From positions 1 through 47,664 of the IMG/VR virus record IMGVR_UViG_3300040733_000024: a DNA stretch of 47,664 bases; one strand, given 5' to 3'. The number at the start of each line of letters is the position of its first letter. The stretch's first letter is position 1. The DNA comes from a virus. Taxonomy: Duplodnaviria; Caudoviricetes. This document shows positions 1-47,664 of this stretch, piece after piece. Position numbers and translations under genes: made by a program. The notes below the pieces were generated by a model. The model did not search any database. It saw only the letters and a program-made list of their open reading frames with translations, and had not been told where the DNA came from.

Positions 1-2
1 TG

Positions 3-554
3 GACTTACCCGGTAAAAGCGGTCTGGATATAGCGAAGTTAGTTTATGAAATGGACAAGAAAAAAGAAAAATCCCGGACATTTATCGTCTTCGCTACTGG
101 TTACGAAGAATTCGCTATTAATGCTTTCGAATACTATGCTTTTGACTATTTAGTAAAACCGTTTAACCTCGATCGCATTAAGGAGACCGTTCGCAAGATA
201 CACTCTACAATTAGCGGAGATAAAAGGGATCATAAGATAATAGCAAAGACCGACAGCGGATTGGCCCTTGTAAGTATGGACGAAATTCTTTTTGTTACCA
301 AAGAGGGAAGAAGTACATTTATTTACACAGCCGATCGGAGTATTAAGATCGTCGATACCCTAGATTCTTTCGAAAAGACCCTCCGGGGTAATGATTTTTT
401 ACGAACACATAAAAGCTATATCGTTAATATTAAAAAAATAAAAGAGGTTAAGCCTTTCGGGAGAAAGTCCTATAACCTCATTATGTCTGGTACTAACAAT
501 ATAGCTGTACTGTCAAAGGATAAGTTTAAAGAATTAGAGAGTATGTTAAATTAA
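3..554 (+). CDS. LytTR-family response regulator (REC + LytTR), 5' end cut off by the window edge
   Basis: The frame is open from position 3 (DLPGKSGLDIAK...). Receiver motifs IVFATGY and AFDYLVKPF; LytTR motif FLRTHKSYIVNIKKI. Confidence 0.85.
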   Translation, partial: DLPGKSGLDIAKLVYEMDKKKEKSRTFIVFATGYEEFAINAFEYYAFDYLVKPFNLDRIKETVRKIHSTISGDKRDHKIIAKTDSGLALVSMDEILFVTKEGRSTFIYTADRSIKIVDTLDSFEKTLRGNDFLRTHKSYIVNIKKIKEVKPFGRKSYNLIMSGTNNIAVLSKDKFKELESMLN

Positions 555-1479
555 AGCTAACGTCGTAAGTCCTCTCTACCACTCCCAGGAACTCCCCGGA
601 AGGAAGGTCGTTAACATCCTTTACTCCGGTCGGGAGTTCTATTTTTTTAAGTGGTAGGTAGCCGTTAAGCTGCTGGACAATACTGTCCGCGATCCGTTGC
701 CCTGGCTGATCGTTGTCCGTAGCGATAACCAGTTCCCGGATCGGAGCCTGGAGGATAAGCTCCCGCTGTTTTCCGGTCAGGTTAGCACCTCCCATAGCCA
801 CCGCAGCGATCCCGTTCTGCCATAAGGTCAGAGCGTCAATTTCAGCTTCAACGATATACACCCGTTCGGCCTTAACCCTGTAAAGCATATTAAGACCAAA
901 TAAATGATCCCGAATAGGTTGGCCCCCAGGATAGTACCAGAATCTTTTATCCCGGATGGACCTAAACTTTATATTAGCCAGCCTCCCGACACGATCGAAC
1001 CAGGGTAAGGTTATTGCCCTGTCCTTTTCATCGTAACCTACCGTAAAAGCCCTCTGGACCCTCTCGTCGACCCCGCGACCGTTAAGATATTTATGCCTGA
1101 AGTTATACAGGTTTAAAATATCCTTACTTAATGGAAGGGTCTCTTTTGGGGTAAGGTCATACTTCAGCTTTAGCTTTTCGGTATTCGATAACGACCGGGA
1201 ATATTCGCAGATAAGATATTCTTCGGCTTCCTGGTAAGTCTCATTTCTCAGGTACGACAACAGTCGAGCGAAATTCCCCTTCTTCCATTCCAGATCGTAC
1301 GTCCCGCTGTCGATCCAGACCCCGGTATCTAACCGGACTGCAAAGGATGGATGGTTCTCATCACGGAAAGGGGAACAGGCCAGGAACTTTTCGCCCCTGA
1401 CCTTTCCACGTTGCCAGTCGTACTTATTAAGTTCCCCGAATATGTCGACTTCTATTTCGTGGCCCCGGATATTAATCAT
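526..1479 (-). CDS. Phage DNA primase (degenerate Zn-binding N-terminus + TOPRIM)
   Basis: CSPFRDENHPSF at the N-terminus; TOPRIM motifs IVEAEIDAL, ATDNDQPG and KDVND. Confidence 0.85.
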   Translation of the reverse strand: MINIRGHEIEVDIFGELNKYDWQRGKVRGEKFLACSPFRDENHPSFAVRLDTGVWIDSGTYDLEWKKGNFARLLSYLRNETYQEAEEYLICEYSRSLSNTEKLKLKYDLTPKETLPLSKDILNLYNFRHKYLNGRGVDERVQRAFTVGYDEKDRAITLPWFDRVGRLANIKFRSIRDKRFWYYPGGQPIRDHLFGLNMLYRVKAERVYIVEAEIDALTLWQNGIAAVAMGGANLTGKQRELILQAPIRELVIATDNDQPGQRIADSIVQQLNGYLPLKKIELPTGVKDVNDLPSGEFLGVVERTYDVSFNLTYSLIL

Positions 1480-1580
1480 TATTTACCCTTCTTTTTCTTC
1501 TTCTGTTGTTTTTGTTTCGGGTCGACTACTGTCGGCTGTGGCTGGCCCTTTTTCTTTTTGTTTCCCTTTTTGTTAGCCAA
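1479..1580 (-). CDS. Small 33-aa Lys-rich peptide (not in the ORF track)
   Basis: TTG start after an AAAGGGGG RBS; MANKKGNKKKKGQPQPTVVDPKQKQQKKKKKGK; its TAA overlaps the primase ATG (TAATG). Confidence 0.55.
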   Translation of the reverse strand: MANKKGNKKKKGQPQPTVVDPKQKQQKKKKKGK

Positions 1581-1584
1581 TTAA

Positions 1585-2490
1585 TTAAGCCCCCTTTGGT
1601 TCATAGCCATTCTTCAATAATAAATCACGAATGAATACGGCTCCTTTAGGAGTTACGAAGGTAGTCGCTACCTCTCCTATTTTATCCCCCCATACATTTT
1701 CGACTGGCCTATACTTAACCCGGAAGTACCCAGCATTAACGTAGCTCTGGAGAGGGATGTTTTTAAAACTCTTCCAGTTTTTCATTAAGACCTTTTTTTC
1801 TCTCAGGAAACTAAATAGTTTTTTCGGCCCCATGTCTTCAAAATTTAATGTCTTCGCTATATCTCCGATATGAGCAGAGCCTCTGCTATTTATCAAATCG
1901 TCGAACCGTTCGGCCTTTGGAGCCATTATAGCGTTATCAGCCTTTATAGTTTCAACCTCTGCGGTAAGCATTTTGTTCTCTCTTACTTGTATTAATAGCT
2001 GTTCGAGAGCTTCCTCATAATCCTCCGGCAACTTTTCTAAAGCAGTCTTTATAACCTTCGGAGCTTCCCTCCTGGCGATTTCTTCGACGTTCAGCAGATA
2101 TGACCGGAGAGCCTTCGCGACTTCGCTATCCCGGAGAAGCATCCCGATTCGGAGAACGGCTCGACGTGGGAGTAAAAGAGCCTGTACGGGGATTTTTTCT
2201 TTAGGGACATTTTGTCCCAGAAGGACATAAAGCTCATTTCTTAGGACTTTTTTAATTCCGTCCGTATCTAGCTCGTCCCTGTTACGTTGAATACTTTTCT
2301 TTACAGCCTCCTTATCGACCTTAAAGAAATTCGCTGCCATTTCTAAAGTAACGTGTAGGTCGTCCGGTAACATAGTCAGCTTACCTACTTTTTCGAGAGC
2401 ATCTACCTGATCAGCGTAACGGTCACGGAGGGAACGGGATTCCATAAGAGCATTTTCGGAACCTTCGGACTCGATTGATACTTTTAACAT
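1585..2490 (-). CDS. Phage antirepressor (C-terminal ANT/KilAC domain)
   Basis: LPEDYEEALEQL coiled coil, then PKAERFD...GPKKLFSFLREKKVL...TTFVTPKG, typical of the ANT domain. Confidence 0.8.
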   Translation of the reverse strand: MLKVSIESEGSENALMESRSLRDRYADQVDALEKVGKLTMLPDDLHVTLEMAANFFKVDKEAVKKSIQRNRDELDTDGIKKVLRNELYVLLGQNVPKEKIPVQALLLPRRAVLRIGMLLRDSEVAKALRSYLLNVEEIARREAPKVIKTALEKLPEDYEEALEQLLIQVRENKMLTAEVETIKADNAIMAPKAERFDDLINSRGSAHIGDIAKTLNFEDMGPKKLFSFLREKKVLMKNWKSFKNIPLQSYVNAGYFRVKYRPVENVWGDKIGEVATTFVTPKGAVFIRDLLLKNGYEPKGA

Positions 2491-2534
2491 TTTGGCTTAC
2501 CTCCAATTATTTTTATTTAGGTATCTCTAAATTG

Positions 2535-2566
2535 GTAAGTAAGCCGGTTGATCTGTTTTTGTTTAA
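2535..2566 (-). promoter_or_regulatory. Phage promoter-like motif TTAAACAA-N15-CTTACTTAC, copy 1
   Basis: Same bipartite motif with the same 15-nt spacer at 6343, 30226 and 34907; lies upstream of the antirepressor gene. Confidence 0.65.
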
Positions 2567-2600
2567 TCCAGTCTAACTTTTATTTTTTGGAAGGTAACTT

Positions 2601-2978
2601 TTATTTTACGATGTAAATTCTTCTCTCTGATATAACACCCCGGACTCCACCGCGAGGGTCGGACATATCCCCGCTATACCGGGGTATAACGTGAATGTGA
2701 ACGTGGGGAACTGTCTGCCCCGCTGCTACCCCGACATTGACCCCCAGGTTATATCCGTCCGGTCGGAATTGGTAGTCCAGGAGGCTCTTACAGACCTCCA
2801 GGATCGCCTTTATCTCTTCCCTCTCGACACTTAGTAAGTCGAAGTAATTCTCTACGTGTCTTTTGGGAATAATAAGGGTATGACCCCGGCTTACCGGGAA
2901 AGTGTCCGGGGTCGCATAAGCGACTACCCCGTCGACCAGGAGTATGCGATTTTCGATTTCACAAAATGGACAGCCCAT
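2601..2978 (-). CDS. HIT-family nucleotide hydrolase
   Basis: CPFC at the N-terminus, PVSRGHTLIIPKRH, and the histidine triad AGQTVPHVHIHVIPR. Confidence 0.9.
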   Translation of the reverse strand: MGCPFCEIENRILLVDGVVAYATPDTFPVSRGHTLIIPKRHVENYFDLLSVEREEIKAILEVCKSLLDYQFRPDGYNLGVNVGVAAGQTVPHVHIHVIPRYSGDMSDPRGGVRGVISERRIYIVK

Positions 2979-2982
2979 CCAT

Positions 2983-3240
2983 TTACCTCCTATAACTTTT
3001 TGCCTCTTGGTCGACCGTGGAGTCCTTTTCGTTCTGAGCCTTAATTTTAATACGGAAGTTCCTTATACCCGTATCGGCGTAAACATTAAACATTTTCTCA
3101 TCCAGGCCCAAGATACGGGTCTCCGCTTGAAAGTAAACCTCCGAATCAATTAAATGGGTTTTTTCGTCTTTAAGGTACTGGAGAACAGTCTCCAGTATTT
3201 CGATAGCGGAGGTTTTTTCTTTAAGAATCATTATCGCCAC
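2983..3240 (-). CDS. Hypothetical protein
   Basis: GGAGG RBS; closely packed within the replication operon. Confidence 0.6.
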   Translation of the reverse strand: MAIMILKEKTSAIEILETVLQYLKDEKTHLIDSEVYFQAETRILGLDEKMFNVYADTGIRNFRIKIKAQNEKDSTVDQEAKSYRR

Positions 3241-3251
3241 GCTAGCCCTCC

Positions 3252-4511
3252 TTAAAATAACTCAGTCAGGTCTTTTTCCTTTATATACCCCTGGTTAAAA
3301 TCGACCGATAGGTCTATTACCGTCCCGACCATTGGTTCCCTGGCTTTTTCTACCGAGATTTTCCCAGAGCTTTCATCAGCGTCGAAAGTAATCGCGGTCG
3401 CTGCATCCTGGATAACCGCGATCGTCTCTGAGTAATCAGTTAACCTGGGAGGTTTCAAAACCCTAACCCCATCGTCGTCCGGTTTATTCTCCTTCTCCGC
3501 AGCCCCCGGAGTCTGATGGACGACCAGTCCAGCTACCTTATACTTACCAAATGTCTGCCTTAGCCGTCTGGAGGTCTGGGTCATGGAGTCCCGCATTTTA
3601 CCCCGGCCCCCGTGGATCATAAGGTTAAAGCCGTCGATGATAACCAGTTTAACTTCCGGGTTCATCTGAATGTCGGCCTCGACAGCCTCCAGGGTTAGCC
3701 CGTTCGGGAGGTCTTCCATAGTCTTAATAATGTAGGGAGCCGTCTCGCTGTTTAAATTAAACCCTTTAAGGAACCCCAGGTACTCCTTTTCGTTGGCCAG
3801 TCGACCCCTACGGAGTAATGTGTTATCGTAATGACCCTTTAACGTGTCCAGTCTTAATGCCTGTTGTTTTTTCGACAGTTCCGGGGAGTAATGAAGAACC
3901 CCGAATTTATTCTCCCAGGCTGTAAGCCCGATATGACTCGCGACCCAGGACTTACCCCGGTTAGTAAAAGCCATAAGAAGGATATAATCTCCTACCTCGA
4001 AACCCCCACCTAAAGCCTCTGACAACGATGGGTAAGGGGTCGGTATAAACTGCCTGGAACGGTTTTTCTGAGCGTCCTTATACCATTCCTCACGTTCGAC
4101 CCCGTTCGTCGCGTAGTCGGTCCCCAGGCTGTGAGCAGCCGAGGTTGCTTTCTCGATCCGCTCGGTCTCCGCTTTCAACCATTGGATGAACTTATCCCCC
4201 GGCAGTTCGTTAAACTTCTTAACGGCTTGATTCTGCAGGAGTTCGAAAGCCTGTCGCTTTGCGTTCGTGGCCTTTAACGTAGTACATAGATAACGGTAAG
4301 AATCTGCGACCTCCGGGATATATTCGAAGTCTTCGAACTTACCCGCGACCGTCCGGTAATCCGGTACGGACTGATTTTCCTTTGCATACTCACGTATAAA
4401 TTCATAAACGAGAGCCAGGGTCGGGAAGTCGGAAGCGTCGATGCTATACCTTTGTAATTCGTGGAATTTATCGTCGTCGAGCACCTTCGATATTAATTGA
4501 GCTTCGATCAA
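3252..4511 (-). CDS. DnaB-like replicative helicase
   Basis: Walker A AFTNRGKS, YSPELS, Walker B VIIDGFNL, IQDA motif. Confidence 0.85.
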   Translation of the reverse strand: MIEAQLISKVLDDDKFHELQRYSIDASDFPTLALVYEFIREYAKENQSVPDYRTVAGKFEDFEYIPEVADSYRYLCTTLKATNAKRQAFELLQNQAVKKFNELPGDKFIQWLKAETERIEKATSAAHSLGTDYATNGVEREEWYKDAQKNRSRQFIPTPYPSLSEALGGGFEVGDYILLMAFTNRGKSWVASHIGLTAWENKFGVLHYSPELSKKQQALRLDTLKGHYDNTLLRRGRLANEKEYLGFLKGFNLNSETAPYIIKTMEDLPNGLTLEAVEADIQMNPEVKLVIIDGFNLMIHGGRGKMRDSMTQTSRRLRQTFGKYKVAGLVVHQTPGAAEKENKPDDDGVRVLKPPRLTDYSETIAVIQDAATAITFDADESSGKISVEKAREPMVGTVIDLSVDFNQGYIKEKDLTELF

Positions 4512-5281
4512 TCCATATCCCCCCTCCGACGATAATCCCGGCCAATAAAGGATACCGTTTCCGTCATACCCTCGATCCTGCTGGCGATCCGTCCGTCCAG
4601 AATCTCGGCGATAGTAGAAAGAGGTACGTTGGATGTAAAAACTGTCGCCCTTAATTCGCTGGCCCTTTCGTCGATAACTTCGTAAAATTCCCCTTTAAAA
4701 GCCTCGGTCGCGTCCCGGACCCCGATGTCGTCCAGGATTAAAAATTCGACGTGTAATAACGTGGATTTGATTTCGTAGTATTTTCGGCTGGCCTCTTCCT
4801 GGACTGACCTCGGCCCCCTAAACTGAGCGTTATACTGGTTCTGGAATTTGGCAACGTTGACAAAAACACCAGGAGACTCGTCCACCCTACGAATATTTTT
4901 AATATGCTCCCTCATTCTAGCGACCAGGAATTCGTTCAGTAAAATAACGGCTGCTGTAGTTTTTCCGGTCCCGGTCCCTTTCGGGTTTTCCCGGTTTGGT
5001 ACGGAGTAAAGGTAAAGCCCATCCCCTCGGTTAACGAACCCTAAAATGTCCATACAGTAAGTCTTTATCATACCGTAGGCCCCGGAGTTTTCCCTCTTAA
5101 AGGGAGCGTCGGCTTGCCTTATCCGACCGTAAGCCTTCGGTATCCCGGCAGTAGCCCAGACCCCAGCATCCCCGCTGGCCCCATGAAAGTAACGATACCC
5201 GTAGCAAAGTTCCTTACAATGAGCAGGATTCCCGGCGACTTTACAGGTAGTAGACAGCATACATTTAGCCTCTAGGGTCAT
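4508..5281 (-). CDS. DnaC/IstB-like helicase loader ATPase
   Basis: GTGTGKT, LILDDIG, TVFTSN, RIASRI and GRDYR motifs. Confidence 0.85.
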   Translation of the reverse strand: MTLEAKCMLSTTCKVAGNPAHCKELCYGYRYFHGASGDAGVWATAGIPKAYGRIRQADAPFKRENSGAYGMIKTYCMDILGFVNRGDGLYLYSVPNRENPKGTGTGKTTAAVILLNEFLVARMREHIKNIRRVDESPGVFVNVAKFQNQYNAQFRGPRSVQEEASRKYYEIKSTLLHVEFLILDDIGVRDATEAFKGEFYEVIDERASELRATVFTSNVPLSTIAEILDGRIASRIEGMTETVSFIGRDYRRRGDMD

Positions 5282-6126
5282 CCGGTTAACCTCCTCCTCC
5301 TCATTCTTTCCCTCGCTTTTTCGTAGTCGGTCTCCTCTACCTCCAGGGACTTTTCAAAGTCGACTTTTTTCTTTTCCTCGACCTGGATAATAGTAATCGC
5401 CTCATTGGATAACCACGTTGTTAAGGCCCCGATCGTGGGTCGCGGGTATTTCGGCTTTGCCCAGCGGGTATCATACTCCTTAAAAACAACGTCCAGGATA
5501 GCCTTGATCTGGTCCATCGAATAATTCGCGATCAGCTTGTCCTTAACGAGCTTAACGTCCCTACCCCAGGAAGGAGCATAATTCGCAGTATAGGTCTCCC
5601 GGTATTTATGACAGAAGTAATTTATAACGTCCTTACCGTTTTTTAATTCTGTCTGGCCCGAATCTGTATCTTTATTATTGTTAATAGGGTTATTGTTAAT
5701 AGGGTTATAGTTAGTGTGAGGTTTATCTAACGTATACGTGTTAGGGTTTTCTAACATATATGTGTTAGGTTTATCTAACACTTCCACAGACTCGGTTAAC
5801 CCGTTAAAAATCGCCAGTTGAGAAATCGGCTCGACGTGGTAGACGTTACATCTTTTAGTAAACCCCCCGTCCTTACTGACCAGGGTTAAAACTGGTTTAT
5901 CGTGGAACCGAAATTCTAAAAGGGATTTTATCCTCAAGTTAGCGGTCTCCCGACATATACCCATATACTCGGCGATCTTATCCTGGGACAAGTAGACCGT
6001 CCCGTCTTCCTTCATATGGGAAGCCAGGACACAAAGGGTAGCCCAGCGATTTCCTCCTAACTCACCTATCAACCCGCTCGTTATGGCTTCCTTATACATT
6101 TGAATAAATACCTTCGAATTCAGCAT
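5278..6126 (-). CDS. Phage replication initiator (N-terminal HTH, internal origin repeats)
   Basis: SQDKIAEYMGICRETANLRIKSL HTH; internal 8-aa repeats followed by an Asn-rich tract; lies upstream of the loader and helicase genes. Confidence 0.8.
   Translation of the reverse strand: MLNSKVFIQMYKEAITSGLIGELGGNRWATLCVLASHMKEDGTVYLSQDKIAEYMGICRETANLRIKSLLEFRFHDKPVLTLVSKDGGFTKRCNVYHVEPISQLAIFNGLTESVEVLDKPNTYMLENPNTYTLDKPHTNYNPINNNPINNNKDTDSGQTELKNGKDVINYFCHKYRETYTANYAPSWGRDVKLVKDKLIANYSMDQIKAILDVVFKEYDTRWAKPKYPRPTIGALTTWLSNEAITIIQVEEKKKVDFEKSLEVEETDYEKARERMRRRRLTG
5670..5779. repeat. Putative replication origin: three palindromic iterons GTKAG-N6-CTAAC at 24-bp period plus an AT-rich tract
   Basis: Sites at 5716-5731, 5740-5755 and 5764-5779 inside the rep gene, next to TTATTGTTAATAGGG repeats; lambda-O-like arrangement. 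Confidence 0.7.
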
Positions 6127-6320
6127 CTATCACCCCCTTTGTTAGCCATTTTCACCCAGAAGTCTTCCGTGGAGATCGTACATACCGGACAGCGTTTATA
6201 ACCGCATCCGTCAGCCTTGTACTTCCTCCACTCCCCACAGTAAGGACACCAGAGATCGGCCTTTCGTTTCTGTTTCGTAAGGTCGGGTTCTTTGTGAGGA
6301 GCCGTCGAATATTTAACCAT
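6120..6320 (-). CDS. Small zinc-ribbon protein
   Basis: CPYC...CPVC; ATG at 6320 follows an AGGAGG RBS. Confidence 0.65.
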   Translation of the reverse strand: MVKYSTAPHKEPDLTKQKRKADLWCPYCGEWRKYKADGCGYKRCPVCTISTEDFWVKMANKGGDRC

Positions 6321-6342
6321 TTGTTCATTCCCCCTCCTTACG

Positions 6343-6374
6343 GTAAGTAAGCCCGTCCCGACCATCTTGTTTAA
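6343..6374 (-). promoter_or_regulatory. Phage promoter-like motif, copy 2, heading the replication operon
   Basis: TTAAACAA-N15-CTTACTTAC on the minus strand. Confidence 0.65.
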
Positions 6375-6398
6375 GGAATGGATAAAATTTTTGGGGAT

Positions 6399-6442
6399 AA
6401 AAAAAAGGCTCGCCAGTCGTTTGGACTACGACTAACGAGCCA
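6399..6442 (-). terminator. Rho-independent terminator after the CAP-domain gene
   Basis: Minus-strand hairpin TGGCTCGTTAGTCGT...ACGACTGGCGAGCC followed by a T-run. Confidence 0.7.
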
Positions 6443-6463
6443 TCCTTTTATATATGAAGTCTT

Positions 6464-7339
6464 TTATTCCATCGCGAATTCCTGAGTATAATAATTACCT
6501 ACGATACCGATTCCGATATGAGTATAATTACCCAGGATGTTAGCCTTATGTCCTGGTGAGTTCATAAAGCCCTTTTCGGCAGCGTCAGCGGTACTGTACC
6601 CTTTAGCGATGTTCTCCCCGGCAGCTTTATAAGTGACCCCGTATTTTTTCATTAAGTCCCACGGGGTAACTCCCGATGGCGAAGTATGAGCGAAATAATT
6701 ATTATCCTTCATATCCTGAGATTTTTCTCTCGCAGCCTGGACCAGTCCCATATCCACCTTTAAAACCGGGAGTCCAGCAGCAGCCCGATCCTGGTTAACA
6801 AGGTCGACCATCCTCTGCTCGGCTACCGTAAGACCGTTAGTAGGAGCAGGGGTAGGGGTCGGCGTAGGAGTCGGGGTAGGAACTGGAACCGGAACTGGGG
6901 TAGGAGTCGGGGTCGGTTTAGGAACAGGCTTCGGAACCTTTCCGGTAAAGATTATTTTTACGTTCGTATTAACGAACTTCGCTTTTAGTCTCAGGTATTG
7001 ATTATAGTCTTTAATGTAATACGTACAAGCAGCGGACTCTTTAAAAGTCTGAGTCCCGGTAACATAGGTTTTTACAGGCTCACTTGGTAAAGTCCCATTA
7101 TACTTAATGGATACGTTCAGCCTTTGGAGGTTAGGCTTTTCCTTTAACCGGAGGTACTGGTTATAATCAGAAGTGTAAAACGTATAATGAGCGGTATCTT
7201 TAAAAACCTGGGTTCCTTCGACCCGATCCGTTACCGTCCCAGCGTGAGCGGGAGCAGGATTAAACATTAGAAGGAAGGCTGTTATCAAAAGAGCCAGGAC
7301 CAGTAAGATACCGATAATTCTCTTATTCTCGTTAGTCAT
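6464..7339 (-). CDS. Secreted CAP/SCP-domain protein (YkwD-like) with a duplicated N-terminal domain and PT linker; moron
   Basis: Signal peptide ending PAHA; two DYNQYLRLK-containing repeats; (PT)n linker; CAP motifs YFAHTSPSG, AGENIA, NSPGHKANIL and YTQEF. Confidence 0.85.
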   Translation of the reverse strand: MTNENKRIIGILLVLALLITAFLLMFNPAPAHAGTVTDRVEGTQVFKDTAHYTFYTSDYNQYLRLKEKPNLQRLNVSIKYNGTLPSEPVKTYVTGTQTFKESAACTYYIKDYNQYLRLKAKFVNTNVKIIFTGKVPKPVPKPTPTPTPVPVPVPTPTPTPTPTPAPTNGLTVAEQRMVDLVNQDRAAAGLPVLKVDMGLVQAAREKSQDMKDNNYFAHTSPSGVTPWDLMKKYGVTYKAAGENIAKGYSTADAAEKGFMNSPGHKANILGNYTHIGIGIVGNYYTQEFAME

Positions 7340-7471
7340 TCTCAGTCTCCTTTAGCGATATATTTTAAAAAGTGGATATGGCTCGCTAACGTATTTCGCT
7401 AACGAGCCAGTTTACGGAGAGAGGAACTACGGTCGATCAACCCGACCCCTTAACCTTTAAAGGCTAATAAA

Positions 7472-7699
7472 CTATTCAGTTTTTGCAGCCTTGGTAAGAT
7501 CATAGAATCCGTTAGCGGTAAGACCCGCGATAATGCCCTGGAGAATTCCAGCTTCTAGGGTAGCGTGAGGAAGGTAATAAATACCTGCGATAATTCCTAT
7601 AACCATAGTAAGGATCGGGACGTACCTACCATCGAAGTAAAGTTTAAACAGTTGACCCATAGCGATCATAATAGCAACGACGACGGACATTTCCAGCAT
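7472..7699 (-). CDS. Holin
   Basis: 75 aa, 2-3 TM segments, GIIAGLTANGFYD motif; next to the endolysin. Confidence 0.75.
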   Translation of the reverse strand: MLEMSVVVAIMIAMGQLFKLYFDGRYVPILTMVIGIIAGIYYLPHATLEAGILQGIIAGLTANGFYDLTKAAKTE

Positions 7700-7761
7700 T
7701 TTCTATCTCACCTCCTTCCTTTCCCCATCCATATAGTCTGCCTATAGGGGTATCTAACAAG

Positions 7762-8544
7762 TTAATTAAGTAAAGTAAGTTTATCCAGGATTACCATAAC
7801 CCTATAGAATGTCTCATCCCCGGTCGGCTGGGTAATGATTCCCTTCTTAACGGCTTTTTGAACGGAAGGTCTCGCCCATCCCGGAACGTCCGCGAGAGGG
7901 TCCGCTTTTACAGGGATGTATATAATTTCACCTATTGAAAGGACGGAAGGTTCTAGTATTTGAGGATTAACCGCGATAATTTCGTCGACAGTTACATTAA
8001 AGTAGTCAGCGATCTTCCTCATGTAGTCGCCTTTCTGGACGACGTACTCGACAGTATTAGCGGGTTTCATCCCCTGTTGAATGGTTATGATAAACTGATC
8101 CCAGCGTGGTAATATTTGAGAAGGACAGTTCTTATCTATCCAGTTTTTATGCGGAACGACCCCTTCGATCCCGATATGTTCGTTAACCATGAGGCAGCGG
8201 ATCAGGTCGACAGCGTTAGCCTCCGCTTTCTTATAGTCACCGTCAGAGTTCATACAGATTTCCACCCCGATCGAAGTAGAGTTCCCCGGCCCGTAAGCTC
8301 CGTCGCCAGCGTGATAAGCAACCTCATTTGTTGGGATATGCTGGACGATCCGCTTATCGTCAACAGTATAATGCCAGCTTGTACTACCGGCAGCAGAACC
8401 TTTTATATAGGCAGCGTGGCCTAACGCATCGGCCCCTTTATTCGTGTTGTCCGTGTTATGGACAGTAATAAACCGGGGAACCATCGGTCGCCCCGGTCGA
8501 TTCCTGGCCCCAGCGGGAACAAAGTCTTTAATTATCTCTACCAT
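7762..8544 (-). CDS. Endolysin: N-acetylmuramoyl-L-alanine amidase (Amidase_2) + LysM + SLH-like tail
   Basis: ITVHNTDN, SWHYTVDD, YHAGDG, SIGVEIC and KNCP motifs; LysM YVVQKGD...IAVNP; DVPGWARPSVQKAVKKGII. Confidence 0.9.
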   Translation of the reverse strand: MVEIIKDFVPAGARNRPGRPMVPRFITVHNTDNTNKGADALGHAAYIKGSAAGSTSWHYTVDDKRIVQHIPTNEVAYHAGDGAYGPGNSTSIGVEICMNSDGDYKKAEANAVDLIRCLMVNEHIGIEGVVPHKNWIDKNCPSQILPRWDQFIITIQQGMKPANTVEYVVQKGDYMRKIADYFNVTVDEIIAVNPQILEPSVLSIGEIIYIPVKADPLADVPGWARPSVQKAVKKGIITQPTGDETFYRVMVILDKLTLLN

Positions 8545-8774
8545 TAAGCGATCTTCCTCCCGTCTCTCATTTCCTGTTTGATCTCTGCTACGTCGCAGGA
8601 GATTTTTTCGGTTCTACGGTCGATAGCCTCGAATTTCTCAGTAATACCGTCGATGAAGTCCATAAGTCGGTCTTCCCGTTTTTTACTCTCTCTTAACTGG
8701 TAAAAATACAGCGAAACGAATAAAACAGCCCAGAGACCCTGTTCTATGGCTGCTTTTATAATGGAGTCTTCCAT
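8544..8774 (-). CDS. BhlA/UviB-family holin-like protein
   Basis: QGLWAVLFVSLYFYQLRESKKREDRL signature. Confidence 0.8.
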   Translation of the reverse strand: MEDSIIKAAIEQGLWAVLFVSLYFYQLRESKKREDRLMDFIDGITEKFEAIDRRTEKISCDVAEIKQEMRDGRKIA

Positions 8775-8827
8775 TATGCCCCCTCCCTCTTCCGTTTAAA
8801 TAAAGAAAGGACGCTATTTTAAGCGTC

Positions 8828-8968
8828 CTATTTGTTTTTAAGCTGTCTTATTTCTTCCTGTAGTTCGTCCAGTTTTTGTAAGATGAGGTCTGTCTTATCT
8901 TGTTCTGTCTGGGCATCTTTTTTAGCCTGGTTTTCCTTTGCTTTAGCCTTAATTAAAGGTCTCGCCAT
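8828..8968 (-). CDS. Small coiled-coil protein, 46 aa (not in the ORF track)
   Basis: MARPLIKAKAKENQAKK...LDELQEEIRQLKNK; its ATG overlaps the upstream TAA. Confidence 0.55.
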   Translation of the reverse strand: MARPLIKAKAKENQAKKDAQTEQDKTDLILQKLDELQEEIRQLKNK

Positions 8969-9336
8969 TACTGGATCACCACCTTAATATAACCCGGATT
9001 ATGGGTAAAACTGGCCTCAGCCCTTATTTCATAGGTTCCAGGGGTCTCTCCTTCAAAGTCAAATTCTACTATCCCTCCAGTCGGAGTTAAAGTTACCTCC
9101 TGTGGAACCTCCCCGGTTATTTTAATGGTTATATCCCGGTTTTCATCCGGGAGAGGGTTCCCCTGCCAGTCCCGGTATTCAGCCTGGAAGGTAATAGGAA
9201 CTCCTACGGTTCCGGTCTTATTACCGGAAAAGACGATAACCGTAAAAGCTGACTTAACCACTTTCGCCAGTTGGATACTGTCTTCGGTTGTAACCTCATA
9301 AACGAGGTCTCCTTCGACGATAGTTTCTTTAGCCAT
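8968..9336 (-). CDS. Ig-like tail-associated protein
   Basis: Beta-rich with Big-like motifs DWQGNPL and PGTYEIRA; at the end of the tail module. Confidence 0.5.
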   Translation of the reverse strand: MAKETIVEGDLVYEVTTEDSIQLAKVVKSAFTVIVFSGNKTGTVGVPITFQAEYRDWQGNPLPDENRDITIKITGEVPQEVTLTPTGGIVEFDFEGETPGTYEIRAEASFTHNPGYIKVVIQ

Positions 9337-9348
9337 AATTTACCCTCC

Positions 9349-9978
9349 TTATGAGTTAGCGGAAATATAATAAATACCGTACTTTAATGCAGGAGATATA
9401 GACCCGTGTCCAGACGGTACTGTATGGGTAAACTTTAAACTGGAATCTACATAAAAACCGCTGGGAATGTAGAACGTGGCATAGCCTGGGGTTCTTAAAT
9501 CTACATTTGTCGAACCGTCATAGTATGCCACCCATGAAAAAGCGTCTATAAGCTGCCATGCAAAGTCTTCCCTCCAACTTTCAGAGGAAGCGTTCCAGTT
9601 ATCCGCGTTATATTCGCCAAGAGTATCATAAGACCCACCTATTAACTGAGTCCCGTTTAATTTAATAGAATACGAACCATAAGACGGAGCTGCCATCATA
9701 TTCATATATCCACCCAGAATAATAACTGGCCCCGTAAGGTTGATAATATCGGTAGTTGTATTCTCAGCGTAGGAAGTACGGTTATAGCCGTATAGTAACT
9801 GTACCTGTTTCCCTGCTTTCCACGGGGATCGGTCGATCTTAGGCCCGACCGTGTTTACGAGGTAGTCGCGACCCTCTTTTACCTTACTGTGTAGACTCCC
9901 GGCAGCGTCGGCAGCGTCTCCCCTGTTTCCCACATTTCGCGTAAGATGAGCGTAAACAGCTTCGAAGAATCCGAACAT
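9349..9978 (-). CDS. Putative tail fibre / receptor-binding protein
   Basis: N-terminal VGNRGDAADAAGSLHSKVK anchor-like motif; aromatic, beta-rich C-terminus; position after the tail tip genes. Confidence 0.5.
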   Translation of the reverse strand: MFGFFEAVYAHLTRNVGNRGDAADAAGSLHSKVKEGRDYLVNTVGPKIDRSPWKAGKQVQLLYGYNRTSYAENTTTDIINLTGPVIILGGYMNMMAAPSYGSYSIKLNGTQLIGGSYDTLGEYNADNWNASSESWREDFAWQLIDAFSWVAYYDGSTNVDLRTPGYATFYIPSGFYVDSSLKFTHTVPSGHGSISPALKYGIYYISANS

Positions 9979-10737
9979 TTAAGACACCCCCCACTTTACC
10001 GCTACGTTATTAATATCGTAGGTCGGCGTTAACTTTTCGGCTATTTTCCAGGTTCCGTCAGCAGACGGTAGCCATCTCCAGATATACGACATAAGACCAT
10101 TACCGTCGTAAACGATCCAGGTCTTACCGTTAATCCCGTATATACCATGTTTTAAAATATAATTCCCCGGAGTGTTCGCATAAGTTCTAAAATGAGCAGC
10201 ATAGCAAGCGTTCCATACCCCAGAGGTTCCAGCCCGGAAATAGGTAGGATGGTTAGCGTCCGAAGAACCCTCCCCGATCCAGCGGAGATGGTTCGTAACG
10301 TCCCCCGCTTTGTTCAGCCTGATCCAGTAGTAAGCGGAAGACGGGAGGCTAGACAGGTCTATCGGTAAGCTAATATATCCGGTCGTAAAGAGTTTCGCGG
10401 GAAAGGTTACGGTCTTTAGCAGAACCCCGTCGTTACTACCGTTAATATTAAACGTATTATCCCGGACTTCGACCGTAAGGTCAGTCCCGGCCCCTATTTT
10501 TTTGACCTCTAATTCGATCCTCCCGATCGTGGTCTGAGAGCCGATCCCGAATCTTTGGCAGTAGTTCGAGGTCGACAGGTAATGCTCAAAAACCCCTGTC
10601 CCGTTACTCTCAGACCCATTATTTGAGTCGATAAAAGTTCCGTCGAAAATCAAAGACGACGGCTGACCCGCTATAATGGAGTTCATCGTCGCTTCGTCTA
10701 ACACGGTATACCCTGCTTTAAAAGCATTAAGAGTCAA
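9979..10737 (-). CDS. Minor tail / baseplate protein
   Basis: Likely TTG start at 10737 after a G-rich RBS; beta-sandwich-like sequence; tail module. Confidence 0.55.
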   Translation of the reverse strand: MTLNAFKAGYTVLDEATMNSIIAGQPSSLIFDGTFIDSNNGSESNGTGVFEHYLSTSNYCQRFGIGSQTTIGRIELEVKKIGAGTDLTVEVRDNTFNINGSNDGVLLKTVTFPAKLFTTGYISLPIDLSSLPSSAYYWIRLNKAGDVTNHLRWIGEGSSDANHPTYFRAGTSGVWNACYAAHFRTYANTPGNYILKHGIYGINGKTWIVYDGNGLMSYIWRWLPSADGTWKIAEKLTPTYDINNVAVKWGVS

Positions 10738-10748
10738 AATAACACCCC

Positions 10749-11216
10749 CTAACCTAAAAATGACAGCCGACATTCTGCTGTCATTACTTGGTTATCTGAT
10801 TTACTGATCGGAGTCACCAGTCGGTTAAGCAGTATACCGCTGTTTAAGACGGTAGTCCCGGCGACATAAATCCCTACCTCCTGCCAGTCTCCATTCCCCT
10901 CCGTAGCCAAAAAGAAAGTCCGCAGCCTTACGACGTTACTCGCTCTCGTTTTTGATACCAGTATTTGACGTTCCCCTTCGGCCCTTAGCGTTTTATCCAG
11001 AAGGGGATCGACGGGACTGGAATCCGTTCCCAAAGCGAAGTAAATACCCACGTCGGCGGTCTGCTCCCCGGCGAAAATAGCTGCCAGGAATTCAAGTCCG
11101 GTCTGTACGACCTTATTCCGCTTATAAATTACCGTCCCGTCGTCAAAATAAAAGAACCAGTCGCCCAGGATTGTTAGACCCTGTGGCTCTGGTTCGAACC
11201 TTACCAGTTCCAGCAT
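10749..11216 (-). CDS. Tail-collar/baseplate-type protein
   Basis: NKVVQTG...FALGTD...EGNGDWQEVGIY...LLNR pattern typical of tail collar proteins. Confidence 0.6.
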   Translation of the reverse strand: MLELVRFEPEPQGLTILGDWFFYFDDGTVIYKRNKVVQTGLEFLAAIFAGEQTADVGIYFALGTDSSPVDPLLDKTLRAEGERQILVSKTRASNVVRLRTFFLATEGNGDWQEVGIYVAGTTVLNSGILLNRLVTPISKSDNQVMTAECRLSFLG

Positions 11217-11233
11217 TTTAATAACTCCCCTCC

Positions 11234-14026
11234 TTACGCTACGATAAAACCGCAGAGAGTATCTGTTTCGGAAATGTCTTTCCAGTTCTTAACTAAAAAC
11301 CTGGAATTCTGGAACGTAACCCCCCGGACTTTTATAAAGCCAGGGTAAGGAACGTCGATAGCCCCCCTAACGTAGTCCTGCCAGTTTGTCCAGATCGTCC
11401 CGTTGGCAGAAGTACAATACTGGAACCTTAACCACGGCTCAGACCCGACTTGCTGGATACTAGCCTTTGTCCCAACAGTCGCGAAGGTCTCCCCAAATCC
11501 CATATAAGCAGTCATAAACCCGTTATTAAAGTCCATAAGATAGGTCGTATTTTCATCCCAGGTTAACTCCTGCCCGTAAGCTGCCTGATGATCTGAGAAT
11601 ACCCTGGCTCTATTGGAGATTCGGAAAGCCTCGATCTGGAAGTAACCCGGCGACAGAGGGTAGACCTGACTGTAACCTATGTTTAATAAAGCCGGGACAG
11701 CGATCGCGGGTTCTACATAAGCCCTGGTTCCGACCAGAGTATTATTTACACAGAGGGTTAAGGTCGTATTATCCCCGGAGATCATTAAGTGGTAGGTATT
11801 CCCCTTTGTAGCGTAACCGTCAGCAGTATTGAGAAGGTACTCCGCTCCCCCGACGACCGTTTTACCCTGTATGGCTCCGGTACTCAGAACATACATAGAC
11901 CATCTGTTATCTGTACCAGTACCCGCATTAAACAGGTATTTTGTTAACCCCCCGACGTTCATCGTCGTAAGAGCCTTAAAAATCATTTCCACAGTCCAGT
12001 TACCTTTAGTAAAAACACTTCCCGGAACGTCCAGAGTCTCCCCGGCCCGTGTCGTTGGATGGTATGAAGTAGCCATAGGTAGCTTTTCAGCCATCACGTC
12101 GTCGATCCAGGACGGAGTATATTCGTCCATACTGTAGACGTAACAGGTCGCGGTAGCTGGGGAGGCTCCGTTCGCAGCCCCTACGGTTAACCTCTGATAA
12201 ACCCCGTTGCCTGTATGATAATTGCCGTAAGAGTAAACCCCGTTAAGGTATATCGCGAGTCTTACACTAGAGGTCGCGGAAGTCTTCGCCCAGGCTGAAA
12301 GAGCCAGAGGCTCGTTAGCCCCCAGGCTTACTGTAAAATAGGCACGTTTATTCGCGGTATTGTCGCTGCCCTGTAGTTTTAAACACCCTGCCCCGCTGTA
12401 TTGATTCGTGGTATCCCGCAAAAAGGTTCCCGTCCCGAACTCTCCCGTCCATCCGGTAAGGTTAGTATCAAAAGACGGGTTAGTACAGAAGTTCTGAGAC
12501 GGCCCCTCTAAGATTAACCCTTTACCGAAGGTACTCGGTTCAATCCGGGGAACCCCGGCTTCGACCTGTGTTCCGTCAGTAAGTACAGCGGTACTCGTCC
12601 GGGCAAAAGCCGGGGATGCGGGAACTGTCTGCTGTCTTAGATCCTCATACCCAGGTTCCACATAAAAGGGAGGCTGTTTATTAATTACCGTTAAAGCGTC
12701 TTCGACTGTGGCCTCGTCCGTGAGGTAAATAAACTTATGGATTAAGTTGGTATCTGCCAGCTTTTTCTTTTGCTGGCTTGAAACGATAGCCTTTAGGAAG
12801 TCGGCTATTCCTAAAAGCCTCCCGCCATATTCGATCTTGTATGACCACTCAGTCGGGGTTAGAGGATAGATCGTTACCTTCTGGACGATATACGTCCCGA
12901 CGACTCCACGTTCCGGGAGGTTAATACTCACAAGCTGGCCCGGAACCCATCCGGTCGTCTCTGTTTCGAAACCCCCTTTTACCTTCGGGTTAGAGTTCTC
13001 TTTAAGGTCGGAATTCCCGGCAGCTTCGGCAGCGTCGATCGTGACCAGGGAGTCGTCTACGATAACGTGTTCATAAATACCGTCTCCCCCCTGAGCAGCA
13101 GCGATCGCGTTCTGAGACTCTATGTCTTCGACCATTGTTATAACGTCGATTTCGTAGCGGTAAGTCCAGGAGATCGTAGTTCCTGCTGGAATTAAAGCGG
13201 TTCCAGCAATTGCCTTAACGTATTTCTCGTTAAAGTTTAGAAGATACGCGAAGTCCACTTCCTTGTCGACATACTCGATCCCGACCGTAACCGGAGCAGT
13301 ATTTACCGACATACTCAGATCGTGGGGTTTGTGGGGAAGGTTCCAGATTTTTGACTTACCGTCAGCCACGACCTCATAAGTAAAGGGGTCGGATAACATC
13401 TTACCCCCACGGATATAGACCCTGTTCCTTAACCCCTGCTGATCTATGGAATGGGTAAAGTTCCGGTAGTTTGTGGCCCCTTCCTCCAGCATGATCGGAG
13501 CCGATTGATTTAACGTCTTTGGATCAAAAAACCATACGTCCCGGTCGTAGTCGACGTACCAGTCCCAGCCCACGTAATCAGCCAGTTCCTTTAAACATTC
13601 GGAAACTCTCTTATAGTCGAAGAATATATACTCGACGACCGGAGCGTTAGGTCTGACGTTAATAACCGTAAAGCCTGGACAGTATTTCGTGATAATGTCT
13701 TTGGCGATAAGGTCAGCCGTCATATTCTCGTAAGTCTCGACGACAAGTCTTTTATCTATCTGGTATGTGTAGTCCTGGCAATCGACCGACCAGAGTTTCA
13801 CGTTATTAATTTTCCGGGTATATTTAACGACATCGACGATCCCGCCGAATAAAACCTCCCCGGCGTTGTTTATGACTCGAACGTCATCGCCCTGGTTAGG
13901 CTGTAAGTTCTTTATATCAAAAGAGAGGGTATCGACCACGGAGGCCAGTACCCTCTCAATATTGATAGATTCGGAGATAACATTAGCGAGCCGGTTCGTC
14001 CCGGCGATATTGAACTGTTCAGCCAT
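11234..14026 (-). CDS. Large tail tip protein with carbohydrate-binding (CBM4/9-like) and LamG-like domains
   Basis: N-terminal hub-like region (DWYVDYDRDVWFF, NRVYIRGG); NPSFDTNLTGW...IDDVMAEK CBM; WTVEM...FRISNRAR LamG; follows the tape measure gene. Confidence 0.7.
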   Translation of the reverse strand: MAEQFNIAGTNRLANVISESINIERVLASVVDTLSFDIKNLQPNQGDDVRVINNAGEVLFGGIVDVVKYTRKINNVKLWSVDCQDYTYQIDKRLVVETYENMTADLIAKDIITKYCPGFTVINVRPNAPVVEYIFFDYKRVSECLKELADYVGWDWYVDYDRDVWFFDPKTLNQSAPIMLEEGATNYRNFTHSIDQQGLRNRVYIRGGKMLSDPFTYEVVADGKSKIWNLPHKPHDLSMSVNTAPVTVGIEYVDKEVDFAYLLNFNEKYVKAIAGTALIPAGTTISWTYRYEIDVITMVEDIESQNAIAAAQGGDGIYEHVIVDDSLVTIDAAEAAGNSDLKENSNPKVKGGFETETTGWVPGQLVSINLPERGVVGTYIVQKVTIYPLTPTEWSYKIEYGGRLLGIADFLKAIVSSQQKKKLADTNLIHKFIYLTDEATVEDALTVINKQPPFYVEPGYEDLRQQTVPASPAFARTSTAVLTDGTQVEAGVPRIEPSTFGKGLILEGPSQNFCTNPSFDTNLTGWTGEFGTGTFLRDTTNQYSGAGCLKLQGSDNTANKRAYFTVSLGANEPLALSAWAKTSATSSVRLAIYLNGVYSYGNYHTGNGVYQRLTVGAANGASPATATCYVYSMDEYTPSWIDDVMAEKLPMATSYHPTTRAGETLDVPGSVFTKGNWTVEMIFKALTTMNVGGLTKYLFNAGTGTDNRWSMYVLSTGAIQGKTVVGGAEYLLNTADGYATKGNTYHLMISGDNTTLTLCVNNTLVGTRAYVEPAIAVPALLNIGYSQVYPLSPGYFQIEAFRISNRARVFSDHQAAYGQELTWDENTTYLMDFNNGFMTAYMGFGETFATVGTKASIQQVGSEPWLRFQYCTSANGTIWTNWQDYVRGAIDVPYPGFIKVRGVTFQNSRFLVKNWKDISETDTLCGFIVA

Positions 14027-14027
14027 T

Positions 14028-17000
14028 TTAGAATCTCACCCCCCGGCGAGCCAGCTCCCTCTCTAACTTTTCCCAGATTTCCTGACCGTTCGATCCGGTA
14101 ATGTTAATTTCGAACGTGTTACCCGCGAGGCTACCGTCCGCAGCCACGGCAGAACCACCATTAAGGCCACCGAAAGCGATAGACCCTGGAACCGCAGCAG
14201 CCCCCAGCTTACCCATAGCTCCCCGTAAATACGGTAAGCTATTAGTAATACCGTCAGCGAAGGTCGTAACCAGTCCCGGCCCCGTCTCGCCCAGGCTACT
14301 TAATGCCCCCCTCTTAGCAGGGGAATGAGGCATAAATGAGTCGACCGTTTCTGCCATATCTTCGAGAACTCTTATTAACCGCGAGAATTGACTTCTTATC
14401 CCGGAGATAAAATTACCCATAAGATCAATACCCCAGCGGTCAGCTTTATCCACTAAGTTATTAAAGCGGGTATCTACCTCGGTTATTACCTGGAATAAAT
14501 GAGCCTTCATTTTGTCCCAGGTTACGATTAAGTCGGTAAGCATTTTATTCCAGAGCGTATCTAAAGAGGTATCGATCGCGTTCCATGTAGTTAAGGTCTT
14601 ATCCTTAATAGAGGTATGAATTGTATCCAGAACGGTCGAAGCGTTCGTCCAGAGTGTCGTTACCGTCTGGGTCGCTGTAGTATTTGCTGTTATGAGACCC
14701 TGGGTCTGTTCACCCGTGGCCCCCAGAACCCCGTTCTTTTGTTGCTCTGCCTGTTTAGCCTGATCCCCGGCTCCCTGGCCCCCGGCCATCATAGCAGCCC
14801 CGATCCCGCCCAGAACCCCGGAGAGTTCAGGCATTTTCGAGGATATAGCAGCAGCCAGCTTTACGATCATTTCCCCGCCAATCTTGGTAGCGTTATCGAC
14901 GAGGGTTTGGAGTTCCTTCGTGGTATCATCTTTAATCTTTTGACTGGTCGTCTGCCATTCCTGGTAATACTGGCTTAACTGTTCGGCTGAATTCATCCGT
15001 AATTCAGCGATCTTCTCCTGAGTCTCAGCCCGGAGTCCTTCGAGTTCGGTTCTGGCCTCCGCCCTGGCTAAAGAGTTCTTCTCCTTCCATAAAGCCACAT
15101 ACTGAGTAAGTTCGGAGTCGCTTAACGTAGTTAAAGCAGCGATTTCGTCCGCTGCCTTTGGCCCCATCTCTTTGAGTTCAGCCAGCAGCCCCTCGTCGAT
15201 CCCGCGAGTAGCCAGGGTCGAAAGGTTCTTCTTCCAGTCTTTGAGGGTATCCACCTGGCCCCCCAGGTTCCCCAGGAGGTCGCTGCCGCTTACGTCTTTA
15301 TGAGTAAATTGCTCGAATAGGCCCACGAAGTTAGAAATAGCTTTCGCCCGATCGTCGAGAGCCTTTTTAAAGTCGTCGGTTACTTTCTGTTCGTCTTCCC
15401 TGAGTTTCCGGTTATTCTCCGCGATACTATCGAAGTAGTCGTCCTGAGCCTTTTTAAGTTCGCTTCGGTACTTCGTCGCGACTTCGCTTACTTGGTTAAC
15501 GAGGTTACTCATTTCGCGAGCCTGATCCCGGATAGCAGTATTAGAGTCGCAAATCTCTTTAGCGAGTTTATTTTGTTCTGTCTGAGCCTTGATAAATTCC
15601 AAGTTAGCTTTACGGGTTTCCTCGGAGTTTTCCCCTGTGGCAGCAGCCGTCGCCTTATACTCTCTTTGCAGGTTTTTAACAATCTCTCCCTGCTTTTCGT
15701 AATCCTCGTTAAGTTGCCCAGCTTTAAGGGTAAGTTCTCCCATTTTCCCGGCTTCCTCTCCTAGCTGGGAGATAGCGAGTTCATGTTCGGCGTTTAAAAG
15801 TTCCTGTTCAGCTTTGGCCTTTTCGGTCTGCCAGGACATTTTCGCCAAAGCAAGAGACGTACCGTTAATCTGTGTCGATAACTCCGCGAGTGTTTTAGCC
15901 TCGGTAGCGTATTTACTGGCAGCGTCGACGACCTCTTTCGCGGTCATTTCGTGGGTCGCTGCCATTTCCTCATAACCCTGGCGAGCCTTATCGACGATCT
16001 CCTGCTGGAGAGCGTATTCGTTCTTTAAATGAGAAAGCTCCAGAGCCAGCTTATCGGCCTCCGAAGCATTTTTATCCATAGTTATAGAGTTAAGTTCGTA
16101 CTGAGCGTTAAGAGCTTGCATCTTAGCGGTAATAGCGTCGATGGCTTTTTCCCAGGCTGTCCGGTTGTCTTCGGCTGCTTTTTCCCCCGCTGCCCCGGCC
16201 CCGGCTGCTTCACTACCCATACCGTTAAAAGCGTTAGCCACGTCGTCAGCTGAAAAGGCCAAACTACCCGCTGATCCCGCTGTAGCATCCATATCGCTAC
16301 CCGCTTCGCTGATCGAATCTCTCCATCCCCCGGCGAAAGTATCGTACATACTATTTTGAGCGTCTATAAAACTAGAAGATAATTCACCAGCAGTAGCGGA
16401 GAGTTCGTTAAGATTAAGGGTAATGTCGTCGACTTGCTGAGATACGGCAGCCCTGGCATTTTCGAACCCGGACTCGAACCCTGGAGCGATCTTACCGATC
16501 AGGCCCACGACCGGAGCCAGCCTGTCCATAATGCCCAGAAGCAGACTAAAGACCGCAGCTTTAAACCTGTTAAACGCAATCGCTATATCGTTTAAAACGG
16601 AACCAAAGAAAGCGGAAATAAAAGTCCCTACAGCAGCCGTCTTCTGCTGGATACCTCCCCAGTTCGTTACCCATGCGTGACGTAGAGCCACCACAGCCCC
16701 TATAATTACCGAGATAACAAAAACGACAGGGTTAGCTTTTATAAGTGTGTTAAAAAGTTTAGTAACGAGGTTAACCCCTTTCATTACATCTTGATATTTA
16801 GTCCATAGACCAGTAATAACCGCGATAACCTTTAAGGCTCCCAGATAGCCGACGACCCCCGCGAGTACCGGCCCCAGTACGTTCCAATGAGCGATAACCT
16901 GTTTAGCGATAGCGACGAGAACCCCGCCGACCGTGGAGACCACAGTCCAGACGACATTAAAAGAGTCACTTATTGACTTTGCCCATTTGTCCAGGGTTCC

Positions 17001-17831
17001 GTTCTTTTGAAGTTCTACCACTTTAGCAGTTAGGTCTTGAAGACCTTTCGACATTTTTTCGAACATTGGCTTGGATAATTGACCCATAAACATATTAAGA
17101 GTATCTTTCAAAGTCGAGAGCGTACCAGTAAAGGTCTTGGCCTGTTTTTCCATAGCCCCGGCGTACTTCGACTGCATACCTTCCATTAAAGCTGGGATGG
17201 CTTGTTCAGACATTAACTTACCTTGAGCAGCCAAAGCCATGAGTTCGGCTTTAGATTTACCCATACTCTTAGCGAGAATATCCCAGCCTCCGATCCCTCT
17301 CTCCGCGAGTTGGTTCATTTCCTCGGCTGAGATTTTTCCCTTGGTCATCATTTGACCGATAGCTACAGTAACCCCGTTAAGAGTTTCCTCATTACCTCCG
17401 ATCGCGGAGACCGCATTGCCGATCGCATTAAGAGACGGCATCACTTGTTCAGCGTTAAAACCCATAGCCAGCATTAATTTAGCGGATTTCTGGATTCCGG
17501 GGAATTCGAAAGGGGTATTAGCAGCGAAAGCCTGGAGGTTGGAGATCATACCTTTAGCCTTATCCGCAGAACCCAGAAGGGTCTCGAAAGACATCTGAGC
17601 TGTCTCCATTTCGGCATTAAATTTAATACCGAACCCAGCAGCAGCCGTCAGAGCAGCTCCGATCGAAGTACCCATAACAGCCCCGGCAATCCCGACAGCT
17701 TTAAAACCTTTCGAAGTGTTATTTACCACACCCCCGAAATTTTGAAGCATCCCGCTGGCCTGATCTAGACCAGTCTTTAAACCCCCCAGGTCGGCTTTCA
17801 GTTTTACCATTACCTCGCTTAAAATAGCCAT
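14028..17831 (-). CDS. Tail tape measure protein
   Basis: Over 1260 aa; FAANTPFE...GKISAEEMNQLAERG tape-measure domain; long helical/coiled-coil body; ATG at 17831 after an RBS. Confidence 0.92.
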   Translation of the reverse strand: MAILSEVMVKLKADLGGLKTGLDQASGMLQNFGGVVNNTSKGFKAVGIAGAVMGTSIGAALTAAAGFGIKFNAEMETAQMSFETLLGSADKAKGMISNLQAFAANTPFEFPGIQKSAKLMLAMGFNAEQVMPSLNAIGNAVSAIGGNEETLNGVTVAIGQMMTKGKISAEEMNQLAERGIGGWDILAKSMGKSKAELMALAAQGKLMSEQAIPALMEGMQSKYAGAMEKQAKTFTGTLSTLKDTLNMFMGQLSKPMFEKMSKGLQDLTAKVVELQKNGTLDKWAKSISDSFNVVWTVVSTVGGVLVAIAKQVIAHWNVLGPVLAGVVGYLGALKVIAVITGLWTKYQDVMKGVNLVTKLFNTLIKANPVVFVISVIIGAVVALRHAWVTNWGGIQQKTAAVGTFISAFFGSVLNDIAIAFNRFKAAVFSLLLGIMDRLAPVVGLIGKIAPGFESGFENARAAVSQQVDDITLNLNELSATAGELSSSFIDAQNSMYDTFAGGWRDSISEAGSDMDATAGSAGSLAFSADDVANAFNGMGSEAAGAGAAGEKAAEDNRTAWEKAIDAITAKMQALNAQYELNSITMDKNASEADKLALELSHLKNEYALQQEIVDKARQGYEEMAATHEMTAKEVVDAASKYATEAKTLAELSTQINGTSLALAKMSWQTEKAKAEQELLNAEHELAISQLGEEAGKMGELTLKAGQLNEDYEKQGEIVKNLQREYKATAAATGENSEETRKANLEFIKAQTEQNKLAKEICDSNTAIRDQAREMSNLVNQVSEVATKYRSELKKAQDDYFDSIAENNRKLREDEQKVTDDFKKALDDRAKAISNFVGLFEQFTHKDVSGSDLLGNLGGQVDTLKDWKKNLSTLATRGIDEGLLAELKEMGPKAADEIAALTTLSDSELTQYVALWKEKNSLARAEARTELEGLRAETQEKIAELRMNSAEQLSQYYQEWQTTSQKIKDDTTKELQTLVDNATKIGGEMIVKLAAAISSKMPELSGVLGGIGAAMMAGGQGAGDQAKQAEQQKNGVLGATGEQTQGLITANTTATQTVTTLWTNASTVLDTIHTSIKDKTLTTWNAIDTSLDTLWNKMLTDLIVTWDKMKAHLFQVITEVDTRFNNLVDKADRWGIDLMGNFISGIRSQFSRLIRVLEDMAETVDSFMPHSPAKRGALSSLGETGPGLVTTFADGITNSLPYLRGAMGKLGAAAVPGSIAFGGLNGGSAVAADGSLAGNTFEINITGSNGQEIWEKLERELARRGVRF

Positions 17832-17892
17832 TAATTCACCCCCTTGCTTTCGGGATTTTTGCAAAAAAAGAAGGGGAGTTCGTAGAACCCCC

Positions 17893-18245
17893 CTAACTTT
17901 TGAATTTTTTCTTTAAATCGTCTAAGGCTTTCTCTCTTTCTTCTGGAGTCATGGTCCGGGTAGCCTCGGTCGGTCGACGACCCAGCAGTCTATCAACGGT
18001 AATAGGTCGTTTTAAAGTACCCATCGCGTTCATTAAGTTAGACGCGAGCCAAGCTATTTTATGGTACTCCCGGTCCTGTCTGTTGGTTTCGTCCTGGATA
18101 TAAGCGTCGACCATTTCGGTAAACTCCGTTAACGTCAAGCCCCAGAATTCGTCGGGTTTAAGTCGTAAAGCACCGAAAGCCAGTTTTTTGATTTGCGACC
18201 AGTCGAATTTTAGGTCGCCTTCGTCCCCTTCGGTACTCTCTGTTA
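17893..18245 (-). CDS. Tail assembly chaperone, C-terminal (GT-like) part reached by -1 frameshift
   Basis: The -1 frame from the slippery site is open: LTESTEGDEGDLKFDWSQIKKLAFGALRLKPDEFWGLTLTEF..., joining the 17893-18138 ORF. Confidence 0.8.
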
Positions 18246-18539
18246 GTTTTTTCCCGACCCTGCTTTAAAAGCCTCGGTAACTTTTTCGTTAATGTAATTC
18301 ATATTATCCAGGTCGACCCACTCTCCGACCTCTATCTCTGTGAGGGTAGCATTTTCGTGGATTAGGCCAGCCCAGAGGAAAGCCCTTAACTGCTTAATTC
18401 CCATTTTTAAATTATTAAGTTCATCCAGGGATACCCCCAGCTTGTCTTCCAGTTCTGCCAGGGAATTAAGAGTATAGCGAATTTTCCTAGCTTTACCGTC
18501 AAGCTCGATTTCCACTAAAGCCCTCTCTTTATTAGCCAT
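18243..18539 (-). CDS. Tail assembly chaperone (G-like)
   Basis: YTLNSLAELEDKLG...LWAGL; ends in GKN; lies between the major tail and tape measure genes. Confidence 0.8.
   Translation of the reverse strand: MANKERALVEIELDGKARKIRYTLNSLAELEDKLGVSLDELNNLKMGIKQLRAFLWAGLIHENATLTEIEVGEWVDLDNMNYINEKVTEAFKAGSGKN
18246..18255 (-). other. Programmed -1 ribosomal frameshift slippery site GGGAAAAAAC
   Basis: XXXYYYZ heptamers (GGGAAAA / AAAAAAC) immediately before the TAA; the -1 frame stays open to 17893. Confidence 0.8.
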
Positions 18540-18581
18540 AAAATAAAAAAACCTCCTGTGACTGAGTTTTTAGGATTCTAT

Positions 18582-18926
18582 CTATTTAACTGGAAGCTCG
18601 ACGACGGCTACGGTTAAGCCCGTTACCCCGGAATAGGTAATCTGTACTTTACCGTTAACGTCGTTAAAACGGAGAGGATCGAGAGGCCCGATCCGTAGGT
18701 CGCCAGTAGTCGCGGGTACTACAACGGCTACGTTATGGGTCGTAGTCCCGCCATAGTTGCAGGGAGTCTGGTTCGCGATCGTTACGGTAATTGGAGAACC
18801 CCCGGTATTCTTATAATGGAGGTACTGTTTACCAGTATTAACGAACTCATCTCCACCCCCAGCAGCAGCCCCGAAGGTCGGATTAAGACCCGCGAGAACG
18901 ATCTTTTGAGCAGTAAGGGTCGCCAT
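18582..18926 (-). CDS. Structural / tail decoration-like protein
   Basis: Beta-rich, 114 aa, own GGAGG RBS, directly after the major tail gene. Confidence 0.55.
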   Translation of the reverse strand: MATLTAQKIVLAGLNPTFGAAAGGGDEFVNTGKQYLHYKNTGGSPITVTIANQTPCNYGGTTTHNVAVVVPATTGDLRIGPLDPLRFNDVNGKVQITYSGVTGLTVAVVELPVK

Positions 18927-18938
18927 TTATCTAACCTC

Positions 18939-19340
18939 CTATACCTGAGTTAATGCTCCGGTTCCGGTTAGGGATACAGAATAAGTCGCTGCTCCGTCCT
19001 GTGGAAATTCCATAGGAAGATCGGCGATTATACAGGTTCCGGTATACTTGGTTCCAGACGGCATACGGATTTCAGCCTTTATGGAGGAACGGGAATTCCA
19101 GAGAGACTCCAGACGGGTATACCCAGCGTCTTCAGATACGATAAAACCGTCGCAGTCCATACTCCAGGAATTCACTCCCGCCACGTTTTCTGCCCAGCCG
19201 TTAGCGTCCTTGGAAGTCGTGTCGACAACGTTGGTCGAACGGTTAAGGGTAGCCCCGGATTGTCCACCGAGAACGACGAAAGTTCCAGGAGTTGCAGTCT
19301 CGACGTATAAAAGAACGTCTACACCAGCTACTTTAGCCAT
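18939..19340 (-). CDS. Major tail tube protein (TP901-1 type)
   Basis: GVDVLLY...GGQSGATLNRS...DTTSKD...WSMDCDG...TYSVSLTGTGAL. Confidence 0.85.
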   Translation of the reverse strand: MAKVAGVDVLLYVETATPGTFVVLGGQSGATLNRSTNVVDTTSKDANGWAENVAGVNSWSMDCDGFIVSEDAGYTRLESLWNSRSSIKAEIRMPSGTKYTGTCIIADLPMEFPQDGAATYSVSLTGTGALTQV

Positions 19341-19342
19341 TT

Positions 19343-19708
19343 TTAAAACACCTCCGAAATAGTATTAAAATTCAAGGAATACAGGGATCGCCCGTTTTCG
19401 TCTTCCCCGATAAATAAAGGGGTCGATTGTTGAGCGGAACAAAGAATAACGTGAGTTAACCCCACGTCGAACCCAGTTTTTTGATTAAGGAAATTAAAAA
19501 CCTCCCAGGCTTTCGTCTCCGCTGTACTGGGATGGCCAGCCCGGATAAGAACCTGGAAGGAAGGTTTTAGAATGGTACTGGTCGGCCCCGTTCCCCCGGT
19601 TAACCTTACGATCCCGCAGTCATCGGGAGCCGTAGCAGGAAAGGAGTTCGGGTAATATGTGTAGGTTACGTTCCCACTTATGAAAGTAAGGAGATCGTCA
19701 GTTTTCAT
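19343..19708 (-). CDS. Tail terminator / completion protein
   Basis: PSFQVLIRA...IGEDENGRSLYSLNF motif; position in the neck region. Confidence 0.7.
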   Translation of the reverse strand: MKTDDLLTFISGNVTYTYYPNSFPATAPDDCGIVRLTGGTGPTSTILKPSFQVLIRAGHPSTAETKAWEVFNFLNQKTGFDVGLTHVILCSAQQSTPLFIGEDENGRSLYSLNFNTISEVF

Positions 19709-19711
19709 TCG

Positions 19712-20158
19712 TTACTCCCCCCTTACCGCTTTTCCTACGACTTTTTTAATATGATCCTTATAGGTAGCTTGTTCCCCTTCTAACGGTCGGGTAAGGTACT
19801 TCGGCCCGACATCATAATGTGTACCGGACATTCCCTCAGTTCCGGGTTTCGCTAAAGACCCTGGCCCCAGGTTATAAGTCCCTTCATGCATCCAAAGAGC
19901 ATAATTAAAACTATAGTCCTTATTAGCCTCACGGACGGAATAAGACACCGTAGAAACAGCAGAGAACCCGTTGATCACTATCTCCTTTTCGTGAGCCTTT
20001 TCTAGGATACCCTTATCGTGAGGAGCGATCTCGGAGGATACCCGGACCAAATCGTCGGTAATGTCTTCCATAGCCATCTTTAAAGCAGCTTTGGCCTCTG
20101 CCTTCCTGACCGTTAATTTTTTTAGAACGCCTTTTAAATCGACTGTAATCGTGAGCAT
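19712..20158 (-). CDS. HK97 gp10-like neck / tail completion protein
   Basis: APHDKGILE...YALWMHEG...GPKYLTRPL. Confidence 0.7.
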   Translation of the reverse strand: MLTITVDLKGVLKKLTVRKAEAKAALKMAMEDITDDLVRVSSEIAPHDKGILEKAHEKEIVINGFSAVSTVSYSVREANKDYSFNYALWMHEGTYNLGPGSLAKPGTEGMSGTHYDVGPKYLTRPLEGEQATYKDHIKKVVGKAVRGE

Positions 20159-20470
20159 TTAAACCACGACCTTAGTAAAAAGAATTCTTCCGTTTATATC
20201 CCGAATAAGGTCGATAGACAAAGGATGAAATGAATAAGAATTCCCGGTTTCGTCCGTGTACTCCACGGTATCGGTATAGACCACCTTTACCAATCCCTTT
20301 AGAATAACGGAGGCTTTAGCGACGATTTCCTTACCGTCTGATTTACGAATTAACTGAGACCCTTCGTCTATACGGCAGGGGTAACTTTTAGTCGTTCCAG
20401 TTTCTGTTTTACCCCAGGCATCGAGCGAAGCAGCCTTTCGAATTTTACAGGTCTGTTTTAATGGGATCAT
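20159..20470 (-). CDS. Head-tail joining (head closure) protein
   Basis: DAWGK...CRIDEG...DGKEIV pattern; neck region. Confidence 0.6.
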   Translation of the reverse strand: MIPLKQTCKIRKAASLDAWGKTETGTTKSYPCRIDEGSQLIRKSDGKEIVAKASVILKGLVKVVYTDTVEYTDETGNSYSFHPLSIDLIRDINGRILFTKVVV

Positions 20471-20823
20471 TCGATCACCGTCCGACCGATCCGACGACCC
20501 AGAATTAATGCAGCCTGGGGAGCAACCATAAGGTTAACTCGGTCCACGTAAATAGATACACCGGAGACCGATACCGAACGGACCCCCTGTTCAGCTTTGC
20601 GGATTGTATCGTCGGCCCTTAACATCCAGAGAGCCTGTTCGTATACAGCGTCGTCGACTAGAGGTTTCGTAGTCGGATCGTAATTTTTATAAAGCCTGTA
20701 TAACTGAGCGGAGGCAGCGTTTAAAGCCCGTTGTTTGACGGCTGGGTCGGCATCGGCCCACTCGTCGAAATAGAGGACTTTAGTCGCGAAGTAGGTTTCC
20801 GCTCCCCCTACCGAAACAGCCAT
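20467..20823 (-). CDS. Head-tail connector / adaptor
   Basis: AETYF...KQRAL...AVYEQAL...GVRSVSV pattern; immediately after the capsid gene. Confidence 0.65.
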   Translation of the reverse strand: MAVSVGGAETYFATKVLYFDEWADADPAVKQRALNAASAQLYRLYKNYDPTTKPLVDDAVYEQALWMLRADDTIRKAEQGVRSVSVSGVSIYVDRVNLMVAPQAALILGRRIGRTVIE

Positions 20824-20904
20824 AATTAGCCCCTCCCATCATTTTAAAAAATGGGACGTGAGAGGATTGCTCCCCTCACGTCTATATCACAGTCACAGGA
20901 AAGA

Positions 20905-21822
20905 CTATGCGTCAGCAGCTTTAGTAATACCCGCTAAACGAGCAGCAGCCCTCGGATGGAATACGGCACAGCCACAGTAAAACTCGATCCTGGTACGGAA
21001 GCAAGGTTTGGTCTCCAGTTCGCCCAGGTCTCGGACGTTTACAGTACCGTTTCTAAGACCGGAAACATAGGACTCCGCACCGAAACGGACGGCATAGATG
21101 GAAGCGGTTACGTTGGACGATCCCCTGGTCTCACCAAAGCCGAGGATTTCAGCCCCGGAAGCGTCGGTCTCGATAACACGGATGGGAATACCCCCGTAAG
21201 TCGATACCGGACGACCGAAAGCGTCGGAGCCGTTCTCGATATAGTGAACCGAACCTACGAGAAGTTTTTTAACATCCCGTCTCATGGATTTAGACATAAA
21301 GAGAGCGTCAGGCTCACCTTCCACAGCGTCGATCAGTTCGTCGAGCATGGATAATTTAAGAGCTGCCCCGTTGTCGCCAGCATAGATGACTTGGCCCCCG
21401 GTCAGACGTTTTTCCAGACCGTCGAATTCCAGCGGACTCCCTACATGGTCGCCTTTGAAGAAGGTCTTGGTCCAGGAAAGGGATAAAGCCTTAGATTTCA
21501 TTTCGGTATGAATAGCCCGGATGTCTTGGATATTACCGCGAGTCTGGACCAGGAACCTATCTACGTCCACGTCGCCACCCAGGATATAAAGACCTTCGGA
21601 ACTTTGGTTAATAACACCAGTAGACTCTACATACGCAGCGTTAATGTCACGGAAAGCGATACCGGGGAGGGTTCCCTCCTGATTGTATTTATAGCTGTTA
21701 CCCGCGATTTCCATAAACGGCAGCAGTTCCAGAACGGCAGAGTTACGAGCGAAGGTTTCGATAACGCCCCTTTGCAGGGTATCGGTAGACAGCTTCGCGG
21801 ATTCGACTAAAGTTAAAGCCAT
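20905..21822 (-). CDS. Major capsid protein
   Basis: 305 aa after the scaffold gene; LLPFMEIAGNSYKYN, GGDVDVD, EFDGL and AAARLAGI motifs; strong RBS. Confidence 0.85.
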   Translation of the reverse strand: MALTLVESAKLSTDTLQRGVIETFARNSAVLELLPFMEIAGNSYKYNQEGTLPGIAFRDINAAYVESTGVINQSSEGLYILGGDVDVDRFLVQTRGNIQDIRAIHTEMKSKALSLSWTKTFFKGDHVGSPLEFDGLEKRLTGGQVIYAGDNGAALKLSMLDELIDAVEGEPDALFMSKSMRRDVKKLLVGSVHYIENGSDAFGRPVSTYGGIPIRVIETDASGAEILGFGETRGSSNVTASIYAVRFGAESYVSGLRNGTVNVRDLGELETKPCFRTRIEFYCGCAVFHPRAAARLAGITKAADA

Positions 21823-21837
21823 TTTAATATTCCTCCT

Positions 21838-21856
21838 TTACGTAATGTCGTAATAC
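21838..21856 (-). promoter_or_regulatory. Repeated operator-like motif (plus strand TTACGTAATGTCGTAATAC)
   Basis: Near-identical copies at 28342 and 44261, and an inverted copy at 43138; abuts the capsid RBS. Confidence 0.6.
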
Positions 21857-21886
21857 ATTGGGTAAAAAAAATAAGCCCTTCGGCTT

Positions 21887-22477
21887 TTACTGTTTCGGCC
21901 CGTAGGCAGCCCGTAACAGTTGGATCGGAGACATACTGTTAAGGTCTCCAGCAGCTTTCCCGGCTGGGTTTGTACTTTCCCCGACCGGAGTCTCTTTTTT
22001 CTTAGCCCCGAACAGCCCTTTCTTTTCGGCTGCTGCTAACCATTCTAACCTTAATTCCGGGGTTAAGTTGGCAGGGATAAGATCGCGGAATTCTTCGGGT
22101 ACTCCTTCGAGTTTAGCTTCCAGAAGACCATTAATAACGGCTTCGAGTTGCTGTACCCTGGTCGCTGCTGTTTTGGACTCGCCTTTAAACTTATCGAGGT
22201 CTTTAGCAGCAGTTTCATAAAGTTCCTGGAATTTACCCTGTTCCTCTTTGGCTTTCCGGTCTCTTTCGGCGAGTTCCTGTTCCTTTTGGGTTTTCTCAGC
22301 CGTCAGAGCGTCAAGCTGTTTTTTTAGTTCTTTAAAACCGTTATTTACTTCGTCGAACCTGGACTTCGGGATCATGTGTTCCCCTGCTTGCTCGTTACCC
22401 GTGTTTTTCGTCTCGGCAGACGGAGCAGGAGTCGGATTCTGTGGGTTCGGGTTTTGGGTTTCGTTTGATTCTGCCAT
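21887..22477 (-). CDS. Capsid scaffolding protein
   Basis: Low-complexity N-terminus, IPKSRFDEVN motif, coiled coil; precedes the capsid gene. Confidence 0.8.
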   Translation of the reverse strand: MAESNETQNPNPQNPTPAPSAETKNTGNEQAGEHMIPKSRFDEVNNGFKELKKQLDALTAEKTQKEQELAERDRKAKEEQGKFQELYETAAKDLDKFKGESKTAATRVQQLEAVINGLLEAKLEGVPEEFRDLIPANLTPELRLEWLAAAEKKGLFGAKKKETPVGESTNPAGKAAGDLNSMSPIQLLRAAYGPKQ

Positions 22478-22554
22478 TTTATTATTAAGTCCTCCTTAAC
22501 CAGTCGCTTTTTATCGCGGTCGCGTCCGCGTGGTATTTTTGAGGTAACGGGTTC

Positions 22555-22869
22555 TTAACCGATACGAAGTTTAAAAGTAGCGTGAGCGTCAGTCCCGGTT
22601 ACGTTTACGACGTAGCGGATATAAGGCTTATTAGTTTTAATATAAATGGATTTGCTACCTATAGCTGTAAACTGTAAGAACTGAGCTAACCCCGCAAAAG
22701 TTTCCCCATCTTCGCTGTCCTCGATTGTAATGTCGAGAGTACAGTCCGCAGTTAAAGCGGTTAGTTTAACCAAACATTCGGAAAGGGGAAGCGACCCAAC
22801 ATAGATCGCGTCGCTGTTTTTGTCTACAGCGTCGGTCTCGGTAAAAGTTAAAAGGCTGTCCCAGGTCAT
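22555..22869 (-). CDS. Putative capsid cement / decoration protein
   Basis: Small jelly-roll-like beta protein (IEDSEDGETF...PYIRY) in the head module. Confidence 0.45.
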   Translation of the reverse strand: MTWDSLLTFTETDAVDKNSDAIYVGSLPLSECLVKLTALTADCTLDITIEDSEDGETFAGLAQFLQFTAIGSKSIYIKTNKPYIRYVVNVTGTDAHATFKLRIG

Positions 22870-23011
22870 GTGTATTCACCTCCTTTGAAGTTTTTAAGAA
22901 ATAAAAACCCCAGCCCGTCTTAAACCCCCACGTAGGAACGTGAGAGACGATGAACCAGAGTCTAAAATAAAAAACCCCAGCTGTTAAGCCAGGGTCATAA
23001 ACTTATTTAAT

Positions 23012-23200
23012 TTACTCTTTGTCTTTGGGTTCATACTGTATCCCGCGATCTCCGGGGTATGGCTTATCGTGGGTTACTTTACTTATCAGAATTTCTTTCG
23101 GTATCCCGTCAGGAAAAGCGAGACACGAGTTCTTCTCCTTATCCTTCCAGTTAAAATGTTTGCAGTCAATAAGACATATCGGAGCCGTAACCGAAGTCAT
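23012..23200 (-). CDS. Small Cys/His-rich protein; candidate partner or immunity protein of the MuF extension
   Basis: CLIDCKHF...CLAFPDGIP...HDKPYPGDRGIQYEP; starts 11 bp after the MuF gene; followed by terminators. Confidence 0.65.
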   Translation of the reverse strand: MTSVTAPICLIDCKHFNWKDKEKNSCLAFPDGIPKEILISKVTHDKPYPGDRGIQYEPKDKE

Positions 23201-23211
23201 AAAAAGCCCCC

Positions 23212-25005
23212 TTAATAATTTTTAGTTATTCCCAGGTCATTCTTATAAAGTTCTAATAATTTTTTATTAAAATCAGCAGCAGCCTTTTTCTCGTCGTCCG
23301 AAGCAAGGAACTCGTATTTCCATCCGTCATTACCATTATAACTATACCATTTACTATTATACACCAAATCGAGTAATCTCTTTTGGTTTTGCACGTAGAA
23401 ATGATTGAAGTCTGGATTTGACTCTAAAGCAGCGAACCCTTCGGCCCAGGCTTCTGCTGGCTCCGTGTCGGCGTACCGTGACAAGCTGATCCCCGGATTA
23501 TTATATCTCTGGAAGCTCAGTAGTAGGTCGCGACCTTCTCCTAGTCCTTTATTCCCTACGACCTTAGTTAGAGACTTTTCAGTATATTCTTTTAAAATGT
23601 AGTTCCATACCTGATGGCCTAGTTCGTGGGTCATCGTTGTCTCTAATTTATCGCAGCCAATCGGATGCCATCCTTGTGCGACACTAGTCTCCATGCTAGC
23701 CTTTAATACCCTTGCATCCCCGTAAAAATCCGGGTTAAGTCCGACATACTTTCCGTTAACCGCAGCATGAGCCCTTACCCTATTATCCCATATATACGGG
23801 TAAATAGGAGACTTTGGCGTTTTATGAGACCCGACGTATACCAGACGTTTTTCGAATCCTGGATACTTATTCGCCAGTCGAACGAACTCCGCCATAGAAG
23901 GATTTATAGCTTTTACGTCGCAGTCCTCAAAGTCCCAGCGAATATTCGGGTATAGTTTTGAAGCGTAATCTTCAATCTCCTTAATGGTTTTTTGGTCGGC
24001 CCAGGTCGGTATGACTGGTCCTGGTTTCGCCTTTGGTTGTCTGGGTTTACGCGGTTTTTTCGGTTTTGGTACGGGAACGGGTTTGTCCCCGAAGTTTGTA
24101 CCGAGAACCTTTTCGGCCTCTTTTAATGCTTCTGTAGCTTTATCCCTAACTGACTGGGGTAAAAGTGAAAGGTCTCGGACTGGGTTAACGCTATGCTGGC
24201 AGTTCGGATGAAATATTTGATTTGTGGCCCTTATTTCGGCGTAAGTAGGGAACCCCGGCGTTACTCCGTTAAGACTTATAATCAGTCCTTCGAACCTACG
24301 ACATCCGTCTTTGGCCCCGTGAGACGATATGACAGCGAGGTCGACGTTCCTCTCCAGGCATTCGACCCGGACCCCTTCGATGTGAGCCTGTTGGAGTTTA
24401 GTCCTTACGACCATTTCGGCGTAAGTTCCTACCTTCCAACGTCTCCCGGCTGCATCGACGATCCCCGTCAGCTTTCCGGTATCTTGGGAAATACCCCGGA
24501 ATTGCATACCCAAAGTAGCAGCTATACTCCGTTGCATCGTCTTACGACCCTGCTGCTCTAAAGCCCTCATCCTCATAGTCTCGCTAACAGCACCCTTAAC
24601 AAGTTGTTTTATCTTCTTTTCTGTATTTTTTGTAGCGAGCAGAAGATCGTCGTAAGTGTCATTAACAAGGTTCTCTGCTGTATTTCTAGCGAGCAATGAA
24701 AAGCTAACCCCCTTCGCTGCTTCGGAAAGGGACTTCGCTTCGCCCAGGCTAAGTAACGTCGCAGCCCTCGCGTTATTGTACCTTCGATTAACAGTTTCCT
24801 TACACCAGTCCAGGGAGTTATTATCTAACTCCCCCAGGATAAATGTTATCTGACGTAGTAAGGACTCCCCCTGTGACTGATCGATTCCGTTTTTAACGGT
24901 CTGTAATTCCCAGGTTATCCTAGTAAAAGCACTTTTGTAATAACGCAGAAGACGGTTAACATCCTTATCGTAGTTCGGTTCAGGTATTTCGCGGAATCCA
25001 GGCAT
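23212..25005 (-). CDS. Minor capsid (MuF-type head morphogenesis) protein with a C-terminal HExxH metallopeptidase-like extension
   Basis: DAAGRRW...YAEMVVRT...HPNCQH minor capsid domain; Pro/Lys linker; THELGH...SRYA...EAWAEGF. Confidence 0.8.
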   Translation of the reverse strand: MPGFREIPEPNYDKDVNRLLRYYKSAFTRITWELQTVKNGIDQSQGESLLRQITFILGELDNNSLDWCKETVNRRYNNARAATLLSLGEAKSLSEAAKGVSFSLLARNTAENLVNDTYDDLLLATKNTEKKIKQLVKGAVSETMRMRALEQQGRKTMQRSIAATLGMQFRGISQDTGKLTGIVDAAGRRWKVGTYAEMVVRTKLQQAHIEGVRVECLERNVDLAVISSHGAKDGCRRFEGLIISLNGVTPGFPTYAEIRATNQIFHPNCQHSVNPVRDLSLLPQSVRDKATEALKEAEKVLGTNFGDKPVPVPKPKKPRKPRQPKAKPGPVIPTWADQKTIKEIEDYASKLYPNIRWDFEDCDVKAINPSMAEFVRLANKYPGFEKRLVYVGSHKTPKSPIYPYIWDNRVRAHAAVNGKYVGLNPDFYGDARVLKASMETSVAQGWHPIGCDKLETTMTHELGHQVWNYILKEYTEKSLTKVVGNKGLGEGRDLLLSFQRYNNPGISLSRYADTEPAEAWAEGFAALESNPDFNHFYVQNQKRLLDLVYNSKWYSYNGNDGWKYEFLASDDEKKAAADFNKKLLELYKNDLGITKNY

Positions 25006-26519
25006 TACTGATCACCTTCCCCGCTATCCTCCTGATCGGTTAAATCGGTAGTATCGTTATTAAAAATCGAAGGATCAGCGACAGCTTCCTCGTCCTGGAT
25101 ACGTTTTAATTCAGCGTCGGCCTGCTCTTCGGTTAGCCCGTCCATTTCCATAATAGCGGTCTTCTGGCTTACCGTGGCCTTACCCCCGGTCCTGATCTGG
25201 TAGATCGTGGCATGTTCCATTTCGTCGTCAGGGAGACCGTCGTTAAACTTAATTTTCGGAACAGTAACCTCGTAATCGACTTTACCTAACTGAGCCTTCT
25301 CCAGCATTTGAGCAGTCAGGAGAACCCGACGTAAGCCCTTTTCATAATACTGACGTTTCCGGTTTACCTTCGCGAGTAGGGAGTTCATTCTCCATTTGAT
25401 AGACAGACCGGAACTACCGGACGTGCCGGAGTCGCCCTGGCCTAAAGCTACGGAAGGAACCTCCGCGAGAACCAGGAGAATATCCAGCAGCTTTTCGAGT
25501 TCCAGGAAAGCAGCCGATAGCTGGCCATCCCAGGTAATGTATTGAGGGATAACGTCGTCCTTACCCATTATCTCGAAGACCTTATCGATCCCGACCCTAT
25601 ATACCGGGTTCCCTTCTTCGTCGGTATCTATAGTACCGGCAGGGACCGCGATCGCGGGATCAGCGTGTTTATCCAGGATAACCGCGATCTGTGAAAGACG
25701 GTTATTTATCTCGTCAAATATGGGTTTAAGGTCGGTAAGGTCATCGATCCCGTCCCAGCCATCGTCGGTCGAGAAGTTCGGAACGTGTACGACCAGAGGG
25801 AATATAACCCCGGTCTTAACTTCCCGACGAGCCTCGAATACTTCATGAGAAAGCCTCCATTCTGTTATCTCGTTATTTGAGGTAAGAACGGAGGGTAACA
25901 TAACCCACTTGCTGTATTTAATGACCCCCGGATAATGGGACTCGATGTATAAAAGCCATTCATTCGCGAGAGTACCCTGGTTTTCGTCCAGAATGATCGG
26001 AACTGGATACGCGATATGATAAGCTAGGATCTTGTTCGCGTCCCCCGGCATAGTCTCAGGGAAGACGTACTCCGGGTTTTGTGACTCGATAAAGACCCTA
26101 AAGGGATCGATCTCCTTATCGACTACCCCTTCGTAATACTGACCCCAGCGAACCTTATAAAACGAATCCCCTCTGTAGCTGTTTCCCAGAGAGGACTCGT
26201 AGTTTGTTATATTCAGTTCGTTATCCTCGACCAGTCTTTCGAGAGCCTTTTGTTCAGGGGAACTGCTCTCTTTGCCGGCAGAAAATCCTGGAGATTCCCC
26301 GAATAAAAAATCGGCTGACTTCTTACAGATAATACCCGGAAGGTTCGCCGAAACGTAGACTATTTCGTTCTGTCTTTTCGAGAGTAAACTCTGTACTCGG
26401 ACGAATACGTCGTAATGTTTACCCAGGAATAACTTTTTATTTTCCTTATACCTGGCTATACGTTTTTTATGGGTTAGGGGAGGGTAATATTCCCCGACAC
26501 CGAATAAAGCCAAAGTCAT
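25005..26519 (-). CDS. Portal protein (SPP1/A118-like)
   Basis: About 500 aa after terL; YITWDGQL, SGLSIKWR, KFNDGLP; ATG at 26519 has an RBS. Confidence 0.85.
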   Translation of the reverse strand: MTLALFGVGEYYPPLTHKKRIARYKENKKLFLGKHYDVFVRVQSLLSKRQNEIVYVSANLPGIICKKSADFLFGESPGFSAGKESSSPEQKALERLVEDNELNITNYESSLGNSYRGDSFYKVRWGQYYEGVVDKEIDPFRVFIESQNPEYVFPETMPGDANKILAYHIAYPVPIILDENQGTLANEWLLYIESHYPGVIKYSKWVMLPSVLTSNNEITEWRLSHEVFEARREVKTGVIFPLVVHVPNFSTDDGWDGIDDLTDLKPIFDEINNRLSQIAVILDKHADPAIAVPAGTIDTDEEGNPVYRVGIDKVFEIMGKDDVIPQYITWDGQLSAAFLELEKLLDILLVLAEVPSVALGQGDSGTSGSSGLSIKWRMNSLLAKVNRKRQYYEKGLRRVLLTAQMLEKAQLGKVDYEVTVPKIKFNDGLPDDEMEHATIYQIRTGGKATVSQKTAIMEMDGLTEEQADAELKRIQDEEAVADPSIFNNDTTDLTDQEDSGEGDQ

Positions 26520-26577
26520 AACCCCCTTTCGAGCAGATTTTAAACTACCCATCTAATGGGATACCTAAAACGTCCAC

Positions 26578-28281
26578 CTACAAGCCCTTTGGTTTTTTAA
26601 ATAATGTTTTTCTACGATACCCCCCGCACATTTCGATGACCATCTGTAACGCATCCGGGAGGTCGTCGTGGTCGTGGCTGGGGTACTGTTCTAACATTTC
26701 TAAAAGCAGCCTTTGGTTTCGCATAAAGCGAAGGATACCGTTTTCGATAATGGGTTCCAGGGACTCGATACGTTCCTCTTTTTTAGTCCTGCTGACGATG
26801 CCCCGTAATTTTATATGATAAATCCGTTCCTTTGCTAATCTTTCCTGTAGCTGCCTAAAGAGGTCGATCTGAGCCTGGACGGTTTCGACTCCCCCCATCT
26901 TAGGTCTGTACATGATAATTTTTTCGACTACAACATTAAGAGCCTCATGAGCGGGACACTTTTTCGCCCAGGTATCTACCACGTATAGAACCCCGGTTTT
27001 TCTATGTCTACCCACGACGACGATCGCATTATAGTCACTTCGATTATTTTTACCAAAGGCGATGTCCCAGGCGAGATAAAAGTCCAGGGGAAGTTTCTTG
27101 CCTTTATCATCCAGTAAATCCCCGTAATCGAAAAAGGTAAAAATGGACGGTCTAAAGATTTGGGTTTCCTCGTCAATCGGGTTATTCATAAATTCCGAGC
27201 TAAACGCCCGACTCCCGATGTTAACCCTCTCCATAACTAACTGATAATATGGGAACCTATAAGGCCAGAGGACTTTGGCCCCCTTATCCATTTCGTCCTT
27301 GTTATCGTTATAAAACGCTAAAGCGTCCTCTTGGCTGTTTTCATTATCCTGGTCCCGGTATATCTCCTCGAACTTTTCCCAGAGGTCGCCCCGGTCTGGC
27401 CCGGACATTATAGCTGCGTAAACTTTGGATTCAAAGTCCGACCTTTCCAGGATCGCGGGTAATAGCCCCCGCCCGTGGATAATCGTACCCATATAAACGA
27501 AGGCAGTTTTTTCCGGGTCGCCGATCGGGATCACGACCGAGTTAAACCAGTAGAGGTTTTTCTCCCGGAGTTCCGGGGTATTCGTGTTTTTTTGAGACTC
27601 CAGGTCATCGCATATAACTAGGTCCGGCCTGTAGGAACCGTGTCGCTTGCCCCGTAGCTGCTTACCGATACTCGCAGCCTCGACCAATATACCGTTAAGG
27701 GTTGCGAAAGCTTCCTGGGTATCCTTAGTATTAAAAGACTTCGCGGTAGCCATTAACTCCCCGAAGTCTTCCCGAAGTTTTTTATTAAATTTAAGCTGCA
27801 GACTAATCCATTCGATAAACTTCCTCGCGGACGTATCCGTCTCCGAGAGGATCAGAATATACCTCCGCTTTTTAAATACTATTTCATGGACCGGGAAGCA
27901 GTTCGAAAGGTAGGCTGACTTCGCGTGACCCCGTGGAGCAGCCCAGGCGATCCTCGCGGTCGGGTTCGTGTTAGAGACAGTATCCAATAGACGGCAGAGT
28001 TCCTTATGGAACTTCGGAGCGTCCGACATAGAGACCCCGGCAGGAATTAGGTTCTGGTCGTTTTCCGGGTTTAAGTCGTCGCTAAAATATTCGTACATAA
28101 AATAAAGCATATCGTCTTCGGCTTTATCAATCCTTAACAGCCGTCGATATTCCTGCATCGTACTACATAGTATAGATGACTGCTCTTCGGTCAGCCCTTT
28201 TTTACCTCGTAACTCCTGGTATGAGTTAATTTTTCGCTGTATATTTCTGATCCGCTCGCGTCGTTCTTTCTTTTCGAGCAT
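26578..28281 (-). CDS. terL: Terminase large subunit
   Basis: APRGHAKS Walker A; RPDLVICDDLE Walker B; WDIA and HDDLPDAL nuclease motifs. Confidence 0.93.
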   Translation of the reverse strand: MLEKKERRERIRNIQRKINSYQELRGKKGLTEEQSSILCSTMQEYRRLLRIDKAEDDMLYFMYEYFSDDLNPENDQNLIPAGVSMSDAPKFHKELCRLLDTVSNTNPTARIAWAAPRGHAKSAYLSNCFPVHEIVFKKRRYILILSETDTSARKFIEWISLQLKFNKKLREDFGELMATAKSFNTKDTQEAFATLNGILVEAASIGKQLRGKRHGSYRPDLVICDDLESQKNTNTPELREKNLYWFNSVVIPIGDPEKTAFVYMGTIIHGRGLLPAILERSDFESKVYAAIMSGPDRGDLWEKFEEIYRDQDNENSQEDALAFYNDNKDEMDKGAKVLWPYRFPYYQLVMERVNIGSRAFSSEFMNNPIDEETQIFRPSIFTFFDYGDLLDDKGKKLPLDFYLAWDIAFGKNNRSDYNAIVVVGRHRKTGVLYVVDTWAKKCPAHEALNVVVEKIIMYRPKMGGVETVQAQIDLFRQLQERLAKERIYHIKLRGIVSRTKKEERIESLEPIIENGILRFMRNQRLLLEMLEQYPSHDHDDLPDALQMVIEMCGGYRRKTLFKKPKGL

Positions 28282-28341
28282 ACCCGACCCCCCTTTCCTT
28301 CCAGGTTGCCACCAGGACGCGTAGCTGCCCGAATTAGACTC

Positions 28342-28360
28342 TTACGTAATATCGTAATAC
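28342..28360 (-). promoter_or_regulatory. Repeated operator-like motif upstream of terL
   Basis: TTACGTAATATCGTAATAC, one mismatch from the 21838 copy. Confidence 0.6.
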
Positions 28361-28537
28361 AATCACCCTGCCCACCAAATTAAAACGCCCCAGGAGCCAT
28401 CCTGGTGCGTCAGTAATTCTGCTTTCTATATAATAGCCTCATCTCAACACCGGAAGCGGAGTCTTTCAGAACTGGAGGCTGGCCCCCTCCAGTCGTAGTC
28501 TTTTCTTTAACGGTAATTCCCAGCGTTACCGTTGCCC

Positions 28538-28813
28538 TTACACTTTCTGCCTTTCCTTGTCTTGGCATATGTCAATTATAAACCTTAAGGCCATTGCCCC
28601 GACCTGGACGGCTTCCTTTTCTAATTCCGTATAATCCCGGTCTCTCGCTTTTTTCTTTACCTCGTCCCAGAGTTCATCCAGTTCTTCTTTTATAACTGCA
28701 TACCCCTCATGTGAACTGTGGAAAGGCCCGTTAAGTTCGGTAGCCCTTTGATATTCCCTTATAATAAGCGTTATAGCATTTTCCGCTTTTTCTGATTCGC
28801 TAATATATATCAC
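28538..28813 (-). CDS. MazG-like (all-alpha NTP pyrophosphohydrolase) protein
   Basis: HEGYAVIKEELDEL...EKEAVQVGAMALRF pattern. Confidence 0.6.
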   Translation of the reverse strand: MIYISESEKAENAITLIIREYQRATELNGPFHSSHEGYAVIKEELDELWDEVKKKARDRDYTELEKEAVQVGAMALRFIIDICQDKERQKV

Positions 28814-28988
28814 CCTCCGAAGGTTACGAATTTATCGAACGGAAAGAATACTAAGGATCCGATAAAGTTAGCGACTGTCGCGGATAACCATGATGGCCAC
28901 CTCCGCTTATTACCGTAATGTATAACCGGAGCCAGTATTAGAGAAGACAGTTGCCAACGGATAATATAAATAATTAATTCGTGTTCCA

Positions 28989-29534
28989 TTAAGCCACCTC
29001 ATCGCCCCACGAATCCCAGCCCTCGACCCTGGCCCTTGCGAAAAGCTCGATCCGTGGTAAATCTCCCATAAGTTCAATGATCCGGTCCCGGACCTCATTT
29101 GGTTTTTTAGAATGTACCGTCCTTTCCGCTATAACTAGCTGTTTTACGTTTTTAATAATCCGTTGAGGTCGGCCCCTGGTCGCTAGGAGAACCATTTCGG
29201 TACTGGCCATCGTCCACCGGCCCAGGTTATAAACCCATTTACCATTTTTTGAAGTTTTGACCCAGGCAAAGGCTATAGTCTTATACTGGAACCCCCAGGC
29301 CCGGATCACTTCGAAAGCCTCTGGTAGCAGCGGGGACGTAGCCCAGAGAAAGAGTACCGAGTCCTTGGCTGCTAGGTCTTTTACCGGGAGAGCCTCGATC
29401 CAGTTTAAAGGCTGGGTTTCGTACTCATGGTCCAGACTGAAACTATGGCCCCTCATTTTATCGTTATACGACCACGGAGGATCGGCGTAAATGATCTGGT
29501 ACTGCTTGTCCGGGAACGGGATAATTTCAGCCAT
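28989..29534 (-). CDS. MT-A70-family adenine methyltransferase
   Basis: IYADPPW, LFLWAT, WGFQYKT, HSKKP and RIELFAR...GWDSWG motifs. Confidence 0.9.
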   Translation of the reverse strand: MAEIIPFPDKQYQIIYADPPWSYNDKMRGHSFSLDHEYETQPLNWIEALPVKDLAAKDSVLFLWATSPLLPEAFEVIRAWGFQYKTIAFAWVKTSKNGKWVYNLGRWTMASTEMVLLATRGRPQRIIKNVKQLVIAERTVHSKKPNEVRDRIIELMGDLPRIELFARARVEGWDSWGDEVA

Positions 29535-30185
29535 TTACGCTAACCCGAAATGGATATTAGCGACCCGCTCCCGGTATTCTAAGGAATTCGGGTAGTAAAT
29601 TGAACGGTAATACGCAGCCCACCAAGCAGCTTCCTCCAGGGTTTTATAATGACTACCTAATCTCCTACATGATTTGTTGATAAATAACTGAACATAATAA
29701 TAGTCAAACTTTTCATTATAATAAACATTACGAACTCCAGTCGTACTCCCTTTATTTGCTCCCGCTCTGTTCTGCGAGTTTTCCTTTTTTGTAACCACTC
29801 TAAGATATTCTCTCCGGTTATCCAGGGTATCATGGAATACATGGTCGGCGACCATAGTAGAGTTGACACATCCCATTATAAGATCTTGGAGATAAACCTT
29901 TTTTCGTTTACCGGAGTCGTTGATGAAGGTACTAATATAATAAGTTCCTTTACCGTTATCTGTGACATACCATCTGTGTTTTAAAACTTCCGAAAGATCA
30001 ACGAGACTTACTAATGTTTTAATATATTCAGTTTTTTTAGTTGCTTTTGGAGTATAGGGTATTTCAATAACAGCATACCCATCTTTCCTAATTACTCGAT
30101 GGAAAATGGACCTCTGCCTTGTAGTAAACACCTTGTAATTTTCTTGGTACGTAGAAACATTTGACTCTCCCATTAAATTCTTCAC
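29535..30185 (-). CDS. HNH endonuclease with an AP2-like C-terminal domain
   Basis: ADHVFHDTLDNRREYLR...ENSQN HNH; STTGVRNV...LG..YKTLEEAA AP2-like; AT-rich relative to neighbouring genes. Confidence 0.75.
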   Translation of the reverse strand: MKNLMGESNVSTYQENYKVFTTRQRSIFHRVIRKDGYAVIEIPYTPKATKKTEYIKTLVSLVDLSEVLKHRWYVTDNGKGTYYISTFINDSGKRKKVYLQDLIMGCVNSTMVADHVFHDTLDNRREYLRVVTKKENSQNRAGANKGSTTGVRNVYYNEKFDYYYVQLFINKSCRRLGSHYKTLEEAAWWAAYYRSIYYPNSLEYRERVANIHFGLA

Positions 30186-30225
30186 TCCTTCATTTTTTAG
30201 TGTTCGGTTTTAATCCCGACACTTG

Positions 30226-30257
30226 ATAAATAAGCCTGACGGAGCGAAGTTGTTTAA
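30226..30257 (-). promoter_or_regulatory. Phage promoter-like motif, copy 3
   Basis: TTAAACAA-N15-CTTATTTAT upstream of the HNH / MT-A70 genes. Confidence 0.6.
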
Positions 30258-30273
30258 TGAGGTTTACTGGTAA

Positions 30274-31314
30274 TTAATACCCGTAAACAATAAAGGCATC
30301 TTTAAAGCCATTAGCGATCAGGGATAGCTTTAAGTTCCCGGCCCGGAATTCTTCTTCGAAAGCCCCGACCTGGATGCGGTAAAGCCCATCGGACCCCACC
30401 GGAGGAAGGTATGTCGGGTAGCCCAAAAGTTTAAGCTGACCGACCCGTCTCTCAGCGTTGGACTTAACAGAAAAAGCCCCGACCTGGACTTTCCAATATT
30501 TAACCCTGCTTACCACGTCAAACATAAGCCATTGTTCCATAACGAACGGCATACCCAGGTTAGAGGTCTGCCACTTCAGCAGCGAATAAGGAATCCATCC
30601 GTGGCCCTTATCCCCCCACTCTGGACCCCAGGAGTTCGTAAACTCAACGAAGCCCTGTTCCATATGACCGTCAGGGTAGGTATAAACGAGGTTATCATTC
30701 CAACCGATATAAGCGATACCGTGGCCCCCCAGGATATACCCGGAAGGAGAAGGAATATATCCCCCCTTCGCATCGACGAAAGAAGAACATACCATAACCC
30801 CAGCCATAACTGGGGAATTCTTAATCGCCTGTTTTAAAGCGGTCAGGTCTTCGACCGGGACTCTCGCGTAATTCGGTTTAATCTTAAAGGCTTTAGCTTT
30901 TTCGTCCATTTCCGGGGTAATTACCGGCAGTTTCGTAATGTCGGTAAGTAACGTCTGGGGAAGGTCTTTTTCCGGTAATGCTCCGCTGTCGACCATAGCC
31001 TGTAACATGACCCGTGGATAAGTACCCTCGACATCCGGTTCCCCATCTTTCTCTTTGGCTTTCTCATAGAGGTATACCGGGGAGAACCCGCCTTCCGGGA
31101 GGTCTCTTTCGTTGGCCTCCTGGATTTCCTTGATCTTGGCAGCAGCAGCCCCGACACAGATCCCGAAAGGCCCCTGGTCGATAATCCGAATTTCCTTACG
31201 TCGCCAGGAGAAGACCCGCTCGACCGGGGAGTCTGTAGCGATAACTGCTTTACTGATATAGTCCCGGTAATCAAAGGGAGATGACCAATAGCCCTCCACG
31301 AAATTAATACCCAT
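30274..31314 (-). CDS. Papain-like (C1) cysteine peptidase with C-terminal SPOR repeats
   Basis: DQGPFGICVG (Gln/Cys), GGHGI (His), NSWGPEWGDKG (Asn); two V/IQVGAF SPOR repeats. Confidence 0.85.
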   Translation of the reverse strand: MGINFVEGYWSSPFDYRDYISKAVIATDSPVERVFSWRRKEIRIIDQGPFGICVGAAAAKIKEIQEANERDLPEGGFSPVYLYEKAKEKDGEPDVEGTYPRVMLQAMVDSGALPEKDLPQTLLTDITKLPVITPEMDEKAKAFKIKPNYARVPVEDLTALKQAIKNSPVMAGVMVCSSFVDAKGGYIPSPSGYILGGHGIAYIGWNDNLVYTYPDGHMEQGFVEFTNSWGPEWGDKGHGWIPYSLLKWQTSNLGMPFVMEQWLMFDVVSRVKYWKVQVGAFSVKSNAERRVGQLKLLGYPTYLPPVGSDGLYRIQVGAFEEEFRAGNLKLSLIANGFKDAFIVYGY

Positions 31315-31328
31315 TAGATAACCTCCTT

Positions 31329-31343
31329 TTTTGCGTTCTTCAT
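31329..31343 (+). repeat. 15-bp direct repeat, left flank of the R-M cassette
   Basis: TTTTGCGTTCTTCAT, identical at 34128-34142. Confidence 0.7.
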
Positions 31344-31516
31344 AATGAAGATGGCGAAATAAAAAAGACGCTAATCAGCGTCTTTCTTTTTCTTTAAAAA
31401 GTTTTTTATCATAACAGTCTGCGTATCACTTCTAACAAAGCAGCAAATAAAATCCTTGACCCTAAGAAACGCCCTAAATAATAAAAAATAATACGGATAT
31501 ACTAATTAAGTTTAAT

Positions 31517-31551
31517 ATGTCACGTATAGTCTGTAGACTAATCGTCTACAT
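31517..31551 (+). promoter_or_regulatory. C-protein operator (C-box pair, 35 bp)
   Basis: ATGTCACGTATAGTCTGTAGACTAATCGTCTACAT matches the architecture of the C.Esp1396I/C.AhdI operators (two GAC-N-GTC dyads around a central GT); ends 18 bp before the C gene. Confidence 0.75.
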
Positions 31552-31569
31552 AAGGATATTTTTCTTGTT

Positions 31570-31800
31570 ATGAATATACAAAAGCAGTTCGGCAAAGCAT
31601 TAAGGGAATGTAGAATACAACGGAATCTCTCCCAAGAGAAACTTGCAGAACTATGTGGGCTTCATCGTACATACATTAGCGATGTAGAACGTGGCGATAG
31701 AAATATTTCATTAGTTAATATCCACAAAATTGCATCAGCTTTACATATTAATATATCTAGTATTTTTAATATATTAGAACAAAATATAAAGGAGCTATGA
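31570..31800 (+). CDS. R-M controller (C) protein, XRE HTH
   Basis: LSQEKLAELCGLHRTYISDVERGDRNISL; directly upstream of the REase gene and behind a C-box. Confidence 0.9.
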   Translation: MNIQKQFGKALRECRIQRNLSQEKLAELCGLHRTYISDVERGDRNISLVNIHKIASALHINISSIFNILEQNIKEL

Positions 31801-31803
31801 ATT

Positions 31804-32640
31804 TTGCAGTTACCACTTGATTTTGGAAATTTAGGTCAACGCATTGTTAATCTACCTAACACCTCAGAAGATAATTACATAAGAATTGTTCAGAATCTTG
31901 AGCAATTGCTTGAAAAACCAAAAGTTAAAAATCGCGAGGCTATTGCTAAAGCATTTCAACTAGCTATAGAACTTTGCCCCCAGGAAAACCCTTCTGATTT
32001 GTGGCATCATGTAATATATCGTAGTTATTTAAAAATTAGGCCAGGAGGTACTAATCCTGAACAAAGTTGGGTACGTTCATCGGGTGATGCTTTTGAGATG
32101 TTTTTAGCTAATAAATATAATCCCCTACTGAAGCAATCTGGGTTACGATTAAGAACTCTCTTTTCTCATAAAGAAAAGGAAAATGCTCTTACTCGCTTAG
32201 AAATAGGAGATGAGATAGGAAGTAGTAAAATAGATCTACTAATCGAAAAAATTGGTATAGCACGAGGTAGGGGTCTCGATGGCTTTGGAGTTTTAGGGGC
32301 TATTCATGCAAAAGTAAGTCTAGCTGAAAGAGTTTCGGATGATGTTCCAACAAGTAGAATATTAATGAGAGAAGGATTTCTTAGTATTCTTGCAACCTTA
32401 GACGTCAAATCCTTCCCACCACCGGCAGGAGATTTAATAAATAAAGGGGAGCTTGGTACACCAGCTAAACCTTCAGATAAACGTTTATATATTGAGAAGC
32501 ATGGAGAATTTAATGCTTGTTTCAGTTTTAATACTCGAAGTGTACCTTCCTTAGAGACAACAGAAAGCGGGAAGCGTATTTACTATGTTGATGTAACAGA
32601 AAATCCTGACAAGTTATTGCAATACTTAATAACAGTATAA
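31804..32640 (+). CDS. Type II restriction endonuclease, AgeI-like (CCGG family; predicted ACCGGT)
   Basis: NPSDLWHHV, QSWVRSSG.AFE, HAKVSLAERVSDD and LDVKSFPPP motifs and a 278-aa length match AgeI as I recall it; PD-(D/E)XK variant. Confidence 0.8.
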   Translation: MQLPLDFGNLGQRIVNLPNTSEDNYIRIVQNLEQLLEKPKVKNREAIAKAFQLAIELCPQENPSDLWHHVIYRSYLKIRPGGTNPEQSWVRSSGDAFEMFLANKYNPLLKQSGLRLRTLFSHKEKENALTRLEIGDEIGSSKIDLLIEKIGIARGRGLDGFGVLGAIHAKVSLAERVSDDVPTSRILMREGFLSILATLDVKSFPPPAGDLINKGELGTPAKPSDKRLYIEKHGEFNACFSFNTRSVPSLETTESGKRIYYVDVTENPDKLLQYLITV

Positions 32641-32645
32641 GAGTA

Positions 32646-33959
32646 TTAATTCTCATGATGTAAAAATTGCAATACAGCCCTTGCAATTCCGGCTGCAAGT
32701 TTTGGAGGGACTGCGTTTCCTATCTGTTTAAATTGGGCAAATTGCGATCCCTCAAAAATGTAAGTATCAGGGAAAGATTGGAGCCTTGCTGCCTCTCGAA
32801 CAGTAATAAAACGATCGACTTCAGGATGTACAAAATCGGAGCAGTCTCTAGCCATATGAGCAACTAGCGTATGAGCCGGTACATCCCAACCCAACCTTCT
32901 ATATTTATTTGCAAAACCTTTAGCATCTATGGTATCTAAAACCTCGTCAATATTTATATGACCCTTTAACAAAATATTCCTAAGTTCTTCTTCTTTTATA
33001 CGGTCTTCAGTCCTGCATCCTTGAACGTCTCTTATTCCATTTCCACCTAACAAATCATTTAATAAGTCTTCCGAAAGTCCATCCTCTAATAAGCGTGATC
33101 TTATTTTTGTCCCATAATCACCAGGTTTCAGCAAAGCTAAACGAAACCTTCTTATTCCTAGCATTTGTTTTGCAGAATGATGAGTTATGTTTTTCGACCC
33201 GTCCCTCATATTAACTTGATAATTACTTAAACAAACACTAGAATTATATGGTAAATGTTGGTGAGTATCTTTTGGAGTTAAAGCTTCATCTGGAAGATCG
33301 CTTATAGCCTCTCTGACTGTCACTGCTGGCATCAATTTTTCACTTAGATTATCCTCAAACAAAGAAAGATTAATAGGTATTTGATCTGAGCCAATAAAAT
33401 GTGTAGCTCTTGGCGTTGGAATATCTTTCCCTTCGGCTGCTCCTAGGATAAATACCCTTTTACGGAACTGAGGAACTCCAAAATTTACTGAATCTAGAAC
33501 ATGAACCTTTACTCCATACCCTAACTTCTCTAATCCCTTCGTTATCTCATTTATGACTTTACCATTTTGCATTGAGAGTATGCCTACAACATTCTCGAAT
33601 ACAAAAGTTTTTGGTCTAAATTCATCTAAAAAGGAAAGATAGTATAAATATAATTTATTTCGAATATCGTTAGGGTCTCTTTTCCCATAAGTTGAAAAAC
33701 CCTGGCAGGGTGGACCTCCTAGTAAGACATCTAGTTGCCCCCTATCAAGTCCTAATTTTTTTCTAATTTCCTCTGGAACTATTTTTTCAACTGAATCTGA
33801 AGATACAATCCCTTCCAAATGGTTGCGAGCAAAAGTTTTTATAGCATTTTTATCAAAGTCATTTGCAAAAAGACATTTAAATCCTTCCGCTCGAAATCCT
33901 TCGGCTAGTCCTCCTGCCCCGGAAAAAAGATCAATCGTAATATGCTTTGTTGAACACAT
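32646..33959 (-). CDS. C5-cytosine DNA methyltransferase, cognate to the REase
   Basis: DLFSGAGG, GGPPCQGFS, FENV, PQFRKR, REAARLQSFPD and QIGNAVPP motifs; convergent with the REase gene. Confidence 0.93.
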   Translation of the reverse strand: MCSTKHITIDLFSGAGGLAEGFRAEGFKCLFANDFDKNAIKTFARNHLEGIVSSDSVEKIVPEEIRKKLGLDRGQLDVLLGGPPCQGFSTYGKRDPNDIRNKLYLYYLSFLDEFRPKTFVFENVVGILSMQNGKVINEITKGLEKLGYGVKVHVLDSVNFGVPQFRKRVFILGAAEGKDIPTPRATHFIGSDQIPINLSLFEDNLSEKLMPAVTVREAISDLPDEALTPKDTHQHLPYNSSVCLSNYQVNMRDGSKNITHHSAKQMLGIRRFRLALLKPGDYGTKIRSRLLEDGLSEDLLNDLLGGNGIRDVQGCRTEDRIKEEELRNILLKGHINIDEVLDTIDAKGFANKYRRLGWDVPAHTLVAHMARDCSDFVHPEVDRFITVREAARLQSFPDTYIFEGSQFAQFKQIGNAVPPKLAAGIARAVLQFLHHEN

Positions 33960-34127
33960 GCTGCTCTATTCTCCCTTAATTCTTAAAAATAAATTAAGAT
34001 ATTTTCTGGCTAGTTAACCTCAACAATTATAACAAAAAACTTGAGTTCAATGTACGGGATATATAGAAAATAATTTTTAAAATTCTCGCAATAAAAACAC
34101 AGAGAATCTAGTTAATGTTACCAGCAA

Positions 34128-34142
34128 TTTTGCGTTCTTCAT
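34128..34142 (+). repeat. 15-bp direct repeat, right flank of the R-M cassette
   Basis: TTTTGCGTTCTTCAT, identical at 31329-31343. Confidence 0.7.
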
Positions 34143-34189
34143 CTTAAAGCTCGTAAATATACGATAATGAAAAAAGACCCCGAAGGGTC

Positions 34190-34873
34190 TTACGCAATTT
34201 TATTTTTAAAATAGGTATCAATCCGCTCGTTAGCCAACTCGACATACTTTATATCCTTTTCGATTCCGATAAAATGACGACCCGTATTTAACGCAGCAAT
34301 CGCAGTCGTCCCGCTTCCCATAAACGGATCGCAGACCGTTTCCCCTTCCCTCGTCACAGATACGATTAGCTGCTCCATGAGGTCGACGGGTTTTTCATTC
34401 GGATGGGTTAGGCTGCTTCCATTTACTCGTTGACTCACTATAACAGACTTCGGTCTTTTATTCGGAAAGGCGAATTTACCTTTAACAGCGAACCAGATAA
34501 CGTCGTGACTGGGAGCGAAAGCCCCCTTGAGGTCGCCCATCCCATACAGAACCCGATCCCATATGACCTGGGACTTAACGTCGAACCCCGCCCACTCGAT
34601 CGCGGACCGGAAAGCCTCCTGTACGTCCCAACGGCAAAAACAGATTAATGCTCCCCCGTCCTTGAGTATCCGGTTAGCGTCGTAAAGCCACCAGATAAAC
34701 GGATGCTGATCGTTTAGGATTTTCGGGAGTTTTTTCGTTCCCTTACGAGCATTAGATTGGTAGTCGATCCCGTAGGGAGGGTCGGTAATTATCGCGTTCA
34801 CACTCTCCGATGGGATACCCCGCATAATGTCTAAGCAGTCCCCTGATACGACCTTGTTAATATACTTTTCCAT
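34190..34873 (-). CDS. Orphan N6-adenine/N4-cytosine DNA methyltransferase (beta class)
   Basis: TDPPY, HPNEKP and DPFMGSGTT motifs. Confidence 0.9.
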   Translation of the reverse strand: MEKYINKVVSGDCLDIMRGIPSESVNAIITDPPYGIDYQSNARKGTKKLPKILNDQHPFIWWLYDANRILKDGGALICFCRWDVQEAFRSAIEWAGFDVKSQVIWDRVLYGMGDLKGAFAPSHDVIWFAVKGKFAFPNKRPKSVIVSQRVNGSSLTHPNEKPVDLMEQLIVSVTREGETVCDPFMGSGTTAIAALNTGRHFIGIEKDIKYVELANERIDTYFKNKIA

Positions 34874-34906
34874 ATGCCCTCCTGTATTTAAACCTTTTTC
34901 TACCCT

Positions 34907-34938
34907 GTAAGTAAGGCTAAAAAGAGGGTTTTGTTTAA
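34907..34938 (-). promoter_or_regulatory. Phage promoter-like motif, copy 4
   Basis: TTAAACAA-N15-CTTACTTAC upstream of the orphan methylase gene. Confidence 0.65.
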
Positions 34939-35022
34939 AACAAAAAAGACGCTTTCGCGTCTTTATCGTAGGTAATTTGTGGTATCCAGTTTTATAGCCA
35001 GAACAGTTCCTTGCCGTCTCCG

Positions 35023-35193
35023 TTACCGGGTTTCTCTTTTATATGAGGTACTACACATTTCTCCGTAACTTTTAGCAATTTTTAAAACCTTTTCTATTGC
35101 TTTTTGTCTTTCATCGGTTGTCTTCGACAGTTCTATTTCTTTTAATACAAGTTCGAACTCTTTAGCAATTTCTTCTTTCCCTTCATTATCCAT
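35023..35193 (-). CDS. Small charged helical protein, 56 aa (not in the ORF track)
   Basis: MDNEGKEEIAKEFELVLKEIELSK...; AAGGGGGG RBS; upstream extended -10 TGGTATAAT. Confidence 0.55.
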   Translation of the reverse strand: MDNEGKEEIAKEFELVLKEIELSKTTDERQKAIEKVLKIAKSYGEMCSTSYKRETR

Positions 35194-35316
35194 CGATTAA
35201 CCCCCCTTAACCCAAACCTTTCAAATTATACCATAAAAGGAGGATAGAAGTAAAACTATTTTATCTACCGTGATATTTTCTCAACAATTCGTTTGCTTTA
35301 AACTTCGGGAAAAGAA

Positions 35317-35345
35317 GTATAAAGTGTAAATTGCAGGTAAAAATA
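35317..35345 (+). promoter_or_regulatory. Possible forespore sigmaF/G-type promoter
   Basis: GTATA-N14-GGTAAAAATA resembles the B. subtilis sigmaF consensus. Confidence 0.35.
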
Positions 35346-35376
35346 ATTAAAGACACTTACTGTTAGGGGGTTCACT

Positions 35377-35916
35377 ATGATTAACCAAATTATTTTATGG
35401 TCAATGTTCATCGTTCCTTGGCTTACTTTGTTTTTTATGAAAAAAGAAGACATCAAACGCTATATCCCCGCTGCTCTATTCTCCATAGTAATATCTACAA
35501 TAGTTATTGATGCAGGTGTCAGGTTTGGATTCTGGGTTATTCGTGAAACAGTTTTTCCTCTTTATGAGATGACGCCATTCCTTTTTGGTTTATATCCGGT
35601 TGCAACAATGTGGATTCTAAAGTTCACCACTGGTAATTTCTTAATTTATATGGTTACTAACGCAATCGTGGATTTAGTCTTTGCTTACTTTTTCCTGGAA
35701 TACCTTTTTGTTGTTAGGGGTATGGTTATTGTTCAAATTACCGGCTTTCAGGATTGGTTATTAACCCTAGGACGAGCGGTAATAATATATATCTACCAGA
35801 AGTGGCAGGAAGGCGAACCTTTACGATTGAGGACTTTTAGCTTAAACCCACAACAAGCAGCTGCCAAATTACTTGAAAAAGACAAAGCCGATGAAAATAA
35901 CAATAATAGAGATTAA
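35377..35916 (+). CDS. Multi-TM membrane protein, CBO0543-like; moron
   Basis: IVPWLTLFFMKKEDIKRYIPAALF...YIYQKWQE; about 5 TM helices; opposite strand and AT-rich. Confidence 0.65.
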   Translation: MINQIILWSMFIVPWLTLFFMKKEDIKRYIPAALFSIVISTIVIDAGVRFGFWVIRETVFPLYEMTPFLFGLYPVATMWILKFTTGNFLIYMVTNAIVDLVFAYFFLEYLFVVRGMVIVQITGFQDWLLTLGRAVIIYIYQKWQEGEPLRLRTFSLNPQQAAAKLLEKDKADENNNNRD

Positions 35917-35942
35917 TCATCAACCTTATAGAATGTAGTTAA

Positions 35943-36992
35943 TTATCTCCAGCTTAATTCTTCGACCGCCCTCTCTAGATCTCCGTTCCCTGGAATGGTA
36001 TAGCGAGTTACCATCGCGAGGTTCGGCGATCCGTCCCGTTTCATATGGCCCATTAGCCTCGCTATAACATCCAGGGGAACTTTACGAACAGCCAGCTCGT
36101 GTCCGAACGTATGTCGCAGGACGTGGGGAGTAACGGTAATACCTGTAATTCTCTCGTATTTCTCGAACATAAACTGGACCCCCCTGGTCGTCATTTTGTC
36201 CGACCGTTGAGTCGTGAACAAGTAGGCTGCTCCGTTCGATTGGCTGTCGATCCCTTCGACCTCCCGGCTCTTTTGGTAGTCTTCGATCGCCTTCCGAGCG
36301 TCAAGGTTTAACGGTACTGTCCGATATTTACCCCCTTTACCGCTTTGGATAACGATGGACCCCTTCCTTTCGAATAGGTTAACGTCCATTATACGAAGGT
36401 CGCAGAGTTCCTGGACCCTGATCCCGGTATGCAGCAGCAGGGTTATTATCGTTAGTTCCCGTTGGTTCCCGTGTTTACGGACAGCCCGGATCAGGCTGTT
36501 CTGTTCGTTACGTTCGAGCCACTTCGGAGCCTCCTGCTGAACGGTAACAGGGGAGATGTTTGTACAGGGATTATCCGGGATAATTCCCCGGCTTACGAGC
36601 CATTTAAAGAAGACGGATAACTGAATCAGGTTTAACTGAACGGTCCGGGGTTTATAGTTTTGACTCGCCCACCGCTTGAAGTTAGCGATGTCAAGCTGGG
36701 TCGCGTGAATTATCGTGTCCGGGTCCACTCTGGATGGTTCCGGGGATTCACGGTCGGCTTCCGGGATTGTCGAGGGGGTTTCGCTGGAGCTTCGCTGACC
36801 CGTCCCGTTTTTAAAATTTTTTCTGTATTTTTCAGGACCGTTCTGCCGCCCCCCGAACCCCCCGGTCCCCCGTCCGTACCCCCCTCCGAGAATCAGCCAT
36901 CTCTCGAACTTTTCCAGGCTCGATCGGTACTGCCTCACGGTCGCGTCGGTCTTTCCTTCGTTTACGAGGTTCTCTAAGAATGCTTTGATCAT
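35943..36992 (-). CDS. Tyrosine recombinase (XerC/D-like) with an in-frame low-complexity insertion
   Basis: TGIRVQEL (R), GKGGK (K), HVLRHTF (HxxR), MGH and catalytic Tyr in TRYT; Gly/Ser/Pro-rich insert near residues 34-90. Confidence 0.88.
   Translation of the reverse strand: MIKAFLENLVNEGKTDATVRQYRSSLEKFERWLILGGGYGRGTGGFGGRQNGPEKYRKNFKNGTGQRSSSETPSTIPEADRESPEPSRVDPDTIIHATQLDIANFKRWASQNYKPRTVQLNLIQLSVFFKWLVSRGIIPDNPCTNISPVTVQQEAPKWLERNEQNSLIRAVRKHGNQRELTIITLLLHTGIRVQELCDLRIMDVNLFERKGSIVIQSGKGGKYRTVPLNLDARKAIEDYQKSREVEGIDSQSNGAAYLFTTQRSDKMTTRGVQFMFEKYERITGITVTPHVLRHTFGHELAVRKVPLDVIARLMGHMKRDGSPNLAMVTRYTIPGNGDLERAVEELSWR
36849..36884 (-). other. Canonical G-quadruplex-forming tract
   Basis: Minus strand GGGGGG-TACGGAC-GGGGG-ACC-GGGGGG-TTC-GGGGGG. 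Confidence 0.6.
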
Positions 36993-37012
36993 GGTAGCAG
37001 AGTCCCCCTCTC

Positions 37013-37092
37013 ATATATGATGTGTATTTAATGGGATAATGGGTCATTTAATACGGTTTCCTGGTCCTATTATACCCTAACACATCATATAT
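37013..37092. repeat. Perfect 13-bp inverted repeat pair overlapping the recombinase promoter
   Basis: ATATATGATGTGT (37013-37025) and ACACATCATATAT (37080-37092); minus-strand TTGTAA-N17-TATAAT promoter at 37069-37097. Confidence 0.65.
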
Positions 37093-37115
37093 TACAACAG
37101 AGACAGATGAGTTAA

Positions 37116-37580
37116 TTACTCCTCATCCCTTTCATACTCGGCCATCTTATCCAGTTCCTTCTGTATCTCGTCGATCTCTGCTTCGATGTCTTCCTGGGTC
37201 CGCTTGTCTTCGAGGGTAGCGTCGACCTTCATTACTTCGTTTAACTTGCCCCTATTCTTTAAAGCGAGTTCGAGAGCCTTTAGTTTGTTCGTGTCGGTTC
37301 TCGCCCCACGAGCCAGCTTACGCAGCATATCGTAAGCCTCCGATAAAAAGTCATCCATAGCCTGATCAGCGATAGCGTTCTTATACGCTATAAAGTCGTC
37401 GTTCCTTTTCCAGCGGTATATCGTGACAGTAGAGACCCCGACCTTCTTCGCGATCTGTTCTATGGTCATTTGGTACACATCCGGGAGAGCTAGTAACTCA
37501 GCAGCCCTACGCTGGGACTCGGTTAGTTTTCGACCCAGGCTCTCTAGTCGGCGGGCCTCGCGACCATTATATGTCTTCAT
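37116..37580 (-). CDS. HTH protein, probable terminase small subunit (phBC6A51-like HTH)
   Basis: LTESQRRAAELL...TIEQIAKKVGVSTVTIYRWK...KALELALK; no other terS candidate next to terL. Confidence 0.65.
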   Translation of the reverse strand: MKTYNGREARRLESLGRKLTESQRRAAELLALPDVYQMTIEQIAKKVGVSTVTIYRWKRNDDFIAYKNAIADQAMDDFLSEAYDMLRKLARGARTDTNKLKALELALKNRGKLNEVMKVDATLEDKRTQEDIEAEIDEIQKELDKMAEYERDEE

Positions 37581-37867
37581 CTTAAAACCTCCTTTAATCG
37601 TAAATCCACCGTAAGCCTTACGGCTCTAGGATTCAAGATACATCCCTAAAGCCTCTGAAAATGTGTTAGAACCCCGAAAATCAGCCACTAAAACGGTAAT
37701 AAAAAGGGGTCATTCTTAACGAAATCCCCCTGTTTTCCCCCTACTTTTACCAATCTTTTCAGACCCCCCGGCGACGGAATGTTTCCCATTTCCGGGGATA
37801 GAATTATAGTAAGTTCTAACGGCAACAGTATGAATACATCTTTATATTATTAGTAAGTATAGTTATT

Positions 37868-38030
37868 AGGGTTATAGTTAGTGTGAGGTTTCTCTAACAT
37901 ATACGTGTGAGGGTTTCCTCACTATTAGCCCTTAACGTGTTAGACTTTCCTCACTATATACGTTAGACTTTCCTCACTATATCCCGTCGACCGCATAAAC
38001 ACCGAATTCTATATGTTAGACTTTCCTCAC
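37868..38030. repeat. Second iteron array: five GTKAG-N6-CTMAC palindromes, homologous to the origin in the rep gene
   Basis: Sites at 37883, 37907, 37939, 37962 and 38015; 37868-37922 aligns with 5701-5755 with few mismatches. Confidence 0.8.
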
Positions 38031-38071
38031 TATTACCCCGTCGACTTTCGACAGTCGCCCTGGTCCGTGTT

Positions 38072-41000
38072 TTATACTACATTCACCGTAACGCTGGCCT
38101 TAATAATCTCTACGTTTTTCGTCGGGTCAGGTAGTCCCTCGGCAGTCAACGGCTGTAAACTTACCGTAAACTGTACTACCTGAGAATAACCCGCGACCTC
38201 CGGGGTCAGCAGAATAAAAACCTTTTTACCGTCAACCGTGGCCCCTCCGGTAGAATAAGTAGTCGCCCCGTCTGAACTCTTATAGGTATAGGTCGCGGAG
38301 GCCACCTCGAAATTCGTCCCGTCCGTGGAACTAAATTCGATCCCTACCTCCTTACTTTCACCCAGACTAAAAGTTTTCATTTCGATCCCATCCTCCACAT
38401 AATTATAGTTAAATTCAAGTTCCACGGCAGCGAACCCATCGTCCGTTTCCGAAACTACATAATGATCGTTAATCTCGCTGACCTCGAACCGTTCGTCAAT
38501 CTCGCTAATTTCGTATCTGTCATCAATCTCGCTGACGTTGTAGTCCGGGGAATGTTTACGGACGTTCCTTAAAATTGCCCGCAGGGTATCGAAAAGACCT
38601 TGGAACCTGATCCGGGTCTTCCGTAGAGTATCAGCTATAACAGTTACCGTCGCCTGTAATTGTCTTTCCGTATCAGCCTTAACCTCGGTTGTAACCTGGA
38701 CTCCGCGAACGGTATCGGCTTTCGGGTTAACCGTAACGACCACTCTACGAAGGGTATCTACCGCGAAAACTGTACTCCCGGTAGTTGACATCCGTCTCAG
38801 GGTATCCGCTGCAAAAGTCAGGGTCTTACGTAAATTCCGCAGGGTATCAACCTTCACCGTTTCGACCCTGTTAACCTTCCGAATCGTGTCGGCCTGTAAC
38901 ATCGCCCTTACTGTCACCCTTCGTAAAGTATCAGCTTTAAACATGATACCGGCCCTTAACTTTCTAACCGTGTCAGCCTTTACCATAACCGTGATAAGAA
39001 GTTTTCGAAGGGTATCGGCCTTAAATATAAGCCCCCGGATAACTTTCCGGTAAGTATCGACCTTCACGGTCTCGACCCGGACGATCTTCCGGTAAGTGTC
39101 CGCTACCACAGCGACATTTTTCCGTAGTTTCCGTAGAGTGTCCGCTACCAGGGTCTCAGCCCGTAAGACCTTTCGGAACGTGTCCGCTGCTACAGCGACA
39201 TTATTCTGTAACCGACGTAAAGTATCGGCCTTTACCGTTTCTACCCTGGTCAGCTTACGGAAGGTATCAGCCTGGACAGTTTCCTCTCGCTGGACTTTAC
39301 GGAGGGTATCGGCCTGGATGGTCTCTGACCGGATCAGGTTACGGATGGTATCGGCCCTAAAGGTTATCGTATTTGACCGGATAACGACCCGGAGAGTATC
39401 GCCCCCGAAAGTTACCGTCCTGGTCAGTTTACGGTAAGTGTCAGCTGCCAGGTTCAGGTTAACCCGTATGTTTCGAGCCGTGTCCCCCTGGAAGGTTATT
39501 GTCTTCCTTACGTTCCTTATCGTATCTCCCGCGAAGGTCAAGTTCTTTCGTAGCTTCCGAACCGTGTCCGCTGTCAGGATTAAGTTAACCCGGACTTTAC
39601 GAACAGTATCAGCCTTAACAGTATTCGTGGCCCGGAGTTTCCTTACTGTGTCAGTCTTAACCGTTTCACCCCGGCGAACCTTACGGAAGGTATCCCCCTT
39701 AATCGCTTCAACCCGGAGAACTTTTCGGAACGTGTCTCCCTTTATGGTCTCGATCCTTCGAACGACCCGGAGGCTGTCAGCCTGGAGGGTTACGTTTCGG
39801 CGAAGTTTCCTTATCGTGTCCGCTAAAAAGTTTACCGTCCTCCGTAGCTTTCGTAGCGTGTCACCCTTTACCGTTTCCTGCCTCTGAACTTTTCGAAAGG
39901 TATCAGCCTTTAATGTCGGGACAGCCTTTCGCAGTTTACGAAGGGTATCGGCTTTAAAAGTATTAGTCCCAGATAATTGTCTTACCGTATCACCTTTAAC
40001 CGTATACGTGGCCTGGAGTGAACGAACGGTATCAGCCGAAAAACTGACCGGAGTCGTCGGAGTATGTGGGGTACATTCGATCACATTAGACGTAGTACCC
40101 ATACAGATATTTCCTGCTGCCATCATAACGTCAACGACTATGAAGCAGTAATTTGTCCCGTTAACGAGACCTGTAATTATTTTCGAAGTATCGGCATAGT
40201 CTGAAGTTTCGACGTAGGTATTATTACCTTTAACCGTAGCAGCGGAAAGACCCGTCCCTGCCATATAATAAACCCTGTGTTTATCCCCGGAGATCAGACC
40301 CCCGGAGTTCGTCCAGTTAACCGTTACCTGAGTATCTCCAGCGGTTGCGGTATTCTGGGTTAAGGTCGGGTAAGTTGTGAAGTCCAGTTTAGGTTTATTC
40401 GCAGCAGTAGAACCATGCATCAGCATAGCAGTATTGAATCCGCTGGCCTCGGATACCCACTTCTGATAGAAAGCTACCCAGCTTCCCAGTTTCATCGCAA
40501 CATCGGCTCGAACGTCTTTAGCGATATACTGGTTAATAGTAGACCCGTAGTTACCTACCATTCTTACTACAGTAGCAGTCCAGTCGACTGTATCTAAAGT
40601 AAGCCAGTCTGATATTTGATACAGAGCTATTGTCTGAGAACCCGCTGCTGTCGGATAAACAGAAAAAGTCCCAGTTCCGATTGTAACCCCAGTATAGGTC
40701 GACAGATCAAATCTGTAGTAAGACCTATAGTAGTTAGTACCATCAGAACCGGCTCTAAAAGGGTTCGAGCCGCCACCATAAACGTATTTAGTTCCAGTAC
40801 CTATATTACTACCTAAATAACCACTCGTAGTTGATGTTGTGTATATGGTCGGGTCGATAATGATCGGGTAAGCTGCTTCCTGGCTGTCCTTATAGGAGAT
40901 ACCGTAAAGGTAATCGCCAGTATCAGAGTATTGGTCGAAGGTCTCCAGAGGTTTTTCGTTAAAGTCATTGGCCTGGACAGCCCCGACCCAGATCGTTTCC

Positions 41001-41605
41001 TGGCCCGTGGCATCCAGGAAAGCCAGCCTTTCAGACTTTCGGGTTCCGTTATTGGATTCGAATTTTACTCCGATCGCGATCCTGGTCGTAGCGGGCTTAT
41101 ACCCCAGCGAAGCGGGATCGGGGAGGGTCTGTTTAAATTCTGGATGAAGGGTTATATTTTCTTTAAGTTCTGTCTCCAGGGAGATGAACTCCAGATCTAC
41201 CCCCTGAAATATACCAGGGTAGGTAATGGTATTACCAGAGACTACCCCGACAGCAGCAGTCGGCGAAGCTATGAGATGTTGATTACCGGAGTCGTAAAGA
41301 TATAAGCCTGTCAGGGTTATACTGACAGCCCCGCCCTGGCCTCGTTGATTTGTAAACCGGATGAACTGCTTATCGTTCGCTAAACTTTTAAACCCGACCG
41401 AGAATTCGTTAGCTTTCGTTACATAGTCATAAATTTTAGGTAAGGACTTCGTATTCTCGATAATGGAGGTATCTATGTCCTGCCAGTCGCCTTTTTCATC
41501 CTGGTAATGGACAGGAGAAATAAAGAGGGAGACGGTCTGTGTTCCGTCTCCGTTATCTACGACTTTCTGGAATTTATCCCGCTTATCTAGAACCTCGGTT
41601 TTCAT
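38072..41605 (-). CDS. 1177-aa multidomain protein: DNRLRE/WapA-like N-terminal region, FN3-like domain, 35 basic 14-aa repeats, acidic repeats, Ig-like C-terminus
   Basis: PVHYQDEKGDWQDID...YPIIIDPT; RSYYRFDLS...KPKL; ITGLVNGTNYCF; (A/G)DTxR(K/R)(L/V) repeated 35 times. Confidence 0.8.
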   Translation of the reverse strand: MKTEVLDKRDKFQKVVDNGDGTQTVSLFISPVHYQDEKGDWQDIDTSIIENTKSLPKIYDYVTKANEFSVGFKSLANDKQFIRFTNQRGQGGAVSITLTGLYLYDSGNQHLIASPTAAVGVVSGNTITYPGIFQGVDLEFISLETELKENITLHPEFKQTLPDPASLGYKPATTRIAIGVKFESNNGTRKSERLAFLDATGQETIWVGAVQANDFNEKPLETFDQYSDTGDYLYGISYKDSQEAAYPIIIDPTIYTTSTTSGYLGSNIGTGTKYVYGGGSNPFRAGSDGTNYYRSYYRFDLSTYTGVTIGTGTFSVYPTAAGSQTIALYQISDWLTLDTVDWTATVVRMVGNYGSTINQYIAKDVRADVAMKLGSWVAFYQKWVSEASGFNTAMLMHGSTAANKPKLDFTTYPTLTQNTATAGDTQVTVNWTNSGGLISGDKHRVYYMAGTGLSAATVKGNNTYVETSDYADTSKIITGLVNGTNYCFIVVDVMMAAGNICMGTTSNVIECTPHTPTTPVSFSADTVRSLQATYTVKGDTVRQLSGTNTFKADTLRKLRKAVPTLKADTFRKVQRQETVKGDTLRKLRRTVNFLADTIRKLRRNVTLQADSLRVVRRIETIKGDTFRKVLRVEAIKGDTFRKVRRGETVKTDTVRKLRATNTVKADTVRKVRVNLILTADTVRKLRKNLTFAGDTIRNVRKTITFQGDTARNIRVNLNLAADTYRKLTRTVTFGGDTLRVVIRSNTITFRADTIRNLIRSETIQADTLRKVQREETVQADTFRKLTRVETVKADTLRRLQNNVAVAADTFRKVLRAETLVADTLRKLRKNVAVVADTYRKIVRVETVKVDTYRKVIRGLIFKADTLRKLLITVMVKADTVRKLRAGIMFKADTLRRVTVRAMLQADTIRKVNRVETVKVDTLRNLRKTLTFAADTLRRMSTTGSTVFAVDTLRRVVVTVNPKADTVRGVQVTTEVKADTERQLQATVTVIADTLRKTRIRFQGLFDTLRAILRNVRKHSPDYNVSEIDDRYEISEIDERFEVSEINDHYVVSETDDGFAAVELEFNYNYVEDGIEMKTFSLGESKEVGIEFSSTDGTNFEVASATYTYKSSDGATTYSTGGATVDGKKVFILLTPEVAGYSQVVQFTVSLQPLTAEGLPDPTKNVEIIKASVTVNVV
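38575..40045 (-). repeat. Degenerate 42-nt coding tandem repeat (35 units)
   Basis: Counted 35 D(T/S)xR cores at a 14-aa period, with occasional 15-16-aa units. Confidence 0.85.
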
Positions 41606-41751
41606 AAGCTACACCCCTCTACAGGGTCATAGTAGATACATTTCCAGGCATACCCCAGAAGGTCTCCTGTTTCAGAGTATATCGCCTCGAAACAGCCACA
41701 GCCGACCTCCCGTTCGAAGGGACACTCTGGCCTTAAAGGAAGGTACGGCAT
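41602..41751 (-). CDS. Small Cys-rich protein, 49 aa (not in the ORF track)
   Basis: MPYLPLRPECPFEREVGCGCFEAIYSETGDLLGYAWKCIYYDPVEGCSL; GGAGGTG RBS; its TGA overlaps the ATG of the large gene (ATGA). Confidence 0.6.
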   Translation of the reverse strand: MPYLPLRPECPFEREVGCGCFEAIYSETGDLLGYAWKCIYYDPVEGCSL

Positions 41752-41763
41752 ATTTTACACCTC

Positions 41764-42189
41764 CTAGAAAGCCTCGATAGTTGCGGTTACTTCCAGGTCT
41801 ACGGAGTTGTCATTCGACGGCCCCTCGTCAGAACTCGAAGAACATTTCGCCCAGAACAGGGTATTAGTATTACCGATCACACTAGAGATCGTCAGGGTCG
41901 CCCCGGCTGCTCCATAAGTTCCAGCAGATCCCGCATTGTCGGGAGCCAGTTGCCATTTTGCAGCGGTAGTCCCGGTAATAGCGATCGTGGTATCTCCGAC
42001 AGTCCGGTTATTTGCGTTTAGGCAGCGGATGGCTAGTTTAATGTCGCTTGATACCTCGTTATTGGTAGCGTTCAAAGTTGCTGAAATGGAAGTCGCTGCA
42101 TCGTTCGTCGGGTCTTCGGAAACACGGGTTCCGTCCGATCCACCGGAGGTAACGGAACCTTTGTAAATTCCCATATAAGCATTAGCCAT
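41764..42189 (-). CDS. Hypothetical Ser/Thr/Gly-rich beta protein, probably structural
   Basis: AGGAGG RBS; composition typical of virion proteins; first gene of the repeat-protein operon. Confidence 0.6.
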   Translation of the reverse strand: MANAYMGIYKGSVTSGGSDGTRVSEDPTNDAATSISATLNATNNEVSSDIKLAIRCLNANNRTVGDTTIAITGTTAAKWQLAPDNAGSAGTYGAAGATLTISSVIGNTNTLFWAKCSSSSDEGPSNDNSVDLEVTATIEAF

Positions 42190-42331
42190 TTACAAAAAGC
42201 CTCCTAAAAATTGAATTAGGGAGAAATTACTCCCCTCATTTAAAGGGGTAGGAAATGGTTAACTATACAAGCTGTTTGTAGACGCGAAAACAAAAAAAAC
42301 TGGCCTTTTACAGCCAGTTCAAGTTTTTAAC

Positions 42332-42556
42332 TTACCTCTTCTTTATGTCTTCGTCTATTCGGGTATTTGCACACTCCAGGCATAGGAACTGTGGATTATG
42401 GATGTCATTCTCGACCCAGGTTTTATTTTCACGGTCCCAGTAAAACACCGGATGGACTATTATTACTTCCGGTCCTTTCGAGGTCTCCGGGGATTCTATG
42501 GCCCCACATTCTCTGCATACTCTTTTCATTTTGTTACTCCTTCCTATTATAGCCAT
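42332..42556 (-). CDS. Small zinc-binding protein
   Basis: CREC...CLEC. Confidence 0.5.
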   Translation of the reverse strand: MAIIGRSNKMKRVCRECGAIESPETSKGPEVIIVHPVFYWDRENKTWVENDIHNPQFLCLECANTRIDEDIKKR

Positions 42557-42801
42557 TTTGCCCTTCGGACGGTTTTTCCGTTAAGTACGTTAACCAGTTG
42601 GCAGCCGTCTTCGTATATACATAAGGCTCTGCTAAAATGCTCTCGGTCCGTGTATAATGCGTACTCATAATCCGAAAACGTGTAAGCCTTTATTCTGGTC
42701 GGGATTCCCCGGTCCGCGAAGTATTTTACTATTTTATTTATCTGTGTTTTATTTTTGATAGCCATAATTTGAAAGCTCATTTCATCGTTATCGCTTTTCA
42801 A
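42547..42801 (-). CDS. Hypothetical protein
   Basis: Overlap-coupled with its neighbours on the same strand. Confidence 0.5.
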   Translation of the reverse strand: MKSDNDEMSFQIMAIKNKTQINKIVKYFADRGIPTRIKAYTFSDYEYALYTDREHFSRALCIYEDGCQLVNVLNGKTVRRAKWL

Positions 42802-43039
42802 TTTTTGACCCCTCCATACCTTGATTCCATATTTCTGCTTTTAATATTTTCAGGATATAGCGTCTAAGGCTACGTAGCTTTTCGTGTTTTACCCCCTCCC
42901 CTTCCCAGCCGAGATAAACTTCGGAGGTACTCGCTTCATCGTCGTCAAGATATAAAAGACTGTTTTCAAGTTCGTAATAAGCGTCGCTGACTTTTTCGAT
43001 GTCCATTAGGATTTTGTTTAACCCTTCTAATTTTGCCAT
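42788..43039 (-). CDS. Hypothetical protein
   Basis: AAAGGGG RBS; first gene of a small operon. Confidence 0.55.
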   Translation of the reverse strand: MAKLEGLNKILMDIEKVSDAYYELENSLLYLDDDEASTSEVYLGWEGEGVKHEKLRSLRRYILKILKAEIWNQGMEGSKIEKR

Positions 43040-43077
43040 TAATGCTGGCCCCTTTCTCTCATTTATGTAATTACTAT

Positions 43078-43155
43078 ATTACGTATTACAGTAACTAGCA
43101 AGCATGAATTACGCATTACAGTAATTTGTTCCTTTGCTATTACGACATTACGCGA
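43078..43155 (+). promoter_or_regulatory. Operator cluster in a divergent intergenic region
   Basis: ATTACGYATTACAGTAA direct repeats at 43078 and 43108, plus TATTACGACATTACGCGA at 43138 (inverted copy of the 21838/28342/44261 motif). Confidence 0.6.
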
Positions 43156-43370
43156 CCTCCATTTTAAACCGAAAAGAATAAACGAAATACCGGGACTGGC
43201 CTAAGCCAGTTACTTTCTTTTTGTCCCTTTCAGACACGAAAACGACACTTTCGCACATAAGGATTACCCCTGTTGAGCGTCAAAATGACCCTTTCACGCA
43301 TAAGGGGTAGATAATAAAACGCATCTCTGCTAAATTAGCGGAGTAAGTTCATTCGAAAGGAGCGGGTATC

Positions 43371-43661
43371 TTGGAAAAGAAGGAAAGGGTTATAACTAAG
43401 AGACAGTTAACCGAAGCTCTCCAGAACTGCTCCGGGGTAACTGAGGCAGCGTCCATAGTCGGATGTAAAAGAAAGAGGTTTTACGATTTAGTAACCTTTC
43501 ATAATTTAGAGATACCGGACGCATGGTCTGGATGGAGTCCAGTACCAAAAGACGATCCCGATTTATATAAACCCGCTAAAGACGCAATGGATATTAAAGG
43601 AACCCTTCTAAAGTCGATGGGGTATGACCTGGAAGGGGAATTATACGCGAGTTCATTTTAA
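43371..43661 (+). CDS. Small HTH (Fis-like) DNA-binding protein
   Basis: LTEALQNCSGVTEAASIVGCKRKRFY; AAGGAG RBS. Confidence 0.55.
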   Translation: MEKKERVITKRQLTEALQNCSGVTEAASIVGCKRKRFYDLVTFHNLEIPDAWSGWSPVPKDDPDLYKPAKDAMDIKGTLLKSMGYDLEGELYASSF

Positions 43662-43672
43662 TACCTTCGCAT

Positions 43673-43711
43673 AAAAAAAGAACCGTAGAGCGGGAAGCCC
43701 TACGGTTTTTC
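43673..43711. terminator. Bidirectional rho-independent terminator
   Basis: A-run, AACCGTAG...CTACGGTT stem and T-run between convergent genes. Confidence 0.75.
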
Positions 43712-43726
43712 TGAACTTATATCGGG

Positions 43727-44131
43727 TTAATAAACCCCTAGCGTACTTATCCATTTAAAACTTTGGATTTCGTCTGGCCCGTAAAATGAGTCATAGTAAC
43801 GACTCACTCCTAACCCCGGCTCTATGGGATCAGATAGGATAAATGTCTGGTCGGATACTTCGTCTCCGTTTTTCGTAACTAAGATTATTTTAACTTTACC
43901 GACAAAAGGGATCGTTCCCTGATTTCTTATATCGAAAAAATACCGAGTAGTCGATTCATTAACAGCCTTTTTATTAACAGCTTTAACTACTATATTTTTA
44001 GGGTCGAAAGACGGGTCCGTTTGGGTCTGGGCAGTTTGTTTACCTTCTGATACTGACTGATCGATTAAGGAACCGATGGCAGCTAATCCGACTAGTAAAA
44101 CGATAACACCGATAACTAATTTTTTTAACAT
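43727..44131 (-). CDS. Membrane-anchored / exported protein next to the integrase (possible superinfection exclusion)
   Basis: N-terminal TM helix; Ig-like IRNQGT...KNGDEV...IEPG domain; divergent from the integrase gene. Confidence 0.55.
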   Translation of the reverse strand: MLKKLVIGVIVLLVGLAAIGSLIDQSVSEGKQTAQTQTDPSFDPKNIVVKAVNKKAVNESTTRYFFDIRNQGTIPFVGKVKIILVTKNGDEVSDQTFILSDPIEPGLGVSRYYDSFYGPDEIQSFKWISTLGVY

Positions 44132-44260
44132 AAAACCTCTCCCCTTATTTTTATAATATAGGTAGACCCTACCTTTCCCCCCTTTTTATGTATTTGCTAG
44201 ATGTCATCTTATGATTCCGTATAATTACATTCAAGAGGTAAAATACGGCAGTATATATAT

Positions 44261-44313
44261 TTACGTAATATCGTAATATCCCCCTTGATTCCTTTGGTCT
44301 TAGTATATATAAT
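44261..44313 (+). promoter_or_regulatory. sigmaA promoter of the integrase with an adjacent operator copy
   Basis: TTGATT (44285-44290), 17-nt spacer, TATAAT (44308-44313); TTACGTAATATCGTAATA at 44261-44278. Confidence 0.65.
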
Positions 44314-44346
44314 TAGCTCATACCAAAATTTTCAGGAGGGTCACTC

Positions 44347-45945
44347 ATGGGTTACAAAGGCGAAAAATACGACATCGAATCTATAATCGGATACCTGAGA
44401 CGTTCCCGGCAGGACTTGGAAAGAGAGCGGAGAACTGGCGAGGATACCCTGGCGACCCAGCGGAAAATCATAAATAAAGTCTTAGACGATTTTGGTATCC
44501 CCTACGATATAGTCGAGGAAATAGGCTCCGGGGATAAAATCGATACCCGGCCCGTTTTCCAGCAAGTTCTCAGATATTTAGAGGAAGGTAAATATAACTC
44601 TGTAGCGGTTAAAGAGGTTGCCCGTCTCGGTCGGGGTAACTATGGGGATATGGGTCGGGTATACGACATTATCATAAATAAAAAGGTTTATGTCGTAACC
44701 CCCTATAAAATTTATGACCCCCAGAACCCCGCTGACCTCCAGCAGATCAGATTCCAGTTATTTTTCGCCCGTGAGGAATACGAGTCGATCCGGGAGAGAA
44801 TGTTATCCTCGAAGCTAAGTTTAGCCTCAGAGGGTCGTTGGGTCGTCGGAGCCACTCCTTACGGGTATATGCTGGACAGGAGAACGACCCGCCTCGTAAT
44901 AGTCCCGGAGGAAGCCGAAGTTGTCAAGTTGATATTCGACTTATACGTCGACGGTCTGGGACAGCCTGACGGCTCATTTAAAGACGTGGCTTTTAAAGCC
45001 ATAGCGACCTACCTTAACACCTTAAACATACCGACCCCCAGGAAAGCCCCGAACGGTTGGACTTACCTCTCAGTACAGCGGATAATAGATAATGTCGCTT
45101 ATATCGGTACTTTCCAGTATAGAACCAGGAAGCGGGTCGGTAATAAATATTACGATCGCCCTGAGTCCGAATGGATAGTCGTCGAGGAAGCTCACGACCC
45201 TATTATCGGTAAGGAACTTTTCGACGCTGCCCAGGAAAGAAGAAAAAGTCGCCACATCCCCAGGACGAAATTAGACTTCTCCCCCTGTGAACTTGCTGGA
45301 CTGGTCGTCTGTAGTCGCTGTGGCAAAAGGATGGTTCGCCAGTACAGTATTCAGCATTACCATAAGAAAGACGGAGGGGAAAGCGTTTATCATAAGGAGT
45401 TTTTGTGGTGTACTAATAACGGCTGCACTTTTGTAAAATATCGGGACGTAGAAGAAGACATTTTAGAGACCCTGGTTAACTTGGGTAAAGCGGACGTTAA
45501 CCAATTAAGGGAATTATATAAACAGAGCATCCTCTCTGGCTTAAAGGCTAACGGGAACGATAAAAATAATCTCCAGGAGACCGCAGACAAAAAGCGGAGA
45601 GAAATAAAAAGGAAAATGGAATTCCTCTTAGAAAAGTATATGGACGGTATCGTCGACGACGACCAGTATAAATCGAAGAACTCCCAGCTTAAAAAGGAAC
45701 TCGACGAGATTAATTCCCTGGTCCCTGACCAGGATAACCTGGAAGTCGTCGATACCCCTAAAATAAATAAGGCGATCCTCGAATTCATAAATAAAGTTAA
45801 CGAAGTCTTAACCGTTTATAAAGCCTCAAAAAATAAGACCGTAAAAAATGAGTTACTGTCCTCGGTTATCGATCATGTAATTTTAACAAAAACAGGAAAA
45901 GGAACTTATGAACTGGACGCAAAGACGAAGATCGGTCTCAGATAG
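44347..45945 (+). CDS. Large serine recombinase (phage integrase, SpoIVCA-like architecture)
   Basis: YLRRS catalytic Ser, RLGR, TPYGY, recombinase domain, LAGLVVCSRCG zinc ribbon and coiled coil; 532 aa. Confidence 0.93.
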   Translation: MGYKGEKYDIESIIGYLRRSRQDLERERRTGEDTLATQRKIINKVLDDFGIPYDIVEEIGSGDKIDTRPVFQQVLRYLEEGKYNSVAVKEVARLGRGNYGDMGRVYDIIINKKVYVVTPYKIYDPQNPADLQQIRFQLFFAREEYESIRERMLSSKLSLASEGRWVVGATPYGYMLDRRTTRLVIVPEEAEVVKLIFDLYVDGLGQPDGSFKDVAFKAIATYLNTLNIPTPRKAPNGWTYLSVQRIIDNVAYIGTFQYRTRKRVGNKYYDRPESEWIVVEEAHDPIIGKELFDAAQERRKSRHIPRTKLDFSPCELAGLVVCSRCGKRMVRQYSIQHYHKKDGGESVYHKEFLWCTNNGCTFVKYRDVEEDILETLVNLGKADVNQLRELYKQSILSGLKANGNDKNNLQETADKKRREIKRKMEFLLEKYMDGIVDDDQYKSKNSQLKKELDEINSLVPDQDNLEVVDTPKINKAILEFINKVNEVLTVYKASKNKTVKNELLSSVIDHVILTKTGKGTYELDAKTKIGLR

Positions 45946-45954
45946 AGCAAGCGG

Positions 45955-45976
45955 AAGCCCCGTATTTACGGGGTTT
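45955..45976 (+). terminator. Hairpin after the integrase (terminator and/or part of the attP arm)
   Basis: AAGCCCCGTA-TT-TACGGGGTTT followed by T-rich sequence. Confidence 0.55.
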
Positions 45977-45989
45977 AATTTTTGGTTTT

Positions 45990-46005
45990 ATCATTAAGCA
46001 ATCAT
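45990..46005. other. Prophage-host junction (att site) inside prkA
   Basis: PrkA similarity ends at ...GAG ATG ATT G. An imperfect dyad ATCATT-AAGC-AATCAT spans the break. The exact crossover is not resolvable from this window. Confidence 0.7.
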
Positions 46006-46869
46006 CTCGTCCGCATAAATCAGCGCGAAGCGGCCGGCCTTGAAGTTGCCTTCCTGAGAGAGGCTGAGCAGGTTCCAGAGGAACTTTTCATCACACTTCA
46101 GCATCTCCTGGAATTCCATCATGCCCCTGTTGGCGATGTTCAGTTCCCCGTCAAAACGGTAGGCGCGGGGGTCAGACTCGGACCCGTATTCGGTAATGGT
46201 GGAAAAATCCATACTGCCGGTAAGGTCGGCGATGTCCTGTGACTTTGGGTCCGATGGGGTGAAAGTGCCTACGCCGACCCGGTTATCTTCGGATAAGAAA
46301 ACTCTCTCCACCGGCACTTTTTCTATATTCCCGCCGTACTCCACATCAACCATCATCCGGCAGGAGGGACAAAGCTCCCCTTCAATATAAACATTGTAAA
46401 GTTTTTGGAACTCCTCCCGTAATTCTCTGGGAATCAGGTGCAGGGGTTCCTCGTGCATGGGGCAGCCCTTGATCCCGTAAAAAGCTCCCTCATCAGTTCT
46501 GCTGTACTTTTCCAGGCCCTTTTTAAGCATTGCCACCAGGGTTGATTTACCCCCGCTTACCGGCCCCATCAACAGCAAGATCCTCTTACGCACGTCGAGA
46601 CGGCGGGCAGCCGGGTGAAAGTATTCCTCAACTAACTTCTCCAGGGTTTTTTCCAGGCCGAATAACTCGGAAGAAAAGAAATGATACTGCTTCAACGTGT
46701 CTTTCTCTTCAACCCCGGCACACTTGATCATATTATAAATCCTGGCGTGGGCAAGTTGGCAGACATAGGGCCTTCCACTGACAATCTCAAGGTAATCCTT
46801 GAAAGATCCTTCCCAGGCAAGCTGCTTTTCCAGGGAACGATATTCTTCTATAAGCCTCAGGAAATCCAT
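45994..46869 (-). pseudogene. prkA: 5' half of the host PrkA/YeaG-family AAA+ sporulation protein gene, interrupted by the prophage
   Basis: HPAARRLDVRKRILLLMGPVSGGKST, DFSTITEYGSESDPRAYRFDGELN and QEGNFKAGRFALI motifs; stops at 291 aa, whereas Bacillus PrkA is about 630 aa. Confidence 0.9.
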
Positions 46870-47198
46870 GGTTTCACTCCTTCTCTATAGTTTCAAAACC
46901 TACCGGCTTCCACTCAGGCGGTGAACACATCAAAACGAATACTACATTATATGCGAAACTGGCAAAAAGAAGAATGTGAGCTACCCGCAAGAGCACCCGG
47001 ATAACAAATATTGTCGATTTGCAATAAAAAAGCATTATGATTATGAGGAATTAGTTTGCGTCCCCTTACCACTTATATAAGGTATTAAAAGCAAATAAAA
47101 AAGGCCACAAAAAATTCCCATCCAGATTCAAAACCACCTATTTTCCCAATGCAGTCGTTTAACTGCAACCAGTAGACTCGCCCTTTTTTAGAGAATAA

Positions 47199-47549
47199 TA
47201 TTTTGAATATGCTTCCCAAAGGTTTGAGCACCCCGCCGATTTTTCAATAAAAGACTACATGTCCATCTGCTTGGGCGTGATTAATGACGGGAAGGTTTGC
47301 CGGGTCAGGCTGAAATTTATCCCTGAAGTCGCCCACCGGGTTAAGAACCTGATTTACCACCCCTCGCAGAAATTCGAGGGTGAACTGCCGGACGGCTCAG
47401 TTGTACTGTCCTTTGAAGCCTGCGATATAGCCGAGATGAGGACGTGGATAGTGCAGTGGGGTTATGCTGTCGAGGTATTGGAACCGGACTGGCTGAAAGA
47501 GGATATCTGCAAAATAGCCAGGCGGGTCGTGGAGATTTATAACCTGTAG
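47199..47549 (+). pseudogene. Truncated WYL-family regulator remnant (WCX C-terminal domain only)
   Basis: FEHPADFSIKDY...VRLKF...HPSQ...LPDGSV...WIVQWG.AVEVLEP.WL; in-frame TAA at 47196; no HTH or WYL core upstream. Confidence 0.65.
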
Positions 47550-47664
47550 ATCAGTAATACTATCGAATAAAAGATGAAAAAGCTTATTTTACAGTATTAT
47601 ACATAGTTTTATTTAGTTGAAAATATTTGCGCAATACAATGGCCCAGTGTCTCCTTGGCAGATA

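Follow-up and report, generated by a model that had tools for sequence, protein, structure and literature searches.

Does a phage lodged inside a sporulation gene simply disable it, or does it hold the gene in a form that development can restore? The question is raised by the window, by which we mean the whole 47,664-nt stretch of a tailed-phage record (IMGVR_UViG_3300040733_000024), where a truncated prkA converges on the gene of a large serine integrase. prkA is a sigmaE-dependent gene in B. subtilis. The principal features of the locus are as follows.

1 to 46006, no strand assigned: prophage body, left end missing, recognized from its phage ORFs in a record estimated to be 59% complete
44347 to 45945, plus strand: large serine integrase of the SprA (SPbeta YokA) family, 532 aa, assigned by family match, structure match and tree
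45994 to 46869, minus strand: host prkA 5′ piece, 291 codons, ending ALIYADEMIA and a stop codon

A sequence-only reading had described a prkA that reads for about 290 codons and then breaks some 50 bp from a convergent integrase gene, and both statements were confirmed, with 48 bp between the two stop codons. Codons 1-288 are host DNA, while the stop after the M-I-A comes from the P′ arm of the element. Since the piece covers only positions 2-277 of the 358 of PF08298, the break cuts the AAA+ domain; the frame is interrupted without any replacement sequence, by a stop three codons past the crossover and within PF08298. The closest full-length PrkA (P0001, 631 aa) is 97% identical to the piece, and the closest full-length relatives read on as ADEMIVAHTNE rather than as the ADELIVAHTNE that had been expected. 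The nearest named PrkA proteins are those of Pelotomaculum and Desulfotomaculaceae (87-88% identity), so the host probably lies in that group and, at 88% to the nearest of them, is probably a Pelotomaculum-like clostridial spore-former.

The break itself is an attachment site, with the following parts.

45979 to 46006, minus strand: P′ arm of attL, the best matrix score in the window
46007 to 46008, minus strand: crossover dinucleotide GA, centre of attL, in the same register in 17/17 site-288 attL and 6/6 attR ends
46009 to 46032, minus strand: attL B arm (codons ~280-287 of host prkA), placed by alignment of site-288 ends
45955 to 45976, plus strand: hairpin resembling a terminator, in the gap that separates the convergent integrase from the prkA piece, a consensus match only, such sites being no commoner here than in shuffles

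The GA at the crossover forms the first two bases of the Glu288 codon (46008-46007) and is also central to the attP inverted repeats of relatives. When a P′ matrix derived from 16 further site-288 elements was scored at 95,272 window positions, the 28 nt after GA came top with 19.8 bits; the next position reached 17.0, and host B′ arms scored between -4 and -16. The break, where no decay had been noted, is an att site and no product of decay. An outer motif stands at +21 in 17/17 P′ arms versus +17 in 6/6 B′ arms, a 4-bp shift that the window’s attL shares with SPbeta, where the displacement between attP and attB motifs was reported as unusual (PMC11722253, in the part available). With attL in register and the integrase intact, the claim of a serine-integrase prophage occupying an exact att site within prkA holds.

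The integrase adjoins this site at the element’s edge and retains the catalytic Ser20 as well as all four zinc-ribbon cysteines (Cys322/325/355/360). Its sole solved relative at E<1e-5 is SprA of SPbeta (E 7e-125). Two promoter-like sequences accompany the convergent genes.

44285 to 44313, plus strand: sigmaA-like promoter match (10/12) upstream of the integrase
46946 to 46953, minus strand: CATATAAT, the host prkA promoter’s -10 box, sigmaE/K-like and kept upstream of relatives’ prkA

The sigmaA-like match is the best of seven in the region, where shuffles average 5.7 matches and there is hence no excess; it is suggestive only of constitutive integrase expression, as for sprA and CD1231. The second box had been pointed out beforehand, and it is indeed present, although it is not phage-borne: CATATAAT occurs exactly upstream of prkA in 30 of 53 relatives (31 of 54 with the window included) and the looser CATA-N3-T in 46 of 54 regions including the window, and judged from this distribution it belongs to the host prkA promoter and is no phage feature.

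The body of the element carries uninterrupted ORFs for small and large terminase subunits, portal, major head, neck, tail and tape measure proteins, holin and amidase, together with a replication initiator, DnaC, DnaB and primase. With these head, tail, terminase, lysis and replication genes in a record 59% complete, the element is a temperate phage that may be virion-competent, as the sequence-only reading had supposed. The idea that another element is nested between terS and terL was rejected, no flanking direct repeat having been found. The record is linear, with about 40% of the genome estimated to be missing, and on the left it ends in the phage replication region, so the prkA 3′ half, which the sequence-only reading would have sought at the far left, lies outside it, as do attR and any gene of the far end.

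Related elements supply these parts. A search of viral contigs with the single integrase as query returned no relative, while an integrase alignment as query returned 10. In a tree of 49 integrases made by a quick method, a single branch (support 100) gathers all 17 site-288 rows, alongside three attP contigs and four rows left unassigned. The prkA survey covered 162 genomes of the order containing Desulfofundulus thermosubterraneus, of which 149 gave a prkA match; 43 with partial or multiple matches were searched again and flanks were read for 39. Breaks of the att type were found in 30 of the 149, at codon ~140, 254, 288 or 466, and seven of the 30 are broken at two or three sites. Contig ends, N gaps and frameshifts (G018, G030, G034, G052, G070, G085, G125, G132 and G140) were not counted as splits, and G080 and G119 were also left out. 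A second intact prkA, which the sequence-only reading had set against its own proposal, was looked for in these relatives: no full-length copy was seen in 29 of the 30 split genomes, the remaining one having an intact copy besides. In all seven genomes with a close integrase relative, prkA was found only in pieces.

Viral records added a fifth site near codon 505, as well as hosts with a Bacillales-like PrkA. In a phylum-wide sample, where 57 of 151 genomes have prkA, there were five new splits at 288 and one more at 254 only. Of the cultured strains, Desulfofundulus thermosubterraneus DSM 16057 is split at site 288 and Desulfocucumis palustris NAW-5 at sites 254, 288 and 466. On the quick tree, a well-supported branch sets apart each of sites 254, 466 and 505, and site 140 is represented by one assigned row only, so that four of the five sites resolve as separate integrase clades. 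The carriers are diverse as well: the site-288 integrase cassette is also found on ICE-like elements in G002 and G007 and on elements of 4.3 and 17 kb without recognizable phage genes, and prkA elements down to 3.3-4.5 kb retain the integrase gene and a small ORF, likewise with no recognizable phage genes.

Whether excision would restore the frame, a check proposed by the sequence-only reading, was examined in silico on these relatives. Where both ends were available, the crossover dinucleotide was identical at the two ends in 27/27 junctions and 3/3 later ones (9 at site 288), and in the same junctions the joined peptides match intact PrkA, ends on different contigs being assumed to pair. Codon register was set by the alignment, so the weight rests on three things: a dinucleotide common to both ends, no codon lost or duplicated, and an inverted repeat with that dinucleotide at its centre. 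Around the site-288 crossover this repeat matches at 15-19 of 24 positions in the first set and 12-16 in the later set. Three viral contigs, representing the un-integrated form, have a predicted attP between a convergent integrase and a small ORF (17-20 of 24), and two of the three bear the integrases closest to that of the window. No stops were found in host-derived codons in any genome with att ends. Downstream, 14 of the 20 loci checked have yhbH (DUF444) next to the prkA 3′ half.

Excision by a serine integrase of this kind calls attention to the small ORF at the far end. An ORF of 50-70 aa at the non-integrase end, reading into the att arm, was present in 5/5 site-288 elements examined, and the same kind of ORF lies at the attR end of 5/5 further ones. 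A profile of these ORFs matched 7 of the 162 genomes, all among the eight site-288 carriers, the eighth being without an assembled far end; the profile included library proteins that resemble the ORFs, so position is an independent result and detection is not. Searches of the record, 59% complete, found no homologue of a recombination directionality factor (RDF) within the window. The candidate itself matches no Pfam family and shows no detected sequence similarity to SprB, and the predicted fold combines a beta-hairpin with a helix. No Foldseek match reached E<=0.001; SprB ranked 11 among 25 weak rows and was the only one of them with Z of at least 2 (Z 2.2, rmsd 4.9, 45 aligned). In complex prediction the small protein with the G007 integrase scored 0.76 against 0.01 for the best control, beside a mark reached by 116/157 solved pairs and 2/215 mismatched pairs, although the SprA-SprB complex has already been solved and the score may therefore show mere likeness to it. 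Contacts agree to at least 88% between runs, the partner pLDDT is at least 77, and the predicted interface flanks the integrase coiled coil; SprB binds at the base of the SprA coiled coil (PMC11722253, available part). From position, co-occurrence and predicted binding, the small far-end gene is a candidate cognate RDF.

Upstream of this gene the motif GGACA-N10/11-CATA is present in 7/7 elements of the order, from about four independent lineages, the motif having been picked post hoc. The strict form was absent in 5/5 later elements; a relaxed form, GACA-N10/11-CATA, fits 4/5 of them (one by eye), and has a background of 0.005 per 130 nt and occurs in 0/54 prkA promoters. It was found in 0/3 free-phage contigs, two of them with the integrases closest to the window’s. 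Its CATA portion looks like a -10 box of the sigmaE/K type. The upstream word could, by analogy with CD1234 of C. difficile, be a SpoIIID site, though 0/5 host sigK promoters have it at that spacing and a similar word sits further upstream there. This reading as a SpoIIID box rests on the B. subtilis consensus. The C. difficile consensus, as given in the available part of PMC5025042, fits the word only partly. The hosts tested do possess a sigmaK match in 5/5 cases (3 above the cut-off) and a SpoIIID match in 4/5. Of the small RDF gene with a sigmaE/K promoter that the sequence-only reading had proposed to look for, relatives offer a candidate and a sigmaE/K-like box (7/7, then 4/5); no homologue was found in the window and no motif in the three free-phage contigs.

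The window holds a phage with an SPbeta-type serine integrase in codon 288 of prkA, and we consider it probable that its precise excision in the sporulating mother cell rebuilds the gene. Under this mechanism the integrase would be made constitutively, and a mother-cell promoter would turn on the small RDF gene, which in the window’s phage would lie within the missing left end. Excision in the mother cell would then rejoin prkA, undoing the truncation of PrkA in frame, and would also put the downstream yhbH back under the prkA promoter. Because only the doomed mother cell rearranges its DNA, the prophage would be kept in the spore.

A less probable reading, but one that carries some weight, is ordinary lysogeny, in which prkA is knocked out, the phage leaves on DNA damage only, and the host tolerates the loss or sporulates poorly, the insertion being recent. 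Contigs from 4/4 sequencing runs match prkA to 46001 and then run on into normal 3′ sequence, and long contigs with an uninterrupted prkA are about 95% alike to the window’s gene; empty alleles therefore exist in close host relatives, and for the same reason the window’s insertion may be recent. (The phage part of the record is in none of the public runs listed, and with no RNA run containing it among them these data have no bearing on expression.) Horizontal movement of site-288 cassettes and the missing promoter motif in the closest free-phage relatives point the same way. Against it stands the state of the order at large, where about one genome in five has a split prkA, seven of them at several sites, without decay, and where tiny non-phage elements have kept integrase and small gene together. 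In B. anthracis, moreover, prkA is reported to be necessary for sporulation (PMC13001217, in part).

Selection on the two halves bears on the same choice. The comparison of dN/dS that had been suggested was run on relatives by the Nei-Gojobori method: three close site-288 carriers gave 0.03-0.06 for the 5′ half and 0.00-0.02 for the 3′ half (0.00-0.06 overall), and intact pairs 0.01-0.04. Both halves are under purifying selection in carriers, provided that the element was present during the divergence. Integrase cassettes move horizontally, however, and low dN/dS need not have built up while prkA was split. One site-288 pair is a recent horizontal transfer (integrase dS 0.024 versus 0.41 for the host), and in three more of the 16 pairs compared the integrase dS is about half that of the host or less; four pairs are saturated. 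The remaining site-288 pairs comprise two intermediate, one near saturation and one saturated. Integrase and host dS are nearly equal and unsaturated in 4/16 pairs (0.29/0.33, 0.65/0.66, 0.79/0.90 and 0.43/0.32), which suggests long residence while selection went on and speaks against recent, damaging insertion. All four co-diverging pairs are at sites 254 or 466, so the selection argument is stronger there than at site 288.

Mother-cell excision could also have been taken over by the host as a timer, delayed PrkA being beneficial and occupancy positively selected, a suggestion we find rather unlikely. It would fit the frequency of the splits, the genes broken at more than one site and the mini-elements devoid of recognizable phage genes, and also the drop in sigK expression on PrkA loss in B. 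anthracis (available part of PMC13001217). Yet prkA is intact in most genomes of the order, and split and intact genomes are interleaved: the G007 3′ half has a dS of 0.12 to an intact genome versus 0.46-0.47 to other carriers. Element maintenance alone explains such a pattern (PMC6957869, in part), and a mother-cell gene would be a low-cost home for an element with no host-evolved timer required. Since the timer adds to the best explanation rather than replacing it, the probabilities we attach to these readings do not sum to one.

It is highly improbable that PrkA is instead reassembled from two separate proteins without excision, the 3′ piece restarting at Met289. That methionine does stand right after the crossover in 5/6 site-288 attR ends, and a TATAAT-like word is found in several P arms, but this word belongs to the att inverted repeat, the restart codons at site-288 attR have a ribosome-binding match of three bases at most, and codon 289 is Leu in one genome. 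Tolerance of a split would moreover be needed at five different break positions, and three genomes would require a separate 34-codon middle peptide. These middle pieces of doubly split genes stay nearly unchanged, with 0-3 amino-acid changes versus their nearest relatives.

An assembly chimera or chance adjacency of a truncated gene and an integrase is effectively refuted by the att-arm matches, a site-specific P′ arm lying at the junction in exact register and the integrase belonging to a clade found at the same codon in 16 other elements, even though the record is a single fragment and its phage part appears in none of the public runs listed.

Among known systems, the proposed mother-cell excision from prkA most closely resembles that of SPbeta in spsM of B. 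subtilis, governed by SprA and SprB and likewise involving a phage inside a sporulation gene (PMC4191935, PMC11722253, both in part). Between the window’s integrase and SprA the kinship is direct (E 7e-125), and in relatives the small gene is again at the end opposite the integrase; its contact is predicted to lie at the coiled-coil base, as for SprB. The target differs (spsM versus prkA), as does the host, here Pelotomaculum-like and clostridial; the relatives’ candidate RDF has no sequence similarity to SprB and weak fold likeness (Z 2.2); and excision has been demonstrated for SPbeta, while the prkA phage is known from sequence alone. Of the proposed skin-like switch, the serine-integrase element splitting a sporulation gene stands, and SPbeta/spsM rather than skin is the closest model. 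Skin in sigK (B. subtilis; CD1231/CD1234 in C. difficile) does offer a parallel to the sigmaA-like promoter match of the recombinase and, in the relatives, to the candidate RDF gene preceded by a sigmaE/K-like box and perhaps a regulator site (PMC5025042, in part), but its target is sigK and it is defective, whereas the window’s element has an apparently full virion module. phi3T in kamA occupies a sigmaE-type gene, which prkA probably is too, with a different integrase clade and target, and SSR units are reported to be exchanged between elements, as one cassette is found here on phage, ICE-like (G002, G007) and mini-elements (PMC6957869, available part). Gin in gerE (PMC5595907), vfbin and vrin are non-phage elements with an integrase and a small factor, like the 3-17 kb prkA relatives and in contrast to the window’s own phage. 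In Anabaena, the heterocyst nifD, fdxN and hupL elements also rebuild a gene of a terminal cell by excision (PMC4191935, PMC6957869, in part); at prkA, by contrast, one gene hosts up to three independent elements per genome. By analogy, the prkA insertion would join the SPbeta/skin kind of sporulation gene-intervening elements and would work like SPbeta/spsM and phi3T/kamA.

Mageeney et al. 2020 reportedly list prkA as a candidate for regulated gene integrity, and given that listing the earlier view of prkA as an undescribed target is probably wrong. A literature search that lacked this likeliest source found no paper on prkA as a prophage or integrase target, which is no proof of novelty. prkA is absent from the main texts of PMC4191935, PMC5595907, PMC10111431, PMC10083194, PMC12884075 and bioRxiv 2022.02.25.481979, and PrkA from eight supplement files of PMC10083194; supplements of the others may bear on the point. 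Novelty, if any, most likely lies in the prevalence of splits at several sites, in the triple split and in the RDF family.

Taken as mother-cell excision, the locus extends gene reconstitution of the SPbeta/skin type to a conserved AAA+ sporulation gene of clostridial spore-formers, in an arrangement common in the order (30/149 genomes). The predicted set of integrase, RDF and att sites comes from a sister clade of SprA with a different target, and would be useful for specificity studies and recombinase tools. The prkA pseudogenes annotated in these genomes are probably functional. With unrelated integrase clades at five prkA codons and about a fifth of genomes split, the gene could, as a tentative proposal, act as a multi-lock AND gate, some copies needing two or three excisions, each with its own mother-cell-induced RDF; with similar reserve, prkA may be the most heavily colonized sporulation gene in sulfate-reducing and syntrophic spore-formers. 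The question is testable in named cultured strains, since Desulfofundulus thermosubterraneus DSM 16057 carries one prkA element and Desulfocucumis palustris NAW-5 carries three.

Elements inserted at codon 288 of prkA occur in both orientations relative to the gene (L007, L097, L106 and L138 vs. the window, L005 and L102), despite the non-palindromic GA core at which crossover takes place. Five contigs (L033, L034, L035, L142, and L144) carry the integrase, attP, and the small ORF in convergent order and thus represent un-integrated forms; L142 and L144 were assigned by eye, while the attP inverted repeats in L033-L035 match at 17-20 of 24 positions.

At two further break sites, 254 and 466, a conserved small ORF specific to the elements of that site is found directly upstream of the integrase. 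At site 254 (L060, L063, L067, L072, L074, and L098) it encodes about 36-76 aa and is divergent, while at site 466 (L066, L068, L069, L085, L087, and L095) it encodes about 95-107 aa and lies on the same strand. These ORFs are candidate directionality factors (RDFs) of two further families.

Some hosts have prkA split at more than one site. In Desulfocucumis palustris (G003; L003, L069, and L070) there are four prkA pieces, with breaks at sites 254, 288, and 466, as well as an additional fragment covering 34-137. One sigK-family match in this genome spans positions 7-145 only, and sigK may therefore be split as well. In the viral records L054 and L055, prkA pieces cover codons 138-288, a two-site split, and the PrkA sequence of their hosts is Bacillales-like.

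Upstream of prkA, the window encodes the C-terminal WCX domain of a WYL-type regulator (47259-47549). Contigs of relatives diverge from the window there, which suggests that the WCX-domain piece is a host deletion remnant.

Within the phage, 8.8 kb separate terS (37580-37116) from terL (28281-26578), with terS as the upstream gene. The stretch between the two (28281-37580) encodes:
a tyrosine recombinase
a restriction-modification-like set of HTH regulator, BsaWI-like nuclease, and cytosine methylase
two further methylases
an HNH nuclease
a C1-peptidase/SPOR protein

A search for a direct repeat flanking this interval found none. Upstream of terS, a 29-nt direct repeat occurs four times (37902-38038), possibly as packaging or regulator sites. 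Two ORFs located away from the structural module match only PHROGs of unknown function:
38072-41605, 1177-aa ORF
41764-42189, 141-aa ORF

Other phage genes code for a response regulator of the LytTR type and a protein with a YkwD/CAP domain (3-554 and 6464-7339); the ICE-like element of G002, a genome of the related order, likewise has a LytTR regulator.
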